Sequence record: PZ445530.1
Direction: 5' to 3' (one strand)
Length of the DNA stretch: 64,000 bases
From: a phage
This document shows positions 1-64,000 of the stretch, one piece after another (positions within the stretch are counted from its first letter, which is position 1; each line of letters starts with the position of its first letter). Made by a program: the position numbers and the translations under genes. The notes under the pieces were generated by a model. That model saw nothing but the letters and a program-made list of their open reading frames with translations, did not search any database and was not told the DNA's origin.

Positions 1-1034
1 GGACACTCGTAATGCTTACAGGTCCATCAGGTGGCGGTAAAACAACCGTAGCTAAAAAACTGGAACACTGTATTGCAAGATACCTAATGGACCCGACATG
101 CCCGAAGGCTGATGACTATGAAGAGGATGATCGTCTATGTATGATCCATCTTGAGGAGGACCCAGAGGAAGCAATTAACTCCTTGTATGCAAACCAGTTA
201 GGGTTTGATGTTAAAGAGTTTGTTGAAGATCCTAGCCAGTTTTTAACTGATCAAGAACACGCAGAGATTCACCAATCATGGGCAAAAGCTGGAAAAATCA
301 AAGTGTTCAAACATTTCGGGTCTATTCCGGTGGATGAGTTGATTACCAAGCTTAAGCAAATGGTTTGCCTGTACCATTGCCGTTATATTGTGCTGGATCA
401 CCTGTCCATGGTAATTTCAGGGCTTAATGTTAAGGATGAGCGAAAAGAACTGGACATGGCTATGACTCAGCTGGCTGCGTTTTGTAAGCAGTTTAACGTG
501 TTTATCTTGGTGATCGCTCACCTCAAACGTACAGAGATTGTGCCTCCTAAGGACAAGGATGGTAACCCGTTACCTTTCTGGTATCCTGTGCGAAAAGAGA
601 ATTTGCGAGGATCGGCGGGGCTTGAACAGTTGAGTTGGGTAGTCATAGGTGTCGAGGCCGAAGAAATGGTGGATCGTTCTCGTGGACGTGTCCGTCTGGT
701 AGGTCTTAAAAACCGTCCAGCAAAAACTCTAGGTATTGCTGACACTTTGGTTATGGACCCGCACACAGGTAAGTTCCATGATGCCAGTAATTGGTACTGG
801 GACAAAGAAATGCAAATGTTTACAGACGGAGAAGGTGGGGAGGTTGTTTGGAGACCTCAGGCTATGTTTGAGGATCAGGAGCATGCAGTTGTAGAAACAC
901 CTATGGGCAAGGTTGTGGCTGATAAGGTTGTAACTCCTACTGTTAAGCCTGTTGACACGCAGGAAGACCTCCAGTACGATGATCCGTCCTCTGACCATGT
1001 TCCTGGTTTTGAGGATGATGAAACACCTTTTTAA
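1..1034 (+). CDS. DnaB-family replicative helicase (C-terminal part of primase-helicase), 5' end cut by window edge
   Basis: Reading frame open to position 1; Walker A GPSGGGKT near start; acidic C-terminal tail ending GFEDDETPF. Confidence 0.7.
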   Translation, partial: TLVMLTGPSGGGKTTVAKKLEHCIARYLMDPTCPKADDYEEDDRLCMIHLEEDPEEAINSLYANQLGFDVKEFVEDPSQFLTDQEHAEIHQSWAKAGKIKVFKHFGSIPVDELITKLKQMVCLYHCRYIVLDHLSMVISGLNVKDERKELDMAMTQLAAFCKQFNVFILVIAHLKRTEIVPPKDKDGNPLPFWYPVRKENLRGSAGLEQLSWVVIGVEAEEMVDRSRGRVRLVGLKNRPAKTLGIADTLVMDPHTGKFHDASNWYWDKEMQMFTDGEGGEVVWRPQAMFEDQEHAVVETPMGKVVADKVVTPTVKPVDTQEDLQYDDPSSDHVPGFEDDETPF

Positions 1035-1092
1035 TGTTTAACAAAGAGTGGGAGGGGTAGTACAACCGCCTCCCCTTTAAGGAGAACTGTAT

Positions 1093-3516
1093 ATGAGCAT
1101 GTGGTCGTTCGATTTTGAGTCATCCGGTTTGCTGGAAGACCCAGATCTTTATTATCACTGCGGCCTGTTTAAAGAGCTGAATAAGAACCGTTTTATGCTG
1201 TTCCTTCCTCTGAATGACCGCACACACTACTCCGAGGAGGATATAGAGAAGGCCAAGAACTTTATTCTGGCAAAGAAAACTCTTTATAAGGATTTTGAAG
1301 TTCGCATAGCAGATTTTTCGGAGTTGGAAGGTTGGCTTACAGGAAATTCCGACTGGTCACCAACAGCTTTGAACTGCCATAACTGCTACAGTTATGACTT
1401 TATGCTGATGGAGAGATTATCCGGTATTCATTTTGATATGTTCCGTGATCCTAAATGTATGGGGACTATCAACGACCACCAGGTTAACCTGTTTGATACG
1501 TTGGCGATGAGCCGAATCTTGTGGCCTGATCGCCCTTTACCAAAAGGTTGTCCGGACTCCGTATTCAACCCGGTTACTAAGAAAATGCAGCCTGTTGGTC
1601 CTCACGGCCTTATGGCATGGGGCTACGCCCTTGGTAACCAGAAAGTTCAAATTGATGATTGGCGCGATCTTCCGTTGTGGAAGTATGTGGATCGTGTATT
1701 CGAGGACGTTATCATCCAGGAGCTACTCTGGAAAGAGCTGGTAGCGGAATCAAAAGGTGTATTCTACGGCAAATCTGACATGCAGAACTTTATGTACGAT
1801 CCTGCCAAAGAGAAGCCGAAAGGGTTCAAGAAGATCACCTGGAAGAACGCATTGCGCCGGGGTATGCTGCAACACTTCCTGATGGAGCTGCAGGCCCGTC
1901 AGGGTGTGTATTTTGACATAGATGGAGCTATTGCTTTACGTGACCGTTGCGATGCGTGGATGAAAGAAATCGCTGATCGTGTTGAACCACAACTGCCTTT
2001 AAAAGAGCTGTCAATGTCTCAGCGGCCCAAGTTCCCTGAAAAGCCGTTTAACCAAGATGGGACAATCTCTAATAATGGTTGGAAATGGTTAAAAGATAAG
2101 CTTGGCTATCCTGTGGACATGAGTGCTTTAGAGTTCAAAGCCCCACCTAAGCGAGCATTTACCTCTACAGGAGATGTCAGTAAGATGGGGATAAAATGGT
2201 GTGAAGAGATGGGCTGCAAAGACCACGATAAGATGGCTGATTTCTTGAGAGGCTATATTAAGGGCACCTCCACACCACAACCTTTACCTAAAGAGCTGAT
2301 GGATCAGGCAATAAGCGATCTGCAGCAGAAGCGAATGCCTGACTGCAAGATACCTATGAAAATCAGCAATCAGGACGATATTAAGCGATACCTGATCAGT
2401 GCTGGTTGGCTTCCGACAATGTGGAGAACTAAGGATGTAACTAAAGACAGCAAGAAGAAAGCTTTACCTGATGCAGATGTTGATGCACGAGTATATGCAT
2501 ATATGGACGAGCTTTTGGAGTCAGAGTATTGTGACCTAATTATCAACTTCTGGAACAAAACTGATGCTAAGTTCCAGACAACCGTGCACAAGTTCCGAAG
2601 CTTTCCTAACTCCGAAAGGATTAAAAAGGAAGTATTCGGGAAAATACGTAGAAAAGCTAGGGCACTTATTACTTCTCCGCAACTGAAAGATACGTTTGGA
2701 CACCTGTGTCCGAATCTTGAAAAATTGAACGGAGAGATGGCTAAAGATATCGTCTTATGGTTATCATTGCGAAACCGCAGATCGGTACTTGATCCAATCA
2801 AGGAGGATAAGGTTGACACTGGTCTTCTTAATCACCCACGTTTGAAGATTGACCATAAGCTTCCTGCTAAAAGCTCTGGATTAACAAACACTTCCAGACA
2901 GAAACACAGTATTTGTGCAAACATGCCTAAACCCTCTCCTAAAGTGGTTATGGGTAAAGAGATGCGTAGCTTGTGGGGTGTTCCTCCAGGATACTTTGAG
3001 ATCGGTATCGACGGGTCCAACTTAGAGCAGCTTATCGGGGCTTGGGGTGCCTTTGAGTTCGACAACGGCCTGTATTACGATGTTGTAAGTAACGGAGACG
3101 CACACCAAAACAATGCTGAGGCATATACAAAAGTAGCAGGCAGAGAGGTGTCCCGTAACGACGGTAAACCTATCACGTATGGGGTTATGTACGGGGCACA
3201 AAAAGATAAAGTTGCAGATATGCTGGACATCTCTCCAGAGTTGGGACAAAGGGTAATCGATGCGCTTTGGGATGCCAACCCTGGTCTTAAGGGCCGTAAA
3301 GAGGATCTGGAGAAATTCTGGGAAGCAACGGGTAAGAAGTTTATCTACTCTTTTGATGGTCATGCCATCTGGACCCGATCTAAACACTCTTTACTTAATG
3401 CATACCAACAGAATGGTGGTGCATCGCTGTGTGACTTGGTTGGGATACTTATGCACCACCAAATGGTGAAGCGTGGGTGGTACGATGAAGGTGTTCGTCG
3501 TATTATCTATTACCAT
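1093..3516 (+). CDS. DNA polymerase family A, exon 1 (3'-5' exonuclease + polymerase motifs A/B)
   Basis: Exo I-like FDFESSG at N-terminus; motif A-like GIDGSNLEQL; motif B-like KPITYGVMYG; ORF stops shortly after, before motif C; SD ggagaa upstream. Confidence 0.8.
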
Positions 3517-4358
3517 AAATAACATTGTGGCTTCGTGCAGTGATGCACGTCGAAAACCTCTTTAATTGACGGGAAGGCTAAGTTGACTTTTACACCTAAA
3601 CATGGTAAAAGCTCAATATGCTAATCCGCAGCGAAGACTAAAGGGGTGTAGTTAAAATGGCTAGATCAGTTGAGTATCACGGATATACCGTGTTTGATGA
3701 TGGAACAATACCTTTATCGAAACGTGATCATACAACAATGTTTTGTTTTGATAATGGTCGAGGTTACCTTTGCGTAACCATGTTCATCGAGGGGAAGCAG
3801 TGCACAAAAGGTGTCCACCACTTGGTTGCTGAATGCTTTGTATCAAACCCTGATCCTGAAAGGCTCACATGGGTGAACCATAAGGACGGAAACAAATACA
3901 ACAATGCATACTGGAACCTTGAATGGACCACCCCTGGTGGAAATATCAAACACGCTTATGATAATGACCTCAGAGTAAGGCCAGTCGGTGAGTATAATGC
4001 CAACGCTGTACTGACCGAGGATGAGGTAACGGAGATTTGCGAACTGTTACAAAGTGGTTTACGACAATGCGAGATTAGGGATCTTGGGTATCCTTATGAG
4101 ACGGTCAGAGCCATAAAGCAAAGAAGACAGTGGAAACATATCTCTAAAAACTACACCTGGTAGTAACGTTCAGAGACTATCGAAAGCATAGCGCCAACAT
4201 AAATTGGTGCGAAGAAGCGAGTAGAGTAGACCAGCAAGTGCGGTCGAAATGGGAGGTGCCTTGGTAACAAGGTAGTGAGATAGTCCGATCCATACAGGAA
4301 ACTGTATGGCTGTGCACGTAATGGTGCGGGGTAGCTTAACGACCTACCTGAACTATTG
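3517..4358 (+). mobile_element. Group I self-splicing intron in DNA polymerase gene, carrying HNH homing endonuclease ORF
   Basis: P-like aattgacgggaagg 3564-3577, Q taatccgcagcgaag 3622-3636, R gttcagagacta 4168-4179, S gagatagtcc 4277-4286; exon 1 ends in U (3516), intron ends in G (4358); joining 3516 to 4359 restores pol motif C (YHDEYQ). Confidence 0.7.
3657..4163 (+). CDS. HNH homing endonuclease (intron-encoded)
   Basis: HNH_3-like VNHKDGNKYNNAYWNLEW motif; sits between intron Q and R elements; SD aaagggg upstream. Confidence 0.8.
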   Translation: MARSVEYHGYTVFDDGTIPLSKRDHTTMFCFDNGRGYLCVTMFIEGKQCTKGVHHLVAECFVSNPDPERLTWVNHKDGNKYNNAYWNLEWTTPGGNIKHAYDNDLRVRPVGEYNANAVLTEDEVTEICELLQSGLRQCEIRDLGYPYETVRAIKQRRQWKHISKNYTW

Positions 4359-4712
4359 GATGAGTACCAACTTCAAGTCCCTGACACACCGAAGTATAAG
4401 ACTGTGTACACCTTCGACACAATTGAAGAATTGGAAGCATTTAAGGCAGAGCAGGAGGCCAAACTTCATGTGTTCGACGGTCATAAGTACAAAAAGGCAC
4501 GCAAGGATGAAAACGGAAACGAAGTGGTTGACAGAGACGGAAACACGGTGTACGATCCTATCTTGAACGATGACGGAAAGCTTGAACTTATCTGGAGTCC
4601 TGTGGGCGAAATGGTGGTACATTGCTTCTGGCAAGCTTCTAAAATGATGGGAGTCCCGTTCCAGATCACAGGTGAATACTTGTGTGGTCGTAATTGGGGT
4701 GATTGTCACTAA
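4359..4712 (+). CDS. DNA polymerase family A, exon 2 (motif C and C-terminus)
   Basis: In-frame continuation after intron; begins DEYQLQV giving HDE motif C at splice junction; ends with terminal His as in family A polymerases; no SD or ATG of its own. Confidence 0.65.
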   Translation, partial: DEYQLQVPDTPKYKTVYTFDTIEELEAFKAEQEAKLHVFDGHKYKKARKDENGNEVVDRDGNTVYDPILNDDGKLELIWSPVGEMVVHCFWQASKMMGVPFQITGEYLCGRNWGDCH

Positions 4713-4761
4713 TGTAAACTATCAACACATGGAAGTGTTGTTGAGCAAAGAGGAGACTTTT

Positions 4762-5046
4762 ATGGTAGTAGAACCAACAAAAACATTTACATCTATGACT
4801 ATCCCTGTTATTATGCAGGTGGAGTGTGTTCAGGTATCTCAAGTGTGGCCTGGTACCAAAATCCCAACAGGGCCTGATTTCTTTCAGGTTGGGAAAGTGT
4901 ACAATGTCTGGAAGGCACCAGATTGTTACCCTTTCATCAAAGATGACCGTGGAATGTTGTGGTATCTTGGAAATGATTTGACACTGCACCTTGGGAATGT
5001 TATTATTGCAGTATTCAGACTTAACAAGAAGGAGACCGATCAATGA
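4762..5046 (+). CDS. hypothetical protein
   Basis: ORF with SD agaggag 7 nt before ATG 4762. Confidence 0.45.
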   Translation: MVVEPTKTFTSMTIPVIMQVECVQVSQVWPGTKIPTGPDFFQVGKVYNVWKAPDCYPFIKDDRGMLWYLGNDLTLHLGNVIIAVFRLNKKETDQ

Positions 5047-5270
5047 CAACTTTGGTTAAAGCTACTTTTGTAGAAGAAAAGATGACAGACCTGTCATTCT
5101 TTAAAGAAGGAAAGACCTACGAGGTTTATTACGATAAAAATCGTGCAAACAAGATGATTAAAGACGAGGAAGGGATTGCCTGGTTTATCTCCCATCTGGC
5201 AAACGGTGAGTATCATATCTACGGAACCACCCTGCTTGCCAAGTTTGTAGCTGTAGAAGAGGACCTATGA
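5043..5270 (+). CDS. hypothetical protein
   Basis: ORF with SD aaggag; start overlaps upstream stop (ATGA). Confidence 0.5.
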   Translation: MTTLVKATFVEEKMTDLSFFKEGKTYEVYYDKNRANKMIKDEEGIAWFISHLANGEYHIYGTTLLAKFVAVEEDL

Positions 5271-5461
5271 AAGTAAAGTATCTTGCTGAAGGTATGAGTA
5301 GGTATTTTACCCTTGGCGAAGAATATTGGCCCTTTACAAGCAACGGCGATGTCTACGTGAAAGATAATTTCGGAACGCCGTGGTTTCTGCACTCTAATGG
5401 GCTGGGATACTCCATTTACTGCGGTGCAGTGAACAACACAACTCTTGCAGAGTTCGTTTAG
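5267..5461 (+). CDS. hypothetical protein
   Basis: ORF, start overlaps upstream stop. Confidence 0.45.
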   Translation: MKVKYLAEGMSRYFTLGEEYWPFTSNGDVYVKDNFGTPWFLHSNGLGYSIYCGAVNNTTLAEFV

Positions 5462-5471
5462 AGGAGGTAGG

Positions 5472-5843
5472 ATGTTAGTAAAAGGTACCCACACAGTCAA
5501 ACAACGTATTGAAGTTGAGATTGATGATTGTGAGCTGAAGCATATTCTACGGTCATGTTCTAACGTTTTGCTCCTTAGCATTCTCCAAGAGCGAGCGGAG
5601 AACGAGTTCTTAAATGCATTGGCAGGCCGTCCGGGTGACTTTTGTGTGCGTAAGCGTGGTGACAACAAGTCATGGCTGTGGGAAATCGATGCCGACTGGG
5701 ATTACCACAAAAATGAGGGTATAGATGAGCCTATTCGTGAACTGACGGACAAAGAGATTCAGATGTACAATGAAGTTTGTCATTGGGCAACACGCCAACA
5801 AATTTACCTCGACCCTGTGTGGCTGATTGAAAATAGCCATTGA
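5472..5843 (+). CDS. hypothetical protein
   Basis: ORF; SD gaggagg before ATG 5472. Confidence 0.5.
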   Translation: MLVKGTHTVKQRIEVEIDDCELKHILRSCSNVLLLSILQERAENEFLNALAGRPGDFCVRKRGDNKSWLWEIDADWDYHKNEGIDEPIRELTDKEIQMYNEVCHWATRQQIYLDPVWLIENSH

Positions 5844-5919
5844 CAAGAAGTAAGATTAGATATAAGATGCTTCACACAAACAGATCGGTGATTTTTAAAT
5901 AACTAAGGAGACTGCCAAG

Positions 5920-6174
5920 ATGAAAATTACTTTGAAGCCAGATTGCGTTGCAAATGACCGAGCTTTTAAAGATTGCCCAGTCGGTGCAATTTATGAAGCA
6001 GAGTTTTGTGAGAACCCTCTGGTAAAAGCCCTTCTGGAAGAAGGGGCCCCTTTATCACAAGAAGAGATCGATGAGCTGGAAAACTCAGCACAGTGCCTTA
6101 CCTTTAAAGATGATGAAGGAGACTCTGTCTGGTGCACTGTTAATGAAGTCGTTTTTGTAAAACCTGAACATTAA
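5920..6174 (+). CDS. hypothetical protein (member of tandem paralog pair)
   Basis: SD aaggag; shares KPD..D.AF.DC and KDD.GD.V.CT motifs with next gene. Confidence 0.5.
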   Translation: MKITLKPDCVANDRAFKDCPVGAIYEAEFCENPLVKALLEEGAPLSQEEIDELENSAQCLTFKDDEGDSVWCTVNEVVFVKPEH

Positions 6175-6237
6175 TACTTGACAACAGCGATAGGACCTAG
6201 TACAATGGTCCTATCAAAACGAAAGGGGACCACAACA

Positions 6238-6510
6238 ATGACCAAACAATACCAACGAATTAAAGCCAAGGTTAAGCCAGACTATCTGGAGAAGGACTCT
6301 GCTTTTCGGGACTGCACAGCTGACAAAGTTTATACAGGGGCCGTCCTGTTGAACGATGAACTTGAAGTAGATATTCTGGGTAAAGAGGCAACTATTAAGG
6401 ACGACCAAGGCGATTATGTTTGCTGCACCACACGTGAGCTAGAAATCTTAGAATACTTCGGTGAAATCTTCACCTCTCTTGATGATTACTTAGATGATGA
6501 GGAAGCGTGA
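6238..6510 (+). CDS. hypothetical protein (paralog of 5920..6174)
   Basis: SD aaagggg before ATG 6238; motif similarity to upstream gene. Confidence 0.5.
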   Translation: MTKQYQRIKAKVKPDYLEKDSAFRDCTADKVYTGAVLLNDELEVDILGKEATIKDDQGDYVCCTTRELEILEYFGEIFTSLDDYLDDEEA

Positions 6511-6899
6511 TGAAAAATATTTGGGATATCGATATCTTTGAAGCCTCTAAGCTTGATGGTGCTGATGGAGTGATTATGGTGTCTGATGGCAAGGCAACAC
6601 TAACTTCCGGAGATATCATCTATGCCTTGGACGAGCTGGCGCTTCTGAAATCTACCGGTAACACTTTGGAGGAGCGTCTTCAAGGATTCGCTTTCAAAGA
6701 AGGTACAAATACAGCCATGATGTGCACCACACGGACAGTTCAGGTTGGTAACGGTGTCTATATGATTATTGCTGTGTGTCCTAAATTCAGCAACGTCAAC
6801 AAAGATGATGCTGACGCGGTCAACGATGTGGTTGTTCTCTTCGTGGGTGACGCTATGGCAGATCTGATGAATGCAGGAGAAGCAGCAAATGAAGACTGA
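6507..6899 (+). CDS. hypothetical protein
   Basis: ORF, overlapping start/stop with neighbours. Confidence 0.5.
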   Translation: MMKNIWDIDIFEASKLDGADGVIMVSDGKATLTSGDIIYALDELALLKSTGNTLEERLQGFAFKEGTNTAMMCTTRTVQVGNGVYMIIAVCPKFSNVNKDDADAVNDVVVLFVGDAMADLMNAGEAANED

Positions 6900-7191
6900 A
6901 AACATCACCCCAGCAGGGTTCTTAAAAGTATACCGTGAACTGCTATATACTACAGAGGACAGTGTTCTAGAGTATCCAGAATATCTTTTGCTGTATAAGT
7001 ATCTGCAGGAGGCTGGTGAAAATCTGCCAGTTAGTGCAGAAGGTGGTCCAAACTGGATATACAGTGCATGGAGAAAGGTTGACATTCTCCCAGACCCAGG
7101 TAAAGATATGGTAGTTTGGCAGCTTATCAACAACATCGGGATTCCAATCTTTGATGAAGCTGTTAAAATCTATTTTGAACTTGACGATTAA
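6889..7191 (+). CDS. hypothetical protein
   Basis: ORF; SD gcaggag before ATG 6889. Confidence 0.45.
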   Translation: MKTENITPAGFLKVYRELLYTTEDSVLEYPEYLLLYKYLQEAGENLPVSAEGGPNWIYSAWRKVDILPDPGKDMVVWQLINNIGIPIFDEAVKIYFELDD

Positions 7192-7208
7192 TATCAGGAG
7201 ACCTTAAG

Positions 7209-7454
7209 ATGACTGAAGCAGTTGCTCGCGCAGGACAGAAAGTACGTTGTGTTGAAGTAGGTTTTGGTGGCAAAGGGTGTCAAAACTTGACTCAAGGTAA
7301 GGAATACGCTGTTATCTCTGGGGGCGGAGACGAAAGTATTGTGTTCGAGGGCCACATCCTGGATGCTGAAAACTTTGAAATCTTTGACGACGATGGGGAC
7401 CCGATCACCTGCCTGCTGGACGGGAATTGGGGAACTTTCGAAGTGATTGGCTAA
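7209..7454 (+). CDS. hypothetical protein
   Basis: ORF; SD caggag upstream. Confidence 0.5.
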   Translation: MTEAVARAGQKVRCVEVGFGGKGCQNLTQGKEYAVISGGGDESIVFEGHILDAENFEIFDDDGDPITCLLDGNWGTFEVIG

Positions 7455-7537
7455 CAAATACCTATTGTAATTTACAGAAGGGGATGCTAAAATAGTGTCT
7501 CCTTCTATGTTGTTCAAATAAAATCGGAGATTCCATA

Positions 7538-7906
7538 ATGGAACAAATGAACGATCAAGCGTCGGTTGCGATGAACGAGCAAGAACAACCTCAAGAATTT
7601 TTCTTAGGGTTAAGTAAAGATCAAGTGTCTCTTCTGCTAGTGCTTTCTTCTTTCATGGGAAGACTTCAGGAGCTCACACAACAGCCAGAGGCTGAACAAT
7701 TATTTCAGGCTCTGCGTGAAGAAGAAAAATATCGTCGTTTGGACTATGCCTTGGGTTGGGTAGCTCAACAACGAGATATGCTGATGGCCCTCTCTGGGAC
7801 CACAAGTTTTGCAATGGGCCTGTTGGCTCAAGTTCAGGACAAATTAATTCAAGCAGGGTTTGCACACACGGCAAACACTAACGAAGAACAAGGAGACAAA
7901 GAATGA
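7538..7906 (+). CDS. hypothetical protein
   Basis: ORF; SD cggag upstream. Confidence 0.5.
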   Translation: MEQMNDQASVAMNEQEQPQEFFLGLSKDQVSLLLVLSSFMGRLQELTQQPEAEQLFQALREEEKYRRLDYALGWVAQQRDMLMALSGTTSFAMGLLAQVQDKLIQAGFAHTANTNEEQGDKE

Positions 7907-9129
7907 GCGTTATTCAACAATTCGCTAACCCGATGAATCCGCGTGAAACTGTTTTACTGGCTCACGGCATGATTAAACGCGTCAGCATCAAGCCTATCAA
8001 AGGTGCTGATCCTACAACAGGTATTAAAACCACTGTGTGGCAAGGTAAGAAAATTGAGTCCAGCCACACCATCTCTTTACTGATTTCTGAACTGGATTCC
8101 TCTGATAACCTACTTCAAGGTGGTGAAGAAGTTTGGATCAGTATGGGCGATAAGCTGCTTAAACCGGGTCATCAAGACTCTGTCTCTGTTAAAATTGATG
8201 ACAAGTGGGAAACCGTAACGCCAGGATGGATCGTAAATATCCCTTTGAAGGCAAACGAGCATAACGGTAAGACCTACTACAAAGGCTCACTGGCTAAGAT
8301 GGTTAAGCTGGGTGCAGGAGAGGCTCCAGCAGCGACTCAGCAGCAAAAACAGCAACAAGGTGCACAATCACAAGGCCAGAAGCAGAAACCTCAGCAGAAT
8401 GCCAATCAGGACGTTTTACGCATCTATGGTGATGTGACTCAGATTGTTGGCAACGTGGTTACTGTTAATGACCACAAGATTGGCGAAGGTGCTATGGTTG
8501 TAACTGATGAGCAGCTTAAAGACCTGGTGGTAGGTGGTCGTGTTGCAGCCATTGTTGACAAAGACACCGGAAACATTATCAGTGGTTTCAAAGCCTATCC
8601 TCCTAAGGCAGAGAACGGTACTCAAGGCTCTGGTGGCAAGCGTAAATCCTCTTACGACCCTATCGGTGTGGAAACGGGGCATAGCATCAATGCGTTGCAA
8701 ATCATCCTGGATCGCGGGTTTAAGGTAGACGACCCACTAGGAGTGGCTAAAACACTACACGTAGTCACTATTGAGCTTAAGAAAGAGTATGCTCAAGCCA
8801 CCAACCGAACTGAAGATGAAGTAGGTGCCAGTGTCGGTAATGCGGTGTTGAACGCTTGTCGCCGTATTGACAAGAAAACGAAAGTTGATGATTTTGCAGC
8901 GGCAATTACTGCAGAAGCAAAAGATGTCTTGACTAATCTGGCTGAGCCGTTGTACGATTGGATCAAGAACGGTGCTGGGTCAACTGACCATCAAGAACCT
9001 CAGGCTGCCAAACAGGAAGCAGCTCCACAGCAAAACACTGTAGACGCTCCTCCTGTAAATGATGGGGAAGATGACCCGATGGATCAGAATCCAGCACAGT
9101 ACGCCTTTGATGATGACATCCCATTCTAA
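7903..9129 (+). CDS. Putative single-stranded DNA-binding protein
   Basis: C-terminus AFDDDIPF matches the acidic SSB tip (DDDIPF); Gln-rich linker; position in replication block. Confidence 0.5.
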   Translation: MSVIQQFANPMNPRETVLLAHGMIKRVSIKPIKGADPTTGIKTTVWQGKKIESSHTISLLISELDSSDNLLQGGEEVWISMGDKLLKPGHQDSVSVKIDDKWETVTPGWIVNIPLKANEHNGKTYYKGSLAKMVKLGAGEAPAATQQQKQQQGAQSQGQKQKPQQNANQDVLRIYGDVTQIVGNVVTVNDHKIGEGAMVVTDEQLKDLVVGGRVAAIVDKDTGNIISGFKAYPPKAENGTQGSGGKRKSSYDPIGVETGHSINALQIILDRGFKVDDPLGVAKTLHVVTIELKKEYAQATNRTEDEVGASVGNAVLNACRRIDKKTKVDDFAAAITAEAKDVLTNLAEPLYDWIKNGAGSTDHQEPQAAKQEAAPQQNTVDAPPVNDGEDDPMDQNPAQYAFDDDIPF

Positions 9130-9145
9130 CATCTAGTTAACATAG

Positions 9146-9173
9146 CCCTGCCCGAAAGGGTGGGGCATTTTTG
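9146..9173 (+). terminator. Intrinsic terminator-like hairpin
   Basis: ccctgccc-gaaa-gggtgggg stem with GNRA loop followed by cattttt. Confidence 0.5.
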
Positions 9174-9191
9174 TATAAGGAGATCTGAAAA

Positions 9192-9608
9192 ATGACATTA
9201 GAAGATATCATTGTTAAACCTGAGAACTATGACCAATACAACCTGTCAACTCAATCTGTAGACCTTGGATGCGCCACAGTTAGTGCGTGGCTGGTTAACG
9301 GAAAAGAGCTGGACAAGTGCTTAGAAGCTCACATGTCTGTTAACAAGTTTCTGGATGAAAATACTCACTGGCTGGAAGGTGCAGGCGTATATGCTTCATG
9401 GTTGGAGAGCATGGGCTTTGACTATCAATCTGATGAAGGGTGGTGGAGCTATCTAGCTATCTGTCCAGAAACACGGCAATGCTTCATGAAATACTCTGAA
9501 GATCTTGAGTACCGAGCGGTGGTTGATAGTGCTATTGCCCGTTATAGCCGTAAACCTTTTTCCCACGACATTAAAACTGTGGAAGAATTTGTTGAAGTTT
9601 TCTGTTGA
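9192..9608 (+). CDS. hypothetical protein
   Basis: ORF; SD aaggag upstream. Confidence 0.5.
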   Translation: MTLEDIIVKPENYDQYNLSTQSVDLGCATVSAWLVNGKELDKCLEAHMSVNKFLDENTHWLEGAGVYASWLESMGFDYQSDEGWWSYLAICPETRQCFMKYSEDLEYRAVVDSAIARYSRKPFSHDIKTVEEFVEVFC

Positions 9609-9704
9609 CACAGGTTGAAAGGTGTGCAATTATAACTTCATATAACGGGAGGACGCGATGAACGAAGAAAACTGGGATGTATAACTAACAGGAGGCCACT
9701 GCCC

Positions 9705-9902
9705 ATGATTTATCGAATCCGTGTAAGAGAAGATGCACCAGGCTGTTACTTTGACTGGCGTGGGTGGTGGTTTCTCCACCCAATGGATGGACTCACAGAT
9801 AGAATGCTGGATGCTGCCCTTTATACAGATACCGACATAGAATATAATCTCTATCTGAAGGACGGTATAGATAACGGTCTATTTGAAGCAATTCCTGTGT
9901 AA
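9705..9902 (+). CDS. hypothetical protein
   Basis: ORF; SD caggagg upstream. Confidence 0.45.
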   Translation: MIYRIRVREDAPGCYFDWRGWWFLHPMDGLTDRMLDAALYTDTDIEYNLYLKDGIDNGLFEAIPV

Positions 9903-9967
9903 GAGACTGTGATAGCCATGTTTTATGATCTTCCTGTAGCACCACCTGTTGAACCTAGAGAACTAAG

Positions 9968-10393
9968 ATGATCTATGAAATGCCAAAACTGATTCGTGAC
10001 GATGCCCAAAACGCTAACACCATTATTATGGGCAAACGCATGGATATTATTTGTCATAAAGATTTCTGGGAAGGGAGTTACTTCACAGAGTATTTTGGTA
10101 AACTGGACAATGGTCTGCTGATCCAGTTCTACACCGATGCGGAAAACAATATCTGCTGGGAGTTCGAAACTGAAGATATCCATAAACTTTTCACCTTCCT
10201 AGGTATTAAGGTTGAGGCCAAGTTCGAAGAAGGTGAGTGCGACGATTGTGGATTCTACGAGGTAACAGATTTCTATCTCCCAAGTGGTGAGAACCTTTAC
10301 TATGAAAGCCACTTCGGTAACTCCAATATGCCACAGTGCTGGACTGAGTTTTTTGAAATTGCGGAAGAGGAGCTGGCATACCGTGATTATTGA
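9968..10393 (+). CDS. hypothetical protein
   Basis: ORF. Confidence 0.5.
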   Translation: MIYEMPKLIRDDAQNANTIIMGKRMDIICHKDFWEGSYFTEYFGKLDNGLLIQFYTDAENNICWEFETEDIHKLFTFLGIKVEAKFEEGECDDCGFYEVTDFYLPSGENLYYESHFGNSNMPQCWTEFFEIAEEELAYRDY

Positions 10394-10841
10394 TACTGTA
10401 GAGGGAGATTTAATCTCCCTTTTTAAGAGCGGTGCTGGTCACCTGATCCACGGTTGTAACTGCTTCCACACAATGGGCAAGGGGATAGCAAAACAGATTT
10501 CCCGTGAGTTCCCTCAAGCATTGGCAGCTGACAAAGAGACTAGATATGGTTGCCTAAGTAAACTGGGTGCGTTCTCCCGATGGGAGCACTTATCTCCGAG
10601 AGGTATTGTCTACGGAATCAATCTGTATACTCAGTTCTACCCAGGACCTAATGCTGAATATTTCTCAATTCTGAAAGGCTTTGAGCTAGTCAATGAGGTA
10701 TTCAGTAGATCGACTTTACCATTCTACATCCCTAAGATCGGGTGCGGCATAGGCGGTTTGAAGTGGGAGCACGTAGAGGACGTTATTAACCTTGCCACTT
10801 TTGATATGGATATTATCGTGGTAGACTACAAAAAGTGTTGA
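10383..10841 (+). CDS. Putative macro-domain (ADP-ribose binding/processing) protein
   Basis: Macro-like pattern VEGDLISL..HLIHGCNCFHTMGKGIAKQI and IPKIGCGIGGL; probable GTG start after SD gaggag. Confidence 0.45.
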   Translation: MIIDTVEGDLISLFKSGAGHLIHGCNCFHTMGKGIAKQISREFPQALAADKETRYGCLSKLGAFSRWEHLSPRGIVYGINLYTQFYPGPNAEYFSILKGFELVNEVFSRSTLPFYIPKIGCGIGGLKWEHVEDVINLATFDMDIIVVDYKKC

Positions 10842-10894
10842 CAGCTGGTTTTTGGGATGGTGTAGTCACCACAACGATTGAGATAGGGAGCACT

Positions 10895-11065
10895 ATGGAG
10901 ACTAAAATCTTAATTCTAGCTGTGATAGATACAACCGAAGGGGCTGTGTTCGAATCTGCAGGAGGGTATTTCTACCTACCCTACGGAAAAAGAACTGCTG
11001 AACCAGGTAAAGATTCAATCATCAAAGTGTTCCCGTGTGCTTTCTGGCTGGAGATTTTGGTATAA
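10895..11065 (+). CDS. hypothetical small protein
   Basis: ORF; SD gggag before ATG 10895. Confidence 0.35.
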   Translation: METKILILAVIDTTEGAVFESAGGYFYLPYGKRTAEPGKDSIIKVFPCAFWLEILV

Positions 11066-11091
11066 GATTGCAGAGGATTTGGGAGAGAATT

Positions 11092-11286
11092 ATGAGAAAC
11101 AAGAGAGAGCTTTACTCTGGCGAGTGGATAAACGATCAACAGGTTGGAGAGGTAACCTGCTTCCGGTGTTTTACTCGGTACAATCTTAAAACTGCACCAA
11201 AAAGTATTCCAAAGACTGATGGTTATTACATAAAAGAACCTCATTGCCCGAAATGTAAATGCCGATTATACTGGAGCAACCTGTAA
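11092..11286 (+). CDS. Small zinc-ribbon protein
   Basis: CFRC ... CPKCKC cysteine pairs; SD gggagag upstream. Confidence 0.4.
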   Translation: MRNKRELYSGEWINDQQVGEVTCFRCFTRYNLKTAPKSIPKTDGYYIKEPHCPKCKCRLYWSNL

Positions 11287-11290
11287 AAGA

Positions 11291-11318
11291 TTGACATCTG
11301 AAAACTACAGTGTATAAT
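11291..11318 (+). promoter_or_regulatory. Consensus sigma70-type promoter
   Basis: ttgaca - 16 nt - tataat (perfect hexamers). Confidence 0.6.
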
Positions 11319-11349
11319 ATACGCACAGACTAACAGAGAGCGATGTATT

Positions 11350-11541
11350 ATGGTAATTTTTAACCGGGATGGTATCATAGTTAGACAGCACCCCTTCCTT
11401 GAATACTATCAAATTGAGCAATGGTGCTACGGGGATTGCAGTCACTCCTATGGGCAAAGTTGGGGATATCGCACAGTTTTTGAATCAACAGACCTTGACA
11501 AAGTAAGACAGAAAGTTTTAGAACTTATTAACAACAAGTGA
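11350..11541 (+). CDS. hypothetical protein
   Basis: ORF downstream of consensus promoter. Confidence 0.45.
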   Translation: MVIFNRDGIIVRQHPFLEYYQIEQWCYGDCSHSYGQSWGYRTVFESTDLDKVRQKVLELINNK

Positions 11542-11550
11542 GTATGATAC

Positions 11551-11883
11551 ATGGTAACATTAGAAAGACGTAAAGCTATCGCCGCCACACTGGCAGACAT
11601 CTTTTGGGATTGCAACTTAAAAGATACCCGAAATTGTGGCGCATCTGTAGATGTATTATTCCCACGGCCCACCATTGTTGCAATGGGAAACCTGTTAAAC
11701 GTAGTGTACGGAGCATGGGACAAAGAAGGTGGATTCTATATCTGGCAACCTGACTACGGAGCCTGGAAAGAGGTAAGGGGTGCGGATGACTTTGGGCCTA
11801 CAGTTGCTAAGATGGATGGCTGGGAAATTTATGTTGGAAACGACATGAAGCTGAAAGGCGAGATTGTTTACTGGTTACCTTAA
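11551..11883 (+). CDS. hypothetical protein
   Basis: ORF. Confidence 0.5.
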   Translation: MVTLERRKAIAATLADIFWDCNLKDTRNCGASVDVLFPRPTIVAMGNLLNVVYGAWDKEGGFYIWQPDYGAWKEVRGADDFGPTVAKMDGWEIYVGNDMKLKGEIVYWLP

Positions 11884-11903
11884 GAAAGTGCAGGAGATAA
11901 AGT

Positions 11904-12149
11904 ATGAACAAAGGGTGGACATTTGTAGACGGCGTTAAAAACATGCCTCTAGGAAAGTATATCGTAGCCATGGCTGATGAGGATGGCAATGTAGATTTCG
12001 GAGCTTGCGAGGTTGTTCTTGCAGGATCTGGTAACTATGTGAGTAAAACCGGGATAATTAACGGTCAGTTCTACTTTGATCACAACCCTGTTGTAGCGTA
12101 TATGACTATGCCAGAGTTCAAGTTCCCAAAGGAGGGTGCAGATGTTTAA
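11904..12149 (+). CDS. hypothetical protein
   Basis: ORF; SD caggag upstream. Confidence 0.5.
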   Translation: MNKGWTFVDGVKNMPLGKYIVAMADEDGNVDFGACEVVLAGSGNYVSKTGIINGQFYFDHNPVVAYMTMPEFKFPKEGADV

Positions 12150-12339
12150 GCTTAAATCTGCATGGAACATCGCTGTGGGGGACGAGATCCGTATCCCAGG
12201 TGGAAAGACCATTATGAAGATATCTCGTATTGAGTACGAAGGTGACCGTGTATTCCACATCCTCGCAGAAGATGGTCGAGAAATTTATATACAGGCAGGT
12301 TCTCACATTTATATCCGTAAGAAAGGGGACGACAAATGA
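12142..12339 (+). CDS. hypothetical protein
   Basis: ORF; SD aaggaggg before ATG 12142. Confidence 0.45.
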   Translation: MFKLKSAWNIAVGDEIRIPGGKTIMKISRIEYEGDRVFHILAEDGREIYIQAGSHIYIRKKGDDK

Positions 12340-12665
12340 CAGAGATCATCATTTCAACTGCAGGGTATGTGTTCCTGACAATCATTGCACTGACTATTTT
12401 GGTGACAGTGTATGGGTTTGTTATCCTTCCTATCCTTGAGACATTTAGTTTGTGTCGGTGTTGGAGAAAAGCTTACGGTCCACAACCATGGAAGGACTGG
12501 CCCCACCTGGTGCGCTTAGCGTTCTCTTATGCTTACGATCACTCCAGTAGTGCATGCATAACCGGATACCACGCCCACAACTGGAGCTGGGAAGGATTGA
12601 GGAAATGGAATGTTACAAAGACCATACCTCTACGCATGTACAAACCTAAAAACAAAGACAGCTGA
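12336..12665 (+). CDS. Small membrane protein
   Basis: Hydrophobic N-terminal segment; SD aaagggga upstream. Confidence 0.5.
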   Translation: MTEIIISTAGYVFLTIIALTILVTVYGFVILPILETFSLCRCWRKAYGPQPWKDWPHLVRLAFSYAYDHSSSACITGYHAHNWSWEGLRKWNVTKTIPLRMYKPKNKDS

Positions 12666-12699
12666 TACTTGAAAATTCCTGGCATATCAAGTGTAAGGG

Positions 12700-13260
12700 G
12701 GATTTCTAAAATGGATTTCCTCCTTTTGATATTTCACCGGGCTGGATATTTTAAAATTCTTAGAAAATCAGAAAATGGATCGAAAACTAAAATGGATTTT
12801 TCAGAGTAGGCGCGACAAGCTGAATAACTCATCCTATCGTTTGCACCATATTCCAGGCCACCATTATAGATTTTCCACACATGCTAACCTCCCTCTACTA
12901 GAACTTCCTCCACTTGCCCTTAACCTTCTATGGTAACAATCTAACCACTATCTTGAAGTTGCGGTGCAGCTTTCCAAGTACTCGATCTGTTTTTCATTTC
13001 ATGGCTTGGATTTTCTGAAAATTTTTCTCGATAAATTTCTCAGTACTCGATCTGTTTTTCGTTTTCTGAATCGGATTTTCTGGAAATCGTTCCGGATCTC
13101 GACCTGAAATTTTTGGGGACGAAATCGATTTTTCGTTTTCAGAAATGGATTTTTAAAATTTCTATATGGGAATATTTTATGGGATACTGTTTTATAGGAA
13201 ATTGTTACGGAGGGTAATTAGCATGCTAATTAAATTTATTAAATGCGAGGAGTTCTCATT
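12700..13260. repeat. Iteron-rich non-coding region (candidate origin/regulatory region)
   Basis: Repeated aaatggat(t) and ggattttctg motifs; direct repeat cagtactcgatctgtttttc x2; perfect palindrome taattagcatgctaatta at 13219-13236; no plausible ORF. Confidence 0.5.
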
Positions 13261-13269
13261 TAGAATTTT

Positions 13270-13286
13270 GAATGATAATCATTCTC
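13270..13286. promoter_or_regulatory. Fur-box-like palindrome (copy 1)
   Basis: gaatgataatcattctc, 15 of 17 match to GATAATGATAATCATTATC core. Confidence 0.35.
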
Positions 13287-13403
13287 GTTTGCAGAATAAC
13301 GGGCAGGCCCGGTGATTGTCTCCCGGCCCCTGTTGCCCCGGCTTGTTATTATAGTATCACACAGGACAAAGAAAGCAAGGATTTTTTGCATAAATTTTTA
13401 AAT

Positions 13404-13422
13404 GATAATGATAACCGTTCTC
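13404..13422. promoter_or_regulatory. Fur-box-like motif (copy 2)
   Basis: gataatgataaccgttctc, 16 of 19 match to Fur consensus; followed by GC-rich element similar to that after copy 1. Confidence 0.3.
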
Positions 13423-13693
13423 ATTTTATGCAGCGCCCATCCCCGGTGGTTGTCTTCCCCGTCACCGGTGCCTGCCGTCCTTTCGATAGGTATATTGTGC
13501 CACCTGGCGGGGCCGCTGTCAACACTTTTCAAAAAATTTTTCTAACCTGATGCGCTAACCGCTGCAACCTGGCGGGGCCAGCCTGGCAGGACCTAACTGA
13601 CCAGGTAGGAGAGAATGAAGGCTTGTAAACCTGGTGGGCCTATGCTATAGGACAGGTAACAATTGAAGAGGAGGTACAAAAATAAAAGGTAAT

Positions 13694-13852
13694 ATGATCC
13701 CCCTGGAAAATGTAGCTATTAATGACGCTGAGGCTATCGCCCTGGTTGAAAAGGCCATGGCGGGAGCGTTGGAACATAAAGAAGAGTACGAAAAAATGAT
13801 GGTTAACCTGGCAGGGCGGCGGCAGGTGGATTCTATCATAAAAATAATTTAA
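13694..13852 (+). CDS. hypothetical small protein (52 aa)
   Basis: Short ORF below track cutoff; weak SD. Confidence 0.3.
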   Translation: MIPLENVAINDAEAIALVEKAMAGALEHKEEYEKMMVNLAGRRQVDSIIKII

Positions 13853-13940
13853 AATAATTGTTGACAACCGGGGGAGTCCTGCTATTCTTACCCTACAAGG
13901 TGAACAACACCGCACTAACTAGTAAAGAGGATAAAAAATC

Positions 13941-14138
13941 ATGAACGCATACGGAATCAAAGTACGTCGCAACACTCGCCAGGTGGTCACCGATCAAGTG
14001 GTTTGCCTGGTGGATGTAACCATCAACAACGGGCAAGGCCTTTATAAATTTCGTCGCGGTCATAGCTATACCCTGCAACAGCTTAATCGTTGCGCCCTGA
14101 CAAAAGGTCAGATCAATCACTGGTTTAATAAAAAATAA
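13941..14138 (+). CDS. hypothetical small protein
   Basis: SD aagagga; promoter-like ttgaca upstream. Confidence 0.5.
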   Translation: MNAYGIKVRRNTRQVVTDQVVCLVDVTINNGQGLYKFRRGHSYTLQQLNRCALTKGQINHWFNKK

Positions 14139-14142
14139 GTAT

Positions 14143-14170
14143 TGACATACGCCCCGACACAAAATATACT
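14143..14170 (+). promoter_or_regulatory. sigma70-type promoter
   Basis: ttgaca - 16 nt - tatact. Confidence 0.55.
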
Positions 14171-14202
14171 GAAATCACAAAAGACACTAAGAGGATAAAA
14201 TC

Positions 14203-14601
14203 ATGAAAACCACAACCTTTAATTTTGACAATGCCGACTTCTCTTTTTCTGATGTCAAGAACTGCCGCCGTGATCGTGGATTTTACAAGGCTTATAATCT
14301 GGTTGGCCTGGACGATGATAATAATTTGCACGAAGTAGCGGAGATCCGGTACTATGCCGCCGCCAGCGGTAACACTAACTACTGCGTTTTTTGGATACAC
14401 GACAACAAGAACAATAAGTACGGTTATACTGGCGGCAAGGCGAGCGGTCACGGTTATGATAAAGCTAACGCAGCACTTGAGAGCGCATTAAATGCTATGG
14501 GGATCACTGCCAACGGCTGGATCTACGAAGAAGAGTTTTTGTCGGCACTTGCTGACCACCTAGGCTATAAAAAGCACATTGTAACATGTGCCCACGAATA
14601 A
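14203..14601 (+). CDS. hypothetical protein
   Basis: SD aagagga; own promoter. Confidence 0.55.
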   Translation: MKTTTFNFDNADFSFSDVKNCRRDRGFYKAYNLVGLDDDNNLHEVAEIRYYAAASGNTNYCVFWIHDNKNNKYGYTGGKASGHGYDKANAALESALNAMGITANGWIYEEEFLSALADHLGYKKHIVTCAHE

Positions 14602-14608
14602 AAAATTA

Positions 14609-14636
14609 TTGACACGCTGCAAAATTCAAGTAAACT
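14609..14636 (+). promoter_or_regulatory. sigma70-type promoter
   Basis: ttgaca - 16 nt - taaact, followed by 5'-UTR hairpin ggcggg-gatgttt-cccgcc. Confidence 0.5.
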
Positions 14637-14684
14637 AGACACAAAAGGCGGGGATGTTTCCCGCCAGCACAAAGGAAAAAGATC

Positions 14685-15089
14685 ATGAATAAGAACGTAC
14701 GCCGCATCATGAACGAACTGGCAAACGATGAAAAAATTATTGACATGCATTTATTCAACATTTGCCGCCGTTGTGTAACATATAACAACCGCGCCGCAAA
14801 AGCGCGTGAGATGAACGCAAAAGGCACCTTAAAGCCATTCCAGGTGGTGGTAAAGGCCATTAAAGATGTAACTAATACGGCAAACCAGGTACAGGGGAAC
14901 ACCAACGAGAGTACCAATATTGATCCGGCTTACATCATGAAACGGATCCGGACCTGCAAGAACAAAGAGCAAGTGTATAATATCATAGACTGGTTGGATT
15001 CTATGGGCGATGTGGTTTACAATAGGTTTTCTGCAGCTATCGAGATCCAGCTTGACAGGTTGGACGGTAAAGTACTGAAAACTTACTAA
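14685..15089 (+). CDS. hypothetical protein
   Basis: SD aaaggaaa; own promoter and leader hairpin. Confidence 0.55.
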   Translation: MNKNVRRIMNELANDEKIIDMHLFNICRRCVTYNNRAAKAREMNAKGTLKPFQVVVKAIKDVTNTANQVQGNTNESTNIDPAYIMKRIRTCKNKEQVYNIIDWLDSMGDVVYNRFSAAIEIQLDRLDGKVLKTY

Positions 15090-15137
15090 GTTTATTTTTA
15101 GATGGCCTTGACTTCAGGGCCATCAATAAAGTAAACT
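15090..15137 (+). promoter_or_regulatory. Hairpin-embedded promoter/operator unit (copy 1)
   Basis: tttattttta + gatggcc-ttgacttcag-ggccatc palindrome containing ttgact, then taaact 18 nt downstream. Confidence 0.5.
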
Positions 15138-15170
15138 AATCTCAACTAAGCGAAAAAAGGGGGCTTTAAG

Positions 15171-15290
15171 ATGAGCACTACACGCCAATACACAAAGGTA
15201 ACTATTATCGTTTGCGTTGTCGGTTACATCCTGGCGCAAATGTTAATGAGTAGCGCTAACAGTTTTGCAAAATTTTTCTTAAATTTTTAA
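15171..15290 (+). CDS. Small hydrophobic peptide (39 aa)
   Basis: SD aaaagggggc before ATG; hydrophobic core VTIIVCVVGYILAQML. Confidence 0.35.
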   Translation: MSTTRQYTKVTIIVCVVGYILAQMLMSSANSFAKFFLNF

Positions 15291-15369
15291 TTGACAAACT
15301 AACTTAGATCGATATACTTAAACACGTAAACGGGAAAACTTCCCAGAGCACACAAAAGGAGAAAACACC

Positions 15370-15711
15370 ATGACTACTATGACCGCCGCAGAAAAAGCTA
15401 TGCAGATCGCCGCGCTGAAAAAACAGATCGCAGACCTTGAGAACAAGATCGACAACTTTGAAATCGACGAGGACAAGTACGACGAAAACTATGATGAATG
15501 GTTAGACGAGATCTACGGCGAAATTATGATCGGAAACATTTCTTTTCTTCCGTCGCGTATCCTCAAGGAGCTAGATCCTATCGCTTACCGCTGCGGATTT
15601 AGCGACTACATCGACAGCCTGGATATTGAGGAAGATGAAGAATACCAGGAACTACAGACAGAGTTAGAAGAAGCAAAAGAAGAGCTTGCGGAGCTGGAAG
15701 AAAACGAGTAA
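15370..15711 (+). CDS. hypothetical acidic protein
   Basis: SD aaaggag; upstream promoter ttgaca and leader hairpin. Confidence 0.55.
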   Translation: MTTMTAAEKAMQIAALKKQIADLENKIDNFEIDEDKYDENYDEWLDEIYGEIMIGNISFLPSRILKELDPIAYRCGFSDYIDSLDIEEDEEYQELQTELEEAKEELAELEENE

Positions 15712-15759
15712 GATTATTTTTAGATGGCCTTGACTCCAGGGCCATCAATAAAGTAAACT
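15712..15759 (+). promoter_or_regulatory. Hairpin-embedded promoter/operator unit (copy 2)
   Basis: Near-identical to copy 1: gatggcc-ttgactccag-ggccatc + aataaagtaaact. Confidence 0.5.
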
Positions 15760-15800
15760 TTATACTGTTAACACTGAACTAATTCAGAGGAGTTAAAACC

Positions 15801-16046
15801 ATGGCAGCACTAATCACCAAATATTATGCCCCTACCAACACCAAAAGCGCCCGTATCATGGTAAAAGGCTTCGGACGTAAAAAGGTTTACACCTGGGATT
15901 ATGCCTTAGACATGGAAGACAACTACACCAACGCGATGACCGATTTTATTAATGATCTGAACACGCGGATCTTGACAAATTATAAAATTACCGATATTGC
16001 CTATATAGGGGAAGGCGGGATCTGTTTTGTCGGTATCGTCAAATAA
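15801..16046 (+). CDS. hypothetical protein
   Basis: SD agaggag. Confidence 0.5.
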   Translation: MAALITKYYAPTNTKSARIMVKGFGRKKVYTWDYALDMEDNYTNAMTDFINDLNTRILTNYKITDIAYIGEGGICFVGIVK

Positions 16047-16095
16047 GCTGTTTTTTCGGTGGTCCTGGTAGCAGGGCCATCTATAAAGATAGTTT
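16047..16095 (+). promoter_or_regulatory. Variant hairpin-promoter unit
   Basis: ttttttcggtggtcctg-gtag-cagggccatc + tataaagat; diverged copy of the 15090 unit. Confidence 0.35.
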
Positions 16096-16121
16096 ATCAA
16101 CACAATGAAAGGAGAAAGTAC

Positions 16122-16469
16122 ATGATCAGCGGGGCAAGTTTTATTATTGGCGCTATTGCTACGGCTTTAATTGTAAACAAGATCCAATCTAAAAACGAAA
16201 AAGAGAGCAACGCGCTCACAGAATACCCATTTTGGGTATTCAACGACAATGAAGACTACATTATCAAGTACAAGAATGAGAAGGGCGACCAGGTAACACC
16301 GCGACCGATCCCGGCCTACAAGATGCAAGAAACACTATACCGCCTAAAGGCTGGAGGCGCAAAAATCGTAGACTTTTGGGGATATGATTGCAAGGATCAG
16401 GAGGTTATAAAACGGCGTATCCGGGCTATTCAGGCCAATATTGAAGTTAGCAAGGGGGGGAATATATGA
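16122..16469 (+). CDS. hypothetical protein with N-terminal membrane anchor
   Basis: SD aaaggag before ATG 16122; hydrophobic N-terminus. Confidence 0.5.
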   Translation: MISGASFIIGAIATALIVNKIQSKNEKESNALTEYPFWVFNDNEDYIIKYKNEKGDQVTPRPIPAYKMQETLYRLKAGGAKIVDFWGYDCKDQEVIKRRIRAIQANIEVSKGGNI

Positions 16470-16663
16470 AGATTAATTTTGAGAAGATTGTAAAGCGATC
16501 TCATGATTCCGAAGAGCTGCCGGAACGACGCCAACGTAACAATAAACTGAATAAGCCAAAAAGATTTGGAAAGATCTGGCGAAATCATTATGATCGTAAA
16601 TTGCCTGGCCTACTTTTGGAACGTGAACGACAGGCAGAACGATACCGCCATAAAGACAAATAA
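16466..16663 (+). CDS. Small basic protein
   Basis: SD aagggggg; Arg/Lys-rich. Confidence 0.5.
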   Translation: MKINFEKIVKRSHDSEELPERRQRNNKLNKPKRFGKIWRNHYDRKLPGLLLERERQAERYRHKDK

Positions 16664-16671
16664 CAACCAAC

Positions 16672-16701
16672 GCCCCCGCCATTGTGCGGGGCTTTTTATT
16701 T
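16672..16701 (+). terminator. Intrinsic terminator
   Basis: ccccgc-cattgt-gcgggg hairpin followed by ctttttattt. Confidence 0.6.
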
Positions 16702-16822
16702 CTATCCTACGAATAGCGCCCCTGGTTGGCCCTGTAAGCGCCAAAAAGGCCCCACCTATGCAATCGCCCCCTTTAACCTGAAAACATCGCCCAGGGCCGT
16801 TTCATGGCGTTAAAAATATCAT

Positions 16823-16850
16823 TGACATCGTCAACAGGTTAGCTATACTA
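16823..16850 (+). promoter_or_regulatory. sigma70-type promoter
   Basis: ttgaca - 16 nt - tatact. Confidence 0.55.
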
Positions 16851-16881
16851 ACCACATCAAAGAGAGAAAGGAGTAAACGCC

Positions 16882-17142
16882 ATGCGTAAATTAAAAAATT
16901 TTGATAAAGTTGATGTTGTCCTGAATAATTTTTACTACTGCAACAACAAGGCCATTTGGTGGCGTGATAGTTCCACCGATAAAGTCAAGGCGCGCTTTCT
17001 CCAGGGGCACTGGCAAGGCCGCCCAGTGATTAAAATCATGGGGCAATTGGTAGCGTTTAAAAATTGCCGCCGTGTTGATGACGTTGAGGAGATTTTAAAC
17101 ATTTTGCGCCACAATAATTTAAAAAATAGTGTTGACAAGTAA
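16882..17142 (+). CDS. hypothetical protein
   Basis: SD aaaggag. Confidence 0.5.
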   Translation: MRKLKNFDKVDVVLNNFYYCNNKAIWWRDSSTDKVKARFLQGHWQGRPVIKIMGQLVAFKNCRRVDDVEEILNILRHNNLKNSVDK

Positions 17143-17216
17143 ATCTCAATAAGTATAATTAAACACACAGGCGGGAAAACTTACCGCCACTAACAAAGAA
17201 AACAGGAGAAAATATC

Positions 17217-17297
17217 ATGACCACCGTTAACATTACCACAGGTTACAATTTATCTTTCGACGTGCTGACCGATGAACAAAAAAGAAAAAGCTATTGA
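17217..17297 (+). CDS. Short leader ORF (26 aa) at the canonical cassette start, out of frame with the downstream long ORF
   Basis: Promoter ttgaca..tataat, leader hairpin ggcgg-gaaaactta-ccgcc and SD caggag all point to ATG 17217; frame ends at TGA 17295-17297 after an A6 run. Confidence 0.3.
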   Translation: MTTVNITTGYNLSFDVLTDEQKRKSY

Positions 17298-17841
17298 AAT
17301 GGTCCGCGAAAGAGAAGAACACAGCGGGGATAACTTTTTTGCAGAAAGTGTAATTGAAGACTACAAAGAACATATCTTTCCAGAGTATGGCCTTGAAGAT
17401 ACCAAGGTACATTGGTCCGGCTTTTGGTGCCAGGGCGACGGCGCGTCAATCAGTGCGGAAAACGTGGATTTAGAAAAATTCTTGCGTAAAGTCAAGTCTC
17501 TGACTAAATTCCGCTCAATTCGTCACTTGTTCGGCACAATGCACGATGGCGAGCTATCCGCAAGTGTTGAGCGTGATCCATATAGCCGCTATAGTCACGA
17601 AAACACTGTAAGCGGGTACATCGATACTACATGGCTAGACCTGACAGCCAAGCAAGAAAGTAAGGTTGAAGAGCTGGAAGAGTTGATCACCGAGAACGTA
17701 CGGGAACTATCCCGCAAGGTTTACGTAGACCTGGAGCAAGCTTATCTTGAACAATTTACTACCGAAAACCTGATCGGCCTTATCGAGGCCAATGATTGGC
17801 GGTTTGATGTGGATGAATATGGAGAGATGAGTTTTTCATAA
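17272..17841 (+). CDS. hypothetical protein (start uncertain: 17272, 17299 via TGAAATG coupling, or 17217 if the A6 run is an indel)
   Basis: Long ORF; no SD of its own at 17272. Confidence 0.45.
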   Translation: MNKKEKAIEMVREREEHSGDNFFAESVIEDYKEHIFPEYGLEDTKVHWSGFWCQGDGASISAENVDLEKFLRKVKSLTKFRSIRHLFGTMHDGELSASVERDPYSRYSHENTVSGYIDTTWLDLTAKQESKVEELEELITENVRELSRKVYVDLEQAYLEQFTTENLIGLIEANDWRFDVDEYGEMSFS

Positions 17842-17931
17842 ATAAAGTGTTGCAATAATCTAAAAACCTGCTATATTAAAACTCAAGGGGCAAGACGTTT
17901 GCCCCCCACACAAAACAAAGAGGAAAACATC

Positions 17932-18312
17932 ATGAAAAACACTACTAAAGCTATTGACACCGTCATGTTTAACCTGGTTACCTTTCGCGAGGATATGAAA
18001 GATCTTCCACGTGAAACAGTGTGCGATCACATTGAAAACTATCGCAAACTAATCAAAGAGTTGCCTTTAAAACGTGATCAGTATGCGGCTAACGCCATGC
18101 TTAATGCCATGATCAAAAAGATGATCCAGTGTGATTTAACTCTGGCCTATGACTATGCGGGTGGTCGTTTTGCAGTATACAATCAGCCCGTGCCCGGTAT
18201 GGGCACCACCGAAGAATTGCACGCGTTAAATCTGAAGCAAGATGTATGGGATAACATGCCCCGCGTGGTGGTGTGGGCAGAAAGCGGAAAGATTTACGGC
18301 GATAATTTTTAA
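17932..18312 (+). CDS. hypothetical protein
   Basis: SD aagagga; leader hairpin ggggcaa-gacg-tttgcccc. Confidence 0.55.
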   Translation: MKNTTKAIDTVMFNLVTFREDMKDLPRETVCDHIENYRKLIKELPLKRDQYAANAMLNAMIKKMIQCDLTLAYDYAGGRFAVYNQPVPGMGTTEELHALNLKQDVWDNMPRVVVWAESGKIYGDNF

Positions 18313-18376
18313 TCAGGTAACAGGCGGCATATTTGCCGCCTTATTGTTAAACAGAGCTGCAAAAGAGGTACATAGA

Positions 18377-18748
18377 ATGGAATTTATTATTTTGGCTGTA
18401 GTAGTTGCCTTGTTCAACGCCTGGATAGCTGGCAAAATAGGTAGATCCGCTTTTCTATGGTTTGTTATATCTATTTTCCTGGGAGTGGTTGCAACCATTG
18501 TACTAGTTATCCTTGCAATTGTTGACAAGGATAATAATAAGAAGGGTAAAGTATTTTCCGACCTGTATGACGCCCAAACTTTTGTTAACGCCTATTATAG
18601 TGATCTTCCGGTCTCCTTGCGCTGCAGCCTGGCGCAACAAGTTTTTGATGAGGCTAAAACCAGAGATCAAGCCCATGAGATATGTTTAACTGAGGCGGAT
18701 CGCCTATTTGAGAGGAATAGAAAATATGTGGGCCAGCCGTTTAAATAA
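18377..18748 (+). CDS. Membrane protein (two predicted TM segments)
   Basis: SD aaagagg before ATG 18377; hydrophobic stretches. Confidence 0.5.
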   Translation: MEFIILAVVVALFNAWIAGKIGRSAFLWFVISIFLGVVATIVLVILAIVDKDNNKKGKVFSDLYDAQTFVNAYYSDLPVSLRCSLAQQVFDEAKTRDQAHEICLTEADRLFERNRKYVGQPFK

Positions 18749-18971
18749 TACCACGTTAATTAATCCCTTTAGTGAAGATTTGAAGCCAGCCGCCTGGCGT
18801 GATGGATTCAATAACGAACGCTTTATTTTCAAGCCTGATCTTGAGGAATTTTATAACAATGGATCGAACAACAGCGGAGATAATTTTTCTTGGGATGTGC
18901 GTGGTGATGGTACTCCTGGGGGCCATTGTAAACCACGTCACTACTACCAGGAGGAAAGGGGGAGACGATGA
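18726..18971 (+). CDS. hypothetical protein
   Basis: ORF; weak SD. Confidence 0.4.
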   Translation: MWASRLNNTTLINPFSEDLKPAAWRDGFNNERFIFKPDLEEFYNNGSNNSGDNFSWDVRGDGTPGGHCKPRHYYQEERGRR

Positions 18972-19087
18972 CAACCAAGGATAAGCCCCGTACCGATAAG
19001 GCGCGCCGGGTTATGGTATGGCTTGAGATCATCGCCCTTGAAATATTGCTAGGCGTAGGGATGTACTTTATCGCTGTAAGTAACTAA
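18968..19087 (+). CDS. Small membrane peptide (39 aa)
   Basis: SD aggagg; hydrophobic WLEIIALEILLGVGMYFIAV. Confidence 0.3.
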   Translation: MTTKDKPRTDKARRVMVWLEIIALEILLGVGMYFIAVSN

Positions 19088-19091
19088 GAAC

Positions 19092-19120
19092 GGCCCCCGA
19101 TCATGGGGGCCTATCTTTTT
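19092..19120 (+). terminator. Intrinsic terminator
   Basis: ggccccc-gatcat-gggggcc hairpin followed by tatcttttt. Confidence 0.6.
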
Positions 19121-19229
19121 AAAAAATTTCCCTTTCAGGGTGTTGCAATCCGGTCCGCAATATGGATAATAACAATCAACGGGGAAACATCCCCGCCACA
19201 CAAACAAAAGCCCGAAGAGGAGAAAGAAG

Positions 19230-19429
19230 ATGAGCAACAATATCCGCGTTATTAACTTCAAAAAGAAGAAAAAATTGCCGTGCTGATTGACGGTCAAGAA
19301 ATCTTCAAGGGCGACTATGAAGATCATCAAACGGCGATTAGTATCACTCGCGTGATTGGTTATCATAATTTCTACCCCCAAGGCGCTGAGGCAGCAGTTA
19401 AACGAATCAAAGAGATTGTAGGCCTGTAA
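19230..19429 (+). CDS. Small protein gene interrupted at an A6 run (frameshift or indel)
   Basis: Canonical start 19230 reads 18 codons to TGA; the remaining 52 codons continue in the -1 frame from the A6 run at 19269-19274. Confidence 0.35.
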
Positions 19430-19430
19430 A

Positions 19431-19478
19431 ATTTATTTTTAGATGGCCTTGACTTCAGGGCCATCGATAAAGTAAATT
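19431..19478 (+). promoter_or_regulatory. Hairpin-embedded promoter/operator unit (copy 3)
   Basis: tttattttta + gatggcc-ttgacttcag-ggccatc + gataaagtaaatt. Confidence 0.5.
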
Positions 19479-19522
19479 TAAACCCTGTTAAAATACCACG
19501 CAGTTAACAAGGAGTGATAGAC

Positions 19523-19822
19523 ATGTTTATCCAGGCTAATAATCTTTATTTCTTTGATGGTCAGATCGTAGATGGTGTGGAAGTGGAGATCACCGGGTGC
19601 CCTGGTGGTCAGGCTATGACTTTCCGGAATAATGCCTTTGATGATTCTCATATCGTTATGAGAATGGAAGTTACGAAGCTGGACGACAAGAAAACACTTA
19701 TTGACTATTCTGTGAAAGATCATCCAGACTACCACATGATCTATGGTGATTTGTGCATTGTTGACCGTGACAAGGTGGGCGGCATTGTGATCGCTATTGT
19801 GAACGATGTTTTCTCAAACTAA
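19523..19822 (+). CDS. hypothetical protein
   Basis: SD aaggag before ATG 19523. Confidence 0.5.
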   Translation: MFIQANNLYFFDGQIVDGVEVEITGCPGGQAMTFRNNAFDDSHIVMRMEVTKLDDKKTLIDYSVKDHPDYHMIYGDLCIVDRDKVGGIVIAIVNDVFSN

Positions 19823-19839
19823 TTTCAGCAGGTGATTTT

Positions 19840-20190
19840 ATGAAAGTAAAACTATATTACCTTAATGAGCTTAACCCCCTTGCCCAGGTCCGCGCCCTGG
19901 CTAATACCTTGATTTGTGAGAAATCTGTATATTGTGTTGAGCTTAACGCCATGCGTGAACGTCTCAAAGGTGGTTACTTTGACATCCATGCTGCAATCAA
20001 CGGCCTGAATATGGAATTTATCCGCTTACGTAACAACAGCCGGAATCTGGCAAGAATGGAACAAGATCCGGCCCACCTTCGTAAGCTGGTTATTGAAAAT
20101 CATCTGATGTTCAATGCCGAGGGTGATTATTACCATTTTCACCGCAAACGTTGGTACCGTGGCGGCAATACAAGCAAGAATGCAAAATAA
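19840..20190 (+). CDS. hypothetical protein
   Basis: ORF. Confidence 0.5.
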   Translation: MKVKLYYLNELNPLAQVRALANTLICEKSVYCVELNAMRERLKGGYFDIHAAINGLNMEFIRLRNNSRNLARMEQDPAHLRKLVIENHLMFNAEGDYYHFHRKRWYRGGNTSKNAK

Positions 20191-20225
20191 GGCCCCTAGC
20201 AGGGCCTGCAGCGATATAATCACAT

Positions 20226-20260
20226 AAAGGCTATGCGGTTGCATGGCCTTTATTATTTTA
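20226..20260 (+). terminator. Terminator-like hairpin
   Basis: aaggctatgc / gcatggcctt stem followed by tattatttta. Confidence 0.4.
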
Positions 20261-20392
20261 GCGTTACAGCGACCCCTAAGGCGCTTAAAAAATTTTTTAA
20301 AGAAGTACTTGCATCAAGCCCTACAGTATGGATAATAGGACGTGTCGGGGGGCGGCCCCCAATCATTAACCGGATAGATAGGAGTTAAAACC

Positions 20393-20677
20393 ATGGCTAT
20401 TGTTACCGCTGGCGATGTAGTAGAAATGGAAGCAAAATACTTAAAAGCGGGTATGCATATCCTACGCAACGATCTTGAACTGGTCCTGACAATGGTTGAC
20501 TATAACCCAGGGCAAGATTATCCAAGTGTTGACTACTTTTTTGAGTATGTTGATGAAGAATTAAAAGAGGATGAGGCTTATCAGGGCGAATTCTGTAATT
20601 TCTTTTGCTCTGATGAGGTTGTAAAAGTTATCTATCAACCTGGCGTACCTTTCCCGCTGCACGCTATCAATAAATAA
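20393..20677 (+). CDS. hypothetical acidic protein
   Basis: SD ataggag; upstream TG-extended -10 (tggataat). Confidence 0.5.
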   Translation: MAIVTAGDVVEMEAKYLKAGMHILRNDLELVLTMVDYNPGQDYPSVDYFFEYVDEELKEDEAYQGEFCNFFCSDEVVKVIYQPGVPFPLHAINK

Positions 20678-20733
20678 ACCTGGCGGGGCCGAAAAGGCCC
20701 CCCAATTATGAAAATAAAGAGAGGCAAATCATC

Positions 20734-20967
20734 ATGATGGAACAAATTAAACGCGCCGAGGCTATTAATGGCAACGTGATCTATTTTGTCAGCAAAAACG
20801 AAAAAGGCGTACCCTATGCGGCTGTAATAGTACAGCCTGACGGCGATTATTGGTGCACTGTGTACGGCGCTTATTCTTTTGGGCGTCCAGTGCATGATAA
20901 AATTTTGAAAGTAGCGAACCCTACCGGGAAAAATATTACAGCAGAAAAATTTTTTGAAAAGTGTTGA
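20734..20967 (+). CDS. hypothetical protein
   Basis: SD aagagagg. Confidence 0.5.
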   Translation: MMEQIKRAEAINGNVIYFVSKNEKGVPYAAVIVQPDGDYWCTVYGAYSFGRPVHDKILKVANPTGKNITAEKFFEKC

Positions 20968-21045
20968 CATGACCTTATAAGACTGTAGAATATAAATCAA
21001 AGGGGGGCAACAAGCCCCCCACCAACCACAAAGAGGATAAAAATC

Positions 21046-21225
21046 ATGGCTATTATTGCAAAGACTGAGATCGTAGGCTTAGATTCTATTCTCCTCGCAT
21101 ATGAGGAAGCTATAGAAATGTATGTGGTTTCCTATGGTGAGTATATTCGTGAATATAAATCTATTGATCTGGCTTTTGAATGTTATATTCGCCAGGTAAA
21201 TAAAGCATATGATGATTATCGTTAA
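21046..21225 (+). CDS. hypothetical small protein (59 aa)
   Basis: Full cassette: ttgaca..tagaat promoter, gggggg-caacaag-cccccc hairpin, CA-rich leader, SD aagagga. Confidence 0.4.
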   Translation: MAIIAKTEIVGLDSILLAYEEAIEMYVVSYGEYIREYKSIDLAFECYIRQVNKAYDDYR

Positions 21226-21310
21226 AATAGTTTGACAACAATTACAAATCGGGTAGAATGTATTTCGTAGGGCGGCAATGATGCCGCTCACAACTAAAAG
21301 AGAGATCATC

Positions 21311-21505
21311 ATGGCGCTTAAAAAACTAACAAGCAATACTCGTTGGGATGAAATCGACGGGGAAGTTTACATTTTTGCCCGTAAACCAGGGGATCAAAAA
21401 TGGTCAAAGGCTTTTACTTGCCATCCTGCAACAATAGATCTGATAAAAAGTCAAGGACTACGTGAAGCAGTAGCAAGAAGTTTACTGATCCCTTGTAAAA
21501 ATTAG
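21311..21505 (+). CDS. hypothetical small protein
   Basis: Promoter ttgaca..tagaat, hairpin gcggca-atga-tgccgc, SD aagagag. Confidence 0.45.
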   Translation: MALKKLTSNTRWDEIDGEVYIFARKPGDQKWSKAFTCHPATIDLIKSQGLREAVARSLLIPCKN

Positions 21506-21582
21506 TTTGACAACAGTCAACAATCTGGTAAAGTGTACTACATAGCGCGGGAATACTTCCCGCCATTAATGAGGGTAATTTA

Positions 21583-21720
21583 ATGAAAACTTTCAACGCA
21601 ACAGCCTCGACAATTGGTTATATTATTACAGTACAAGCCGTGGATCTGGTAGCAGCAGCAAACAAGATTAAAAAGATGATTCCGCCAGGTAGTGAATTTT
21701 CCGTTTGGGAAGTAAAATAA
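21583..21720 (+). CDS. hypothetical small protein (45 aa)
   Basis: Promoter ttgaca; hairpin gcgggaa-tac-ttcccgc; leader cattaatgagggta shared with next gene. Confidence 0.35.
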   Translation: MKTFNATASTIGYIITVQAVDLVAAANKIKKMIPPGSEFSVWEVK

Positions 21721-21803
21721 ATCTTGACAATAATTTATTACTTGATAGACTGTATTTCGTAGTGCGGGGAAATAAGGCAACGCCCATTAATGAGGGTAGA
21801 ATC

Positions 21804-21908
21804 ATGTTAGAGAAAATTTTCACGGTTGTAGTAGTTGGCCTGGCATTATCGGTTGGATGGGTTGCAACTATGGCTAACATGATCCTATCTTCCCACGGTA
21901 TCGGTTAA
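21804..21908 (+). CDS. Small hydrophobic peptide (34 aa)
   Basis: Leader cattaatgagggtagaatc; hydrophobic VVVVGLALSVGWVATMANMIL. Confidence 0.3.
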   Translation: MLEKIFTVVVVGLALSVGWVATMANMILSSHGIG

Positions 21909-21909
21909 G

Positions 21910-22134
21910 GTGAATCAAATGATCACGAATAAAACAGGTAAAACGGAATTCTTGCGCGGCTTGCAGGTCGGCAAGCCTGAGATCTGGCATTGCACTAAAA
22001 CACCACGTGACGAAATGAAAGACTTCACCGCCACGCTGCAACGGGTAAAGATATCCATTACGCAGAAAAAAGCCTTGATAGTGGTGGAAGGTGAGATCCC
22101 TCAAGCCGTTGTTATAGTTGAGCGTACAGCATAG
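21910..22134 (+). CDS. hypothetical protein
   Basis: ORF immediately after previous stop. Confidence 0.45.
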   Translation: MNQMITNKTGKTEFLRGLQVGKPEIWHCTKTPRDEMKDFTATLQRVKISITQKKALIVVEGEIPQAVVIVERTA

Positions 22135-22225
22135 TTTAATTTATACCGATACCCGAAAATTAACCAACAAAGCATAAACAGGCGGTTGCCGCCGCCTTAA
22201 ACGTAGCAGAAAGAGGATAGATACA

Positions 22226-22459
22226 ATGAAAAAGATGATCGCAGTAGTTGCCCTGGTTCTGGAAGAAGAAATTAAAGCCATGCACCATAGCAACAGATTT
22301 ATTGGTGACGCGCAGGATAATATGAAAGTATGCCGCCATAAAGTTAATGAAGTGCTTAAAGAGTACGGCTATAAAGATCTTATGATCAAACGTGAGGAAA
22401 AATTCCGCTACCGTAACGACCTGGCAAATCGGATTTTTGAAATATACGAATCATTATAA
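22226..22459 (+). CDS. hypothetical protein
   Basis: Leader hairpin aggcgg-ttgccg-ccgcct, SD aagagga. Confidence 0.5.
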   Translation: MKKMIAVVALVLEEEIKAMHHSNRFIGDAQDNMKVCRHKVNEVLKEYGYKDLMIKREEKFRYRNDLANRIFEIYESL

Positions 22460-22478
22460 TTTTTTAACTGAATTATCA

Positions 22479-22504
22479 AGGGGCTTAGGCCCCTTTCTTT
22501 TTGT
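22479..22504 (+). terminator. Intrinsic terminator closing the plus-strand early block
   Basis: aggggc-ttag-gcccct hairpin followed by ttctttttgt. Confidence 0.6.
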
Positions 22505-24935
22505 CTGCTCTTCTCCTACCATAAACGGCCCTACCTGGCAAGTGGAATAATTGACTAGCCATCAATCCCACATACTGTACAAATATACATGGAAAATAAC
22601 TATTGCATAATTTTTCATTGTGTGGTAGCAAGTCCATTTTTACCCGTTTTCTCTCCCAAAAGTGCACGTAATGCCGCTATTGCACAAATTTTAACCTGAT
22701 GCACATCTCCAATATCTTGTCAACAACTAAAAATCTTTATAAGTCATACACTTACACAGCATCGAAAGCGTGTTCTACGCGAAAAATCGAGTATAACTAT
22801 AGCCGCCAGATCTCAGAATTCACGTACGCACGCCATTCTATAGCCTGCAAAGTATTTATTCCAACCACAGAATAACGGAATAGTCAATACCTGCATAAAA
22901 TAATTATTCGTGCAAACTGCATAACATAAATCAGCTCAGGTGTCAACATTTTTCGTAAACAGTCCGAAATTATAACGATGAGTTATCATAAACAGAGAAA
23001 TCTTTAGTCGTCTAATGTTTACTGTACATTACTATACTGACTGGAATCATTAGATGACTAAGAGAAAGATAAGAAATAATTAATAATGTAATTATTTTAC
23101 CTGTAACAATAAGGCAACTATGCAAACGAATGGCATGGCGCGACGGAGTCGCGACATAATATAAAAGCAGTAACCATCACCCCCGTGATAGTTTGTCTGC
23201 AAACTATTAATCAGATCATAGTTGCCTTGTATTTAGTTAATCATGACATAACAAGCAAGGCAACTATAGATCTGCTAATAGTTGCCCTGCTTTTATATTA
23301 TGTCATGCTAATTATAATCAGTGCGATTATTGTCATGTATAATTATTGTCATGCAAACGAATGGCATGGCTGATTATCGGTGTGTAAACAGTCAATCATG
23401 TAAATGGTTAGCATGTGAACAATCAGGAATGTAAACAATCCAGTGTGTAAACTAATAGGTGTGTAAAAGTGTCATGTTGTGTCAGTTAGGTCACATTATG
23501 TCAGACAAGTTTTTCTCCTCTTTGTCAAGTGCTGCATGAAAAATTTACAAACTGGTATGGTAGCATTTTTGCGGCCCTGTTTACATTCAGTAATGTATGT
23601 ATAATCCTTGTTGTGTGGGCGTTTAGACGTCTAGACGGTTGGAAGTCCACAGGTCAATATCTAATCTATCGGCTGCTAACTATATCCCACACAAATAGCA
23701 AGAAATATGATTGTTATATGCGTAAACTGTAACTCATGTTATCAATCCCTGTATGGATCGCCAGTGGTGCGCATAATGGGTATTATGTTAAATTGCCCGT
23801 AATGATAACTATTCTCACAATGATAGGTATTCTCATTCATCCACATAAAATAGGTTGCAAATGTTGTGCCACTGTGTGAACGGCCTGGCCTATTAATTTG
23901 CCTCACTGCCTTGATATTTGAGAATTGTTATAAGAATGAGAAGTATTCCCATTTCGTCCGCCTGGCAGCACTCCTGTAGGTCAGGTCAAAATCGTGGTAG
24001 AATTGGGCCTGTTCAGATATTTCTGGCTGACTCTTCAGGTCTGTGTGGGAAAAGCCAACCTCTCCGGCGGGGCAGGGGGTCATGACGGGAAAATTGCAGG
24101 TCAATTAAAAATTTACGTGGTGTATGAAGCGCTCTTCAGGTAAGGCATGTATTATGGGATGAAACCCGCTTCAGGCAATGATATTTGTGGGTGTGATATT
24201 TGCTGGAAAGCCAGATATGACGGGACTCCCGGCGGGGATGGGGTAGTACAGACAGGGAAAATATGAGAATGTAGTTGGGGAAATTGATCAGACAGGTAGA
24301 GTATGGAATATGTTACAAGTATGTTAAATATGGAGGTTGAATATCTGTAGGATTTGTGTGTAAAATCAAAGACTTAAGGGGTGTTGTGGTATTTTCTATA
24401 AATAATTCAAGTTTAATAGGCAATATTTGTCTCTATCCGTTTTGTGTGGTAAACAGATTCAGATTAGATTGGTTTACAAGTGTATACATAATATACAAAT
24501 TAAAGATACAAGAAACCCCCCTCCCCCCTTCGGCTACCATTCACCTTTTCCTCTGACTGGTACTTAAACACTTATTCAGACTCTTCAGGTTATCACCCAT
24601 ATATCATATGGCAGTGACTGGTGTCCTCCGGCCCCTCTTTCGTCACCCGTCCGCTTCGCCATGCTAATGCCATAGCCAATGGTTCGGTTGTTCACCCTGT
24701 TCACTCAGGTGTATCTCCATACCCCTTCAAACCGAAGAGAACAGAAAACCCGAATTACTCGGTAAAAGAAAAGAGAAGAACTTAATTTTATCAGGATAGG
24801 CAAGAATGTCAAGGCATGACTGCTCACTAAACAAGCAAACAGTCATGTGTGGAAGGTAAGTGATTGTGGTGGTGGGAAATTTAGTTGAAAGATGTGTTAT
24901 AGGTGCTTCCAGCACTTTAGCCGGGCAGCTAATTG
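22505..24935. repeat. Repeat-rich non-coding region at the convergence of plus and minus transcription
   Basis: No convincing ORF; inverted repeats ggcaactat/atagttgcc; tgcaaacgaatggcatggc x2; tgtaaaca-type iterons 23380-23470; CTCTTCAGG x4; duplicated tccggcggggcagggg unit. Confidence 0.5.
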
Positions 24936-24939
24936 TGTG

Positions 24940-25155
24940 TCAGTCCAGCGGTTCATCCTCTACTTCACTGAAATCAATGTTCATGGTCTCTTCCCAACCA
25001 TCGATCTCAGCACAAGAGTGGAGTTCTTTAGGGTTTACTCCCAAAGCCTCAGCAACAGAGTCTATATTTAACACCTCTGGCAGGTATGATTCATCGAATT
25101 CAAGGTAAATCAGGCCACGAGTGTTGTCAGCTCCACCAAATATTTCTATCTTCAT
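24940..25155 (-). CDS. Small acidic protein (MKIEI family)
   Basis: N-terminus MKIEIFGG, acidic C-terminus; SD ggagatt upstream. Confidence 0.45.
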   Translation of the reverse strand: MKIEIFGGADNTRGLIYLEFDESYLPEVLNIDSVAEALGVNPKELHSCAEIDGWEETMNIDFSEVEDEPLD

Positions 25156-25276
25156 GAAATCTCCTCTGGAAATGAGAGTGTGAACAGGGTTTTATACGTT
25201 CCGATGCACAGGAATTATGCACGTTTGCCTCTTCAGGCCATGCTTTAGCATGAGGAACCTGTGTGGGCTCGGTGCT

Positions 25277-25489
25277 TCATAGTCTACCACCCCTGAACTC
25301 TTCGTGCTCAGGCATAATAGAGAACCAGATATCTACGATGTCTTCCCACGTTAGGTCATCAGCCTCAGGATCTACCTGGAGCGAAGATGGAGAATCTTCA
25401 GAATCTAAGTTTTCCTCTTTCACTGGCTCAGCCAAGGGACATATAGTCACTCCTTTGGATGTCTCTTCAGATGCATGTGTGTTTATCAT
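25277..25489 (-). CDS. Small acidic protein
   Basis: ORF; ATG overlaps upstream TGA. Confidence 0.45.
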   Translation of the reverse strand: MINTHASEETSKGVTICPLAEPVKEENLDSEDSPSSLQVDPEADDLTWEDIVDIWFSIMPEHEEFRGGRL

Positions 25490-25575
25490 GTTCCACCCGT
25501 GAGTATTCCGGCAACAGCCGCTATGGACGTAATGATCATCAGGATCACCACTAAAACTTCGGACAATGTTCTCAT
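25486..25575 (-). CDS. Small membrane peptide (29 aa)
   Basis: SD ggag 7 nt upstream; hydrophobic VLVVILMIITSIAAVAGIL; stop overlaps next start (ATGA). Confidence 0.3.
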   Translation of the reverse strand: MRTLSEVLVVILMIITSIAAVAGILTGGT

Positions 25576-25849
25576 TGTGTACTCCATATTCTACAAACTA
25601 TGTGTGGATACTATCACTGGATCGGTAATGTGTCAACAGAAACGCCGCGAGGGTTTGGTTAAAATCCGAGCGTATGGTGATTTGGGTCAAAACGGACGTG
25701 CGTTCTCGCTACGCTCGAAATACGGAGTTGTTTGTAGGGAGCTCTTAAACGCTCTGTAATGAGATTAACTGCCCAAGGTATGCAATCGTGCACCAGATAA
25801 AGAAAAGGACGCCACAGAGCGTCCTAGGTGTCTTAAATTTGATATTTTG

Positions 25850-26161
25850 CTATACCCACGAGGGCTTATCAAGGTTGGAGTAGCTGAAAGGTGTCAAAAG
25901 GTGACTGTCAAAATCTCTCAAACTATCCAAATCTTTTTCCTCGTCCTGACACCATCTGTGCCTACATTTGTTGTTGTAGTGCATGGAATGCATAGCGTTC
26001 TGCAACTTAACAGGCACAAGTGATTCAGGAGTAGATAGTATTGTTGGGTATGCCAGAACCACCTCAAACAGTGGAAACACATCGAAACTAAAGTCTACCT
26101 CTGCAGAGGTTGATGGCATGTAGGAGTATTTAGCCGCCTTTGTAGACATAATCCACCTCAC
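25850..26161 (-). CDS. hypothetical protein
   Basis: ORF. Confidence 0.45.
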   Translation of the reverse strand: MRWIMSTKAAKYSYMPSTSAEVDFSFDVFPLFEVVLAYPTILSTPESLVPVKLQNAMHSMHYNNKCRHRWCQDEEKDLDSLRDFDSHLLTPFSYSNLDKPSWV

Positions 26162-26490
26162 ACAGGTTTGATAATACCTTCACCGAATAGCTCTTCGTAT
26201 CTAATCTTGTCCGGATCCCACTCCTGGATAATTTCGAAGACAATATCCAACCCAGGAACAATCACTTCTCCAGTGTCAAGCTTAGCAAGAACAAAACCGG
26301 AAGGTTGAATGGTTTCCCAGTTACGGCGATCAGAATAAAATACTTCGAAAATATCACCAACCTCAATCCGTTTCTGTTGCTCAAGATGCTCAAGGTTCTC
26401 TTTCATACGGATGCAGCGTATTTTTCGTGCAGGCCATAGACCACCTGCATCACGTTCATTCAATTCTTTTACAGTGATCGGTATACCCAT
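26158..26490 (-). CDS. hypothetical protein
   Basis: ORF; SD gaaggag upstream. Confidence 0.5.
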   Translation of the reverse strand: MGIPITVKELNERDAGGLWPARKIRCIRMKENLEHLEQQKRIEVGDIFEVFYSDRRNWETIQPSGFVLAKLDTGEVIVPGLDIVFEIIQEWDPDKIRYEELFGEGIIKPV

Positions 26491-26545
26491 CTCAAATCTC
26501 CTTCATAGATAGTAAAAAGAGGGGCCCAAGCCCCTCTTTTTGTCA

Positions 26546-26851
26546 TTATTCTACAGAGCGTTTGAACAGAATGTCTGCCTCGGACATGTGCTCAACCTCT
26601 TCTTCGATTTTAGCTCGACGTTTTTCAGCCTCATAGCGAATATCGAACTCGGTAGCCACCAGAGATTTGATGAATTTAGGAGAATACAGGTGATCCTGCT
26701 TCTCAACGAGAATGATATCCTTAATGGCATCTTTCAGATCTTTAATCTGAAGTTGGAGTTCCACCAGTTCTTCGATTGTCTTGCGAAGGCGATCACGCTC
26801 TGCAGTGTCAGAAGGAAGAGAGGTGAACAGTTCAACTTTAGATTTAGCCAT
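26546..26851 (-). CDS. hypothetical protein
   Basis: ORF; SD aaggag upstream. Confidence 0.5.
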   Translation of the reverse strand: MAKSKVELFTSLPSDTAERDRLRKTIEELVELQLQIKDLKDAIKDIILVEKQDHLYSPKFIKSLVATEFDIRYEAEKRRAKIEEEVEHMSEADILFKRSVE

Positions 26852-26879
26852 AGTAAGAGTCTCCTTATGTTGTTTTAAA

Positions 26880-27131
26880 TTAACGTTCTACAAAAATACC
26901 GTTCAGTTCAATAACCAGGAATTTCTGGTCTTCACTGTCGTCTCGTGCCAGCACCTCACAGACGTATCGGTCATCTCCATCATCATCGCAGTCAAATACA
27001 AGACTGAGGACTTTATCATGATAAACCTTCGCCACTACCGCCTCGTAAGTATTGCCGATTGTGAATCCAAGATAATCTCCGATGCATTTGACAACAACAT
27101 GGTCGCCAGCATTCAAGTCAATCTTCGTCAT
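26880..27131 (-). CDS. hypothetical protein
   Basis: Start moved to MTKIDL with SD aaggag 8 nt upstream. Confidence 0.45.
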   Translation of the reverse strand: MTKIDLNAGDHVVVKCIGDYLGFTIGNTYEAVVAKVYHDKVLSLVFDCDDDGDDRYVCEVLARDDSEDQKFLVIELNGIFVER

Positions 27132-27286
27132 TACTGCGCTCCTTGGGTAATAATACTGTATGTAAAACTTTAACCAGAGATGTGAATAACGCCCCAAAAC
27201 ACACCGATAGCGCTAAAACAGACAAGGCCATCATTAAAGCTTCAGTAAAATCAGTCACTCCTCACCTCTTGTTAGTCACTATACTG

Positions 27287-27550
27287 TCATTTATCCTTGC
27301 CGTCAAGAACTTTTTTAAATCTTTCAGGGATATCGCCTGTTCTTAGATAGCTCATGACCTCACAAGGTTCCCACTTGAATTTCTTACAAAGCAGGGCGGC
27401 TGAGATTGTTTCATTGCGAAAAGAAAGGATATTAATATCCCATTCTGAGAACCCCAACTTCCGAAGGGTAGCTACAGAAATCCTCACCGCAACCCAGCAG
27501 CAAAAACATGCAACAAACGCCACTGCTATAACCCACATCAGGATGTTCAT
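27287..27550 (-). CDS. Small membrane protein
   Basis: Hydrophobic N-terminus MNILMWVIAVAFVACFCCWVAV. Confidence 0.45.
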   Translation of the reverse strand: MNILMWVIAVAFVACFCCWVAVRISVATLRKLGFSEWDINILSFRNETISAALLCKKFKWEPCEVMSYLRTGDIPERFKKVLDGKDK

Positions 27551-27639
27551 ACAAGCACCTCACTGAAATACAAGACACAGTGTTAAGGTTACAGACCAGC
27601 AAATAATTAACAGTGCCGTTGCAACCTTGGCAAGATTTA

Positions 27640-27927
27640 TCATAGTGCCTCTAAGATTTCATATCCTTCGGGTCGGAATACAAGCCACTCCGTGGCTCCG
27701 TTTGGTCGATACGTTTTATACAGAACAACCTGATCTCGGCACATGCACATAGCTACATAGTTTTCATCCACACCTGCAGCCTGCATTGCAGCTTCTTCTC
27801 CGGCAACTGCTTTGCTTACAACCTCCTTAGTAGGCAGGTGTGCGATCAGCTCGTCACCATCATTAATTCCAAAATGGCTGAGTTCTCCATTGGTATCTTT
27901 AATCTTAATCTTAACCAGATCTTTCAT
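27640..27927 (-). CDS. hypothetical small protein (MKxL family)
   Basis: ORF. Confidence 0.5.
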   Translation of the reverse strand: MKDLVKIKIKDTNGELSHFGINDGDELIAHLPTKEVVSKAVAGEEAAMQAAGVDENYVAMCMCRDQVVLYKTYRPNGATEWLVFRPEGYEILEAL

Positions 27928-27979
27928 TAGTCTTCCTCCAGGTTCAAAGGCCCTAAGATTTCATATGCCAGATTAGAAG

Positions 27980-28258
27980 TTACCAGAGGGTCTTCTGCAT
28001 CTTTAGTATTATACCACCCGTGAATAACCAGAGTCCCACACTCTGTTTCATATCTAACTGGAACTGTTCTGCAGTTTCCTCATCCATCTCTAAGATCTCC
28101 ATAAGGTACTTGATGTTAGGAAGGTATGCAGCTGTTACAGTTCCCTCTACCAGACCTTCGGGCCAACCTACATCCGGATGACAAGTAGGAACCAGATTAG
28201 TCAGCTTAATAGTGTACGCTTTTTCTGCACGAGCCTTCAGTAACGGGTCAATCTTCAT
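27980..28258 (-). CDS. hypothetical protein
   Basis: ORF. Confidence 0.5.
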   Translation of the reverse strand: MKIDPLLKARAEKAYTIKLTNLVPTCHPDVGWPEGLVEGTVTAAYLPNIKYLMEILEMDEETAEQFQLDMKQSVGLWLFTGGIILKMQKTLW

Positions 28259-28608
28259 TATTCGTCCTCCTCTTCGGTGCCTGCTTCCAGTAATAAGTTA
28301 AGAATATCTTCTGCACAAGGCTCATAGAACTCTTGGCCTTCATTATCAATGATTTTGTAGTCATCTCCACGAATAATCAGGGGATCACTCTCAAAATTAT
28401 CGAGACCTTTAACAACGACAACACGATCGATTGCCATCATTGTAAGAACTTTATCGACATCTTCCTCTGCTACACCATACTGCAGCAGAATGTCTTTGGT
28501 AGGAGGAACAGCATCCACCACAACGCCGTTACCAAAACCTTCCGGAAGTTTAGCTAAAATATCTTCCGGAACCACATTCACATCAAAACCGGTAATTTCT
28601 ACTTTCAT
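28258..28608 (-). CDS. Small acidic protein (MKVEI family)
   Basis: N-terminus MKVEITGF; acidic C-terminus EEEDE. Confidence 0.5.
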   Translation of the reverse strand: MKVEITGFDVNVVPEDILAKLPEGFGNGVVVDAVPPTKDILLQYGVAEEDVDKVLTMMAIDRVVVVKGLDNFESDPLIIRGDDYKIIDNEGQEFYEPCAEDILNLLLEAGTEEEDE

Positions 28609-28869
28609 TTACAGCACCTCTTCGTCAACTACTTCATAAAAATGGCCTGGGATTGCAATAGCGTTCTCACCTTCACCTACAAACACAGTTCCGTCAAGAA
28701 TCAACATCATAAGAATTTCTGTAATATCCTCTTCCGGAACGTTGCCAAAACCTTTAATCAGCTCGTAGGTTGGAATATTTACCTCTAAGATGTCACCATC
28801 TTTAGAACGGAAATCAACACCGTCCTGAATCTCTGCCGTTTCAAGGTTTTTCAATTTAATCTTCATCAA
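28609..28869 (-). CDS. Small acidic protein (MKIKL family)
   Basis: N-terminus MMKIKLKNL; ends VVDEEVL. Confidence 0.5.
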   Translation of the reverse strand: MMKIKLKNLETAEIQDGVDFRSKDGDILEVNIPTYELIKGFGNVPEEDITEILMMLILDGTVFVGEGENAIAIPGHFYEVVDEEVL

Positions 28870-28945
28870 TCGGTCTCCTGTCTTGTTAAGATGAAGGTAT
28901 TATTTCACACAGGGTTGGCGTTGTCAACACCTGTGTGCAAGAAAA

Positions 28946-29341
28946 TTACTGAAACAGTGCGGATAAATTACCTTCTGGTGGGAACTTATCTGCCAAAAAC
29001 GGTGTTAGCACAGTAGCCTTCTGAAGATCTGGGGTCCACTCGTTGTTCAGAACATCCCAGTAGTACGCAATGTTGCTGTGTGGGTGCCGCATTACGAACT
29101 TTTTCCCTTCGTAGTCATCTGAAACCTCTACAGAAGAAATAACAACAGAATCTTCAAGGGTTTCTTCATAGAAAGATCCACCTTCAAATTTCCAACGAGA
29201 TGCAAGAGCCCCTGCCTTGAACGCTGCAGATAACGGACTGTCGGCAAGAACATACATTTCTTGCACTCTGTCGCTGCGATCTTTGCTTCTTACGTTGTAT
29301 ACAGTATCTGAGCTATACTCAACACGGTATAGGCTTACCAT
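28946..29341 (-). CDS. hypothetical protein
   Basis: ORF. Confidence 0.5.
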   Translation of the reverse strand: MVSLYRVEYSSDTVYNVRSKDRSDRVQEMYVLADSPLSAAFKAGALASRWKFEGGSFYEETLEDSVVISSVEVSDDYEGKKFVMRHPHSNIAYYWDVLNNEWTPDLQKATVLTPFLADKFPPEGNLSALFQ

Positions 29342-29673
29342 TACCGCACCTCCTCAATAACTTCCACATCTGAACCTACCGCAAATGCAAAAGGACAGGT
29401 TTCATGAAAGATATCCGGATCGCCGCCAAGCTTGCTAACAATTTCTCCACCACTAATAAACACAAGCTCACCGATATTCATCAGATTGCTGAAATAGTAC
29501 CCATAATGATTAAAGAATGCAGCAGGGTCAGGTAGACTAGTAGCCTCAAGCACTACATCGGTTGAGGTTACTTTCTTATCATAACCTCTCGCCTTTTGAG
29601 ATGCAAGATCTGCAGAATCCTCAGGAGACCGGAGATGCACAGGAATTGTTTCACCAATAAAGCGTACTTTCAT
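29341..29673 (-). CDS. hypothetical protein (MKVRF start)
   Basis: Start placed at ATG 29673 with SD-like gggtga upstream; track start 29700 is TTG. Confidence 0.45.
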   Translation of the reverse strand: MKVRFIGETIPVHLRSPEDSADLASQKARGYDKKVTSTDVVLEATSLPDPAAFFNHYGYYFSNLMNIGELVFISGGEIVSKLGGDPDIFHETCPFAFAVGSDVEVIEEVR

Positions 29674-29677
29674 ATTA

Positions 29678-29941
29678 TCACCCAACAACCATAGCTTCAA
29701 AAGGAGTCATGAACGAATAAACGGCATCATCATCTGCTTCAGGGAATGCTCCCAAAGACTTCATGTCTGAGCCCTTGACAAATACAAGGTTTTGATCAAA
29801 AGCTTCTTGGGGGTCAATCCGATACATATTTCGTAGAATATCGCTTACCTCCTCATCAAGAGGTGAGTATGCTGTGCACGTTTTTCCGATCAAGCTTTGA
29901 GAATCAGGGTAGCCACCTGAAGTTTTAAAATAAACAATCAT
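29678..29941 (-). CDS. hypothetical protein
   Basis: ORF. Confidence 0.5.
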   Translation of the reverse strand: MIVYFKTSGGYPDSQSLIGKTCTAYSPLDEEVSDILRNMYRIDPQEAFDQNLVFVKGSDMKSLGAFPEADDDAVYSFMTPFEAMVVG

Positions 29942-30032
29942 ATAGTATCACCTCTGGTAAGAGATTGGGATTCCTTTCCCATAAATAATTACAAATCTTC
30001 CTTAGCGAGGAAGTATGCTAATCCAAGCAGGA

Positions 30033-30302
30033 TTATTCCTCTACAATCTCATACACATCAGGAGTTACAATCAACTCTTCTCCGTTACCCGGTGCAACAA
30101 ACACCACCAAGCCTTCAGGTGTGTGCTTTTTAGCCATCTCGATAACATCTTCTCGCAGAGCTGGCTCCATCAGATCAAAGCCTTCACCCAGGGCATCACG
30201 AACCACCTTCATATAGTCCACTGGTTGTGCTTCAACAATCATGCCTTCAACCAGTCCACAGTTTTTGTCTGCCAGCTCAGTTTTGAATAATTTAATTTTC
30301 AT
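30033..30302 (-). CDS. Small acidic protein (MKIKL family)
   Basis: N-terminus MKIKLFKTEL; ends YEIVEE; SD gaggag upstream. Confidence 0.5.
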   Translation of the reverse strand: MKIKLFKTELADKNCGLVEGMIVEAQPVDYMKVVRDALGEGFDLMEPALREDVIEMAKKHTPEGLVVFVAPGNGEELIVTPDVYEIVEE

Positions 30303-30354
30303 TTAGAGGTCTCCTCAATTATTTGATATTAATAGCCGTAACCTAACACATTAA

Positions 30355-30609
30355 CTACAACTGCGATTGCAAACATAATTTCAAAGCATGCCCATGGTAA
30401 AAATCTTTGTCCTTAGACAGTTTCTCATCTATATCTGCATCAACACATTCGTGATCCATAGCATTTTGCCTGAACGCATCGGTTATGCCAATGCACGCCT
30501 TGCTCTCAAGACTGGTATATCCGATATCTTTTAATTCAGTTTCCCAAGTCCAGTACCCTATAAAAGCTAAAACAGCTACCCACAGTAATAACGTTTTAAT
30601 CTTTGGCAT
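30355..30609 (-). CDS. Putative secreted small protein
   Basis: N-terminal signal-like LLLWVAVLAFIGY. Confidence 0.45.
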   Translation of the reverse strand: MPKIKTLLLWVAVLAFIGYWTWETELKDIGYTSLESKACIGITDAFRQNAMDHECVDADIDEKLSKDKDFYHGHALKLCLQSQL

Positions 30610-30671
30610 TCTCTCTACCTCTTTCTTAGTTTATTTCACTATGGCACATCCTTTGTGCCATATCTCAACTA

Positions 30672-31142
30672 CTACTTAAATAGTAGTTCAAAATAGTGCA
30701 AAATTAACAGAAGTTGAACTACACCTAGTGCAACGGCGAGTATGTTAATCTTAGAATCGAAAAACTTCTTAACTTTTACTCTAAAAGGTTCCTTAATGTC
30801 CTTTACGATCCTATCTATAGATGACCTCATATCTCTGATTACCCTCCTGAACATTAAAGACGGATGCTCCCCCATCTCTGTAACGGAATCGAAAACATAC
30901 TCTCTTCGGTCATAAGGGCCGCCAGCTCTGCGTATTAACCTCTCCACAGAGACCTCGAACGTCACACCTGTAACGTAATCATCTATAACAAGTCGTGACG
31001 GGTCTTTACCTTTACTATCAAGAGGTATCAAAGTTATCTTTCCAGATTTTGTTAAAATTTCCCCTTTTTCAAGCAAGGTGTACCAATGCTCTCTGCCAAG
31101 ACTGTTGAGGCACGTTTTTACATATTTAACAAACATCGTCAC
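30672..31142 (-). CDS. hypothetical protein with C-terminal TM segment
   Basis: ORF; hydrophobic C-terminus ILAVALGVVQLLLILHYF. Confidence 0.5.
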   Translation of the reverse strand: MTMFVKYVKTCLNSLGREHWYTLLEKGEILTKSGKITLIPLDSKGKDPSRLVIDDYVTGVTFEVSVERLIRRAGGPYDRREYVFDSVTEMGEHPSLMFRRVIRDMRSSIDRIVKDIKEPFRVKVKKFFDSKINILAVALGVVQLLLILHYFELLFK

Positions 31143-31342
31143 CCCTCATCGCACGTCTGATATAACCACTCTATAAAATCTTGATACCATTCGCCCTCTG
31201 AGCGCTCCGTAGGCCAATAATCTTCACCCTCTCGTGCATTAAAATCTGAGTATTCAACTTTCCACTCCTTTACCAGCTCGTGGAGAAGGTTTTCAGCCTG
31301 CTCTAAAGATTTATTTTTTACCATTGCTGTCTCCTTTTTCAA
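31139..31342 (-). CDS. hypothetical protein
   Basis: ORF; overlapping stop/start. Confidence 0.45.
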   Translation of the reverse strand: MKKETAMVKNKSLEQAENLLHELVKEWKVEYSDFNAREGEDYWPTERSEGEWYQDFIEWLYQTCDEG

Positions 31343-31543
31343 GATAGTTATACATCAGAACTGCACCACCTAAGATGGCTACCAGTAACAATACCCCAGA
31401 TAGCATCTCAATAAACATGGCTTGAAACACTGGAAGGCCTCCCTAAATTAACGCACCATTTTAAATACATGCTCTTTTCCCATAAAGGTGCCTGGCTAAG
31501 ATCTGCGTAGAACGCAATCTCTTTAAGAACAGTATAAACAGTT

Positions 31544-31780
31544 TTAGGTGCGGTCTCCATCCCTACCCTCCTTTTTCTCCTTACGGATATTCTTGTAGTA
31601 ATCAACCAGGCACATTATCACGATGAAGATAACAACAGGCCAAAAAGGTGCAGCAGTGATGATGGTGATAAAATCATCAAACTTCACCCTTCGTCTGGAC
31701 ACGATGCATACACCTGTCAAGAATACCGCTGTTATAACGGACATTACCAGGTAACCTATTAGCACAACATTTATACTCAT
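31544..31780 (-). CDS. Small membrane protein
   Basis: Two hydrophobic segments. Confidence 0.45.
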   Translation of the reverse strand: MSINVVLIGYLVMSVITAVFLTGVCIVSRRRVKFDDFITIITAAPFWPVVIFIVIMCLVDYYKNIRKEKKEGRDGDRT

Positions 31781-31810
31781 TGGTCCTCCCTTTGTAGGTT
31801 AAATTGTATA

Positions 31811-32344
31811 CTACAAATGGCAGCTGAGGGTGTCAAGAAAATTATCCCGTTCTTTCTCAGAGTTTTCATGGGTGTAGCTGAAAAACATATCGAGAATAAC
31901 CTTATTGATATATTCCAGCTCCTCTGTGTTCAGATGCTTAGCAGGATCTACAATGACATCCCAAATATCATACAGACCCCACTCATGATACCCATAACGC
32001 CACTCAATTGTCAAGCTGAGCGGCAAATCTTTACCGTCACAAACAACCTTCCATCTACATATGTTGGTATCTGGTCGTACCTGTGCACGGTACACCTGTA
32101 CAAAATCCAATTTGAATTTGAGGTACTCGTCATACAATTTAAGCACAAAGCTCTCGATTTGTGGAGACACTTTTGCAGCAAACTGTGCGTATTTGTACTT
32201 GCACTGGATGATCTTTCTGCGTTTTGCAGTTAAATTTTTTGCCGCCAGTTGTTCTTCAGTATATCTCCACCTACGATCAACAAACGCAACAGGGTCTTTG
32301 TCTCCATAGAGGTCTTCCCAGTTAATCAGAAGCATACCTGTCAC
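31811..32344 (-). CDS. hypothetical protein
   Basis: ORF. Confidence 0.5.
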   Translation of the reverse strand: MTGMLLINWEDLYGDKDPVAFVDRRWRYTEEQLAAKNLTAKRRKIIQCKYKYAQFAAKVSPQIESFVLKLYDEYLKFKLDFVQVYRAQVRPDTNICRWKVVCDGKDLPLSLTIEWRYGYHEWGLYDIWDVIVDPAKHLNTEELEYINKVILDMFFSYTHENSEKERDNFLDTLSCHL

Positions 32345-32574
32345 TCCTCTACAACTTCAAGGCCTTTACCGCCTCGCTCTGGCAGATTACTTAAAGATAG
32401 GTAATACATATAATCAGGAGAGATCCTGCCAGACTCTGCACCTGCAGCTAGTAAATCCTTCCCTTTAACCAGGACAACATTCTCGTTTGCAGATAGCCGT
32501 TTTGTTTCCACAATTTTACCAACACAGTCAACCAAGGAAGGGTACCCTAAATCTGTAAGAAATTTAACTTTCAT
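32341..32574 (-). CDS. Small acidic protein (MKVKF family)
   Basis: N-terminus MKVKFLTDL; ends LEVVEE. Confidence 0.5.
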   Translation of the reverse strand: MKVKFLTDLGYPSLVDCVGKIVETKRLSANENVVLVKGKDLLAAGAESGRISPDYMYYLSLSNLPERGGKGLEVVEE

Positions 32575-32611
32575 GCTACCTCCTACCTACCGTCCCTGGT
32601 AAGATAAATTA

Positions 32612-33010
32612 TTACTGAACAGAGCGCGGTGCTGGGAAGGATAACTCTTCTAAAGAGAAGATTTCATTTCCTACCACCCAAGTTGCTGGGTCATCTGGAT
32701 CAACAGGTTGGATAATCATTACCTCATCCGCCTCGCACACACGTTTCCCACCCATAGTAGCGTCAGCCACTAACATACGCGGCTCTTCAGAAATGCACAG
32801 GTAGCCACCTCGGCCCACTGTTCCTTCCACGGGATCCTGCCCTTTGACCACAATGAATACCTTCTCTCCTGTGGCGATATTACTTTTCACACTAACAGTT
32901 TGACCAACTTTAGATGTACCGATCTTGGTGGCTTCAAACATTAAATCCCGAATTACTGTTGCATAGTTGCCGGACACTTTCTTACCTTCTTTAGTAATCT
33001 CAATCTTCAT
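32612..33010 (-). CDS. hypothetical protein (MKIEI family)
   Basis: N-terminus MKIEITKEG. Confidence 0.5.
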   Translation of the reverse strand: MKIEITKEGKKVSGNYATVIRDLMFEATKIGTSKVGQTVSVKSNIATGEKVFIVVKGQDPVEGTVGRGGYLCISEEPRMLVADATMGGKRVCEADEVMIIQPVDPDDPATWVVGNEIFSLEELSFPAPRSVQ

Positions 33011-33282
33011 AATCTAGGCTCCTTAAATGAATCTATGTAATCAATTAAATCCCAAACATCGCGATGGGCTGTCAGAGGGTATACTTCTCCGAGAGGGATC
33101 ATAGCAATAAGTCTATCAAAAACCCAGTCTGGACGCAACATTTTATGGTGATATTCCCACTCACCTTCCACAGATTTTTTCTGAGTGATCAGGATCTCTG
33201 TGTAGTGTTTCGCCTGTCTTGAGTAGATTGAAAATGACTTGTACATAAATGACCCCCTCTTGTTGAAAACAACAATACACAA
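33007..33282 (-). CDS. hypothetical protein
   Basis: ORF. Confidence 0.45.
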   Translation of the reverse strand: MCIVVFNKRGSFMYKSFSIYSRQAKHYTEILITQKKSVEGEWEYHHKMLRPDWVFDRLIAMIPLGEVYPLTAHRDVWDLIDYIDSFKEPRL

Positions 33283-33597
33283 CTACCAGGTTACTGTCAA
33301 GTAGGCAACCGTATTATTTTTCTCTGGGGAGATGCCAACAACATCTACCTGCAGACCTCCTGCCCTTAAATCTCCAACAATGTGCGGGAAGTAATCTGAG
33401 AGATGCGAGGGTAGATTTATCGAAAATCCGCACCCCAGAAAGCCTGCTAACGCTTTATTTTGTATCTCCCCCACAATCGAATCATAAATGGAGTTAAGCT
33501 CGTCAGGGAGCGTTACAGGACGTTTTAGCGCTAACTGGTGTAATTTGTCCTTAGCACTCATTTTCATTTCAGGTCTACCTCTGGTGGTGCCAACCAC
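33283..33597 (-). CDS. hypothetical protein
   Basis: ORF. Confidence 0.45.
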   Translation of the reverse strand: MVGTTRGRPEMKMSAKDKLHQLALKRPVTLPDELNSIYDSIVGEIQNKALAGFLGCGFSINLPSHLSDYFPHIVGDLRAGGLQVDVVGISPEKNNTVAYLTVTW

Positions 33598-34097
33598 ATA
33601 AATGGCGGCAAGCCTAAACGGTTTTTCTTATCCCACACAAAATATGCATATGCTTGCCCGTCAGTTCTGCCATTTGATTGAAAAGATGGACGCTTAGATA
33701 TTGTGATCACAGAGGTAGGTGCATTATCAAGCCACCATTCAAATCTGGCTTTGCTTTCCAGAAAATTAAGACGCAAAAGCATAATAACTACGTCAGCATC
33801 TTTCAACGCCTTGTCTACAAACTCACGAGCCAAACTGTATGGTGGGTTGGTGATAATACAGTCAACATGGTTGTATTCTGTATTCAGATAGTCAACACCT
33901 TCTTGGATTTCTCCCCATGCAGATCCTAACGGCATACGGGAGTAGAACACACCTGAGGCACTATTCCTGCAAGGCTCTAAGTAGGTCCAGTCTTCTGGGA
34001 ACGGAATAAGGTCATACAGCCCTTCTGCACACCACTCCGGTGTCACATACTCATCGTAAGCGTTACGTTGTTCATCAGGTTTTCTAGCACAAGTCAT
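33564..34097 (-). CDS. DNA N6-adenine methyltransferase (NPPY type)
   Basis: Catalytic motif DCIITNPPYS. Confidence 0.7.
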   Translation of the reverse strand: MTCARKPDEQRNAYDEYVTPEWCAEGLYDLIPFPEDWTYLEPCRNSASGVFYSRMPLGSAWGEIQEGVDYLNTEYNHVDCIITNPPYSLAREFVDKALKDADVVIMLLRLNFLESKARFEWWLDNAPTSVITISKRPSFQSNGRTDGQAYAYFVWDKKNRLGLPPFMWLAPPEVDLK

Positions 34098-34148
34098 GCA
34101 AATCTCCAGATCATAAAAGCCCTCCGAAGAGGGCTTTAGAATTAATGT

Positions 34149-35195
34149 TTAAGCTTCTTCGACAATTCCTGCACCCAGGATTTTTTCATTGAGCTCTTTT
34201 GCTGTTTTAATAATATTGTCCACCAGACGCTTGCGAGTCTTATCTTTTACCTTAACCTCTTCACCGCCGTTCAGGGTTGTCTTCAATTGGGACAGAATGT
34301 CTTGAAGTTCAACGACAGAGAATCGCTGCAGATCTTCTGAGGTAATCTCACCTAAGGCAATCTTAATGGTCTCACCACTTTCCATCTGCAGATTTAGGAA
34401 CACAGTGTGAACATCACCTTTCGAACCAACCGCTTTCGCAGATTCAACAGCATGAACTAGCTCATCTAAAGAGGTGCACTGGTGAATCTCAGGAAGACCT
34501 GCTTCACCTAACACGCCTTCATCACCTTTTGCCAGAAGCTTTTTAGGTTTTTGTCCGTTCTGGATGCGCTGTATGTTACCTTCATCCAGAATGATGGCTC
34601 CAGTTCGAGCTGCCAGCTCCTCTCCGTCCAACCACACTTCACCACCAGCTGTGATGGATGCGATCTCATCTTCTGTCAGCACCCCACCGTAGTATTTTTC
34701 GATCAGGCGTTCAAAACGTTTTTTCCAGTAGCTGACCTGAGTATTCATGTTCACACCGTTACCATAAGTGCCACCTTGATAGTAGTGGAACATAAATTCT
34801 GTGTCCGGAGCCACAGTGCGTTCTTTACAACCCAGCCATAAGATTGTTCCCGCAGAGCAGCACATCCCTTCAGCATGTGCAACAACGCTTGCCTGAGACT
34901 CGCGGAATGCCTGCAGATAAGCCATTGCAATGTGCACGCAACCACCAGGGCTATTGATGATCACCCGAATGCTTTCTTCCGGCTGAGCCATACGGATCGT
35001 CTGCAGACGAGACATATGATCCTGCAGGTCTTCCAAATCGTCGATATAAAGAACGTGGTCAACAACAGGTGTTGGGTAGCTGTATGTTTCCATGATACCG
35101 CCCGGCATACCAAACATTTTATTACTCATAGGTTCGAAACCGTTCTGTTTTTCTTTCATGCCGTGTACCATGGTGCTGCGAGGTGTTAAATTCAT
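34149..35195 (-). CDS. ClpP-family serine protease with C-terminal extension
   Basis: ClpP-like INSPGG and catalytic-Ser region GMCCSAGT. Confidence 0.65.
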   Translation of the reverse strand: MNLTPRSTMVHGMKEKQNGFEPMSNKMFGMPGGIMETYSYPTPVVDHVLYIDDLEDLQDHMSRLQTIRMAQPEESIRVIINSPGGCVHIAMAYLQAFRESQASVVAHAEGMCCSAGTILWLGCKERTVAPDTEFMFHYYQGGTYGNGVNMNTQVSYWKKRFERLIEKYYGGVLTEDEIASITAGGEVWLDGEELAARTGAIILDEGNIQRIQNGQKPKKLLAKGDEGVLGEAGLPEIHQCTSLDELVHAVESAKAVGSKGDVHTVFLNLQMESGETIKIALGEITSEDLQRFSVVELQDILSQLKTTLNGGEEVKVKDKTRKRLVDNIIKTAKELNEKILGAGIVEEA

Positions 35196-35255
35196 GAGAA
35201 ATCCTTAATATTGGAAGTTGAAAGCTATTTATTTAAACCTGATTCACATTTACCT

Positions 35256-35627
35256 TTATTTAGCAATCACTATGGAATACTTACGATTGTCAGAAGCATC
35301 ACAACTCAATGATTGCCAGTCTACCACATACCACGTATCATTGTCAACAATTACTTTATCGCCTGTTCTGTAGCAAGTGCTGCTTTCAATAATTCGAGAC
35401 TCGATAAAGAATCTGTGTCGGCGCTCACGTAGCAACGCTAAGTTAATTATATTACCACCGCTGTCCTTGGTCCACACATTCTTGGATCCTTTATTTGCCA
35501 AAATTGTCTCGCCGTTATAGACAAACAGGCAGTATATTTTATTCAATCTCTCTTGTATTGTAGCCATACTGTCCTTCTCTTTGTTTTGTCCGATAATAAT
35601 ATCTAAAGCTTGCCTATTTGTCAACAA
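35256..35627 (-). CDS. hypothetical protein
   Basis: ORF. Confidence 0.4.
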   Translation of the reverse strand: MLTNRQALDIIIGQNKEKDSMATIQERLNKIYCLFVYNGETILANKGSKNVWTKDSGGNIINLALLRERRHRFFIESRIIESSTCYRTGDKVIVDNDTWYVVDWQSLSCDASDNRKYSIVIAK

Positions 35628-35668
35628 CTGTTTTAGATATTTAAGGGTGGAATAACCACCCTTCTATA

Positions 35669-36457
35669 TTACTCGGAAACAGGGGTCCAAATATGATTTG
35701 CACGATCCTCAATAAGATTGAGTGCGATCTGACGACCCAACCCGGAACGAACGACATCGTCTGGACTATCAAAGCTGATCATTCCAACCTCAGGATCTGG
35801 ATGACGAGTAAAGAAATCCGTCACCCATGCAAGTCCAGATTTACCAGGGATGTCACGTTGGCTATTATCCCCCATAATTACAAGGGTGGCCTGATCAGAG
35901 ATCCTTGTGATAATTGACAACATTTCTTCAGGGTTAGTTTGCTGTGCCTCGTCAATCAGGACAAAGCATCGCTCATCGAAACTACGACCACGAATGCTTT
36001 CAACTTCACAAATCTCGATACGGCTGTTCTGACCGTCTCCCAGCATTGCGGCAAAAGCACCTTTGCCAACACGGCGACAAATCGTGTCCATCATGCTTCG
36101 AAGATAGGGCCACAGTTTCTGCATTGCATTTCCAGGTTTAAATCCTGAAGTCTTCCCTGTCTGAACGTAAGGGCGTGCAACAATGATCTTATCAATCTCG
36201 TTCTTACGCAGAAGATCACCTGCATATGCAGATGCCATGAATGTCTTACCGGATCCAAACACACCGTTTACAATAATAATCTTACGTGACCCTAGATAAT
36301 CAAGGTACTTTTGCTGCTTTTTATTCATTGGTCGGAGAGCTGGAGCGGTGTGCTCTCTTTCGTCAGCAAATTTCTCAGCAGCCTTACGCAGGCGATCAGA
36401 TTTGCGAGCCTCTCTAGCTTCATCACGCATGCGTTTTGTTTCTTTAGCTCGACCCAT
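35669..36457 (-). CDS. phoH: PhoH-like ATPase
   Basis: Walker A GVFGSGKTF; Walker B-like FVLIDEAQ; typical PhoH length. Confidence 0.85.
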   Translation of the reverse strand: MGRAKETKRMRDEAREARKSDRLRKAAEKFADEREHTAPALRPMNKKQQKYLDYLGSRKIIIVNGVFGSGKTFMASAYAGDLLRKNEIDKIIVARPYVQTGKTSGFKPGNAMQKLWPYLRSMMDTICRRVGKGAFAAMLGDGQNSRIEICEVESIRGRSFDERCFVLIDEAQQTNPEEMLSIITRISDQATLVIMGDNSQRDIPGKSGLAWVTDFFTRHPDPEVGMISFDSPDDVVRSGLGRQIALNLIEDRANHIWTPVSE

Positions 36458-36495
36458 GTTGGGACTCCTTTCAGATTGAGATGTGCCAAGTACTT

Positions 36496-36846
36496 TTACT
36501 GCAACAGTTTTTCAATAGCCGCTTCCATGCTGCTTGCAACAGCCTGAACTCGGATATTCATCTCTTCTTGGTGGATCAGCTCCTTAAGCTCTTTAATGGT
36601 AAATTCTTTAGAGAAACCTTCCACCATAATCTTGTGCAAGGCTTCTTGCGTGTCTACTTGCAAGAACTTTTCCAGTTTGTTGGCAGAGGCTTCTAAATCA
36701 GCCCGAATACGAGGGTCATCTGTGCGATTCAGCATTAGGCGTAAGCCATCAAGATTAGTAGAAATAGCATCTGCATGTTGAGTAACTAACCGTGGCAAAA
36801 TGAGATCTACAACCTTATTAGCCAAATCGATACGTTCTTGTGTCAC
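36496..36846 (-). CDS. hypothetical protein
   Basis: ORF; GTG start overlaps upstream stop (GTGA). Confidence 0.45.
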   Translation of the reverse strand: MTQERIDLANKVVDLILPRLVTQHADAISTNLDGLRLMLNRTDDPRIRADLEASANKLEKFLQVDTQEALHKIMVEGFSKEFTIKELKELIHQEEMNIRVQAVASSMEAAIEKLLQ

Positions 36847-36956
36847 TGTTGCACCCCCTCTTCATCTTCATGATGTTTCTTTTCACGCTTGTGTTTTTTC
36901 TTAAGCTCAAGCGCAATCTCTTTCTTGTACGCCTTCTTCAAGGCTTTTTTAGCCAT
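36843..36956 (-). CDS. Small basic protein (37 aa)
   Basis: SD gaggagg 6 nt upstream; Lys-rich MAKKALKKAYKK. Confidence 0.35.
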   Translation of the reverse strand: MAKKALKKAYKKEIALELKKKHKREKKHHEDEEGVQQ

Positions 36957-37020
36957 TTGGCACCTCCTCTGCTTTCATTTTACGATAATTATACCTATCT
37001 ACACCAAGCTTTGTCAACAA

Positions 37021-37494
37021 CTAGTCTACCTGAACCCAACCGCCTGCTACTTTTTTAAACATTCTTTGGTTATCGCTGCCTCGGAACGGTTTCTTGGTTG
37101 GTAAATCTTTTACATACTTACCGTCAATGATGATATCAGCCAGTTTAAGAACATCACTAGAGATATGGTCAAATGTGAACCCAGTATATACAAGAATAGT
37201 TTTCTTGTCACCAAATTTTTCCTTAATTTTCTCCATCAGGCTAATAATACCTGGCTCATTATAGTATGCTAAGGGTTCTCCACCCAGCAGAGAGATACCG
37301 CACACAGACGGGTTATCCAGATCTGACAAGATTTTTTGCAAATCTTCTTCAGTGAACTCCCTCCCCTTATCTTTTGACCAAAATGCCTGATTAAAGCAAC
37401 CAGGGCAAGCGTGTGGGCACCCAGATACCCACAAGGCAGTTCTAATACCTGGCCCTTCTGTGTAAGATACTTCTGTGTATCCGACAATGTTCAT
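37021..37494 (-). CDS. nrdG: Anaerobic ribonucleotide reductase activating protein
   Basis: Radical-SAM CPHACPGC motif; adjacent to nrdD. Confidence 0.8.
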   Translation of the reverse strand: MNIVGYTEVSYTEGPGIRTALWVSGCPHACPGCFNQAFWSKDKGREFTEEDLQKILSDLDNPSVCGISLLGGEPLAYYNEPGIISLMEKIKEKFGDKKTILVYTGFTFDHISSDVLKLADIIIDGKYVKDLPTKKPFRGSDNQRMFKKVAGGWVQVD

Positions 37495-37523
37495 AGATAC
37501 TCCGTATCACATTTAGGGCAATG

Positions 37524-37607
37524 TCAAATAAAATCGTCTAGTGCCTTGCACCAACGAAGATTGCAACGACAACCACACTTGCAAATTTTATAAATACCTG
37601 TAGACAT
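37524..37607 (-). CDS. Cys-rich micro-ORF (27 aa) between nrdD and nrdG
   Basis: Strong SD aggagg 6 nt before ATG; sequence MSTGIYKICKCGCRCNLRWCK. Confidence 0.35.
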   Translation of the reverse strand: MSTGIYKICKCGCRCNLRWCKALDDFI

Positions 37608-37670
37608 ACTGTACCTCCTAGCCCACTGTGTGTCAATAATATGCCACATCCTTGTGGCTTTTGTCAAGTA

Positions 37671-39794
37671 TCAGCAACTACAACTTCCATAGTGCTTAAC
37701 TCGCTCGATAACTTCCGCTTGCTTACCTTTATTGTAAGGACGGGAGTTAGGACTGGAAAGGTATCCAGACACTCTTCGGATCACTGAGATATATTGTTCA
37801 TCGTGGCATCCGCACGCAGGGCAGCAGAACCCTTTAGCTGTTGCACTGAACTCACCAGAGAAACCACACTTGAGACATTTATCTACAGGTTGGTTAATAC
37901 CAAAATACATAATGTGTTTATACCCGAAGTCAACAAGAGCCTCTAAAGCATCCAGGTTGTTTTTCAGGTTAGGTGTCTCTACGTATCCGATGTTGCCACC
38001 AGAGGAGATCATAGCAAAACCTTCCTCATACTCCCACTTATCAAAAGGAGAGCTATTTATCCATACTGGCTGATGGAAACTGTTGGTGAGATATTCATGC
38101 TCGTGCTTCAACACTTCCGGATATTCACGATCCAGACAGGTTGCAGCTTTATAGCATAGACTCTCAGAAGGAGTGCCGTACAAGCTAAACGCTAGTCTAC
38201 TTTCCTTCTTGTATCGCTCACAAGCATCTCTCATGTGCTGAAGGATTCCAAGAGCTAAAGCCTTGTCACCCTCTCTACCCAAAATCTGACAGGTTTCATA
38301 CACACCAATATACCCAATACTGATGGAAGCGTACCCGTCATAGAAGAGTTTATCAATACTCTCTTCAGGATCCAGGCGAGCAAGAGCTCCTTCACACCAC
38401 ATGATGGGGTTCTGCCCTGCCTTTGTTCCTTTTAGACGGTTAACCCTTACAAGGTGAGCCTCGTATGCAAGATCCAAGTATTCGTCAAGAACTGCAAAGA
38501 AATCAACACCTTCCGTCTTAGCTTTTGCCGCAATCATTGGCAGGTTAAGGCTAACAACGCCTAAGTTAAATCTGCCAAGGTATTTCTCCTCGCCTGTTTC
38601 CAAGTCATTGTATTTGCTAAGAAAACTCCTGCAACCCATGCTAGTTACTTTGCCATCTGTCGAGCCTGTCACTTTTCTATTTAGTGGTACAGATACGAAG
38701 TCAGGATAGATACGTTCTGCACAGCATTCCAGAGCTAATCGTTTCAAATCATAGTTAGGATCCCCAGGGTTCATGTTGACACCCTCTTCCAGGAAGAACA
38801 GCACTTTAGGGAACACAGGTGTGATACGTTCTTCACCAAGACCCATTTTGTGGACTTTCAAGTAGTTTTTGGTAATCATTCTACCAAAGACCGAGGTATC
38901 CAGCCCTAAACTTAATGTTATGAATGGAGTTTGCCCGTTGACAGAGGTTAACGTATTGATTTGATAGAGCAAAGTCTGCATGCTGTCAAATACGTCTTTA
39001 TCTGTCATTTGCATTGCAACAGTCTCAGCATCTGGCAACCAATGTTCCTGGCAAAATTTAAGGTTCTTCTCATAAGTTGCTTCAGCATATTGTGCCAGAT
39101 AATGATCAATATGGCTCATAGTCTGACCACCATATTGAGCACTAGCTACCGCACTAGAGATTTGGCTAAGGATTGTTGTTGCAACCCCTATTGACTTCGG
39201 CTTACTGACATGGGCGTTACCAATGTTGAATCCGTTTTCCAACATATCTGGATAATTTACCAAACAACAGTTTGTTAACGGACTGATCAAGTAGTCAAGA
39301 TCATGCACATGGATGAATCCTTTATTGTGCTCTTCGGAGACACGGTCTGGCAGGATCTGTGTTGATGCAAGGTGTTTGCTAAGAATACCTGCAAGCAGGT
39401 CGCGATGAGTGTGTACATGATTAGTAGGCTTATTTGCGTTTTCTTTTGTAAATTCATCACAAGTTCGATCCAAGAAGCCACTAATATCTGCAAGCAGTTT
39501 TCCACCTGCCTCTCTGTTATTATCTCTTGTCTGTCTATACTGGATGTATTCTCTGGCTGCACATTTTAAACCCATATCCATAAGAGCATCTTCAACAAGG
39601 ATATGGATATTTTTTACAGAGATCGTGCACTGGTCGGTTGGTAGATTGTTAGCAACAACTTCATTAACTGCACAAGCTATCCGGTAAGCTTCTTCTTCAG
39701 TATGTCCAGACTCAAGTAAGGCGGACTCTGCCGCCTTGATCACCTTAATTCCGTTATAAAACTCTTCTCTACCGTCCCGTTTTACAACTTTCAC
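37671..39794 (-). CDS. nrdD: Anaerobic ribonucleoside-triphosphate reductase
   Basis: C-terminal glycyl-radical motif RVSGY; C-terminal Zn ribbon CLKCG..CPACG; about 700 aa. Confidence 0.9.
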   Translation of the reverse strand: MKVVKRDGREEFYNGIKVIKAAESALLESGHTEEEAYRIACAVNEVVANNLPTDQCTISVKNIHILVEDALMDMGLKCAAREYIQYRQTRDNNREAGGKLLADISGFLDRTCDEFTKENANKPTNHVHTHRDLLAGILSKHLASTQILPDRVSEEHNKGFIHVHDLDYLISPLTNCCLVNYPDMLENGFNIGNAHVSKPKSIGVATTILSQISSAVASAQYGGQTMSHIDHYLAQYAEATYEKNLKFCQEHWLPDAETVAMQMTDKDVFDSMQTLLYQINTLTSVNGQTPFITLSLGLDTSVFGRMITKNYLKVHKMGLGEERITPVFPKVLFFLEEGVNMNPGDPNYDLKRLALECCAERIYPDFVSVPLNRKVTGSTDGKVTSMGCRSFLSKYNDLETGEEKYLGRFNLGVVSLNLPMIAAKAKTEGVDFFAVLDEYLDLAYEAHLVRVNRLKGTKAGQNPIMWCEGALARLDPEESIDKLFYDGYASISIGYIGVYETCQILGREGDKALALGILQHMRDACERYKKESRLAFSLYGTPSESLCYKAATCLDREYPEVLKHEHEYLTNSFHQPVWINSSPFDKWEYEEGFAMISSGGNIGYVETPNLKNNLDALEALVDFGYKHIMYFGINQPVDKCLKCGFSGEFSATAKGFCCPACGCHDEQYISVIRRVSGYLSSPNSRPYNKGKQAEVIERVKHYGSCSC

Positions 39795-40069
39795 TTTTTC
39801 TCTCCAAAACCATTCTTAACAAAAGAGATGAAATCGTCTGCACCGCCTATATGGACACTGTCAAGATCGCTTTCTAAGAAGATCTGCGGCAACGTTCTGG
39901 GGACGATTGGACTACACTTCTCAATAAGCTCTTCTTTTGTGTAGCCCTCGCCAAGTGTCTTATATACAAAAGGCAGACCTTTGCTGATTGCAAATTCTTT
40001 TGCTCTGACACAATGTGGGCAGTTATCCTTACCGTAAATGATGATGAAAAAAGATTTTTCGCAGCTCAT
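39791..40069 (-). CDS. nrdH: Glutaredoxin-like protein (NrdH-like)
   Basis: Redox motif CPHC near N-terminus; about 90 aa; between nrdB and nrdD. Confidence 0.7.
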   Translation of the reverse strand: MSCEKSFFIIIYGKDNCPHCVRAKEFAISKGLPFVYKTLGEGYTKEELIEKCSPIVPRTLPQIFLESDLDSVHIGGADDFISFVKNGFGEKK

Positions 40070-40072
40070 ATA

Positions 40073-41161
40073 TTAAAACTCCCAAATTTCTTCTTCAGCG
40101 TCGTTAACAGTTGTGTTGACGCGGTAGTCAGTGTTCGACATTTCTTGGTTCGCCGTCTGTTGCAATGAAGGTTTCATCCACACCTGCATAAACGGTAGCG
40201 GGTCCTTTGTTGGCGGCACAAAGTCTTTGTCGATGTCGTAGTAATCATAAATCGGTGAGCAGTTATAGTCAACCCACTCTTTAAGCAACGGTGAGTTAAG
40301 ACCTATAATCGCTCTTCCTTCGCTGAAAATATAGTCACTCCAGCCGTACTCTTTGGTTCGTACTTCATCAAGAATCTCTTTTAACTCCCCCTTTATCTCA
40401 AGGAAGCTTTTCTCCCATGCGGGATCATTAAGCAAGATATCAATGATGGCAAAATCACCTTTCGAATGTAGCATTTCGTCAAGCATGATTTTTTGAACAA
40501 GCTGCGCCACCTGAACAAAGATACCCTGTTCAGCTACTGCGAAAGTGCATGCAAAACTTGCAATAAACTCAATACTTTCCAGAGCTAAAAGTGCAAAAAG
40601 CGCTCTAAGAATGCATTTCCGCACAACATCTTCTTCAACACTAGAAGGATCCAGTCGGTATTTTGCACCAATAACCTCAAGCTCTTGCATGTATTTGACA
40701 ATAACTCCGGATCTGCTCAGAACGTTTTGGTTTTCCTGAATCTCTTCTATAATCTCACGGGCATTAGGGAGGCATTGTCTAACAATCTCTGAGTAAGTTA
40801 GTGCGTGAAGAACTTCAATCTCTGACTGTTTCATCAATAGAGTGAAAAGCTCACTATTAGTGATGAATGGTGAAAAGAGGCAGATGATCGATCTTGCCGC
40901 AACGCTATCAGCCTCCCATTGCCACATCAAGGTCTGCACCATCACGTCATAAGTTGACTTTGAGCATGTTACAAAATCTGAAATAGATTGCGACAAATCC
41001 ACTTCATCCTCTGCCCAATCTTGCTCTTTTTGTTTTTTGTATAGTTCAAACAGTTGTGGATATTTTTTGTTGATAGAGTCGTACATACCCATTTGCTGTC
41101 CCAGAAACAGCGGATAGTCACCAGTTTTATGAGCGGTGTTCTCAGCATTAAATACAGCCAT
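40073..41161 (-). CDS. nrdB: Ribonucleotide reductase class Ia small subunit
   Basis: N-terminus resembles E. coli NrdB; start moved to MAVFNAEN with SD agaggtag; next to nrdA. Confidence 0.85.
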   Translation of the reverse strand: MAVFNAENTAHKTGDYPLFLGQQMGMYDSINKKYPQLFELYKKQKEQDWAEDEVDLSQSISDFVTCSKSTYDVMVQTLMWQWEADSVAARSIICLFSPFITNSELFTLLMKQSEIEVLHALTYSEIVRQCLPNAREIIEEIQENQNVLSRSGVIVKYMQELEVIGAKYRLDPSSVEEDVVRKCILRALFALLALESIEFIASFACTFAVAEQGIFVQVAQLVQKIMLDEMLHSKGDFAIIDILLNDPAWEKSFLEIKGELKEILDEVRTKEYGWSDYIFSEGRAIIGLNSPLLKEWVDYNCSPIYDYYDIDKDFVPPTKDPLPFMQVWMKPSLQQTANQEMSNTDYRVNTTVNDAEEEIWEF

Positions 41162-41199
41162 TATTCTACCTCTAAAATGGGGCCGAAGCCCCTTTAAAA

Positions 41200-43515
41200 T
41201 TATAGTGCACAGCTTTCGCAATACGGATCTTCAACTGAACTATCTGCAATCAAAGGATAGTTCTTTCTGGTTTCATCTTCAGCCTGTTTCTTGGCATGAA
41301 GTTCCTCTGCCAAGGAGTCACCAGCACCAACCCTAGAGTTTAAATAATACCATGTCTTCATCCCGAATTTAGTGGCACGGATAAGGTACCCTAACTGCTC
41401 CTTCATTGAAATTTTACCATCTTTCAACTTGGTGTAGTCTATGTATAAATCCGCGCTGATTGCCTGACCTGTGAATTTTTGAATCACGGCATACATATCG
41501 ATCATGTCGTTAGTATCAACGTCCCAAGCCGAGGTGTAATACTCTTTCAACTCATCATAGTCAGGAACGATAAACAGCACCTGCCCTTGTGGCGACTTTT
41601 TAAAGATAATGTGCTCACGGACAGGATAAACCCCGTTAGTGGTGTTTGTTGCCAGCGAAGAGCTTTCATTAGGCATATATGCTTCAAGAACGCTATTACG
41701 TAGCCCACCATTCTCAATGATTTCTTTACGTAACCCTTCCCAATCCTGTTTAAGAGAAGGATCTTTCACCACGCTATCGACCTCTTTGTTATAGGTGTCG
41801 ATTGGTAACCAACCTTCTGGATATTTTGTTTTATGCATCCACTCGCAGACACCACGCTCTTTTGCCAACCGTAAACTTGCCTTATGCAAGCTGTAGCTGT
41901 GAAGTTCTGCAAGATCGTGAACGAGCTGTTTACTTTCAGGAGACCCGTAAGTAACCTTGTGGCTGGCAATAAAATGTGCAACATTGGTAAGGCCAACCCC
42001 GATGGATCTGCGTTTTTTAACTGTGCTTTCCATATTTTCATACGGATATGTCATGATTTCCATAACATTGTCAATCATAAGCACCGTGTAGTATGCAACA
42101 TCCTCATACTCCTCTGGAGTAACCCTTCCAGCTACAAGAGATGACAGGAAGCACAATGCAACCTCTCCATCATCAGCATCGTACTTGAAGATATTACGCA
42201 TATCTGAATAGCCTTTTGTCGGGAGGGCTATTTCTGCACACAGGTTACTTGAATAGATCACATCTTTAAAAGGTGTATGTCTATTCATCTCATCTGTCCA
42301 GTATACATACAGCCTTCCCACCTCAGTACGCTGCGTGATCAGTTCAACAGCAAGATCTCTGGCTCGGATCCATGTTTTAGGAATACTGTCATCTTTAGCA
42401 ATACGCTCAACCTCTGCATCGAACTCCTCCATAGACATGGTGAAGATACCCTCATGCAGTTGAGGAGCGTGCTTATAAGAAACAAGCATCCAATCTAAAT
42501 TCTTAGCCACACGGTTGATAAACGACCTATTAATACCGATGGAGTAGTCCATGGTGTTGATTCTTTTTGAAGCAACAGTCATAGGGTTTCTCAAACGGAT
42601 TAGCTCATCAATCTGCGGGTCCAGTGCAAGGAATGATACTGTTGCAGAACCGCCACGTGATTGTTGTCTGTTCTCCTTAACACCAGCATCAATACCTCGA
42701 TAATATGGAATCTTACCCATATGTTTAATAGTGTTACCACGAACACCATCGCCTGCAGATCTTGAGGATAAGTAGTAGCCGATACCTGCTTGGTTAACCG
42801 TCATTGTGTACGCAACTTCACGTGCCACACCAATAGATTTTGCTGTATCGTCAGCTTTTATTACACAACAAGATGCATACCCTGTCTTACCTGTGCGCAG
42901 CCCGTTTAAGTACGGTGTCGGGGCATTGATCTTTAAGTCGGACAGATAAGTGTATAATTTTACAACATCGTTGATACGACGTTCTTTCGGCATATTCTTC
43001 ATGACAGCCATTGCTATCCCCATAAACATCATCTGGGGAGATTCAAACAAGGTGTCTTTAAGAGTATCCTTGATCCCGTATTTGTCGCGAAACTGTTTAA
43101 GGACTGCATAGCCATAACCGAGATCTTTACTGTGGTCAATAACAGCGTCTAAAGTGTTTAGCTCGGTAAAGCTATAACCCATATCCTCCCAATAACCTTT
43201 CTCAACCATGTCATTGTAAAATGATGGTAAGGAAGGGATCTTTGTAAACCCTCCAAAAGCCTCTTTATAGATCTGACCAATAAGAACACGACCAGCCATA
43301 CGGGAATGTGCTTCGTCTTTACGGCTAACACAAGAGTCTATAATAGCTTGGTTAACTTCTTTGGTTGTACATCCATCATACAACCGCTTGTAGGCATCCA
43401 GTGCAATATGTGACCAATTGCCGTTACCATCGTCACCGAAAATAGCTGCCTTATTTAAACGTTCTGGATCGAATGCTACTTCACATCCGTTGCTTTTAAT
43501 TACCTTGGTGATCAA
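41200..43515 (-). CDS. nrdA: Ribonucleotide reductase class Ia large subunit
   Basis: N-terminal ATP-cone; C-terminal CESCAL redox cysteines; about 770 aa. Confidence 0.9.
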   Translation of the reverse strand: MITKVIKSNGCEVAFDPERLNKAAIFGDDGNGNWSHIALDAYKRLYDGCTTKEVNQAIIDSCVSRKDEAHSRMAGRVLIGQIYKEAFGGFTKIPSLPSFYNDMVEKGYWEDMGYSFTELNTLDAVIDHSKDLGYGYAVLKQFRDKYGIKDTLKDTLFESPQMMFMGIAMAVMKNMPKERRINDVVKLYTYLSDLKINAPTPYLNGLRTGKTGYASCCVIKADDTAKSIGVAREVAYTMTVNQAGIGYYLSSRSAGDGVRGNTIKHMGKIPYYRGIDAGVKENRQQSRGGSATVSFLALDPQIDELIRLRNPMTVASKRINTMDYSIGINRSFINRVAKNLDWMLVSYKHAPQLHEGIFTMSMEEFDAEVERIAKDDSIPKTWIRARDLAVELITQRTEVGRLYVYWTDEMNRHTPFKDVIYSSNLCAEIALPTKGYSDMRNIFKYDADDGEVALCFLSSLVAGRVTPEEYEDVAYYTVLMIDNVMEIMTYPYENMESTVKKRRSIGVGLTNVAHFIASHKVTYGSPESKQLVHDLAELHSYSLHKASLRLAKERGVCEWMHKTKYPEGWLPIDTYNKEVDSVVKDPSLKQDWEGLRKEIIENGGLRNSVLEAYMPNESSSLATNTTNGVYPVREHIIFKKSPQGQVLFIVPDYDELKEYYTSAWDVDTNDMIDMYAVIQKFTGQAISADLYIDYTKLKDGKISMKEQLGYLIRATKFGMKTWYYLNSRVGAGDSLAEELHAKKQAEDETRKNYPLIADSSVEDPYCESCAL

Positions 43516-43742
43516 TTTGCTTCCTCCACTTCACTAACGTATTTATCAAGGCAGGTATCAGTATCTTGCTGGATAAAAGTATCCTCTTCTACAGAGATAT
43601 TTATAATTTTACCTGTATACTCGTCATAATAGACATCATCATACATTTTAATATCGTTTGTCAGGCCATTGAACCAAAGCCAACCAACATACTCTGCCCG
43701 ACTTGCAAAACCAAGATCCTTCCACTTGGAGTTATGACTCAT
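43512..43742 (-). CDS. hypothetical protein
   Basis: Start moved to MSHNSKW with SD aaggtgg. Confidence 0.4.
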   Translation of the reverse strand: MSHNSKWKDLGFASRAEYVGWLWFNGLTNDIKMYDDVYYDEYTGKIINISVEEDTFIQQDTDTCLDKYVSEVEEAN

Positions 43743-43752
43743 CTTCACCACC

Positions 43753-44253
43753 TTAGCTTTCAATACCGAATAATTTTTCCAGGCGATGCAGATCTTCAAA
43801 ATTGAAAGGTTCATCAACAATATGAATATCTTCAGCCTTTTCAGATTGTTTTGTATACTTTCTTACATTAACACGATCCTCTACAGGGATATCATACGGG
43901 AGATCTTGAACAAGCATTGCCTCACCAGGTGCTTTATCTACATCTAAAATATCTACACCGTTATACATTTGTGGGTATCTAAAGTCTGCACGCATGACAC
44001 CAGCAAATACATCTGCCTTTCGATAATGTGTTGGCTTATTTTTGCATCGAACGTTTTTTCCACGAAGAACATCAATACTTTTTAAATCAAACCCTACGGC
44101 AAAGAGTGCAGCTCGGAGACCGTTTCGTGTGCGAACGTTAAACCCGGGGACGGTAGATAGAAAATCTAAAGTAACTGAAATAAATGTCTTTTTAGGAATC
44201 ATAACATTACTCATATCTGTCTCCATTTCTGGCTCACCAACAAAGTGAGCCAT
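43753..44253 (-). CDS. hypothetical protein
   Basis: ORF. Confidence 0.45.
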   Translation of the reverse strand: MAHFVGEPEMETDMSNVMIPKKTFISVTLDFLSTVPGFNVRTRNGLRAALFAVGFDLKSIDVLRGKNVRCKNKPTHYRKADVFAGVMRADFRYPQMYNGVDILDVDKAPGEAMLVQDLPYDIPVEDRVNVRKYTKQSEKAEDIHIVDEPFNFEDLHRLEKLFGIES

Positions 44254-44312
44254 TATTATAGATTATCTAATACTATTAGTCAACACAAAAGTTACCTATC
44301 GCTGTGATAGGA

Positions 44313-45296
44313 TTAACCTTTCACGAAGTGGTTATTAAGCAGTTGTCTGTGCTGAACCCACCCACAAAAGTTGGCAGACCAGAATTTACCATCACGGTCT
44401 TGATGGGTTACACCTTCCTGCCAAGTACTGATGTCTTGTGTGATTTCACATGAAGACAGGTAGTAGTTTAAACGTTCCATTGCATTATCGTGATCCATAG
44501 GTGTTGCCTGGTGCTCGTAAGGGCTTGCATGAATACGATCCCCACCAATCAATTTTTTAGCAACACTATCTGCCTTTTCAAACGTGCTGTCAATATTTCG
44601 ATAAGATACTTGTGCACAGCAACTAGCACTGATAGACAGAGCTTCTTTAGTATCGAGAATGCAAAGCTTTCCTTCTGTGTCACGTACAGCGTAGTTAAAC
44701 TCTCCGTCCAAATAAACGTGCTCTACATATGGGGTGTGCCATTGACCCGGTTTAAGGATTTCAGGAGTGCTATTCTCAAGAGCCTCCCACATACAATTAG
44801 CTAACATCTGAATCGTAGGATCCGCATCGTGCCAGCAACGGAGGTGGAAAAAATTATTCCACTCGGTGCTTGTTACAACTGTTTTCATGCGCTGGAACGG
44901 CTCCACTAAGCGGTTACATACTTGCTTATGGTAACCAGCAAGGGCGAACTTCTCTGCATGCCAAGCGGCGTTTTTTGCAGCTTCTTTCCAAAACTCTTCA
45001 GGAGTTAGCTCCATGTCAGTGTACTCTACACGGATCTTTTGATCGTGTTCCCCACCATCTTCCATTCCTCGCTTATTTACACCGAAGCGAACTGGCATTG
45101 CCGGATTCTCCACAATCTGTTGCAGCATCTTGCCGACAGGTACTGCACGGGAAGACATGGCGTTTCTGCTGAACACTCGGTGCGTCATAAGCTCTGAGTG
45201 AATAATTCGAGGATACTCTAGTTCAAAAGTGGTGATACGCTTACCTTTCTCGGAAATGCTGTCAGCAATAATCTTTGCAGTGCACAGTTTTAGCAT
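44313..45296 (-). CDS. thyX: Flavin-dependent thymidylate synthase (ThyX-like)
   Basis: ThyX-type signature variant THRVFSRNAMSSRA (RHR-x7-S pattern); location in nucleotide-metabolism cluster. Confidence 0.6.
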   Translation of the reverse strand: MLKLCTAKIIADSISEKGKRITTFELEYPRIIHSELMTHRVFSRNAMSSRAVPVGKMLQQIVENPAMPVRFGVNKRGMEDGGEHDQKIRVEYTDMELTPEEFWKEAAKNAAWHAEKFALAGYHKQVCNRLVEPFQRMKTVVTSTEWNNFFHLRCWHDADPTIQMLANCMWEALENSTPEILKPGQWHTPYVEHVYLDGEFNYAVRDTEGKLCILDTKEALSISASCCAQVSYRNIDSTFEKADSVAKKLIGGDRIHASPYEHQATPMDHDNAMERLNYYLSSCEITQDISTWQEGVTHQDRDGKFWSANFCGWVQHRQLLNNHFVKG

Positions 45297-45496
45297 TATT
45301 TAGCTCTCCTTGTTTTAATTTTGGAAATTTCGTCTGGGTTTATGTTGGCCTTAAATGCAAGGTATCTGTTGAACATGTCAGAGCACATATCTTGGGTGAT
45401 CCTAGAGGCATACACTAGCTTACCTCCTAGATCATACACCTCTAGCCAGTCACCATATCTGACTACAGGATCGCCACCTTTAGAACATCTGCCCAT
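45296..45496 (-). CDS. hypothetical protein
   Basis: ORF. Confidence 0.4.
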   Translation of the reverse strand: MGRCSKGGDPVVRYGDWLEVYDLGGKLVYASRITQDMCSDMFNRYLAFKANINPDEISKIKTRRAK

Positions 45497-45497
45497 T

Positions 45498-46091
45498 TCA
45501 AATACCTTCTAAAAATTTTCCTATTTTATACCAGCTATTAGCGGTATAGTCAACACTGACCTTTAACTCCTCGAATTGCTCATAAGGCGTATCTTTTAGG
45601 ATTTTAATAACTTCAGGTCGTGAAGCGAATTGGTTCAGGTATTCATGCCTGTCGTCAATTATAACATCTACAGCCACATTCCCTTTGAAATGTGTGGCGT
45701 AGAAGCCGTGGCCCTGGGTGTGGTCGTCCAGATCCATAAAATCACTGGTCCAACGCTTTAAGAACCTTGATTTAGATGCAAGGTGACCTTTCTTGCATAC
45801 CGAGATAAATGCAAGCTTGTGACCACGAGCCACCAAATCTTTCATAACCTCAATAGCCCCCTCTTCAGGCTTAAGGAAGTCGTAGAGGAACGGATCACTC
45901 CAGAAATCAAAAGGTCCTATGATGTTTTCTTTGGGACGATCAGGCCAATACTTTGACAGATCGTAATACATTAGCCCATTAGAAGGTTTAGCTACTGTCT
46001 TACTGGCTGGACCATACAAACGCTCCAACCACTCCCACCATGCTGTTCCTGAATCTACCAGTGTCAGATCTACATCAATTCCGATTAACAT
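45498..46091 (-). CDS. HAD-superfamily 5'(3')-deoxyribonucleotidase-like phosphatase
   Basis: HAD motif I IDVDLTL (DxDxT); downstream DVIIDDR motif. Confidence 0.6.
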   Translation of the reverse strand: MLIGIDVDLTLVDSGTAWWEWLERLYGPASKTVAKPSNGLMYYDLSKYWPDRPKENIIGPFDFWSDPFLYDFLKPEEGAIEVMKDLVARGHKLAFISVCKKGHLASKSRFLKRWTSDFMDLDDHTQGHGFYATHFKGNVAVDVIIDDRHEYLNQFASRPEVIKILKDTPYEQFEELKVSVDYTANSWYKIGKFLEGI

Positions 46092-46699
46092 TCTTCTTGG
46101 GCCTCTTTAACATCAATATACTTGCACACAATCTCCGATGCACACTCCCAAGGTGCACCTTCAGGGTTTACAACATCAAACTCAACCCCTTTTATTCCGT
46201 TCTTTTCCAGACTTAGATAGGTTCTGGAATCATTTCCCCAGTCATATCCTACACGGTGAATACGGAACAACAACAGATCTCCACCTGTGCTGTATGCGTA
46301 CTCGCTAAGGCATGCCAGCTCCTCTTTGAATCCCCCATCGGAGTAAACAATAACCCCTTTACCTTCAGGGAAATCTTTCTTCAAAGATGCGACTGCGGCT
46401 TTACCGAAAGCATCTTCACCAAAGATAGGTTTAATCAGATTTTCACTACAATGGATCATCCATTCTCGCGGAGAAACATGCTTGCCGTCTATCATTAAGA
46501 AAGGGCAAGGCTCTTCTTTGTAGTGGCGGTCATAAAGTGCATTCCAGAGTTGAGGAGTTACACCAGCTGCCTTAATTGCCACACTGAAGAGCATTTCCTT
46601 AACCTCACGGTGGTGTGAGTTAGGAATAGCTTCCAACAAGAGATCTGCAATGTGATCCTTACCACTGCTGGGTGGGGCGTTAAGAACAATAATATCCAT
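46085..46699 (-). CDS. Deoxynucleoside monophosphate kinase (T4 gp1-like)
   Basis: N-terminal P-loop IVLNAPPSSGKDHIAD resembling T4 dNMP kinase. Confidence 0.6.
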   Translation of the reverse strand: MDIIVLNAPPSSGKDHIADLLLEAIPNSHHREVKEMLFSVAIKAAGVTPQLWNALYDRHYKEEPCPFLMIDGKHVSPREWMIHCSENLIKPIFGEDAFGKAAVASLKKDFPEGKGVIVYSDGGFKEELACLSEYAYSTGGDLLLFRIHRVGYDWGNDSRTYLSLEKNGIKGVEFDVVNPEGAPWECASEIVCKYIDVKEAQEEC

Positions 46700-46902
46700 T
46701 AAAAACCTCCGTGGTATTCTTCAACTGCATCAATAATACTTTTACACTTATCTACCAGCTCGTTAGCCACTACAGCATCGTCTTCCCAAACAGCCTCCTC
46801 AATCTGATCAAGCAATGATCGCATCTTACTCATCATTTCTGGGATAAAGTTTTCTGAAAAGCTGTCTGGAATTGTTAACTCTAGTGTCATTTCGGTCTCC
46901 AA
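46699..46902 (-). CDS. hypothetical acidic protein
   Basis: ORF. Confidence 0.4.
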   Translation of the reverse strand: METEMTLELTIPDSFSENFIPEMMSKMRSLLDQIEEAVWEDDAVVANELVDKCKSIIDAVEEYHGGF

Positions 46903-46917
46903 TCATACTATGCGTTA

Positions 46918-47376
46918 TTAGAAGTTTGTTTTTACACGTCCCTTCTCATCAACCTCGTTGTTAGCTAAAAGCGTTACAAAGTCTGTGAAACGAACATGAA
47001 GAACCCTTTTCTTATCAAGGTATCCTAAAGCCACCCCTGAGAAATTTAGCATCAAAGGGGCTAAAGAAGCTCTGGCACTGAAATGCTGTTGTTCTACCCT
47101 TCCAACACCCTTAGTGTAGGATGGGTTAAGATTGTAAGTTCTGAATCCCAGTTTTGTTGGAGCTTTAGAATTAAAAACGACTTTATAGCGTTTCTTACTC
47201 AACTTATGCTCCAGGATAAGCATTCCCTTATCACCTTTGATAAGTTGAAAATCTGTAAAGTGCTCTTTTAAGACGAAAGGTAGTGCCAGTCCCATCGCCT
47301 GTCCTCTTTGTACCGCTGTCTCACCAAAAGCTTTTGCATCAGTAAGTTCTTTGGTCAAGTCTATGCTTTTGATCAT
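46918..47376 (-). CDS. hypothetical protein
   Basis: ORF; SD ggaga upstream. Confidence 0.45.
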   Translation of the reverse strand: MIKSIDLTKELTDAKAFGETAVQRGQAMGLALPFVLKEHFTDFQLIKGDKGMLILEHKLSKKRYKVVFNSKAPTKLGFRTYNLNPSYTKGVGRVEQQHFSARASLAPLMLNFSGVALGYLDKKRVLHVRFTDFVTLLANNEVDEKGRVKTNF

Positions 47377-48187
47377 ACCTGGTCTCCAAAATGTATTGTA
47401 GTTCTTTCTTACCTATACTCTTCATTCCAGCAGTCTTACCTGCTTCTTCTTGAAAAGAAGAATAGCATTCAGCAAACACTCTGTCAACACCGTTAACTAA
47501 AGATTTTATGAAATATGTTGATTCTTCAGATTTTGGGTCATCATCCCCCAATACTTTTCCAGCATTATACCCAACACGTCTTACACAGAAGTCGTAGTCA
47601 TCTGGTGTGCTAAAAGAAAATAACTTATTCTCTCCAATCTCTACAGGATCCCTATTGCACGCCTTTTTCTCCCAAATTTGGAAAACACATGGCACGTCAT
47701 AAGGTTTGCCATTAAGTAAAAACGAATTCTTAGGGCACCTTTCGCTGTAGACAAGGTGCATCGACATGTCCAGTTTGTTTGCAAAAAATATTTTTTCAAA
47801 TGTCCGTGGCAAGATGAAGGCTATAGCCCCTCCAAGCTCTAGCAATGATGCACAATGGTTAAAGAATTTGCAAGCTAAGGATGAATTCTTGCCAAATGGT
47901 GGGTTACCTATGAAGACATCTGCCTTGGGATGCACCTCCAAGAAGTTTGCCTGAATGCACGGTGTTGGTCCTTCAAATTCAGGATCTGGTACTAAATCGT
48001 ACGACAGTATCTCTGAAAATAGTTTTGAAAAAGAACCCCTTCCAGCAGAAGGCTCAACGTATGCACAATTCCCATACTTATCTTTTACTTTACCAACAAG
48101 ATATTCTGCATACTCAGGGTTTGTGTAGTATTTGTCGTTGGACTCTTTCTTGCTCAAAGTGCCTCCAAAAGGAAAAGGGAGGCGCAA
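47339..48187 (-). CDS. DNA N6-adenine methyltransferase (NPPF type)
   Basis: Catalytic motif FIGNPPFG. Confidence 0.6.
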   Translation of the reverse strand: MRLPFPFGGTLSKKESNDKYYTNPEYAEYLVGKVKDKYGNCAYVEPSAGRGSFSKLFSEILSYDLVPDPEFEGPTPCIQANFLEVHPKADVFIGNPPFGKNSSLACKFFNHCASLLELGGAIAFILPRTFEKIFFANKLDMSMHLVYSERCPKNSFLLNGKPYDVPCVFQIWEKKACNRDPVEIGENKLFSFSTPDDYDFCVRRVGYNAGKVLGDDDPKSEESTYFIKSLVNGVDRVFAECYSSFQEEAGKTAGMKSIGKKELQYILETRYDQKHRLDQRTY

Positions 48188-48202
48188 GCCTCCCTATAAT
48201 TG

Positions 48203-49186
48203 TTAGATTATCTGAATCAGGGTATTTTTCATTTCTTCTCTGGTGCGGATGTTGTTACGGTCACGAACAACAGATCCACAACCTTCGCAGCGGTATGTTT
48301 TAAATGCACTCAGTTGAGTATACGCCAAAGCTTCTTCCTCGTGAAGGTGTTCTCCACCACAGCGTGGGCAACGAACTTTTGGCTCCTCATCCTGGTAGTA
48401 CAATGACATGTTGGGGTGCTGCTTAGCAAACGGGCGAGCCAGCAAATACAGGCCTTCCAGAGATAGGATATCGCCAACATTGTACTCCCGCATCTGTTTA
48501 AACGCCTCAAGATCACCGTGAACACACTTGATCCACATTTCAAATGTGTGGTCAATCAGTTTCTGTCGGGCAAGTTGGAAGTATTTGCATGCATACTCCA
48601 AAGTGTTTGCATTCAAACGGAATGCCTTCTTGATCATTTTAAGGGTGTCAACCTCTTTGTAGGGGCTTGTTGGAGGCAATCCGTGAAATGCAAATCGTTG
48701 GTTGGCCCACCCACAGTCAAAACCTGAATTGTGGGCTACTGCGACATCACATTTATCCAGATAATACCACAAATCCTGAATCAATTCGAGATCATTGTGA
48801 ATATCCTCATCCCACATTTTGTAATCAGGAAGAGCGCAGTCAACCACACTAGGACTGTCTAACCACTTACCTGCGAAAGTTAGCATGTAGGGCATAATTT
48901 CAATACCGCAGGTTTGAATGTTGGTCTTATAGTGCCCAAAGAACCAGCCGTTTGTTGGAGATGTCTCTGTATCATACACCCAAACTTTAGCACCTTTGTG
49001 CTCTTCAAGGAAGCGCTCCGTTGCTTCTCCTACAATCTCTGACATATTCTCTTGTGCACGTTTAAGCTGTAGTCGGATCCAGCTCTCACGTGACTCACGG
49101 CCTAAAAATTCACGAGCAATTTGTCTATTAGTGTATCCCTGTTGCTTTAGTGTTAAAATTTGCTCAAGAGTTAACTTTGTCATCAT
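48203..49186 (-). CDS. DEDD-family 3'-5' exonuclease with N-terminal HTH and C-terminal Zn ribbon
   Basis: Exo motifs VYDTETS, AHNSGFD, YNVGD; HTH-like QQGYTNRQIAREF; CPRCG...CEGCG. Confidence 0.55.
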   Translation of the reverse strand: MMTKLTLEQILTLKQQGYTNRQIAREFLGRESRESWIRLQLKRAQENMSEIVGEATERFLEEHKGAKVWVYDTETSPTNGWFFGHYKTNIQTCGIEIMPYMLTFAGKWLDSPSVVDCALPDYKMWDEDIHNDLELIQDLWYYLDKCDVAVAHNSGFDCGWANQRFAFHGLPPTSPYKEVDTLKMIKKAFRLNANTLEYACKYFQLARQKLIDHTFEMWIKCVHGDLEAFKQMREYNVGDILSLEGLYLLARPFAKQHPNMSLYYQDEEPKVRCPRCGGEHLHEEEALAYTQLSAFKTYRCEGCGSVVRDRNNIRTREEMKNTLIQII

Positions 49187-49198
49187 CGTTAAGATTCC

Positions 49199-49420
49199 TT
49201 AGTAAAACTGAAGAATGTCTTTTAAAGCGAAGTCACGATATTCGCCCTTGTCTACATCGAAGGCACGCATCAACCACTGCTCTTCTTTATGATACTCTGT
49301 AGAGCCAAACCATAAATTAGGCTCAGTAACGCAGCGATCTGCAACAACACCTTTCCAGTTACGGTATTTCATCCTGATCAGGACTGAGTCGCAAGGATTG
49401 AATACCTTTTTCATCCCCAT
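49199..49420 (-). CDS. hypothetical protein
   Basis: ORF, overlaps upstream gene end. Confidence 0.35.
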   Translation of the reverse strand: MGMKKVFNPCDSVLIRMKYRNWKGVVADRCVTEPNLWFGSTEYHKEEQWLMRAFDVDKGEYRDFALKDILQFY

Positions 49421-49964
49421 AGAAATCTCTCTCCTCAGTTTTCTTTATAAACTCCTGCATGTAGGACTCAATAGCCTCATGCTTGGTGCACTCTGGATTA
49501 ATGACAAGATTGAGATCTGATTCTGCTCGTGCAATAATCGTAGCTTTAGAGCATCTCCTCAAGAACTTTGTCATATCATCTCTGTAGTTTTTGTGGAGCG
49601 GGAAGTCGCTGTAGTCTTTCTCCAGATAGTCAGCCATCCGGCGCAACGCCTCTGATAAACTGCAATCTGTATACTCGTTACAGTATTTCATCCAGTATTT
49701 AAGCACATACCCCTCAAAGGTATTAGTGCACTGAGACAAAACACCCCTGCAACGACCAGTCAGATGATCATGATCTAAACAAGGCTTACGAAGTGGCTCG
49801 CACAAGATCGGATCAAGACCATCCTGCTCCTCTGACAATTCTTTTCGAAAGTTGGCTATGTCCTTAGAATCTTTTAGCCACCCGCTATGAACGGGGGCTT
49901 TGACAGCTTTCTTTCTTATTTTACGCTTTGCGATAACCCCTCCAGATGCGCCCTGCCTATCCAA
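49359..49964 (-). CDS. Endonuclease VII-like Holliday junction resolvase
   Basis: T4 Endo VII-type motif CLDHDHLTGRCRGVLSQCTN. Confidence 0.7.
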   Translation of the reverse strand: MDRQGASGGVIAKRKIRKKAVKAPVHSGWLKDSKDIANFRKELSEEQDGLDPILCEPLRKPCLDHDHLTGRCRGVLSQCTNTFEGYVLKYWMKYCNEYTDCSLSEALRRMADYLEKDYSDFPLHKNYRDDMTKFLRRCSKATIIARAESDLNLVINPECTKHEAIESYMQEFIKKTEERDFYGDEKGIQSLRLSPDQDEIP

Positions 49965-50545
49965 TAAGCATCTGCGAGATCGGCCTTACCTTGTACCAAA
50001 TTGATCCCATCTAGGAACCCTGGTTCAGATACTTCGCAGGCCTTAACCATCAACTTTTTATCCATCGTAACAGGTTTCTTCACAGTATGCTCTTTACCTG
50101 TCTTTTTGTCAAGCTTTTTCTTCTCCTCAAAAGCAAGTTCTTCAGGAAGATGACTACGAGCAAACTTTTTGGCAGTTGTTGGTGTCACTGTGTGAACCTT
50201 AAACAGGCCGTCATTTTCACAATCAGCTAAAGCATCCCAAAGCATAACTTCGAGACCGTAAAACAACCCAGCCAGTTCACGTGTGGCATCCCCGCGAGAT
50301 CCGAAGGAAAGTCCTTCCATAACCACGGTGTCAACTCCGTGCGTGTGGATATAATATCTGACCTGTTTGCAGATCCAGTCAATACGCTCAGCAGCTGTTG
50401 CAAAAGAAACCGTCCCTGGTTTCTTCTCTTTTGCAGATGAGCTTTGAGTTCGTAACACAACCTTATGAACAGGCTTTCCATCGTCCCATACAACGCAAGC
50501 TGTGTGTGTCAACGACTGGTCTATGGATAATAGACGCTCTCTCAT
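49916..50545 (-). CDS. RuvC/RNase H-fold nuclease-like protein
   Basis: N-terminal SIDQSLTHTACVV resembles RuvC-like resolvases; weak. Confidence 0.35.
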   Translation of the reverse strand: MRERLLSIDQSLTHTACVVWDDGKPVHKVVLRTQSSSAKEKKPGTVSFATAAERIDWICKQVRYYIHTHGVDTVVMEGLSFGSRGDATRELAGLFYGLEVMLWDALADCENDGLFKVHTVTPTTAKKFARSHLPEELAFEEKKKLDKKTGKEHTVKKPVTMDKKLMVKACEVSEPGFLDGINLVQGKADLADAYWIGRAHLEGLSQSVK

Positions 50546-50877
50546 ACTTCCTCATCCTCCTCTCCTTCATCAGGAGCATAAGCCTTATCTTTGAACAAGA
50601 CGAGAGAGCAAAGCTTAACATCTGTTTCCACACTGGTGAACATGCATAACCGCTCGCCCTCAATCAGTTCACAATCCTCTTTTAAAACAGCAGACCATAC
50701 ACGGTCATCTGCGTAATCATCAGTGTACAGGATGTATGAAATGGTGTCATCTTCATACAACCGCCACATACCTGTGGCAACAACGAATGTATTTTTTGTT
50801 TTAAGTGTCCCTGTTGTATGATCATCCTCAAAAACAGCTTCCATAATTGCACTATCTACAGAATTTTTAGTCATCAA
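50542..50877 (-). CDS. hypothetical protein
   Basis: ORF. Confidence 0.4.
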   Translation of the reverse strand: MMTKNSVDSAIMEAVFEDDHTTGTLKTKNTFVVATGMWRLYEDDTISYILYTDDYADDRVWSAVLKEDCELIEGERLCMFTSVETDVKLCSLVLFKDKAYAPDEGEEDEEV

Positions 50878-52013
50878 ATTGCTCCAACATTTCTAAGAAC
50901 GTTAACAAGTTTTGTTTGATCATTGAATGTTCGCTTCATATACAAACAGTCAAAAATTATACTCATCCATTGACCTACGGAAATTCTACGATCAACACCA
51001 TTGAAGTCAGTATACTTAACAACACCTTTCGGGAACCACTTCTTGTACTGATCAATAATAGCCACCCACATCTCCTTTGGAGTGCTGCACTGAGACAGTA
51101 GGTAGAATGCTGAGGCATCCCCGAACTTACCCTTACCGATAAGTCCTTGATACGGCTTGATATTGTCGGCAGAGTCACCACACAGCATTTGGTATCCGAA
51201 GAACAGCATTCCGTAACCACCAACCTCTCCATTAGGCTTCATGAAGATGTTCCCCATACCGTTATCGATCAGCATAGGGGTTTCCCTTACAAAATCTCCC
51301 TTATCGTTTCGCATGGGATCGAACACAAGCCCCGGCAGTGTTCTTTGGTCCTTATCAATAGAGATAATAAACTTGTTGAACTTACCTGTTTTTTGGTAGT
51401 GGTTCCAACCTTCAAATTGCTGGATAGCTAACCAGTCGTCAGCCTCGATACCGTTGATCACTTGAGCATTATACTGCTTTTGGAGATACTGTCTTGCATC
51501 TCCAAGCAGCAGTGGTCGAAGAGTATTGTTACGGTTGGCTTTATATCTTTCCGGCATGGGAAGATCTAGTCTGAAATTACCTGTGCCTCCAAGTACCCCC
51601 ACGCACCGATCTTCCGGAATACCGAGATAATTAAGGACTGCATTAGCTTTACACTTAATTGTGTGCAAGCAGTTCTCTACAGGATCAGGGGTTTGGATAT
51701 CCAAGACATCGAAATCTTCTCGTGTCCACGGAATAAACTCCTTGCCAGCCTTTTTACATGCAGCTTCACGGTTGGTATTCTCAGCTTTTAACCAACCACC
51801 AACGGTGTTCTTCTGCCGCCCCCAGAACTCTGTTCGTGTTTTAAACATCTTCTTACGTCCGGAGGCTTTGTGTGTTACCTCAATTGTCCTTTTTTCACAA
51901 CTTGCTGCAGCTTGATATGCAACCTGATCGAAGTCATAATAAACTATAGCGTCAGGTTCAAGAAGATCAGCCAGACAATCTATGGACTCAATAAGTGGAT
52001 ATTCTCTACTCAA
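50874..52013 (-). CDS. 5'-3' exonuclease / flap endonuclease
   Basis: H3TH-type motif MLCGDSADNIKPYQGLIGKGKFGDA; acidic motif GIEADD. Confidence 0.7.
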   Translation of the reverse strand: MSREYPLIESIDCLADLLEPDAIVYYDFDQVAYQAAASCEKRTIEVTHKASGRKKMFKTRTEFWGRQKNTVGGWLKAENTNREAACKKAGKEFIPWTREDFDVLDIQTPDPVENCLHTIKCKANAVLNYLGIPEDRCVGVLGGTGNFRLDLPMPERYKANRNNTLRPLLLGDARQYLQKQYNAQVINGIEADDWLAIQQFEGWNHYQKTGKFNKFIISIDKDQRTLPGLVFDPMRNDKGDFVRETPMLIDNGMGNIFMKPNGEVGGYGMLFFGYQMLCGDSADNIKPYQGLIGKGKFGDASAFYLLSQCSTPKEMWVAIIDQYKKWFPKGVVKYTDFNGVDRRISVGQWMSIIFDCLYMKRTFNDQTKLVNVLRNVGAI

Positions 52014-52314
52014 AGACCCTCCTGTTAGTTATTCTGCAAGATGGTTGGATGCTGTAATGGAATGCATCATCACTCTCTGCAATAAGTGACTCAACATCCC
52101 AATACTTTTCAAAAAGGAACGGATTAGACCCCCAGTGGTGGGTTATTTTCATCAAGGAGTCTGATATCATATAACCACAGATCTTAATTACATCGCCAGG
52201 TTGAATTGTGTTTTCATGAAGGTTGCTTGCCTTCTTCAGAATCATACCTTTATGATTCTCGTTTGCATACAACTGGACAATATCTTTATCTTCAACAATA
52301 AAAATTTTAAGCAT
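52006..52314 (-). CDS. hypothetical protein
   Basis: ORF. Confidence 0.4.
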   Translation of the reverse strand: MLKIFIVEDKDIVQLYANENHKGMILKKASNLHENTIQPGDVIKICGYMISDSLMKITHHWGSNPFLFEKYWDVESLIAESDDAFHYSIQPSCRITNRRVFE

Positions 52315-52373
52315 ATCTAGTTCTCCTAGTTTATAGATATCTGACCGATAATATCAGATTAATAACACTTTTG

Positions 52374-52667
52374 TCAAGACTTTTTGGTCTTTCTTGGAGA
52401 GCTTTTTGTTGATCTTTTCCTTTTGTGGTAGATTCCAAGTGCAGCGTTTTCTTGGGCGCACGTTTTAACAGTTCTCAGACAAGAACTTTCAGCTTTAGGC
52501 AGGTTTAACTCCCACCAACCAAGCCAGTAAAGTTCTGATTCAGACAACTGCTCAGATTCAGCCTTCCGATACAAGGATTGCATACCTCTGATGATGTCGT
52601 CCAGAGGTGTATCGAATACAAAAGCTGTCTTATCAAATTTCTCTTTTAAAGGTTTCTTAGCCATCAA
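52374..52667 (-). CDS. hypothetical basic protein
   Basis: ORF. Confidence 0.4.
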   Translation of the reverse strand: MMAKKPLKEKFDKTAFVFDTPLDDIIRGMQSLYRKAESEQLSESELYWLGWWELNLPKAESSCLRTVKTCAQENAALGIYHKRKRSTKSSPRKTKKS

Positions 52668-53121
52668 GGTAACCCTCTATCCACGAAAAGTCAGTCTTCC
52701 ATTCTGGAACTTTACTAAGCTCACGCCACTCTGCAAAGCAGTCTCGGTAATACGCCTCTGCCATACCCTTGGTGATCTTATTCACCTTAGCCAACTGACT
52801 AACTGCCTGAGCATACTTTCCACGGATATTTGCTAACCCAGGATGCACAGATGTGTGACAATCTGGGCACAACGCTATCAGTCCGACAAGCCGGATCACT
52901 CCCTCTTCGAAAGTGTAAAGTTCATGACACTCCACTGGGTGTTTGCTGCCTTTACCGCCGCACACCTCACAGGTGTAGTTGGCTTCTCTATAGCACTTCT
53001 TGCGGATCTTATCCCACTCACTCTTCTTTACAGCGTTTCGGAGGTTATTATACCAAGCTGTTTCTGGGATCAGTTGCACAATAAGCCTGCGTTCAGACTT
53101 CATTAAACGTCCGTCTTCCAC
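52657..53121 (-). CDS. Putative HNH-type zinc-binding endonuclease
   Basis: CEVCGG ... HPVECHELY ... CPDCH pattern. Confidence 0.45.
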   Translation of the reverse strand: MEDGRLMKSERRLIVQLIPETAWYNNLRNAVKKSEWDKIRKKCYREANYTCEVCGGKGSKHPVECHELYTFEEGVIRLVGLIALCPDCHTSVHPGLANIRGKYAQAVSQLAKVNKITKGMAEAYYRDCFAEWRELSKVPEWKTDFSWIEGYLDG

Positions 53122-53130
53122 GTATCCCCC

Positions 53131-53337
53131 TTATTCAAAGAAATGGGTGCGAGGGCAGGAACCTGCCTCGCCTTGTTTCACAAGCTCGTAGAGCTCACCT
53201 TGGCTTGTCTCATAAAGGCAAATACGTTTACCATTGTCCCGATATACATCGACAAGATACGCTGTTTCACCTGCAAACACGACACCACAGGCCAGACATG
53301 CTGCCATGAACAAAATTGCCAACAGAAAATCTTTCAT
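53131..53337 (-). CDS. Small lipoprotein
   Basis: Signal peptide with lipobox-like LAACLACG; 68 aa. Confidence 0.5.
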   Translation of the reverse strand: MKDFLLAILFMAACLACGVVFAGETAYLVDVYRDNGKRICLYETSQGELYELVKQGEAGSCPRTHFFE

Positions 53338-53405
53338 GGTTAAACCCTCCCTAACATTGTATGAGGTAACAATACCACGTCCGTGTGGTCATGTCAATGA
53401 TACTG

Positions 53406-54104
53406 TTACAATCTTTCAGCAAGAGCCTTTGCGTAACACGCTTCAGCAGACTCTTTGGTGTCAAACCTGCCTAGCGTTTTTCCTCTGAAAGTTACTTTCC
53501 ATTTGCCCCTATCTGCTTCAAATCTGACACCTCTAGATTTATCCCTCCCTAAAGGCTGTCCACGATATTCCCTGACAAACGTGCCACTTTCAAAAGACTT
53601 TTGAGCAGCAAGGGCCTCTTCTAAGGTATCGTATTCTCCTAGGTCTTTCTTATAGTAATGACCTACCTTACCAAAAGCAGCATACCTTCCAGTTCTAGCA
53701 TGAAAATATACACCCAAGTGTCCAGTGTTAGATTTAGGTATCTTGCGTGCCAGGCATCCGTCATCTGCCGCCTTTTTTGCGTTTTCTTCTGGTGTTAACA
53801 GTTGTAGGTTTTCTATCCTGTCATCAGCAACACCATCGGAATAGAAAAGTGGCTTTATGTGATCAACTTCGTACCCTTCTGGAATTGGTCCATAATGCAT
53901 CTCCCACACCAATCTATGCCTGTAGTAATGCACGCCGCGATAGATTATATCCCTGTACCCGTCCATGTTAGTACATCCAGCCTCCTTTCCCATCAGTTGA
54001 GGTTTGTTTTTTGGTGGGGACTTCCAAAACAACCTTCCAGTGCCTGTATCGTATCTAAAGACACTCCACCAGTCAATCCCGTTACTCATCTGTAACAACT
54101 CCAC
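53406..54104 (-). CDS. HNH homing endonuclease with AP2-like DNA-binding repeats (free-standing)
   Basis: HNH motif EVDHIKPLFYSDGVADDRIENLQLLTPEEN; two AP2-like repeats. Confidence 0.8.
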   Translation of the reverse strand: MELLQMSNGIDWWSVFRYDTGTGRLFWKSPPKNKPQLMGKEAGCTNMDGYRDIIYRGVHYYRHRLVWEMHYGPIPEGYEVDHIKPLFYSDGVADDRIENLQLLTPEENAKKAADDGCLARKIPKSNTGHLGVYFHARTGRYAAFGKVGHYYKKDLGEYDTLEEALAAQKSFESGTFVREYRGQPLGRDKSRGVRFEADRGKWKVTFRGKTLGRFDTKESAEACYAKALAERL

Positions 54105-54570
54105 CTGCCTTCTTAAAGATCTCCAGCATCTTGTCTATACTTTCTGCTCGCTGATTGTACAGCTTTCCAGCCCCTGGCGGTGGTGGGAAGCTTGCCCAGC
54201 GGCTGCGGCATTTATAAATGGCCTGATGAATACGCCCTTCATCAATGTCGGCGAGAGCCTTGCACTCACGGATCAGTTGCAACGCAATCTTGTCCTGACT
54301 GTCAGGGCCAAAATCTGGTAATCCTAACTGTTTCATGTAGTGTTTAGCAAACTTCTCCAAAACCTGGTAACGCCCAGCAGCGGAGGAGGTAAGTTTAGCA
54401 TTTAGCTTAACGTAAACACCGGGATGCTTGCTGTAATCGCTGAACAGCTTGCCTCCGACTATGACATCGTACCCCCGATCCTTGGTAGGTTGTCTACCAT
54501 TATCTGTGCCTTCCGAATATGCGATCATATCCAAGAAAGCTTTTCGTTGAACATTTTTATCAAGTTTCAT
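54082..54570 (-). CDS. Endolysin, lambda R-like lytic transglycosylase
   Basis: Close match along length to lambda R (NVQRKAFLDMIAYSEGTDNGRQ, GYDVIVGG, AGRYQ, KQLGL). Confidence 0.9.
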   Translation of the reverse strand: MKLDKNVQRKAFLDMIAYSEGTDNGRQPTKDRGYDVIVGGKLFSDYSKHPGVYVKLNAKLTSSAAGRYQVLEKFAKHYMKQLGLPDFGPDSQDKIALQLIRECKALADIDEGRIHQAIYKCRSRWASFPPPPGAGKLYNQRAESIDKMLEIFKKAGGVVTDE

Positions 54571-54694
54571 TTTTCATACTCTCCAGTTTACTCATAACTA
54601 ACCCGATCAACAACACTGCATAGTGTGGTTATGTAGGTGCCAATTGAAAAACCATCATTCAATTGGCTACCGTTACCTACTGAACCTCCCTACA

Positions 54695-55978
54695 TCATTC
54701 CAGCACCTCCCAAGTGTCTGGGTTAACATTTCGGACGCAGATACCGACAGGGAATTGGTAGTTGTTGTCTTCTGTCCTTGCTTGATATTTGAAGGTGACA
54801 AACTTGCCGATCATTTCCTGCATCCTGTCATAGCTACGCTCCTCGTGCGTGCCTTTCATCTTCATTTTAACAACAACACCTTCCTTGTCAACACAGATAA
54901 GAACACCTTCATCATTCTTATCTTTCTCAACGTCAATAACTTTCACCTCTGCGTCGTTGAACTTTTTCCATTTCAATGCTTCAGATGTTCGCTGACCATA
55001 CTCATATTTACCACAGAAGTTACGCATAATGGTACCTTCATATCCTTCAGACATAAATATACCAACAGACTCTTCGCACCGATCAACCGTATATGCAAGC
55101 TCTGCATCAACAACCTTAATATGATCAAGCATCAAAGAAGTAATAGCACCGTTTGCCTCCATAAGATCCTTACAGCGACCAGACTCTGTTTCAGGATCCC
55201 ACCACACCTTATCGCTAGGAATATCGAAAATATGATACTCTAAGTCGTAGCTGCAGTACCCTCCGTAACGCAAATCATCACGAACAGGCTCAACATCAAC
55301 AGGAATGTCCACCTTGTTGAAGTTTTTGTATGTTGCTAAACCTGCTTTAATCGCAGCCTGACGGCGTTTTTTATCTGCCTTGTAGTCTTTATCGATCTCG
55401 GCCTGAATTTCTTCCTGTGTGCGCCACCGTTTAGCAAGAGACACTATTTTCTGCAAAGGAAGACCATGAATGTATAGTTCCCCATCAAGTTGTTTAATCC
55501 CAGTGGTAGAATGGAAAGAACGAAGTTGCTCTAAAAGCTTTCCTTGAATAGGGTAGGACTTATTACCACGGGAAATAAATTTAGGCTCACCATTTTGGAA
55601 AACAACAAGCAGACGAAGGCCATCTAACTTACGCAAGATCCAGCAAGGTAATTTAAGTGCCTTGCCACGCTTCAGGTAGTCATGCACCAGCATGGGTAAA
55701 AGATCAACACCCTGCTCGCAATCTTCCATGTTTTCAACATACCCCAGACGGACTTGTTTTTCCCACTTGCTGATAGCCTCAAGCTCGGCCTGTTGCTCAG
55801 CTGTAGTCTCGTTGGCACGACCTACGTTCTTAGGTGTGCATACCGTCTCTTTGTACTGCAGTTTACCATCAAGCTTGCCAAACTCTACGATAACCTTATC
55901 ACCATCCGTGAATACTTTCCACTGTTGGTAGCTGCCATCTTTATTCAGTGCGTACAGTGTTGTTTTGATCTGATGCAT
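54695..55978 (-). CDS. ATP-dependent DNA ligase
   Basis: Nucleotidyltransferase motif I KLDGLR (KxDGxR); size about 430 aa. Confidence 0.75.
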   Translation of the reverse strand: MHQIKTTLYALNKDGSYQQWKVFTDGDKVIVEFGKLDGKLQYKETVCTPKNVGRANETTAEQQAELEAISKWEKQVRLGYVENMEDCEQGVDLLPMLVHDYLKRGKALKLPCWILRKLDGLRLLVVFQNGEPKFISRGNKSYPIQGKLLEQLRSFHSTTGIKQLDGELYIHGLPLQKIVSLAKRWRTQEEIQAEIDKDYKADKKRRQAAIKAGLATYKNFNKVDIPVDVEPVRDDLRYGGYCSYDLEYHIFDIPSDKVWWDPETESGRCKDLMEANGAITSLMLDHIKVVDAELAYTVDRCEESVGIFMSEGYEGTIMRNFCGKYEYGQRTSEALKWKKFNDAEVKVIDVEKDKNDEGVLICVDKEGVVVKMKMKGTHEERSYDRMQEMIGKFVTFKYQARTEDNNYQFPVGICVRNVNPDTWEVLE

Positions 55979-56247
55979 TACTCGGCCTCTTCCTTAAAAA
56001 TTTTAAACATCTCTTCTTTACTCATTACCAACCAGTCTCCCATAAAGTCAACTAGCCAATCCCCCTGGTACAAGACAAGGTTACCAAAAGGCTCGACAAG
56101 CTCACACATGCGACGAAGATCTCTGGTCCGAACAGGTGACGATGTAAACACACCTGTATCAATCCACCGTTGCAGATCAGATACTGATGAAGAGCTTCCG
56201 TCAAACTGATGTGCTTCTACAGGTTTAGCAAGATTAAATAACGGCAT
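55978..56247 (-). CDS. hypothetical protein
   Basis: ORF. Confidence 0.4.
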   Translation of the reverse strand: MPLFNLAKPVEAHQFDGSSSSVSDLQRWIDTGVFTSSPVRTRDLRRMCELVEPFGNLVLYQGDWLVDFMGDWLVMSKEEMFKIFKEEAE

Positions 56248-56542
56248 TGCAGTCCTCCTTCTGTAGTAGGTCTTTTATAGGATAAACAAGTAAGTGTGGG
56301 TCGTAATAACGTATAGTCCTATTCTGCCACACTATGAACTTTATTACAACCAAATTTACAATATCTTTATCACCATGTAGCCCAACACACACATTTGTCC
56401 ATATTTTGTGGTTGAAGACCTTGCTATCGATGTAGATTTTAGTGTCAAACTTATCTTCCATTCTACCAATAAGTTTGATCAGCTCCTTCATCTGGTCGCC
56501 AAACACAGCATCTTTTTCAAGATCTCTGGAATGCTTGTACAT
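56234..56542 (-). CDS. hypothetical protein
   Basis: ORF. Confidence 0.4.
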   Translation of the reverse strand: MYKHSRDLEKDAVFGDQMKELIKLIGRMEDKFDTKIYIDSKVFNHKIWTNVCVGLHGDKDIVNLVVIKFIVWQNRTIRYYDPHLLVYPIKDLLQKEDCNAVI

Positions 56543-56604
56543 AACTGACTACCTCACTGCATACTTTCCATAATAAGTAAAGCCGGGTAATCCCGGCTAT
56601 GTTG

Positions 56605-57318
56605 TTAAATATACTCTGTTACATCCTTGAAGCTCGAAGGCTTCATAATCTTACCTTTACTGTCAAGGAATATAATAACTTTATTGCCGTTGTAGAACTC
56701 CTCTTTAGCAACGAAACCTTCGTAGCGACCACCAAAACGACGCTCAAGATCTTTAATCTCCAACTCGATGAGTTGTTCAGCAGGCATATCTGCACTGGCA
56801 CCGTGTGAATGCCGTAGATGGTTGATCCGTGCAAACTTACTGTCATTAGATTTTAGAACCTTCCGCATCATCCCACACACATCCCCGCTAAGCTGGAACA
56901 GCAAAGCTGTTGATAACTCCGCTAGTCGGTAAGCTGACGCTCTTTGCTTGGATGTGTTTTTCGCAGCGATCAGTGTATCATAGAACTCACCGATCTTGAA
57001 CTTAAGACCTCGCGGATTATCAAACAGGTTTGACCACTTTTCGTGGTTATCATTAACAAGATAAGCTGCATAACTTGTGACAACGTGAAGATCGCAGGCC
57101 TCTTTTAGCAGGTGATCTCCACCATCACCTTTCTCCAGCTCTTCCAAAACCTCATTGAACTCTTCCTCAATGAAGCTAAGCTGTAATTCGAATGGTGTGT
57201 ATGATTTTTTCACTTTAGCTGCCACACGGTTCCAGTTTTCCACCCAGTTGGCAGACCAAAGGTAGTTTTCAGGCTGGGACAGTTTTTCCAGGTTGTCGAT
57301 CAGTTTAGTATTCAGCAT
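56605..57318 (-). CDS. hypothetical protein, possibly MazG-like NTP pyrophosphohydrolase
   Basis: Acidic FIEEEFNEVLEELEKGDGGDHLLKEACD resembles EExxE motifs; weak. Confidence 0.3.
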   Translation of the reverse strand: MLNTKLIDNLEKLSQPENYLWSANWVENWNRVAAKVKKSYTPFELQLSFIEEEFNEVLEELEKGDGGDHLLKEACDLHVVTSYAAYLVNDNHEKWSNLFDNPRGLKFKIGEFYDTLIAAKNTSKQRASAYRLAELSTALLFQLSGDVCGMMRKVLKSNDSKFARINHLRHSHGASADMPAEQLIELEIKDLERRFGGRYEGFVAKEEFYNGNKVIIFLDSKGKIMKPSSFKDVTEYI

Positions 57319-57331
57319 TAAAGGTCTCCTT

Positions 57332-57865
57332 TTAAAGTTCCATAAAGTTTTCTACAGTTTCAATAAATGCTTTATCAGAGAAAGCGTCAACAGCACCGTT
57401 AAACCATACAGGGATCCCGCGATCCTCATATTGATAAAGGTCGCTACGTGAAATGCCACTTCCATCTGCACTCTGCGAATCATACTTGTTTACAATCAGC
57501 AGTTTTGTGCCTTTACAAGTAGCAGGAAACAATTCCCAGTTAAAATTAATAACTGTGTTAGAACAACCTACCAGGATCACCATATCATTGCTTGTGAGAG
57601 ATGTCAACAGGTCATACATGTCTGTATACTTAGGAGCAACCTCACCGAAGAACACTACATTGGGCTTAACCCAGGTATACTTGCCTGTATCTACCTCCGT
57701 GTATCCGATATTTTTAATTACATCATTACCTTCAGCATCTTCGTAGGTGATTTCAGGCAAATACCCGTGGACATGTAAAATATCTTCATGTTTTACACCA
57801 GCACGCTCCAGCAAATCATCTACATTGGTAGTAAGGTTGATCACACGACCAGACCAGCGGGTCAT
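57332..57865 (-). pseudogene. Sir2-family protein fragment lacking the N-terminal NAD-binding motif
   Basis: Sir2 motifs LTTNVDDLLERAG, HVHG, KPNVVFFGE, LVGCSNTV present; GAGIS region absent; no SD; stop 5 codons upstream in frame. Confidence 0.5.
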
Positions 57866-57920
57866 GGAGTTTGATTCATGTCAAAAACACAGATCTCAGT
57901 ATGATCACAATCTTGACAGT

Positions 57921-58370
57921 ATGAATGCGGGAATCATCGCCGAGTGGAACTCTGTTGTGTCACCTGCAGACACTGTGTTCCACTTGGGAGATATTGCGTG
58001 CACTAATGATAAGAATATCAACAACTTACTTCCAGATATTCTAAATATGTTGAACGGACATATTATTCTTGTTCGTGGCAACCATGACACAAGGACGACT
58101 GTCAGAATTATGAAAGAGTTCGGTCATGAGGTTGTAGATTATTACGAGCTTCGCCACAACAAGAATTTAATCTGTATGAGCCATTACCAGTTTGCAAAGT
58201 GGAACAGAAAGCCTCACGGATCAGTCCAACTGTTCGGTCATGCTCACGGAACCACACAACAGTTGTTTGGCAGGCAGCTTGATGTCGGTTGGGATGTGTG
58301 GGGGAGACTCTTACCATTAGAAGAGGCATACCGTATTGCAATGAGTTTTGATATTGACAGCAGGGAGTAA
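57921..58370 (+). pseudogene. Calcineurin-like metallophosphoesterase lacking N-terminal motif I
   Basis: Motifs II-V present (HLGDIA, GNHD, SHY, GHAHG) but DxH motif I absent; no SD; track N-terminal extension is antisense to Sir2 fragment. Confidence 0.5.
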
Positions 58371-58417
58371 TCCCTGCTATTTTAAAGAAAATTGCCACAC
58401 AAGGAGAATCAGGAGAT

Positions 58418-58768
58418 ATGAAAGATGGGGATAAGCTGCTATATCTTAAAGTCCCCCTTGAAATACTATCTATGTCAAAAGTTTTGAATGACACAACTGG
58501 GGAGGTTGTTGTTCTTGACTTGTATGACAAGATCGTATACTGCTACCTGCACAACTGGTATAAGCTTGGAGGAAATTCACGCTTCACACCAAGCACAAGG
58601 AAAATTGCAGCAGATGTTGGGATAAAGAAAACAAAAGCAGCAGCGTGCGTTAAAACTTTAGAATGTGCAGGAGTGGTTGAAACATCCACACAAGGGAGAG
58701 GTAAAAGATGCACATTTTCCAAAGTTTTGCCACCAGAAGAAGTTATTCGGATGTCAACAACTGGTTAG
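58418..58768 (+). CDS. Putative HTH DNA-binding protein
   Basis: HTH-like TRKIAADVGIKKTKAAACVKTLECAGVV; SD ggagaa; sits next to palindromic array. Confidence 0.4.
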   Translation: MKDGDKLLYLKVPLEILSMSKVLNDTTGEVVVLDLYDKIVYCYLHNWYKLGGNSRFTPSTRKIAADVGIKKTKAAACVKTLECAGVVETSTQGRGKRCTFSKVLPPEEVIRMSTTG

Positions 58769-58843
58769 ACCAGTAAAAACTTAAATATCTGTACTATAAG
58801 GATTCGTATGTTTTATGTTCGCCATGGAACGGATACTATTAAC

Positions 58844-58924
58844 TGTCCGTGATACGGACACTACTGTCCGTCACGCGGACACATCTGCCCGTAATACGGA
58901 CACTAACTGTCCGTGATACGGACA
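58844..58924. promoter_or_regulatory. Array of four tandem 17-bp palindromic operator-like sites
   Basis: tgtccgtgatacggaca (58844-58860, 58908-58924) plus variants tgtccgtcacgcggaca and tgcccgtaatacggaca, 21-22 bp apart. Confidence 0.55.
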
Positions 58925-59429
58925 CATAAAGAATATAACTAAAATAACTAAATAATAAAAAATAAAAGATCTAGTACTTATGGTACTAAGTACATATACT
59001 TAACTTATGTAGAATATACTAGATCCTAAGTACCATGTTTTAAATTTATTACTTACTATGGGCAGTGTCGGCCCTTCATTGGCACTCGCCTACGAGGGGC
59101 GAGATGCCGGGCCTCCTTGGTGCACACAATAACAGAAGTTCATACATGCAGGTCTGTTAACATGTGTGGGAGCGAAGCGATAGCGCAGGCCAAAGGCCGA
59201 GCACTGATGTGGACCACCGACGAAAGCTTGCCAGCGCCGTAAGGAGTCGGTTGAGAGTCTCCCGCGCGAGCTTGGATGAAGTTTATGTGTGGAAACTGAC
59301 AAGAAGGCCCCTAAATCGCTCCACAGCTATATAAACTATACCAGGTAATGCAATCGCACCAGTTTGATAGAAAAGCTCGTTACAAAGCGATACAGTGAGT
59401 TTTTCTATAACTTGAAGAGGGGGGCAGCT

Positions 59430-60008
59430 ATGGGTTCACGCAAAGATGACCGTGAAAAGATTGCAAAACGTTATCAGAATGAAGAACAGATGGAGAAAAC
59501 TTTCAAGTGGAAGCCCGGTTTCCAGCGTAATCATTCTAACGCTCGTGATCGTAAGCATCCGGATAAGTGGCTAACACCGCCAAATGATGGCATGCAGGTT
59601 GGTGATGAGAAGGAGATGTCACCTGGAAAAGATGGCAACTACATTCGCACTAAGGAAGCTGGTCCAAAGGATGACAGCTATCTTGTAGATAAGGTTCTTA
59701 ATGGTATTGATGTAGATGTTGACACTGCACGAAACCTTTTTCTTGGTTGGTATCGTACAGGGTTTTTCGACATCAAGGCTATTCGTCGTGTTTGTGATAT
59801 TAAAAAGTCTGCCTATGATGATGACTCCCTACATCGCACTCTGAGACAATACTCAGAGAGATACGGTCATCCAGTTATCACTCTTGACGATATTAACGAA
59901 GTGATGTATCATGCAGAGGTTGTTGCAGGTAGATTCGGTGATGCATATCTAGATATCCTTTCTGCAAAGGATGAGGTAATGTTAAATAAGATTTACTATG
60001 AACGCTGA
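59430..60008 (+). CDS. hypothetical protein
   Basis: ORF; SD gaagagggggg before ATG 59430. Confidence 0.45.
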   Translation: MGSRKDDREKIAKRYQNEEQMEKTFKWKPGFQRNHSNARDRKHPDKWLTPPNDGMQVGDEKEMSPGKDGNYIRTKEAGPKDDSYLVDKVLNGIDVDVDTARNLFLGWYRTGFFDIKAIRRVCDIKKSAYDDDSLHRTLRQYSERYGHPVITLDDINEVMYHAEVVAGRFGDAYLDILSAKDEVMLNKIYYER

Positions 60009-60018
60009 GGGGTGCTTA

Positions 60019-60207
60019 ATGAACAATCCGGTAGCAAAGAACTGTACTAAGTTTAACAAGTCTGCGATTCACACTGACAGGAAAAAGGGCTGGTCTCCTG
60101 ACATTGACGAGGAGCTTGAGAGTTACTTTGAAGACCTGGTCACTAATGCAGATGAGGTTGCGATTAAAGAATACACAGACAGGCGAGATAAGGCCGGAAT
60201 CTGTTGA
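60019..60207 (+). CDS. hypothetical small protein
   Basis: ORF. Confidence 0.4.
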   Translation: MNNPVAKNCTKFNKSAIHTDRKKGWSPDIDEELESYFEDLVTNADEVAIKEYTDRRDKAGIC

Positions 60208-60283
60208 CAAAAATAATGTTACCTGATAAGATCTGCAATATGATGTGATACAATTTTAACTTACGAGGTCTACAGGTAATGCT

Positions 60284-60526
60284 ATGTTTAAGGTTAAGCT
60301 CGTTTTTCGTTCCATGAATGAGGATTATTTAGAAGATGAAGGTGAATTTCGTGCACTGGATGATGCAATAGATTTTGCCAACGACTTAGCTTGTATGAAT
60401 ACGGGTTATGGGCTATGCTGTTGGGATGGTGGTGTTCAGATCGGTGATAGCAAGATCTTCTACTTCTACCCTGAGCCTGATAACAAACAAATTAAGTATG
60501 TTTTATTTATTTGTGCTTTACAATGA
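60284..60526 (+). CDS. hypothetical protein
   Basis: ORF; SD gaggtc upstream. Confidence 0.45.
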   Translation: MFKVKLVFRSMNEDYLEDEGEFRALDDAIDFANDLACMNTGYGLCCWDGGVQIGDSKIFYFYPEPDNKQIKYVLFICALQ

Positions 60527-60813
60527 GGTTGTTTTCGTGTATCATGATGAATATCCAATTTAAAGATGAATTTGATGGCTTTATCTCCGGATGCTTTGAA
60601 ACAGGGTTCGGAGAAGGCTGAGTTCCCCTTAGAGGGCTTGATAGTGCACCACACTTAAAATGGTAGGGGCAGCCAGCACATGACGATGTGACCCCAGCCA
60701 ACCTGTAATAAGGTCTAGCCAAAGCGCGGTAATGGGCTCTGGTAACCCACTTGTTGGGTCTTGCTGGTCCAGGACGCTGGACAAGTCGCAGGGAATACCA
60801 CCCTGCGGCGAAC

Positions 60814-60842
60814 TTGACAATCAGTATTTGCTATGATAAAAT
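60814..60842 (+). promoter_or_regulatory. sigma70-type promoter
   Basis: ttgaca - 17 nt - taaaat. Confidence 0.55.
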
Positions 60843-60870
60843 CCACCTATCACGTGATAATGGAGGAAAC

Positions 60871-61209
60871 ATGGCGGATACAACTAAAAAGCGTCGCCGT
60901 AGAGGCAGACCTCTGAAAGAGGAGTCCAACGCCATTCAGCTAGAGAAGAACATCCTTGATATGAAGGAATCTTTTATAGCGATGGTTCCAGAAGCTCACA
61001 AAGTTCTAAGAGAGCTGATGTTGGACCCGAAAACCAAACAAAATATTCGTCAAAGCATTGCAGAGTATGTTCTTGATAAGGCAGACCGAATGCAGGAAGA
61101 ATATGATGAGATGTTTGGTGAAGAGGAAGAGGTGGTAGTAGAAGAGGCTGAAAAACCAGCACCTTTTATGCCATTTACCACAGAAATACAACCTGTTAGC
61201 AATAGCTAA
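60871..61209 (+). CDS. Small protein with AT-hook-like motif
   Basis: KKRRRRGRP N-terminus; acidic C-terminal half; SD ggagga before ATG 60871. Confidence 0.5.
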   Translation: MADTTKKRRRRGRPLKEESNAIQLEKNILDMKESFIAMVPEAHKVLRELMLDPKTKQNIRQSIAEYVLDKADRMQEEYDEMFGEEEEVVVEEAEKPAPFMPFTTEIQPVSNS

Positions 61210-61218
61210 AATATTTTC

Positions 61219-61247
61219 TTGACAAACTTTGCTTAACAGTGTAATAT
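61219..61247 (+). promoter_or_regulatory. sigma70-type promoter upstream of tRNA cluster
   Basis: ttgaca - 17 nt - taatat. Confidence 0.55.
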
Positions 61248-61305
61248 TGTAAACATGGTCTCACACCTTTTCTGGCGGCTAAGGTGTAAAAGAAAGCCAC
61301 CCAGT

Positions 61306-61380
61306 GCCCTGTTAGCTTAGTGGATAAAGCAGCGGCCTTCTAAGCCGTTGACACTGGTTCGAGTCCAGTACGGGGTGCCA
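61306..61380 (+). tRNA. tRNA-Arg (anticodon TCT)
   Basis: Cloverleaf by hand: acceptor gccctgt/acggggt, T-loop ttcgagt, anticodon loop cttctaa, encoded CCA. Confidence 0.6.
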
Positions 61381-61384
61381 AATT

Positions 61385-61471
61385 GGGGAGTTATCCCGTA
61401 GAGGTAGCGGTGTAGACTGTAAATCTATTGTCATTACGACTCGGGTGGTTCGACTCCACCACTTCCCACCA
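61385..61471 (+). tRNA. tRNA-Tyr (anticodon GTA), class II long variable arm
   Basis: Acceptor ggggagt/acttccc, anticodon loop ctgtaaa, long variable arm, T-loop ttcgact, CCA. Confidence 0.55.
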
Positions 61472-61585
61472 AATTTATAGTTTTAAATGCATAAATCATA
61501 CAGATAATGGCATTGATATTTATCGTCGTTTATACTAGTCACTAACTGCTCGAAAATCAGTGTCATTATCAGTATTGTTTATAAA

Positions 61586-61676
61586 TGAGGGTAGGGAGCA
61601 ATGGTGCTCAAGCGGTCTTGAAAACCGTCCCGTTGAGGATGACTCGATGATGGTTCGATTCCATTACCCTCAGCCA
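61586..61676 (+). tRNA. tRNA-Ser (anticodon TGA), class II
   Basis: Acceptor tgagggt/accctca, anticodon loop cttgaaa, long variable arm, T-loop ttcgatt, CCA. Confidence 0.5.
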
Positions 61677-61774
61677 TATTGTTGACCTTGTAATTAAGCG
61701 AAAGCCGGAAGCAGAACCGGATTATCAAATGTTACAGTCGTCATCGCCGACTAGCAACATGGTCAACATACTGA

Positions 61775-61871
61775 GCTAGGTAAGCCCTTTGGCAAGGGCG
61801 AGGATTTTTAATCCTGAAAATAGACGAGGTAGTCGTTGAATACATAGGTGGTTCGATTCCATCACCTAGCA
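61775..61871 (+). ncRNA. Aberrant tRNA-like element (97 nt)
   Basis: Acceptor gctaggt/acctagc and T-arm ggtgg-ttcgatt-ccatc are canonical, but anticodon arm folds as aggat-tttta-atcct (5-nt loop) with about 30-nt extra arm. Confidence 0.3.
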
Positions 61872-61879
61872 CCTTTTTT

Positions 61880-61955
61880 GCTGATGTAGCACAATTGGTA
61901 GTGCAATTGATTTGTAATCAATAGGTTGCAGGTTCAAGTCCTGCCATCAGCACCA
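61880..61955 (+). tRNA. tRNA-Thr (anticodon TGT)
   Basis: Acceptor gctgatg/catcagc, anticodon stem attga/tcaat with loop tttgtaa, T-loop ttcaagt, CCA. Confidence 0.6.
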
Positions 61956-61956
61956 T

Positions 61957-62031
61957 GGCCCTGTAGCTGGAAGGTTCAAGCAAGCGACTCATAATCGCCA
62001 GACGGTGGTTCAATTCCACCCAGGGCCACCA
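61957..62031 (+). tRNA. tRNA-Met or Ile2 (anticodon CAT)
   Basis: Acceptor ggccctg/cagggcc, anticodon loop ctcataa, T-loop ttcaatt, CCA. Confidence 0.6.
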
Positions 62032-62043
62032 AATAATAAATAC

Positions 62044-62119
62044 TCCGCGTAGCTCAGCTTGGTAGAGCGCCTGATTTGGGATCAGGAGGTCGAGTGTTCG
62101 AATCACTCCGTGGAGACCA
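62044..62119 (+). tRNA. tRNA-Pro (anticodon TGG)
   Basis: Acceptor ctccgcg/cgtggag, anticodon stem cctga/tcagg with loop tttggga, T-loop ttcgaat, CCA. Confidence 0.6.
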
Positions 62120-62165
62120 CTTTCAGTTATACTTTAAACATATACAAACAAAAGGAACCTTTAAA

Positions 62166-62435
62166 ATGTATACACTTAAAATTGTAGAGCGTGTAAATCC
62201 AACCCATACCGTAGATTTTCGTGACGATTTCAATCCTCTGGCTGTAAATCTTCGAGAGTCATATCATGAACTCAGCTGCGATGCAGTGGTGGTCTTTTTT
62301 GAAGACAACTCTGAAGGGGCGGTAGCTTGTGTTGTTGATAGTGAGCAGAAGTTTTATATTTACAGAGATGTAGATGCATACTTGATGAATGAAAATGCAG
62401 TTACTGTTAGAATCATCCACCGAGTGCCTCGATAA
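62166..62435 (+). CDS. hypothetical protein (89 aa); small terminase subunit is one possibility by position
   Basis: SD aaaaggaa before ATG 62166; lies upstream of spanins and terminase large subunit. Confidence 0.45.
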   Translation: MYTLKIVERVNPTHTVDFRDDFNPLAVNLRESYHELSCDAVVVFFEDNSEGAVACVVDSEQKFYIYRDVDAYLMNENAVTVRIIHRVPR

Positions 62436-62488
62436 GTATTAGTCTCCTTTTAGTTAGTTTCGATCTATTTAGGTTACTCAATTTTAAC

Positions 62489-62523
62489 CCGCCCCGTTAG
62501 CTGTATAGCTGCGGGGTTTTTTC
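62489..62523 (+). terminator. Intrinsic terminator
   Basis: ccccg-ttagctgtatagctg-cgggg hairpin followed by tttttt. Confidence 0.6.
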
Positions 62524-62540
62524 GTTTCTGGAGCCTTAAA

Positions 62541-62939
62541 ATGATTTCAGTTTTAACATGGCTGAGTAGGTATAGAGGGATCATAAAAGGTTTAGTTTTT
62601 GCAGCTGCGCTAGGTACAGCTTATCTTGGAGCCGTATATTGGTTTAACTTTAAGCTTAATGAAGCCTACCAAGAGGGTGTGTCAGCAACAGAGTTAAAGT
62701 GGGAACGGATCCTTGATCAGCAACAAAAGCAGGCCGACAAAATTAAAATGGGCCACGCAGAGGAGGTTAAAAACCTTGAAAAATCCCTTTCTGATCTGCA
62801 GGATAAATTAAATATGGCTGAGAAGGCAGGTAAAGAAAAGCAGATTATCTACCTCCAGTCACCTGAAGGCAAGAAGTCAACACTCCCTGATCAGCTTATA
62901 GATATTTATAATGAGAGTATCAATCAGGAGGATCGATGA
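62541..62939 (+). CDS. i-spanin (Rz-like)
   Basis: N-terminal TM segment IIKGLVFAAALGTAYLGAVYWF then coiled-coil-like periplasmic domain; adjacent to lipoprotein gene. Confidence 0.6.
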   Translation: MISVLTWLSRYRGIIKGLVFAAALGTAYLGAVYWFNFKLNEAYQEGVSATELKWERILDQQQKQADKIKMGHAEEVKNLEKSLSDLQDKLNMAEKAGKEKQIIYLQSPEGKKSTLPDQLIDIYNESINQEDR

Positions 62940-63223
62940 GAGTTGCTACACTGGTTATTGTGTGCTTGTTATTATGTGGGTGTGCAACCAACGTTGAGAG
63001 AGAATACAAGATTGACCCTCCGGATGTAGGAAGGTTGATTGTTAAACCCCCGGAAGGTGCCATGAAACCACCTGCTAAAGCTATGCCTTTGAAGAAAGGT
63101 GCGCCAGATGCAGTGAATTCTGGCATTATGAGGGATAATAATCTGTCTTGTAGCAATGATAGAGCTAAATTGATCATTTTGCAAGACTATATTAGAACAC
63201 TGTTTCCAAAGGAGAGCGGTTAA
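62936..63223 (+). CDS. o-spanin (Rz1-like lipoprotein)
   Basis: Lipoprotein signal with LLLCGCA lipobox-like cysteines; Pro-rich mature part; start overlaps i-spanin stop. Confidence 0.6.
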   Translation: MRVATLVIVCLLLCGCATNVEREYKIDPPDVGRLIVKPPEGAMKPPAKAMPLKKGAPDAVNSGIMRDNNLSCSNDRAKLIILQDYIRTLFPKESG

Positions 63224-63648
63224 TGTCTAAGATTTACGGACCGTGTTCTGAAAAGCAGAAGATGATCCTCGAAAACGATGCAGATATTTTGGTAATCGGC
63301 GGTGCCGCAGGGTCTGGCAAGTCGTTCCTCTTGCAATTGATGCCACTTAAAATTATTGATGACCCCCACAGCTCTGTGGTTATGTTCCGAAGAACAACCC
63401 CGCAGTTGGAAGGTGAGGGTGGACTATGGCCTAAAGCGGTAGCTATTTATAGTGATCTGCCTGAAAACATTAAGCCAAAGTTCAGAGAGAAGGATCATAA
63501 GTTCATTTTTCCACGGTTTGATCCGAACACTGGCAAGTGGGATAGAAGCAAAAAGGGAGCTGTTGTAAAATACTGCCACATGGAGTATGTACAAGATAAG
63601 CTTAACCATCAAGGGCTTGAGTACACCATGGTTTGCTTCGATGAGGGT
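63223..63648 (+). CDS. Terminase large subunit, exon 1 (ATPase N-terminus)
   Basis: Walker A VIGGAAGSGKS; Walker B MVCFDEG at exon end; stop codon lies inside group I intron. Confidence 0.7.
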
Positions 63649-64000
63649 TAATTTGTAGCTCTCGTAAAACCTCCCTAATTGCGGGGAAATCTTTACTATT
63701 AATACCACCAACCTGTCATGGTAACATGATAGAGGCTTCGAAGAGAGATCGAAGGTATGGTAACAGTGTGTTAATTTAGATAATCCGCAGCGAAGCATCC
63801 GAGAGGATGAACGTTCAACGACTAGTCGAAAGACGTAGAATCAAGCGATTCGAAACGGGAGGATAAGCGGTTGTTGTCGCTTATAAGATATAGTCTGGTC
63901 TGCATGGAGACATGCAGCTGCCTGAAAATGGCGGGGCAAGACTAGCGACCTTGCCCGAACATAAACGACACAATTCGAATGGGAGCAGATAGACTATCTG
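63649..64000 (+). mobile_element. Group I intron interrupting terminase large subunit (3' end beyond window)
   Basis: P aattgcggggaaa 63677-63689, Q taatccgcagcgaag 63781-63795 (identical 15-mer to pol intron), R gttcaacgacta 63813-63824, S aagatatagtc 63885-63895; no long ORF inside. Confidence 0.65.

Follow-up and report, generated by a model that had tools for sequence, protein, structure and literature searches.

A conserved gene-free repeat element at the inner edge of the terminal small-gene block in rV5-like phages

We analyzed a 64,000-nucleotide stretch of phage DNA (PZ445530.1, referred to here at its full length as the window) that comes from a Vequintavirus, an rV5-like E. coli myophage, and focused on the repeat-rich DNA at positions 12700-13260. 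Our preferred reading, to which we assign a probability of roughly 35%, is that the repeat array here makes up one half of a conserved border element without genes, a protein-binding site of the T5-border type that would act in cis. The region is non-coding and occurs once per genome, and its direct repeats, of several families, follow a fixed order; in rV5-like phages and their relatives, it marks the inner edge of a terminal block of small genes of early type. On comparative grounds, it looks more like the injection-stop border of T5 than like a packaging site or a main replication origin. We infer that the repeats are putative sites for host and/or phage DNA-binding proteins, which may assemble into a nucleoprotein complex at the border.

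Layout of the gap and its sequence elements

All repeats listed in the original prediction were found in place, inside an ORF-free gap of 1,028 bp, and the region that it had singled out is a genuine non-coding cis-element with multiple repeats. The gap holds, in a conserved order, three GATAYTT motifs, three copies of AAATGGAT, a variable spacer, and three composite units of 64-74 bp. The units are followed by an AT-rich stretch of low duplex stability, by predicted Fur-box-type operators, and by two predicted early-class sigma-70 promoters that point leftward into the array. The individual features are the following, with the strand given as plus or minus where it applies:

12666-13693: ORF-free gap between the upstream gene at 12336-12665 (phrog_2531) and the first small downstream gene, with its ATG at 13694
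12664-12752, plus: GATAYTT, three copies, at 12664, 12728, and 12745
12706-12800, plus: cluster of AAATGGAT(T), at 12709, 12773, and 12790
12810-12967: variable spacer, 74-78% conserved, with substitutions and no indels; one non-conserved DnaA-box match at 12871
12968-13032, plus: composite unit 1, ACTCGATCTGTTTTTCA ... GGATTTTCTG ... GAAAATTTTTC
13033-13106, plus: composite unit 2
13107-13170, plus: composite unit 3, the most diverged copy, with a dyad (ACGAAA-TCGATT-TTTCGT) and a fourth AAATGGAT
13140-13260: AT-rich stretch of low duplex stability, ranking 4th to 6th least stable in the window
13215-13232: perfect 18-bp palindrome TAATTAGCATGCTAATTA
13245-13292: Fur-box-type operator cluster A, scoring 18.3 bits at 13268-13286 and 15.2 bits at the overlapping 13274-13292
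13296-13346, minus: conserved GC-rich leader A, core GGTGATTGTCTCC, its sequence kept across genera without covariation
13348-13378, minus: predicted leftward promoter A-, with TTGCTT, a 19-nt spacer, and TATAAT, or alternatively an extended -10 element, TGTGATACT
13398-13428: Fur-box-type operator B, the best site of the window, with 21.9 bits at 13404-13422
13494-13545, minus: predicted early-class promoter B-, with an UP element, TTGACA, a 17-nt spacer, and CACAAT preceded by TG
13498-13640, plus: four GC-rich repeats of the ACCTGGCGGGGCC type

The region had been described as lacking a plausible ORF, and the longest ORF within 12700-13260 indeed has only 53 amino acids. In the whole gap, the longest ORF has 92 amino acids (13272-13550); it was rejected as a gene, with its start codon lying within an operator and the frame not retained in other genera. 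GenBank gene calls in the gap are inconsistent among relatives, ranging from none (WM and YP-6) up to seven (NHEP1). Within the genus, relatives differ by a 1-nt indel in a T-run at about 12797, and alignment gaps across genera are not multiples of three. Because such indels shift the reading frame, we ruled out that the gap is coding.

The short motifs and the direct repeat of about 65 bp occur far above chance expectation. The repeated aaatggat(t) of the original prediction corresponds to AAATGGAT, for which a search of both strands of the window returned only four copies, all on the plus strand: the three of the cluster and one at 13143, inside composite unit 3. Likewise, ggattttctg is found as GGATTTTCTG at 13008 and 13073, its sole two copies. 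The longer direct repeat, (A/C)AGTACTCGATCTGTTTTTC(A/G)TTT(T)C, is present at 12975 and 13040, although the spacing is 65 bp and not about 60 bp as proposed; it is part of the three-copy family of composite units, which are 79% and 74% identical over 47 nt (internal BLAST E-value, 2.8e-12). A promoter scan and inspection revealed no sigma-70 promoters inside the units on either strand, and the search for intrinsic terminators there returned weak AT-rich hairpins only. We also considered a clustering of GATC sites and rejected it: the four sites in 560 bp are no enrichment, since GATC occurs on average once per 183 bp in the window, and the units of Erwinia-type relatives contain none.

The perfect 18-bp palindrome that had been reported is present at 13215-13232, but it is neither significant nor conserved. 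Even though it surpasses every other perfect palindrome of the window in length, 26% of Markov shuffles reach an equal or greater length, and it is imperfect in 8 of 11 aligned relatives, without compensating changes. We therefore rejected TAATTAGCATGCTAATTA as a functional dyad; it is the weakest element of the region.

Palindromes of another kind adjoin 12700-13260 without lying within it. We scored the window with a position weight matrix (PWM) built from 11 published iron boxes (list from PMC10665472); known enterobacterial iron boxes include GATAATGAGAATCATTATT and TGTAATGATAACCATTCTC (PMC10665472). The top two matches of the window reach 21.9 and 18.3 bits, compared with a maximum of 17.1 bits in 20 shuffles, and the scores of the window operators equal those of known iron boxes. 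A decayed copy of the operator A palindrome was found at 13247-13262. In at least 16 distinct phage contexts from IMG/VR, the same Fur-type palindrome lies 9-13 nt downstream of the end of a TTGACA-17-TAAAAT promoter, a spacing that is the classical operator position. The operators next to the array may gate leftward transcription that enters it.

The UP and -35 part of promoter B- matches a plus-strand promoter at 20943-20969 exactly over 27 nt, and in EdH4 the same promoter-plus-leader module precedes an early gene. From the predicted promoters, at 13522-13494 and 13378-13348, transcripts would start near 13487 and 13340, respectively. Promoters of the TTGATC-16-TATTAT type occupy the position of promoter A- in other genera, where the leftward unit encodes an 88-amino-acid protein (phrog_19316; helix-turn-helix-like by eye) or a DUF7170 protein. 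Homologues of these leftward ORFs are absent from the 64-kb window. The length of the segment to the right of 13560 differs between relatives.

Conservation and position in the genome

The array is present as a single copy in 117 of 117 Vequintavirus records. Within the genus, positions 13010-13159, which comprise most of units 2 and 3, are 94-98.5% conserved, the segment with the AAATGGAT cluster (12760-12809) is 95% conserved, and positions 13260-13559 are 93-99% conserved, as opposed to about 89-96% in the coding DNA on either side. Units 2 and 3 (94-98%) surpass the adjacent genes in conservation.

The three-unit layout also occurs in Seunavirus, Mydovirus, and Serratia and Erwinia relatives. 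The order shared across genera is a GATATTT cluster, an AAATGGWTTT cluster, a variable spacer, and three units of 65-75 bp, followed on the right by Fur-type boxes, a GC-rich leader, and a leftward promoter. GATATTT is found in three to five copies at the position matching the GATAYTT cluster, and the AAATGGWTTT cluster takes the position of the AAATGGAT cluster. The cross-genus consensus of the units reads GGTACTCGATCGGTTTTTCAA.TTC.AAATCGGATTTT...GCGAAAAAATTTTTT; the GGA-type motifs are not conserved across genera. We found the full layout in PVP-SE1, Kashira, BIS47, and the Erwinia-type contigs L125 and L038. Contig L064 has most of it, with three units that share the CTCGATCG core only and are followed by Fur-type boxes.

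To place the element in the genome, we relied on the 459-bp direct terminal repeat of EdH4 and Gotham, which maps to 23504-23962 of the window. Given this location, the physical DNA ends lie at 23504-23962, 10.2 kb from 12700-13260, and the repeat region itself is 10.7-11.3 kb (7.9-8.3%) from the end. Among the termini-anchored Vequintavirus records (EdH4, HdK5, and Gotham), the element is 10.9-12.2 kb from the end. From the region, about 30 small genes run toward the nearby physical end. A similar arrangement is seen in another subfamily: in the Phapecoctavirus Schickermooser, whose 329-bp terminal repeat is verified, about 13.9 kb (about 9%) separate the homologous element from the end, and the about 37 small genes after it are all directed at that end.

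The array had been placed directly upstream of an early gene block, and this location agrees with our analysis, in that the small-gene block is of a likely early type, with dense sigma-70 and UP-element promoters in our promoter scan. A comparable small-gene block of Certrevirus was inferred to be likely early (PMC7344957). We scanned 24 ORFs, namely, 22 of the terminal block, the upstream neighbor, and an overlapping ORF at 18708-18971. The 24 fall in PHROG families of unknown function, with no match to a family whose function is known, and the 12 that were scanned against Pfam gave nothing above curated cutoffs.

Replication, packaging, transcription, and RNA as alternatives

The original prediction considered replication origins along with packaging and regulatory sites. 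For an origin, the iterons, the easily melted stretch, and the inward promoters are all there, but a conserved DnaA box and an adjacent initiator gene are not. A primary or secondary origin at this site, which we consider unlikely, would resemble those of T7 and T4, with early leftward transcripts from 13522 and about 13353 melting the AT-rich DNA at 13140-13260 and an initiator or architectural proteins of the host binding the units. Consistent with this, the iterons (12968-13170) adjoin a stretch that ranks 4th to 6th in instability, the predicted promoters are aimed at it, and the array site is unique in the genome. T7-like replisomes typically start at transcription-primed origins. rV5 has such a replisome, comprising a polymerase of family A and a primase-helicase of the gp4 type (PMC3606486). 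Against an origin at the array, we count five TTWTNCACA matches to DnaA boxes in the window, with 8.5 expected, and the one in the gap (12871) is not conserved; oriC-like 13-mers in the units (GATCTGTTTTTC) were discarded as non-specific, with 53 window matches at ≤2 mismatches. The neighbors, scanned against PHROG and Pfam, include no initiator-like gene, and the skew has no inflection at the region; skew changes in rV5 track transcription (PMC3606486). The origin reading is further weakened by the palindrome on which the earlier argument leaned, which lacks statistical and evolutionary support. In addition, the comparable border region of T5 is not the origin of T5, and the window offers a more canonical candidate at 58840-59040. 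There, four tandem iterons of 21-22 bp, each with the dyad TGTCCGT...ACGGACA, are directly followed by the least stable DNA of the window; the element is conserved in 119 records and lies in a divergent region beside a leftward gene block that should hold replication genes (placement from the rV5 gene map, PMC3606486). By its sequence, 58840-59040 is a textbook candidate for a lambda-type origin and likely the origin, and the repeat array is probably not the main replication origin. We found no origin or other function assigned to the region in the accessible literature on rV5-like phages.

Of the remaining explanations, a pac or cos packaging site, or mere remains of decayed genes, is highly improbable. 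The packaging claim fails on position: pac regions are typically repeat-rich non-coding DNA, as is the array, but given that the physical ends map to 23504-23962, the region is not a packaging site. The idea of decay could draw on the small ORFs annotated here in several GenBank records, but neutral decay is ruled out by a conservation of this non-coding DNA above that of the coding flanks and by an architecture retained across genera. More can be said for a purely transcriptional control region with no role in DNA entry or replication, even though we regard this as rather doubtful. Two operator-gated leftward early promoters, together with protein-binding repeats, would insulate the early block from the co-oriented upstream block by convergent transcription, antisense RNA, or roadblocks, and early expression would be tied to the iron status of the host. 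The promoter-palindrome spacing in the IMG/VR contexts, the iron-box-like PWM scores, the early class of the leftward promoters, and the real small gene (phrog_19316-type or DUF7170) in the leftward unit of other genera are all in line with this. Such control leaves unexplained why the number and order of the three units and two motif clusters are fixed across genera and why the motifs are absent elsewhere in the genome; moreover, in Vequintavirus we found neither a leftward target ORF nor terminators for the predicted leftward transcripts. The missing terminator also argues against a non-coding RNA locus, transcribed leftward from the two early promoters, whose units would act as RNA, for example, as a protein sponge. 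Two predicted early promoters pointing into about 800 bp without an ORF, as well as the strong sequence conservation, would suit an RNA, but we consider it very unlikely: no Rfam family matched in the gap at gathering or lax thresholds, the hairpins of the units are weak and AT-rich, and the GGA-type motifs are not kept across genera. A structured RNA in the GC-rich leader was likewise rejected for want of covariation, with compensatory changes at 0 of 13 predicted pairs in eight lineages.

Comparison with the T5 border and other known systems

We favor, tentatively, a border element that would correspond, in T5-like phages, to the non-coding repeats where first-step transfer DNA meets second-step transfer DNA. 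It may act in cis at the border by pausing or gating DNA entry, by shutting off or insulating early transcription, or both. A bolder and quite unlikely version of this comparison is that Vequintavirinae and the phAPEC8-like Stephanstirmvirinae inject their DNA in two steps, as T5 does, pausing at the array, and that entry is held or gated at the shared palindromes, near-perfect Fur boxes, by a protein of the host, Fur being the simplest choice. The first 8-9% of the genome, with about 30 small host-takeover genes, would then enter and be expressed first, and the injection stop signal of T5 would be reinterpreted as a Fur-box array. Sensitivity to daunorubicin is common to rV5-like and T5-like phages (PMC13250531), which is only circumstantial with regard to entry pausing; we found no mention of Fur in the accessible T5 literature. 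If the palindromes bind Fur, virulent coliphages would read or titrate the iron regulator of the host at the start of infection. Therapy cocktails and typing sets make wide use of rV5-like phages; for these, the analysis defines a conserved, essential-looking cis-element that is separate from both the likely origin at 58.8-59.0 kb and the terminal repeat.

Among other known systems, Fur-repressed promoters share with the window palindromes that these score as iron boxes and are at operator positions in many phage contigs. In contrast, the window palindromes belong to a virulent phage and are putative Fur sites for which a phage-encoded binder is possible. The lambda origin consists of four 19-bp dyad iterons, an AT-rich stretch, and a palindrome. 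The array resembles lambda-type origins in its direct repeats, AT-rich melting stretch, palindrome, and predicted transcription toward the site, but its units are 64-74 bp long, composite, and only three in number, and they are neither in nor beside an initiator gene; the element at 58840-59040 fits much better. The primary origin of T7 comprises the phi1.1A/B promoters and an AT-rich region, and T4 oriF and oriG comprise a middle promoter and an unwinding element. Here the similarity is that AT-rich DNA lies beyond tandem predicted promoters and that the phage has a polymerase and a primase-helicase like those of T7, whereas the window promoters are of the host sigma-70 type and have operators between them and the AT-rich stretch.

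The T5 injection stop signal has been known for decades. The T5 border region itself has never been dissected functionally (PMC10644984), so the likeness drawn here is to an element of unexplained mechanism. There are also clear differences. The T5 border lies inside a terminal repeat of about 10 kb, compared with 459 bp in the window phage, and T5 is a siphovirus, whereas the window phage is a myovirus. The T5 region has about eight DnaA boxes and about nine TGTGCAAATCCGAC repeats, whereas the window region has one non-conserved DnaA-box match and none of the TGTGCAAATCCGAC repeats; the pairing of DnaA boxes in inverted-repeat modules (IRD'-spacer-IRC'), a feature of T5, is not present there either. 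Conversely, nothing in T5 clearly corresponds to the three composite units. Since no scanned ORF matched a PHROG of known function, the terminal block yielded no recognizable counterpart of T5 A1, A2, or Dmp. The palindrome shared by both phage groups occurs widely among unrelated phage contigs, where it is mostly an operator immediately after a strong promoter, and may only reflect the same host regulator in both groups.

Other features are shared with T5. The T5 injection stop signal (T5 Repeat Region 3, NC_005859 9140-10149 of 121,750 bp) lies about 8% from the end, as does the window region at 7.9-8.3%. In T5 and BF23, as in the window, about 1 kb of gene-free DNA adjoins the inner side of a block of small genes, pre-early or early, whose promoters are of host type, and the border region is strongly conserved compared with neighboring genes. 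Both elements contain families of direct repeats and palindromes, with 66-bp DRE repeats in T5 and units of 64-74 bp in the window, and both contain an array of the Fur-box-type palindrome AAATGAGAATCATT...TCATT (T5 9549-9712; window 13245-13292 and 13398-13428). The T5 palindromes are the best Fur-PWM matches of an 8.5-kb T5 stretch, with 19.2 and 20.8 bits, and the calculated shear point of first-step transfer (FST) DNA, 9618, falls inside this palindrome array. An independent phage group with a like position, gene block, and operator thus offers a comparative handle on the T5 injection stop, in which features found only in T5, such as the DnaA boxes, appear less likely to be essential, and the features common to both groups, namely, the Fur-type palindromes, the position, and the repeats of about 65 bp, become the prime candidates.

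A conserved non-coding gap with a three-unit repeat array

The stretch 12300-13700 matches 122 phage records, led by Escherichia phage ECML-10 (99.3%) and followed by other Vequintavirus (rV5-like) myophages of ~136 kb. Gene orientation and GC skew place + strand genes from 1 to ~22.9 kb of the window, then a gene-free zone of 2 kb (~22900-24900), - strand genes to ~58 kb and + strand genes including a tRNA cluster beyond. This cluster (61306-62119) holds 7 genes, one of which (61775-61873) has a 4-base anticodon according to ARAGORN and an Rfam score of just 35.5 bits; a group I intron (63639-63917; Rfam, 84 bits) lies at the window's right edge.

The repeat region (12700-13260) had been described as lacking a plausible ORF, and this was borne out for the whole surrounding gap:
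12666-13693, 1,028 bp, gap flanked by the phrog_2531 gene and the first of the small genes downstream
The tiny ORFs annotated here vary from zero to seven among GenBank records, a 1-nt indel at ~12797 distinguishes close relatives, and the lengths of cross-genus alignment gaps are not divisible by three; these observations show the gap to be non-coding. All of the repeat elements listed in the original prediction were found within 12700-13260, with four copies of AAATGGAT in the 64-kb window (+ strand only, all within 12709-13143) and two of GGATTTTCTG (13008 and 13073). The direct repeat proposed at a spacing of about 60 bp exists, at a spacing of 65 bp (12975, 13040), and is part of a three-copy family with units of 64-74 bp (internal BLAST E-value, 2.8e-12):
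12968-13032, composite unit 1
13033-13106, composite unit 2
13107-13170, composite unit 3
The 18-bp palindrome is likewise present (13215-13232), while its significance and conservation found no support. It is the window's longest, equal length being reached in 26% of shuffles, and it is imperfect in 8 of 11 aligned relatives, with compensating changes absent.

Across twelve Vequintavirus genomes, 83-99% identical in the gap region, conservation reaches 95% in the AAATGGAT cluster (12760-12809), only 74-78% in 12810-12959, 94-98.5% in units 2 and 3 (13010-13159) versus ~89-96% in the flanking genes, and 93-99% in 13260-13559, followed by a segment of differing length (13560-13659). The array occurs as one copy in each of the 117 of 117 records having it. 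Together, the conservation pattern and the single-copy array argue that the non-coding DNA of the gap is under selection in its own right.

Shared layout, candidate operators and predicted leftward promoters

In distant BLAST comparisons, a core of 60-160 nt (~13230-13387, strongest at 13252-13340) recurs with 70-88% identity in unannotated stretches of Phapecoctavirus, Klebsiella (Mydovirus), Serratia, Salmonella (Seunavirus) and Erwinia phages, and likewise of Pectobacterium and Cronobacter (Certrevirus) phages. When these loci were read one by one, the order of parts was identical:

Order of parts at the cross-genus loci
1, GATATTT motif cluster, after the upstream + strand gene
2, AAATGGWTTT motif cluster
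3, variable spacer, 150-200 bp
4, units of 65-75 bp, always three in number, consensus GGTACTCGATCGGTTTTTCAA.TTC.AAATCGGATTTT...GCGAAAAAATTTTTT
5, palindrome AATGA(G/T)AATCATTCTCATT, 1-4 copies
6, GC-rich segment conserved in sequence, core GGTGTTTGTCT
7, predicted sigma-70-type promoter on the opposite strand, aimed back at the array

PVP-SE1 exemplifies the last part (TTGATC-16-TATTAT, TG upstream), and Phapecoctavirus retains the layout with different AT-rich repeats. Several genera carry a genuine small leftward gene inside the gap, encoding either phrog_19316 (88 aa), whose LGWQGGTVHQVA..TGL motif looks helix-turn-helix-like by eye, or a DUF7170 protein (60 aa):

Leftward small genes of homologous gaps (by locus)
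L005 2780-3046, - strand
L002 3314-3580, - strand
L004 2794-2976, - strand
L006 2826-3011, - strand

Neither gene occurs in Vequintavirus or the window, where a second predicted promoter/operator unit takes its place. In other genera, a conserved GC-rich element, CTACCGGCGATCCACCTTCC...GTTAGCCCCGCCTTTACGCCGTGGGGTGGCG, adjoins the leftward gene; as RNA, its pairing is better on the + strand (G-U) than on the - strand.

With a Fur position weight matrix (PWM) built from 11 published iron boxes (PMC10665472), which themselves score 13.6-26.4 bits, the window's two top matches are 13404-13422 (21.9 bits) and 13268-13286 (18.3 bits), compared with a maximum of 17.1 bits among 20 shuffles. By this measure, the palindromes in the right half of the gap are Fur-box-like. 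Two promoters are predicted in the same half:
13522-13494, - strand, predicted promoter TTGACA-17-CACAAT with TG (consensus scan)
13378-13348, - strand, second predicted leftward promoter
The UP element and -35 of the first match a + strand early-type promoter (20943-20969) exactly over 27 nt, and in phage EdH4 (L003) the promoter-plus-leader module also stands in normal orientation ahead of an early gene. These promoter sequences and the EdH4 module suggest that two early-class promoters fire leftward, opposing all neighboring genes. EdH4 has an extra copy of the promoter with GC-rich leader (GACAGGCAGGCCCGGTGATTGTCTCC...) at L003 2200-2270, ~2.2 kb from its physical end, which stands in the opposite orientation to the one next to the repeat region, has no operator and is absent from the window; it recalls the inverted modules IRC/IRD versus IRD'/IRC' of T5. 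On their way to the three units, leftward transcripts would cross the operators and then a readily melting segment (13144-13260, which ranks 4th to 6th from the bottom of the window for stability).

Position in the genome and competing readings

From 13694 to ~22900, every gene is small, has no assigned function and runs toward the end, with 11 promoters in 8 kb that combine TTGACA with AT-rich UP elements. Such a pattern has been interpreted as "likely early" in the related Certrevirus (PMC7344957), in agreement with the original placement upstream of an early gene block. Vequintavirus direct terminal repeats measure 458-459 bp (Korf 2019; Dias 2020). The first 459 bp of EdH4 equal its last 459 bp, the Gotham record annotates 1-459 as a repeat region, and both map to 23504-23962, present once in the window, so the physical genome ends of Vequintavirus lie there. 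The repeat region is thus 10.7-11.3 kb from the end (7.9-8.3% of 136 kb), and for EdH4, HdK5 and Gotham, whose records are anchored at the termini, the distance is 10.9-12.2 kb. In Schickermooser (Phapecoctavirus, another subfamily), with a verified 329-bp terminal repeat, the homologous element stands ~13.9 kb (~9%) from the right end, and ~37 small genes beyond it are all directed to that end. Weaker Fur-box-like sites occur inside the terminal repeat near 23962 (23798-23816, 13.4 bits; by eye, 23819-23840 and inverted 23917-23950), and GTGTGTAAAC-like direct repeats form a run just outside it (23380-23470).

The original interpretation is partly supported: the repeat region is non-coding, precedes the early block and appears to function in cis, but as neither a packaging site nor, probably, the main origin. 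Our preferred, tentative reading (probability of roughly 0.35) is that a conserved border element delimits the terminal early-gene block, with the repeat region as its repeat-array half; this element may belong to one class with the border between first- and second-step transfer (FST/SST) of T5 DNA. DNA-binding proteins would assemble on such an element, which is coupled to putative Fur-type operators and predicted leftward early promoters. A role in transcriptional control alone, built on those same operators and promoters, is possible if doubtful. No covariation was seen in the GC-rich leader and no Rfam family matched in the region; an ncRNA locus is improbable. The proposed packaging site is ruled out by the physical ends at 23504-23962, and packaging or decayed genes together make a very improbable account.

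The iterons, the AT-rich stretch and the predicted inward promoters agree with the originally proposed replication origin, as does the T7-like replisome of rV5 (PMC3606486). However, GATCTGTTTTTC resembles the oriC 13-mer only non-specifically, the repeat region has no conserved DnaA box and no adjacent initiator gene, and a far more canonical candidate exists at 58840-59040. This divergent intergenic region, conserved in 119 Vequintavirus records with a length varying by about one iteron, has the textbook lambda-type layout: four tandem iterons of 21-22 bp, each a dyad (TAACTGTCCGTGATACGGACAC; 58840-58925), directly followed by the least stable and most AT-rich DNA of the whole window (58926-59040), within which lies a perfect oriC-13-mer-like GATCTTTTATTTT (58959-58971). 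Judged from these features, 58840-59040 is the better candidate; the repeat region has lost first place and is unlikely to be the main origin. A phage may have more than one origin, which would leave room for this region, and a secondary or transcription-activated origin appears unlikely.

Comparison with the T5 border region

An IMG/VR scan with the 20-nt palindrome returned at least 120 contigs (L019-L138) of varied sizes and sources. Among the matches listed, AATGA(G/T)AATCATTCTC(A/G)TTT recurs across unrelated phage contigs, where 2-11 copies are often clustered (e.g., L059, L061, L069, L101 and L107), and DnaA boxes are ~8-fold enriched within 500 nt of it. In at least 16 distinct contexts, a consensus TTGACA-17-TAAAAT promoter ends 9-13 nt upstream of the palindrome and is aimed at it, an arrangement suggesting that Fur-type operators are widely used at strong phage promoters, a practice so far undescribed. 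Since the palindrome is common in unrelated contigs, its sharing between rV5 and T5 could merely reflect common use of one host regulator. Some of the matches listed are genomes of 108-120 kb with motif arrays beside DnaA boxes.

T5-like palindrome arrays (IMG/VR contigs)
L062 6360-6990
L065 1660-2170

In the T5 reference (NC_005859, 121,750 bp), palindrome arrays at 9549-9712 (L139 5550-5713) lie within the annotated injection stop signal (9140-10149) and give the top Fur-PWM scores of the 8.5-kb stretch (19.2 and 20.8 bits); in this core, palindromes and direct repeats alike come close to the Fur-box consensus. The FST shear point that Davison calculated (9618) is situated within these arrays. 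In his description, the region is not translated and is extremely conserved, a "Matryoshka" in which direct repeats (including the 66-bp DRE) are combined with inverted repeats, palindromes and DnaA boxes. Fur is mentioned neither in that description nor in the BF23 paper, according to which experimental studies of these T5-type sites are lacking (PMC10644984).

The window lacks T5's DnaA-box cluster and long terminal repeat as well as any recognizable counterpart of A1, A2 or Dmp; conversely, nothing in T5 clearly corresponds to the three composite units. Vequintaviruses, T5-like phages and Drexlerviridae are all markedly sensitive to the DNA intercalator daunorubicin, the outcome resembling abortive infection; in a T5-like phage this was traced to a block after first-step transfer (PMC13250531), a circumstantial fit to the T5-like reading. 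The gap of the rV5 group resembles the border region of T5 in four respects: relative position, gene context, general build and one specific high-information motif.

Follow-up and report, generated by a model that had tools for sequence, protein, structure and literature searches.

Candidate Fur operators in a conserved non-coding region of rV5-like phages

Analysis of a 64-kb stretch of phage DNA (hereafter the window, meaning the whole of that stretch) revealed two palindromes that we put forward, at a little under an even chance, as operators for the host regulator Fur within a conserved non-coding control module of rV5-like phages. The window is that of a Vequintavirus, an rV5-like virulent (lytic) myophage of E. 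coli, and through these predicted sites the phage probably reads or perturbs the iron status of its host. The proposal starts from sequence matches and their statistics, conservation across genera, the positions of promoters and the absence of coding capacity, all of which were observed directly.

The palindromes lie in a gene-poor gap of approximately 800 bp (12937-13693) inside a long rightward unit in which a DnaB-like helicase and a family A DNA polymerase come first, followed by many small ORFs. A megablast search with positions 12900-14200 matched 122 phage records, 113 of which were covered over at least 80% at 90-99% identity. A host origin of the sequence was rejected, positions 13250-13350 yielding no blastn match in 5,426 E. 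coli genomes. The ORF at 13272-13550, 279 nt long, is recorded as a hypothetical protein in the reference phage rV5 (ORF198) and in most other records. Comparison of the relatives indicates that it is not coding, because its frame is broken by in-frame stops in close relatives (L003 and L008) as well as in most outgroup sequences, as the earlier note had suspected; furthermore, an A/T run at 13530-13542 differs in length among Vequintavirus by numbers that are not multiples of three. The annotation of rV5 ORF198 and of its copies in more than 100 genomes is thereby corrected from a gene to a regulatory element. The features to which we refer below are as follows.

12964-13160, no strand: three AT-rich direct repeats of ~65-74 bp with a GTACTCGATC-type core (repeat families D1 and D2), directly left of the Fur-like boxes
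13268-13286, no strand: Fur-like box 1, TTGAATGATAATCATTCTC, matching the Fur consensus GATAATGATAATCATTATC at 15/19 positions
13268-13297, plus strand: predicted weak rightward sigma-70 promoter, TTGAAT (13268-13273), 18-nt spacer, CAGAAT (13292-13297)
13272-13550, plus strand: spurious ORF, the rV5 ORF198 'hypothetical protein', with in-frame stops and frame-shifting indels in relatives
13301-13341, no strand: first copy of the conserved GC-rich element, its core, GGTGATTGTCTC, lying at 13311-13322
13348-13378, minus strand: predicted leftward promoter 1, TTGCTT (13378-13373), 19-nt spacer, TATAAT (13353-13348)
13404-13422, no strand: Fur-like box 2, GATAATGATAACCGTTCTC, matching the same consensus at 16/19 positions
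13433-13480, no strand: second copy of the conserved GC-rich element, its core, GGTGGTTGTCTT, lying at 13445-13456 (family D11; profile E 5e-6)
13494-13522, minus strand: predicted strong leftward promoter 2, TTGACA (13522-13517), 17-nt spacer, CACAAT (13499-13494)
13567-13579, plus strand: exact copy 2 of the motif ACCTGGCGGGGCC, inside TGCAACCTGGCGGGGCCAGCCTGGCAGG (family D10)
20678-20700, plus strand: copy 3 of the same motif, the 5' arm of a hairpin GGGGCC-GAAAA-GGCCCC directly after a stop codon

A few observations were made on neighbouring and more distant genes of the window. The next small gene of the relatives begins at ATGAAAGGTAAT, where the window has ATAAAAGGTAAT (13683-13696); the start codon of the relatives being lost, the next ATG, at 13694, must therefore serve. 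The small gene at 11346-11557 (rV5 ORF205) shows 83-84% DNA identity to a gene of the T4-like Krischvirus phages (RB49, JSE) and thus points to gene exchange between unrelated coliphage families. Further away, a cluster of seven tRNA genes (61306-62119) includes a 99-nt tRNA-like gene (61775-61873) for which a four-base anticodon was called, and a group I intron (63639-63917; 84 bits) is found near this cluster.

Box 2 is the best match to the Fur consensus in the 64-kb window and box 1 the joint second-best, the two being spaced by 136 nt (repeat family D5). That palindromes at 13270 and 13404 resembled the Fur consensus had been proposed in the earlier note; both matches were confirmed, at 15/17 for the 17-mer 13270-13286 and 16/19 for 13404-13422, and the resemblance proved to be well beyond chance, second-order Markov shuffles giving a mean of 0.42 sites per 64 kb with a score of at least 15/19 and of 0.05 with at least 16/19. 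Box 1 includes a perfect palindrome, GAATGAT-A-ATCATTC, at 13270-13284. When the upstream regions of Fur-regulated genes from E. coli K-12 were scored with the same metric, values of 14/19 (fhuA), 13/19 (fepA-fes), 16/19 (fepD-entS) and 15/19 (fepB-entC) were obtained; boxes 1 and 2 reach or exceed the scores of real E. coli Fur operators. On the 7-1-7 inverted-repeat core TGATAATnATTATCA, whose free central N was not counted, box 1 matches at 12/14 and box 2 at 11/14, and the boxes of the same family in relatives at 11-14/14. Box 1 has 16 consecutive bases, ATAATCATTCTCGTTT, in common with the Fur operator region of E. coli fhuA, and the ryhB operator is identical at 17/20 positions to the proximal box of the relatives (GAATGAGAATCATTCTCATT). 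Box 2 is nearly invariant, a single substitution being found in one of nine Vequintavirus sequences. No Fur homologue was detected by tblastn with E. coli Fur in any phage of the group, making host Fur the economical candidate binder.

A second large gene-free region, at 22900-24350, marks the junction of convergent rightward and leftward units and harbors four more Fur-like boxes (TGATAACTATTCTCA, TGATAGGTATTCTCA, GAGAATTGTTATAAGAATGAGAAGTATTC), the places of note within it being 23798-23835, 23919-23950, 23170-23300 and 23380-23470. It also carries GTGTGTAAAC repeats, together with GATAGTTTG / CAAACTATTAATCA repeats resembling those that replace the Fur boxes in four related contigs described below. 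The sub-segment compared (23740-24000) is kept only within Vequintavirus and is unannotated in most of the records listed.

The palindromes belong to a layout that extends across genera. Positions 13230-13387 (unit 1) were the only part of a 4-kb query that blastn still aligned with phages of other genera, at 71-87% identity; these include Phapecoctavirus, Mydovirus, Certrevirus and Seunavirus, and their hosts are Klebsiella, Salmonella, Cronobacter, Pectobacterium, Pantoea, Enterobacter and Proteus. Comparison of these loci with those of relatives from IMG/VR and metagenomes revealed a common order, from left to right, of an AT-rich array of iteron-like repeats, between one and five boxes resembling Fur sites, the conserved GC-rich element (core GGTGnTTGTCTC) and a leftward promoter, followed further right by a conserved element that we refer to as block 2 (outside Vequintavirus only) and a second leftward promoter with a GC-rich spacer. 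At least six genera have Fur-like boxes at the homologous position. Box spacing was taken from 34 distinct lineages, in most of which the proximal box starts 38 nt before GGTG (36 or 54 nt in four of them), and a TTG stands at the -35 position of 24/34 proximal boxes versus 1/33 distal boxes, the latter being phased ~29 nt apart, or roughly three helical turns. Such spacing and such a bias toward the proximal box would be the pattern expected of a Fur-occluded promoter with cooperative upstream sites. Within Vequintavirus (nine phages), positions 13230-13590 are nearly invariant, and positions 13590-13660 are variable and partly deleted. In four sequences (L027, L031, L033 and L042), other repeats (GTGATAGTTTC, AACTATTAATCAC and similar) are found where the Fur boxes would be; the boxes therefore appear to be a swappable input, with an exchangeable operator set. 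A metagenome contig (L171) was dropped as a relative, being a bacterial metal-uptake promoter.

Other genera carry block 2, a conserved element of ~90 nt not found in the window, downstream of their Fur module; it was located at L004 2682-2772, L005 2644-2739, L006 2646-2741 and in some 25 other loci. It consists of ACCGGCGATCCACCTT, a hairpin and GTTAGCCCCGCCTTTTCGCCGTGGGGTGGCG. Two pairs of the hairpin covary (A-U to G-C), and the element shows an exchange of CCCC/GGGG for CCAA/TTGG; indels in block 2 have lengths other than multiples of three, and Rfam has no match to it. Block 2 is probably an undescribed structured RNA or DNA element. A degenerate version at 13548-13600 in the window found no support in a profile search, an RfaH ops-like element within block 2 was dropped by eye as its TAG is not conserved in the alignment, and a search for block 2 in bacterial genomes came to nothing, its pattern being too loose and each of the 120 loci a chance match.

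As had been pointed out previously, GC-rich segments that are related to each other follow the two boxes: CCCGGTGATTGTCTCCC (13308-13324) and CCCGGTGGTTGTCTTCC (13442-13458) are 88% identical and 134 nt apart. On the accompanying proposal of a tandemly duplicated unit of ~130 bp the results were divided: a profile built from other genera only matched both 13268-13356 (E 1.7e-20) and 13407-13461 (E 5e-6), units 1 and 2 align over their first ~70 nt only, and Tandem Repeats Finder called no array at the duplicated unit. Unit 1 is nearer to other genera than to unit 2. The window hence appears to hold two diverged copies of the module arising from an old duplication. The label of hairpin given to the GC-rich segments also required qualification, in that imperfect stem-loops do form but are no more stable than those of shuffled sequences, with z-scores of -0.9 (minus strand) and -0.2 (plus strand) for copy 1 and -1.7 and -1.1, respectively, for copy 2. 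Among the folds of this element only the Certrevirus version stands out (z -3.5, minus strand), and the helix registers vary between clades. What is conserved in the GC-rich elements is their primary sequence (GGTGnTTGTCTC) and not any unusual hairpin stability. Reading of the alignment by eye gave a mixed picture of the strand that might be transcribed, three substitutions favoring a minus-strand RNA and two a plus-strand RNA: the G-to-A substitutions seen in L186, the L019 group and L020 would be tolerable only in a leftward RNA, and wobbles in L005 and L004 favor a rightward one. RNAalifold was dropped as a means of choosing between strands, the energies being equal on both strands of block 2.

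No Rfam family was detected at the gathering threshold in the region, whether in the window or in seven related loci, and permissive searches (E limit of 5 for the window and 1 for the related loci) returned only a match to the Lst thermometer among the iterons (13069-13158), with a score well short of the gathering cut-off. Neither of the predicted RNAs ends at a canonical intrinsic terminator, the only call being a 5-bp stem at 13437-13449. Similarity to ryhB is confined to the box. The one candidate for similarity beyond the box, a 12-mer, TTGTCTCGCGAT, common to the Seunavirus core (L006 2547-2558) and to the promoter/start of E. coli ryhB (-6 to +6), was set aside as not significant; the Seunavirus core also has a GCGA...UCGC stem in common with RyhB stem-loop 1, the overall similarity again not being statistically significant. 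Searching the window for trans-targets of the core motif returned 9 matches where 9.4 were expected. A T7-type primase site, TTGTC, was considered in the core and dropped because it is not conserved, the Klebsiella clade having TTGTA. The segment directly preceding the core (window 13305-13310 versus L012, L174 and L178; L009 versus L013) occurs as two alleles, GCAGGyCCGG and GCACCCCyGG, that recur within several genera, the second being able to fold as the mini-hairpin CACC-CCC-GGUG ahead of a U-rich run. The alleles point either to recombination between phages that infect one cell together or to alternative structures.

The scan of the region for promoter-like hexamers found 9, with 7.2 expected. 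The rightward promoter overlapping box 1 scores 7.5, which is not above the 95th percentile of shuffles (8); the A at -11 is absent from its -10 element in several clades (CGGAAT, CTGAAT), and the promoter is present in about half of the 20 sequences scanned. At box 2, neither an adjacent TTG nor a -10-like element was seen and hence no rightward promoter was predicted. Leftward promoter 1 aims into GC-rich element 1 and box 1, and leftward promoter 2, with a TG preceding its -10 element, matches the consensus at 10/12 positions and scores 10. A leftward promoter follows the GC-rich element at the same position in 18/20 sequences scanned, its -10 element ending 25-37 nt past the core, and the hexamers themselves differ between lineages (TTGCAA-17-TATATT, TTGACC-17-GATAAT, TTGATC-16-TATTAT). 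The predicted promoters face each other in positions that are kept across relatives. The strongest and most conserved predicted promoters of the region run leftward, antisense to the rightward direction assumed at the outset.

The motif ACCTGGCGGGGCC, listed in the earlier note as recurring near 13500, 13566, 13632, 13808 and 20681, is exact at three of these places (13502, 13567 and 20678) and degenerate at the other two, with three mismatches at 13632, in a segment deleted in some relatives, and two at 13806, inside a small coding ORF. Three exact copies exceed the yield of any shuffle. Allowing up to two mismatches, 5 matches were found versus 0.61 expected, and none of 100 shuffles reached five. 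Copy 1 (13502-13514) forms the spacer of leftward promoter 2, a layout also seen in phage W70 (CCCTGGCGGGGCCGTTGTCAAG). Copy 2 lies 65 bp downstream in conserved non-coding DNA; across Vequintavirus its core is invariant and its flanks are well conserved to ~13590, and it is not matched by the block-2 profile. The copies do not have one common context, being found in a promoter spacer, in conserved non-coding DNA and in the arm of a post-gene hairpin.

Taken together, these features led us to propose a module made up of a Fur box over a weak rightward promoter, ~40 nt of GC-rich sequence (core GGTGnTTGTCTC) and a strong leftward promoter that would fire back through the GC-rich element toward the Fur box. 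In the presence of iron, Fur-Fe2+ would occupy the boxes and shut the rightward promoter, perhaps also blocking leftward read-through; upon iron scarcity, the rightward promoter would open and its transcription would collide, or its product pair, with the leftward transcript. The outcome would be an iron-dependent sense/antisense non-coding switch inside the early region. Of the two diverged tandem copies in the window, unit 2 retains its box and core together with a leftward promoter close to consensus and has lost the rightward promoter signals. We infer from sequence that Fur binds, that both transcripts are made and in which direction regulation runs, and our belief that host Fur operators gate the weak rightward promoter facing the strong leftward one, although the highest that we accord to any mechanism here, falls somewhat below the halfway mark. 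Besides the fit of the boxes to the Fur consensus and their conservation across genera, we count in favor of the switch the conservation in position of the leftward promoter despite the turnover of its sequence. We count against it the weakness of the rightward promoter, the lack of one at box 2, the absence of a terminator and the ordinary folds, as well as the mixed evidence from wobbles and the replacement of the boxes by other repeats in four contigs.

Several other readings were weighed. The three iteron-like repeats directly adjoin the boxes, and equivalent arrays with different cores (GGTCTCGATC, GTTCTCGATC, ACTTGAGAGG) are found at the same place in every related genus examined; the array at 12964-13160 is a candidate for the replication origin that the authors of the rV5 genome paper could not place (PMC3606486). 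It is bracketed by a 30-nt imperfect inverted repeat (12880-12909 / 13196-13225), each arm of which resembles a ribosome-binding site plus ATG pointing outward. The whole locus may then be part of an origin, the iterons serving as the initiator-binding and unwinding region, the leftward promoters, which are conserved and aimed at the iterons, supplying transcription that activates or primes, as it does at the origins of T7 and T4, and the Fur-like boxes and GC-rich core acting as accessory elements. Genes for a T7-type replisome (DnaB-like helicase, family A polymerase) lie on the same strand ~10 kb upstream, in keeping with such a reading, yet the GC-skew profile of the window is featureless at the locus and the precise fit of the boxes to the Fur consensus is left unexplained, and we regard it as unlikely, if the most credible of the alternatives. 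Slightly less likely in our estimation is that the boxes act as DNA only, phage DNA replicating to hundreds of copies soaking up Fur and derepressing the iron-uptake regulon of the host, which might, for instance, supply nucleotide synthesis that depends on iron. The Fur titration assay works in this way: one Fur box, carried on a multicopy plasmid, is enough to derepress reporters under Fur control. Here the two boxes and about four at 23798-23950 would count alike, their position relative to promoters being incidental; an excellent match at box 2 with no adjacent rightward promoter, the second cluster of Fur-like boxes in another non-coding region and the arrays of up to five boxes in relatives would all fit. 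The near-fixed 38 nt to GGTG and a promoter-type TTG almost exclusively in the proximal box suggest instead a role in cis, and a pure decoy has no need of positional conservation.

A phage-encoded DNA-binding protein whose site happens to resemble a Fur box would account for the other repeated palindromes that stand in place of the boxes in L027, L031, L033 and L042 and for the mixture of both kinds of repeats in L008-type phages, and most of the neighbouring genes have no assigned function. The consensus of the boxes, TGAGAATnATTCTCA, is nevertheless closest to the Fur-family 7-1-7 motif, with a base-for-base match to known E. coli operators, tblastn finds no Fur-family protein encoded by these phages, and the boxes persist in phages of six genera of Enterobacterales hosts. 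These hosts have the Fur box in common. Such a protein strikes us as improbable, a shade more so than the decoy. That the region holds nothing but ordinary intergenic promoters and terminators, with AT-rich palindromes that are Fur-like by chance, would be in keeping with the commonness of promoter-like hexamers in AT-rich DNA (9 versus 7.2 expected) and with the unexceptional hairpins; it is hard to reconcile with the two best matches of 64 kb lying only 136 bp apart, with the conservation of palindromic boxes across genera in the only alignable island, and with the phased multi-box arrays of relatives. Chance resemblance was already disfavoured and is, in our view, very improbable. Homology to the pseudo-ToxI escape locus of phiTE was also considered and dropped, pseudo-ToxI lying at 106.7 kb in phiTE (PMC3475682) and the homologous module at 39.6 kb. 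Some of the decoy, accessory origin and phage-encoded binder roles could coexist with the iron-responsive switch.

If the switch operates as proposed, the phage would adjust its early expression or its replication to how much iron the infected cell has, and a host metal sensor would be a core regulatory input of a strictly lytic phage. The fuller picture, to which we give a somewhat lower probability than to the switch, would have rV5-like phages and their relatives in two subfamilies wired into the host Fur regulon, a helically phased array of candidate operators gating a sense/antisense switch beside a probable origin and possibly titrating Fur. If host Fur gates the early switch, or is titrated by replicating phage DNA, the outcome of infection would become iron-dependent; rV5-like phages encounter iron-limited hosts in the gut. 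They are used in phage typing and in therapy trials against E. coli O157 (PMC3606486). The rV5 genome paper describes promoters, a non-coding box left without explanation and an origin left unmapped, and says nothing on the present element (PMC3606486). The adjacent iterons are now a candidate for that origin. In full-text literature searches Fur sites came up neither for rV5-like phages nor for other lytic ones; the single match concerned a Fur box upstream of sitABCD on lambdoid prophages (PMC6969025). Fur control of phage-borne genes is known for the cargo of temperate phages, and in the papers searched no report was found for the core control region of a virulent phage.

The arrangement has counterparts in known systems. 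As at the Fur-repressed promoters of E. coli (fhuA, ryhB, fepA-fes, entC), a 19-bp 7-1-7 Fur-like box lies over the -35/spacer of what is predicted to be a weak sigma-70 promoter, the fhuA and ryhB operators sharing 16 nt with box 1 and 17/20 positions with the proximal box of relatives, respectively, and the multi-box arrays of strongly regulated iron promoters recur in phage relatives. Unlike those promoters, the candidate phage site lies in a strictly lytic genome, controls no recognisable iron gene, has a weak -10 element and is faced by a strong antisense promoter ~50-75 bp away. In Fur-repressed small RNAs of the RyhB / PrrF type, too, the promoter of a short non-coding stretch carries a Fur box; the transcript of the phage locus is a predicted one, and the locus lacks an Rfam match, a canonical terminator and significant similarity to ryhB beyond the box. 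The stx1 promoter of Shiga-toxin prophages is Fur-controlled and, like the sitABCD box, is a phage-borne operator tying phage-carried functions to host iron status; both belong to temperate phages and to cargo or virulence genes, whereas the candidates described here sit in the core non-coding control region of a virulent phage and recur in two subfamilies. Parallels in layout are 186 pR/pL, lambda OOP and P22 sar, in which convergent promoters tens of bp apart yield overlapping short transcripts whose balance is set by a repressor. The face-to-face promoters, or cis-antisense RNA, of these switches respond to phage repressors and decide between lysis and lysogeny or govern immunity, whereas the predicted input to the rV5-like module is a metal sensor of the host.

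Follow-up and report, generated by a model that had tools for sequence, protein, structure and literature searches.

Promoter, stem-loop and leader cassettes precede many small genes of an rV5-like coliphage

T4-type phages have the closest known kind of element, the PeSL (promoter-early stem-loop) cassette, in which the stem-loop usually lies inside the promoter and has a demonstrated role in termination (PMC2839356). In the rV5-like cassette described here the stem-loop instead lies 3' of the promoter and is transcribed. The window (the whole 64,000-nucleotide stretch of record PZ445530.1 that was analyzed) is the genome of a Vequintavirus (rV5-like), an E. coli phage. Inside 13890-22510 it holds 25 small + strand genes of 34-207 codons. 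A Pfam family was found for one of the 20 products tested (T7 gp1.1, PF08200), and the gene content of the block varies across nine related Vequintavirus loci. Directly upstream of 17 of the 25 genes is a near-consensus sigma-70 promoter, while eight have none of their own; 12 promoter sites there agree with the consensus in 10-12 of its 12 positions. The 17 promoters comprise 10 full hairpin cassettes (H-cassettes), three promoters without a hairpin, and four copies of a second repeated cassette (P-cassette) with a palindrome spanning the -35, a match to the T4-type PeSL subclass described as "stem-loop overlapping -35". All are listed in Table 1, where each H-cassette begins at its -35.

A first-pass annotation of this DNA had described a single repeated cassette throughout the block. 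The cassette is real, but it is complete in 10 of the 25 genes rather than in all of them. On re-checking the sequence, the quoted promoters (at 14142, 16822 and 20964), the quoted hairpins (at 14647, 17170 and 21002) and the leader common to two adjacent genes were all found in place. The further claim that the genes are independently expressed, each from its own strong promoter, is backed by phylogenetic footprinting: among orthologues (3-10 per cassette) the -35 showed 0 differences in 318 and the Shine-Dalgarno (SD) sequence 2.5% divergence, against 9% in the promoter spacer and 16% in the hairpin loops.

Read from 5' to 3', an H-cassette of about 85-95 nt has an A/T-rich tract and then the promoter TTGACA-16-TAnnnT. 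A pyrimidine-purine start region separates this from a G-rich/C-rich stem-loop, and an unpaired A/C-rich spacer and strong SD lead on to a small orphan gene with its ATG. The promoter spacer is 16 nt in all 10 hairpin-bearing promoters of the block. The 20 nt 5' of the -35 are 78% A+T versus 58% (p about 2e-14), and the leaders are 73-81% A+C versus a 52% background (p about 1e-15). Counted from the -10 hexamer, the stem starts 9-13 nt downstream (mode 10); by promoter geometry that would be roughly transcript positions +3 to +6. The hairpins are strong in seven of the 10 cassettes and weak or degenerate at 15291, 20309 and 21724; that at 20309 is not separable from shuffles because of its base composition. 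The chance that a given 6-nt window contains the start of a hairpin with 5 bp or more, four or more of them G-C, is 0.008. About 0.1 would thus be expected for 16 promoters versus seven observed, and of the 146 other promoter-like sites on either strand of the 64 kb, at most three have one. Fold z-scores against shuffles are -2.4 to -3.7 for seven leaders, the remainder of each leader, SD included, being predicted to be unpaired.

Table 1. Features of the small-gene block, all on the + strand (z, fold z-score)
Feature	Position	Gene	Details
Hyperplastic block of autonomous mini-operons	13861..22495		25 small genes, 34-207 codons
Promoter, no hairpin	13861..13943	13941-14138	TTGACA-16-TATTCT, A/C-rich leader
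Promoter, no hairpin	14142..14205	14203-14601	TTGACA-17-TATACT, A/C-rich leader
H-cassette	14609..14687	14685-15089	TTGACA-16-TAAACT; ATG 14685
Hairpin of 14609	14647-14665		GGCGGGGA-TGT-TTCCCGCC, then leader agcacaaa and SD; -14.1 kcal/mol; z -2.6
P-cassette copy 1	15087..15173	15171-15290	Family D1, 51 nt; stop codon, T-run, palindrome GATGGCC(TTGACTTCAG)GGCCATC with -35 in loop, -10 TAAACT
H-cassette	15291..15372	15370-15711	TTGACA-16-TATACT; paralogue of 17132 cassette, 70% over 54 nt (family D5)
Hairpin of 15291, weak	15332-15344		GGGAA-AAC-TTCCC; z -1.0; invariant across 10 orthologues
P-cassette copy 2	15709..15803	15801-16046	96% to copy 1
P-cassette, degenerate copy	16044..16124	16122-16469	69%
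Canonical intrinsic terminator	16674..16691		Hairpin then CTTTTTAT; 6 T in next 8 nt
Promoter, no hairpin	16822..16884	16882-17142	TTGACA-16-TATACT, short leader
H-cassette	17132..17219	17217-17841	TTGACA-16-TATAAT (12/12); gene disrupted by +1 A in window
Hairpin of 17132	17170-17188		z -3.7; orthologues GGCGGGAA-(AAC/GTT/CAC)-TTCCCGCC, three loops on one conserved stem; C-to-A stem mismatch in window
H-cassette	17850..17934	17932-18312	TTGCAA-16-TATATT
Hairpin of 17850	17887-17905		GGGGCAA-GACGT-TTGCCCC; z -2.4
Intrinsic terminator	18322..18341		AGGCGGCA-TATT-TGCCGCCT then TATTGTTA; T-rich tail
Intrinsic terminator	19092..19111		5-6 T in next 8 nt
H-cassette	19143..19232	19230-19429	TTGCAA-16-GATAAT; gene disrupted by -1 A in window
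Hairpin of 19143	19180-19195		CGGGGA-AACA-TCCCCG; z -3.3
P-cassette copy 4	19428..19525	19523-19822	92%
Intrinsic terminator	20224..20253		5-6 T in next 8 nt
H-cassette	20309..20395	20393-20677	TTGCAT-16-GATAAT
Hairpin of 20309	about 20348-20360		GGGGG-CGG-CCCCC; z +0.3
Promoter-less intergenic hairpin	20685..20701	upstream of 20734-20967	GGGGCC-GAAAA-GGCCCC; no promoter match and no T-run found
H-cassette	20964..21048	21046-21225	TTGACA-16-TAGAAT
Hairpin of 20964	21002-21020		GGGGGGC-AACAA-GCCCCCC; z -3.6
H-cassette, pan-genus type	21232..21313	21311-21505	TTGACA-16-TAGAAT then gtatttcgta; family D2
Hairpin of 21232	21270-21289		GGGCGGCA-ATGA-TGCCGCTC with G.U pair; z -3.2
H-cassette	21507..21585	21583-21720	TTGACA-16-TAAAGT; family D2
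Hairpin of 21507	21547-21563		GCGGGAA-TAC-TTCCCGC; z -2.0
Leader of 21507	21563-21577		cattaatgagggta; left junction of A51.2/Mangalyan deletion
H-cassette	21724..21806	21804-21908	TTGACA-16-TAGACT; family D2
Hairpin of 21724, decayed	21762-21785		z +0.2; relatives retain GGGCGGGGCAAT(A/G)..GCAACGCCC
Leader of 21724	21784-21798		cattaatgagggta; right junction of A51.2/Mangalyan deletion
Promoter-less hairpin	22180..22197	upstream of 22226-22459	AGGCGG-TTGCCG-CCGCCT; relatives retain stem, loop different
Intrinsic terminator closing block	22478..22495		5-6 T in next 8 nt

Covariation in related phages, which the first-pass annotation had proposed as a check, bore the hairpins out, since stem pairing is preserved through compensatory changes and paired indels. 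GGGGCAA/TTGCCCC of the 17850 cassette is replaced in orthologues by GGGGCGAG-ATGA-CTTGCCCC, a compensated change, and GGGGA-AACA-TCCCC of the 19143 cassette by GGGGAG-ACA-CTCCCC. In phage A51.2 the counterpart of the 20964 stem, GGGGGGC/GCCCCCC, is GGGGC/GCCCC, a paired indel in which each arm differs by 2 nt. Because such substitutions and indels preserve pairing, we regard the hairpin as a selected structure. The 40 unique hairpins contain 287 Watson-Crick pairs, 8 G.U pairs and 6 of other kinds, and stem ranks 2, 5 and 6 each show several pair types; their stems are 5-10 bp long and their loops 3-6 nt, with 25 different loop sequences. That G.U pairs outnumber A.C pairs, a would-be sign of selection on RNA over DNA, is due mostly to one inherited position. 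The stems are not sequence-free: cores of GGCGG or GGGCGG recur in four genera, and T occupies none of 341 positions of the 5' arm, a pattern suggestive of either an additional constraint or a recent common origin.

The cassette hairpins are transcribed, have no U-tract and, despite their GenBank label, are probably not terminators. The 8 nt 3' of them hold on average 1.4 T and 4.1 A, versus 5-6 T at the five block terminators, and E. coli RNA polymerase requires a U-tract for termination. It is thus quite unlikely that they serve as terminators or attenuators for polymerase arriving from the upstream gene, their place in the downstream transcript being incidental. That reading leaves the tight 9-13 nt spacing from the -10 unexplained, and a terminator 3' of the promoter would also cut back transcription from the cassette itself. 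It does draw on the EdH4 and ASO2A records, which annotate these same hairpins as terminators (EdH4 those of the 14609 and 20964 cassettes); on the true terminator at 18322, whose stem (GGCGGCA...TGCCGCC) belongs to the same family as the cassette hairpins; and on the PeSL stem-loop of RB49 ORF210/211, which cut lacZ expression as much as rrnB T1 did (PMC2839356).

We lean, with modest confidence, toward reading the block as a hyperplastic early-gene region built of portable expression cassettes, in which a 5'-terminal hairpin stabilizes or insulates the mRNA and the repeats aid gene exchange. The 5'-terminal position is deduced from promoter geometry, the searchable literature having yielded no transcript data for this phage group. 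The early timing carried over from the first-pass annotation is suggested by the sigma-70 consensus. Host RNA polymerase would fire each cassette separately soon after infection, the transcript beginning 2-5 nt 5' of the stem and so carrying a 5'-terminal stem-loop. We infer that this structure stabilizes or insulates the mRNA: it would impede the 5'-end-dependent decay that RppH and RNase E carry out, and by locking the G-rich 5' end it would leave leader and SD single-stranded whatever gene follows. In RNA that reads through from an upstream gene, this hairpin could also block 3' exonucleases. The limit for 5'-end protection is about 2-4 unpaired nt; the 3-5 unpaired nt that precede the stem here would make protection against RppH and RNase E borderline. 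The hairpin is also dispensable for expression, because only 10 of the 17 block promoters carry it and three copies are weak or decayed. Base-paired 5' ends shield mRNA in E. coli against RNase E (review PMC3997798, citing Emory 1992, Bouvet & Belasco 1992). The rV5 gp11 protein is probably homologous to T4 Srd (PMC3606486), a protein that makes RNase E more active on host mRNA (PMC4980113).

The first-pass annotation had further proposed a shared post-transcriptional control element, that is, one regulator and one motif. This is unsupported, as stem sequences, stem lengths and loops vary freely; the hairpin looks like a generic 5'-terminal stem-loop. We consider it unlikely that the hairpin RNA binds a dedicated phage or host factor (translational repressor, endoribonuclease or antiterminator) that co-regulates the cassette genes, for example for early shut-off. 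A core, (C)ATAGGGCGG(C/G)A..., common to Vequintavirus, Phapecoctavirus, Justusliebigvirus and Certrevirus would suit such a factor, as would the fixed placement and the strict polarity, with a purine-rich, T-free 5' arm. However, loops are hypervariable even between orthologues, stems include unrelated sequences (GGGGGGC, GGGGCAA, CGGGGA), several copies have decayed while gene and promoter were retained (15291, 21724), and no Rfam family matched. Paralogy and gene conversion (families D2, D5 and D17) can account for the sequence likeness, and a specific trans-acting regulator of the cassettes is not supported.

Reading the inverted repeat as DNA, a lac-operator-like site near +13 for a dimeric repressor silencing early promoters, is very improbable. 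The palindrome does lie directly 3' of the start site in fixed register, its central bases vary as operator spacers do, and that of the D1 cassette spans the -35, a classic operator position. The half-site sequence, however, is unconserved, compensatory changes preserve complementarity and not sequence, and arm spacing varies with loop and stem length, all of which would be too much for a sequence-specific dimer. At least 11 copies also carry a conserved G.T pair (GGGCGG.../...CCGCTC) that breaks the symmetry of the DNA.

We also compared the locus with nine relatives. Both junctions lie within cassettes, at the -35, initial transcribed sequence, hairpin or leader, in seven of 10 distinct indels or replacements, with junction homology from 7 nt up to a whole 56-nt cassette; only about 15% of the block is cassette sequence. 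The enrichment is convincing mainly because the junctions sit at homologous positions of two cassettes, as in the deletion of A51.2 and Mangalyan that joins the cattaatgagggta leaders of the 21507 and 21724 cassettes. Viable indels are expected between genes in any case. This comparison shows, beyond what the first-pass annotation had noticed, that the repeated cassettes are homology patches where relatives delete, insert or swap single genes. There is little to recommend the idea that the hairpin has no expression role and is kept or spread only in a recombination linker, or by hitch-hiking with duplicated promoters. The cassettes are indeed paralogous repeat families (D1, D2, D5, D17), gene indel junctions fall in them, seven block promoters work without a hairpin and some copies decay. 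Neutral hitch-hiking, though, would not preserve pairing through paired indels and substitutions, nor hold the stem start 9-12 nt from the -10 in 36 of 43 cassettes (mode 10 nt) from four genera.

The cassette is not confined to Vequintavirus, another point that the first-pass annotation had missed: loci of Phapecoctavirus, Justusliebigvirus and Certrevirus each hold it about 6-20 times. Phapecoctavirus ESCO13 and phiWec186 have about 14-16 copies, Justusliebigvirus VEcB has 11 and Certrevirus PBES 02 has 4-6. Near-identical copies of the 21232 cassette are present in Phapecoctavirus and Justusliebigvirus. The rV5-like cassettes belong to a type shared by all four of these genera and are probably a functional counterpart of the T4-type PeSL cassettes, with the stem-loop shifted into the transcript.

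The region 13890-22510 matched 255 phage records, the best of which was Escherichia phage A51.2 (Vequintavirus, rV5-like) at 96.6% identity. Our gene model, with starts checked against the reading frames, places 25 plus-strand genes in this range, at the downstream end of a long plus-strand gene array; 3' of the block lie approximately 2.5 kb without convincing genes, followed by converging small genes on the minus strand. In A51.2 and eight other relatives the genes under the match are annotated as hypothetical or (putative) membrane proteins, the exceptions being single 'holin' and 'DNA translocase' labels in some records, and a Pfam family was found for only one of 20 block products tested (T7 gp1.1). 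The gene content of the block varies among the nine relatives. Like the setting by which the PeSL elements, the promoter and stem-loop repeats of T4-type phages, are defined, the block is hyperplastic and has many orphan genes. Twenty-three records named 'Campylobacter phage' (e.g. C12, C5 and C7) also match the block, at approximately 93-95% identity, and their host labels look doubtful. Small 'repeat_region' features in phage isim were considered as terminal repeats and rejected as such. A search of the window against Rfam 15 at the gathering threshold gave no match within the block, only tRNAs and a group I intron far outside it. The catalytic intron (RF00028, 84 bits) lies directly past the tRNA cluster, in which ARAGORN also predicted a tRNA-like gene of 99 nt whose anticodon has four bases (atcc) and whose Rfam tRNA score is only 35.5 bits.

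The first-pass annotation had described the block as about 25 genes built from one repeated cassette of promoter, GC-rich 5'-UTR hairpin, CA-rich leader and SD. The elements that it quoted were all found in the sequence where it had placed them, and the cassette is a real, non-random, repeated regulatory unit, but in its full form it serves only 10 of the 25 genes. A promoter-like site lies directly upstream of 17 genes, and these sites fall into three classes (see table). The ten H-cassettes, each with a transcribed hairpin between a sigma-70 promoter and an A/C-rich leader with SD, share a promoter spacer of 16 nt, and their G-rich/C-rich stem-loops begin 9-13 nt past the -10, most often at 10 nt, the hairpins occupying positions +11 to +30 after it. 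Three promoters are plain, while the four P-cassettes are copies of the repeat D1, whose palindrome GATGGCC(N10)GGCCATC holds the -35 hexamer TTGACT in its loop. Two further repeat families among the cassettes are D2 and D5. The remaining eight genes are translationally coupled to the preceding gene or follow a promoter-less hairpin or terminator.

Hairpins were commoner at these promoters than expected by chance. Scoring a hairpin when it had at least 5 bp, at least 4 G-C pairs and a start within a given 6-nt window (background probability 0.008), we found one 9-13 nt after the -10 at 7 of approximately 16 intergenic promoters, where approximately 0.1 would be expected, and, of the 146 promoter-like sites in the rest of the window (either strand), at no more than 3. 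The predicted leader folds had z values between -2.4 and -3.7 in seven cases and -2.0 in an eighth; among the weak folds, that of cassette 15291 is weak, that of 20309 equals its shuffles owing to composition, and that of 21724 has decayed. In the strong cases the hairpin is the sole structure of the folded leader and leaves the SD unpaired, and hairpin stability ranges from -10 to -17 kcal/mol. The leaders are 73-81% A+C against a background of 52% (p ~1e-15), and A+T reaches 78% in the 20 nt preceding the -35, against 58% (p ~2e-14). A block of small minus-strand genes elsewhere in the window has near-consensus promoters and short A/C-rich leaders, with 17-18 nt spacers and without hairpins, indicating that the 16-nt spacer and the hairpin travel together.

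Cassettes, rearrangements and other features of the window and of related records
Feature	Position (nt)	Strand	Details
H-cassettes (n = 10), -35 starts	14609, 15291, 17132, 17850, 19143, 20309, 20964, 21232, 21507, 21724	+	
Plain promoters without hairpin (n = 3)	13861, 14142, 16822	+	
P-cassettes (n = 4)	15087, 15709, 16044, 19428	+	51-nt repeat D1; three copies 92-96% identity, fourth 69%
Minus-strand small-gene block	25000-37700	-	
'Rho-independent terminator' features that are 5'-UTR hairpins, ASO2A (L003)	1316-1342, 1790-1830		
'Rho-independent terminator' features that are 5'-UTR hairpins, EdH4 (L025)	2255-2273, 8606-8620		
Event 1, gene lost in A51.2 and Mangalyan	21583-21720		joined in 15-nt leader cattaatgagggta
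Event 2, two genes lost in typing phage 14			joint ~21 nt: -10, start region, beginning of stem
Event 3, gene lost in YP-6	17217-17841		joint at -35 (agtgTTG)
Event 4, gene lost in YP-6	21046-21225		with swap to Phapecoctavirus-type cassette
Event 5, gene replaced in YP-6	21583-21720		joint in stems
Event 6, extra cassette and gene inserted in Mangalyan			between -35 and stem
Event 7, gene lost in EdH4	21311-21505		inside 56-nt D2 repeat
Window-specific deletion	22240-22258		
Gene fused by window-specific deletion	22226-22459		
Segment similar to Phapecoctavirus	20731-22461		
Fur-box-like sequences	13271-13286, 13404-13422, 23801-23835		
65-nt-spaced direct repeats, two sets	12968-13153, 13498-13579		
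CCTGGCGGGGCC	13503, 13568, 20679		
tRNA-like gene	61775-61873		
Group I catalytic intron	63639-63917		

In the GenBank records of EdH4 and ASO2A, hairpins of this kind are labelled 'terminator' although they stand between an annotated or evident promoter and its CDS. The cassette hairpins do resemble rho-independent terminators in their G+C-rich stems of 5-10 bp and short loops, and they share one stem family with the canonical terminator at 18322. However, they lack a U-rich tract directly 3' of the stem, and their place is between a promoter and the SD of the gene served. In 76 promoter-proximal hairpins the mean content of the 8 nt past the hairpin is 1.4 T and 4.1 A, whereas the five canonical terminators of the block have 5-6 T in the 8 nt after the stem. 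The one at 18322 joins the cassette stem family to a T-rich tail, so this phage does employ U-tracts where it terminates. With the U-tract missing and the spacing to the -10 left unexplained, we consider it very unlikely that the hairpin is a terminator or an attenuator, and where records place a 'terminator' between a promoter and its gene, the label is probably wrong. Several candidate minus-strand terminators were reported by a terminator scan, and a role of the hairpins as antisense terminators was rejected: a T-rich stretch is present in some window copies only, and the conserved cassettes of relatives have TATGTGATAC.

In order to see which elements are conserved, the divergence from the window was calculated per element using 3-10 Vequintavirus orthologues for each cassette. 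The -35 hexamer did not diverge at all (0%, 0/318), followed by the SD and the start codon (2.5% each), the stretch between the -10 and the stem (4.5%), the -10 hexamer (6.6%), the 5' arm (7%), the promoter spacer (9%), the leader (13%), the loop (16%) and the 3' arm (16%, inflated by gaps in C-runs). From these values the promoters and ribosome sites, which appear functional, are under strong constraint. The orthologue variants indicate that the hairpin is constrained as a structure and not as a sequence. One stem, GGCGGGAA/TTCCCGCC, carries the loops AAC, GTT or CAC in different orthologues; other variants are GGGGCAA-GACGT-TTGCCCC versus GGGGCGAG-ATGA-CTTGCCCC and GGGGA-AACA-TCCCC versus GGGGAG-ACA-CTCCCC, and the GGGGGGC/GCCCCCC of the window corresponds to GGGGC/GCCCC in A51.2, a two-base difference present in both arms.

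Alignment of 49 mixed hairpins by MAFFT followed by RNAalifold gave no consensus structure and was unusable for covariation because arms of unequal length fell out of register. We therefore replaced it with a loop-anchored pair tally and the orthologue alignments. Among 40 unique promoter-proximal hairpins, with 30 different stems of 5-10 bp and 25 loop sequences of 3-6 nt, 287 of 301 pairs were Watson-Crick, 8 were G.U and 6 were other, with several pair types at ranks 2, 5 and 6. Sense and antisense folding energies, compared as a strand test, showed no consistent difference, and an RNA versus DNA asymmetry test on the unique hairpins gave 8 G.U against 4 A.C, most of the G.U being one inherited position. 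A DNA operator would be expected to have a conserved half-site at fixed spacing; here the half-sites vary by compensatory changes, the spacing between the arms varies with loops of 3-6 nt, and a G.T pair is conserved, making an operator most improbable. Taking pairing and placement together, selection has maintained both the base pairing of the stem-loop and its spacing from the -10.

The same cassette was found in other genera. A 75-nt query from the 21232 cassette matched 176 phage records, in up to seven places per genome. Phapecoctavirus ESCO13, which belongs to another subfamily (Stephanstirmvirinae), has approximately 14-20 copies in 12 kb, laid out as TTGACA-16-TAAnnT, gtatcaCATA, hairpin, short A/C-rich leader, SD and small ORF, with two main hairpin types, GGGCGGCA-ATGG-TGCCGCTC and GGGCGGGAA-nnn-TTCCCGCTC. 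There are 16 copies in Phapecoctavirus phiWec186, approximately 11-13 in Justusliebigvirus VEcB (phi92-like) and 4-6 in Certrevirus PBES 02 (Vequintavirinae), the last beside many hairpin-less promoters with extremely A/C-rich leaders. The distance from the -10 to the start of the stem was 6-16 nt in a set of 43 cassettes drawn from four genera (mode 10; 9-12 nt in 36 of the 43). A scan of IMG/VR for the promoter followed by CRTAGGGCGG was uninformative, with 15 loci of one match each. We found no description of the H-cassette geometry, with the stem-loop in the cassette's own transcript, in the rV5 genome paper, whose Table S4 ends its promoters 7 nt after the -10, lists only canonical terminators and leaves the hairpins unmentioned. 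Nor was the hairpin cassette described in papers on phAPEC8-like phages, and the cassette motif strings did not occur in the literature searched.

The two arms differ in composition (5' arm, G207/A73/C61/T0; 3' arm, C193/T85/G60/A3; 43 cassettes). Strong promoters reportedly prefer purine-rich initial transcribed sequences, according to work on T5 N25, and the purine-rich 5' arm may reflect such a preference. Two features, the strict polarity of the arms and a conserved GGGCGG core, would favour a dedicated RNA-binding regulator that recognizes the hairpin, but loops and stems are free to vary and some copies have decayed, so we regard this as unlikely. A lambda nut/boxB-like reading was rejected, as the loops are not conserved purine pentaloops; no boxA-like element was noticed by eye in the sequences read.

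Comparison of the window with nine relatives revealed ten distinct rearrangement events. Both junctions fell within cassettes in seven of them, one junction in a further event and none in two, while cassettes make up only approximately 15% of the block. The joints occurred at the -35, in the initial transcribed region, in the hairpin and in the leader, with homologies from 7 nt up to a 56-nt cassette; the leader joined in event 1 had been noticed in the first-pass annotation, and the D2 repeat of event 7 belongs to a family that includes cassettes 21232, 21507 and 21724. Intergenic junctions would be enriched anyway by selection for viable genomes; the telling point is that the junctions lie at homologous positions of two different cassettes. 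Judging from these alignments, the cassettes act as recombination joints. It is very unlikely that the hairpin only hitch-hikes with a recombination linker, since both its pairing and its placement have been maintained. In having small genes between repeated, hairpin-forming, imperfect inverted repeats, with gene turnover at the repeats, the block resembles integron gene cassettes and their attC sites. However, no integrase is present, the cassettes here carry their own promoters, and the junctions are spread over the whole cassette; this spread, and homologies of 7-56 nt, indicate general homologous recombination rather than site-specific crossover.

One of the two events without a cassette junction is a window-specific deletion of approximately 2.0-2.1 kb between paralogous N-terminal coding sequences. 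Its joint is a 15-19 nt coding repeat (atgaaaaagatgatcgcagtagttgcc...), the extra DNA is present in most relatives examined, and the resulting gene has the N-terminus of one gene and the C-terminus of its paralogue. An apparent breakpoint at 17034 relative to typing phage 14 was no event and corresponds to a run of N in that record. The segment from 20.7 to 22.5 kb has 82-87% identity to Phapecoctavirus genomes (ESCO13, P3322 and ESCO9), which suggests that cassette-flanked genes are also exchanged between subfamilies.

Several other features were observed in and around the block. The gene-poor stretch upstream of the block contains two sets of 65-nt-spaced direct repeats, which may be an origin-like or regulatory array. 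One set, D3/D4, has three copies of approximately 47-62 nt with 74-79% identity; CCTGGCGGGGCC occurs in this stretch twice, with a third copy inside the block. A Fur-box-like sequence, AATGATAAYNRTTCTC, is found in three places (chance expectation 0.03), all in gene-poor stretches flanking the small-gene block; the second of these, GATAATGATAACCGTTCTC, agrees with the consensus Fur box of E. coli in 16 of its 19 positions, and at 23801 a second copy follows in tandem. Homopolymer differences of +/-1 in the window at 17278, 19260 and 16454 break ORFs that are intact in all 8-9 relatives: gene 17217-17841 has A6 where relatives have A5, gene 19230-19429 has A5 where they have A6, and gene 16122-16469 has an extra G in a G-run at its end. 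These differences are either sequencing errors or real pseudogenes.

The nearest described system is that of the PeSL elements in the T4-type phages phi1, RB49, PST and nt-1, in which a repeated A/T tract, a sigma-70 early promoter and a polyG/polyC stem-loop occur in hyperplastic regions, mediate indels and form mini-circles, and the stem-loop has been shown to terminate transcription (Arbiol et al. 2010, PMC2839356; Comeau et al. 2014, PMC4122927). The cassettes described here share with them the repeated intergenic A/T tract, the consensus sigma-70 early promoter, the polyG...polyC stem-loop, the SD and the small orphan gene, as well as an orphan-rich hyperplastic setting in which indel and replacement junctions between close relatives fall in the motifs, and the four D1 copies correspond to a described subclass whose stem-loop overlaps the -35. 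They differ in that PeSL phages are Straboviridae, whereas the cassettes here belong to Vequintavirinae and Stephanstirmvirinae, in that PeSL stem-loops terminate while H-cassette hairpins have no U-tract, and in that a hairpin past the -10 is found only in the rare 'downstream' PeSL subclass. We ran the same promoter and stem-loop scan on the RB49 hyperplastic region, and of its 14 promoters the stem-loop filled the -35/-10 spacer in six, overlapped the -10 in two and lay downstream of the -10 in two, with none found in four. Thus 8 of 10 RB49 stem-loops lie within the promoter, whereas all ten H-cassette hairpins lie downstream of it, a position that makes the stem-loop always part of the cassette's own predicted transcript. 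The cassette is best filed with mobile promoter and stem-loop cassettes of the PeSL kind, with the stem-loop moved to the predicted mRNA 5' end.

In this position the hairpin resembles 5'-terminal mRNA stabilizers such as ompA hp1 and papA, which combine a short, stable, sequence-unspecific hairpin near the 5' end with a leader free of structure and a strong ribosome-binding site. T7 gene 10 provides a further stabilizer of this type in the 5' stem-loop of its leader. The variety of stems and loops, the predominance of Watson-Crick pairs and the compensatory changes between orthologues all agree with a role for structure rather than sequence. Unlike these stabilizers, the cassette element occurs in several copies, each moving together with its promoter, and its 5' end is a predicted one. 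We found no transcription-start data for Vequintavirinae in the literature. Transcription would start 6-8 nt after the -10, in a CACATA or CAAA start region, and the RNA would begin 2-5 nt (rarely 6) before the stem; stabilizers have approximately 0-4 unpaired nt, and with a predicted 3-5 the cassette transcripts would be at the maximum compatible with protection.

In E. coli, an mRNA whose 5' end is base-paired is protected from the 5'-end-dependent attack of RNase E (PMC3997798), and the cassette mRNAs would be shielded in the same way. The rV5 genome includes a gene for a probable T4 Srd homologue (rV5 genome paper), and in T4 this protein stimulates RNase E to act on host mRNA (PMC4980113), which would give the phage a reason to shield its own early transcripts. 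With the G-rich 5' end tied up in the stem, the SD would also stay exposed whatever gene is attached, as would suit a module that is shuffled between genes. A more speculative view, and a long shot, is that the conserved CATA-GGGCGG... promoter-proximal hairpin is the site of a dedicated Vequintavirinae/Stephanstirmvirinae factor, either an RNA-binding switch or a DNA-hairpin-binding recombination protein. If true, the former would time or protect all cassette mRNAs, while the latter would amount to an integron-like exchange of self-expressing gene cassettes across two phage subfamilies.

Phages related to rV5, phAPEC8 and phi92 are common in therapy and biocontrol collections, and their least understood genes lie in this block. 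As natural parts for E. coli, the cassettes supply a promoter and a 5'-UTR in compact form, and the idea that in a phage with a probable Srd homologue 5' stem-loops may shield the phage's early mRNAs is a testable one. The PeSL concept is extended beyond T4-type phages, and the different geometry implies a different role for the stem-loop. Self-contained, recombining cassettes of promoter, 5' hairpin and ribosome-binding site explain the turnover of accessory early genes in these phages, including that across subfamilies.
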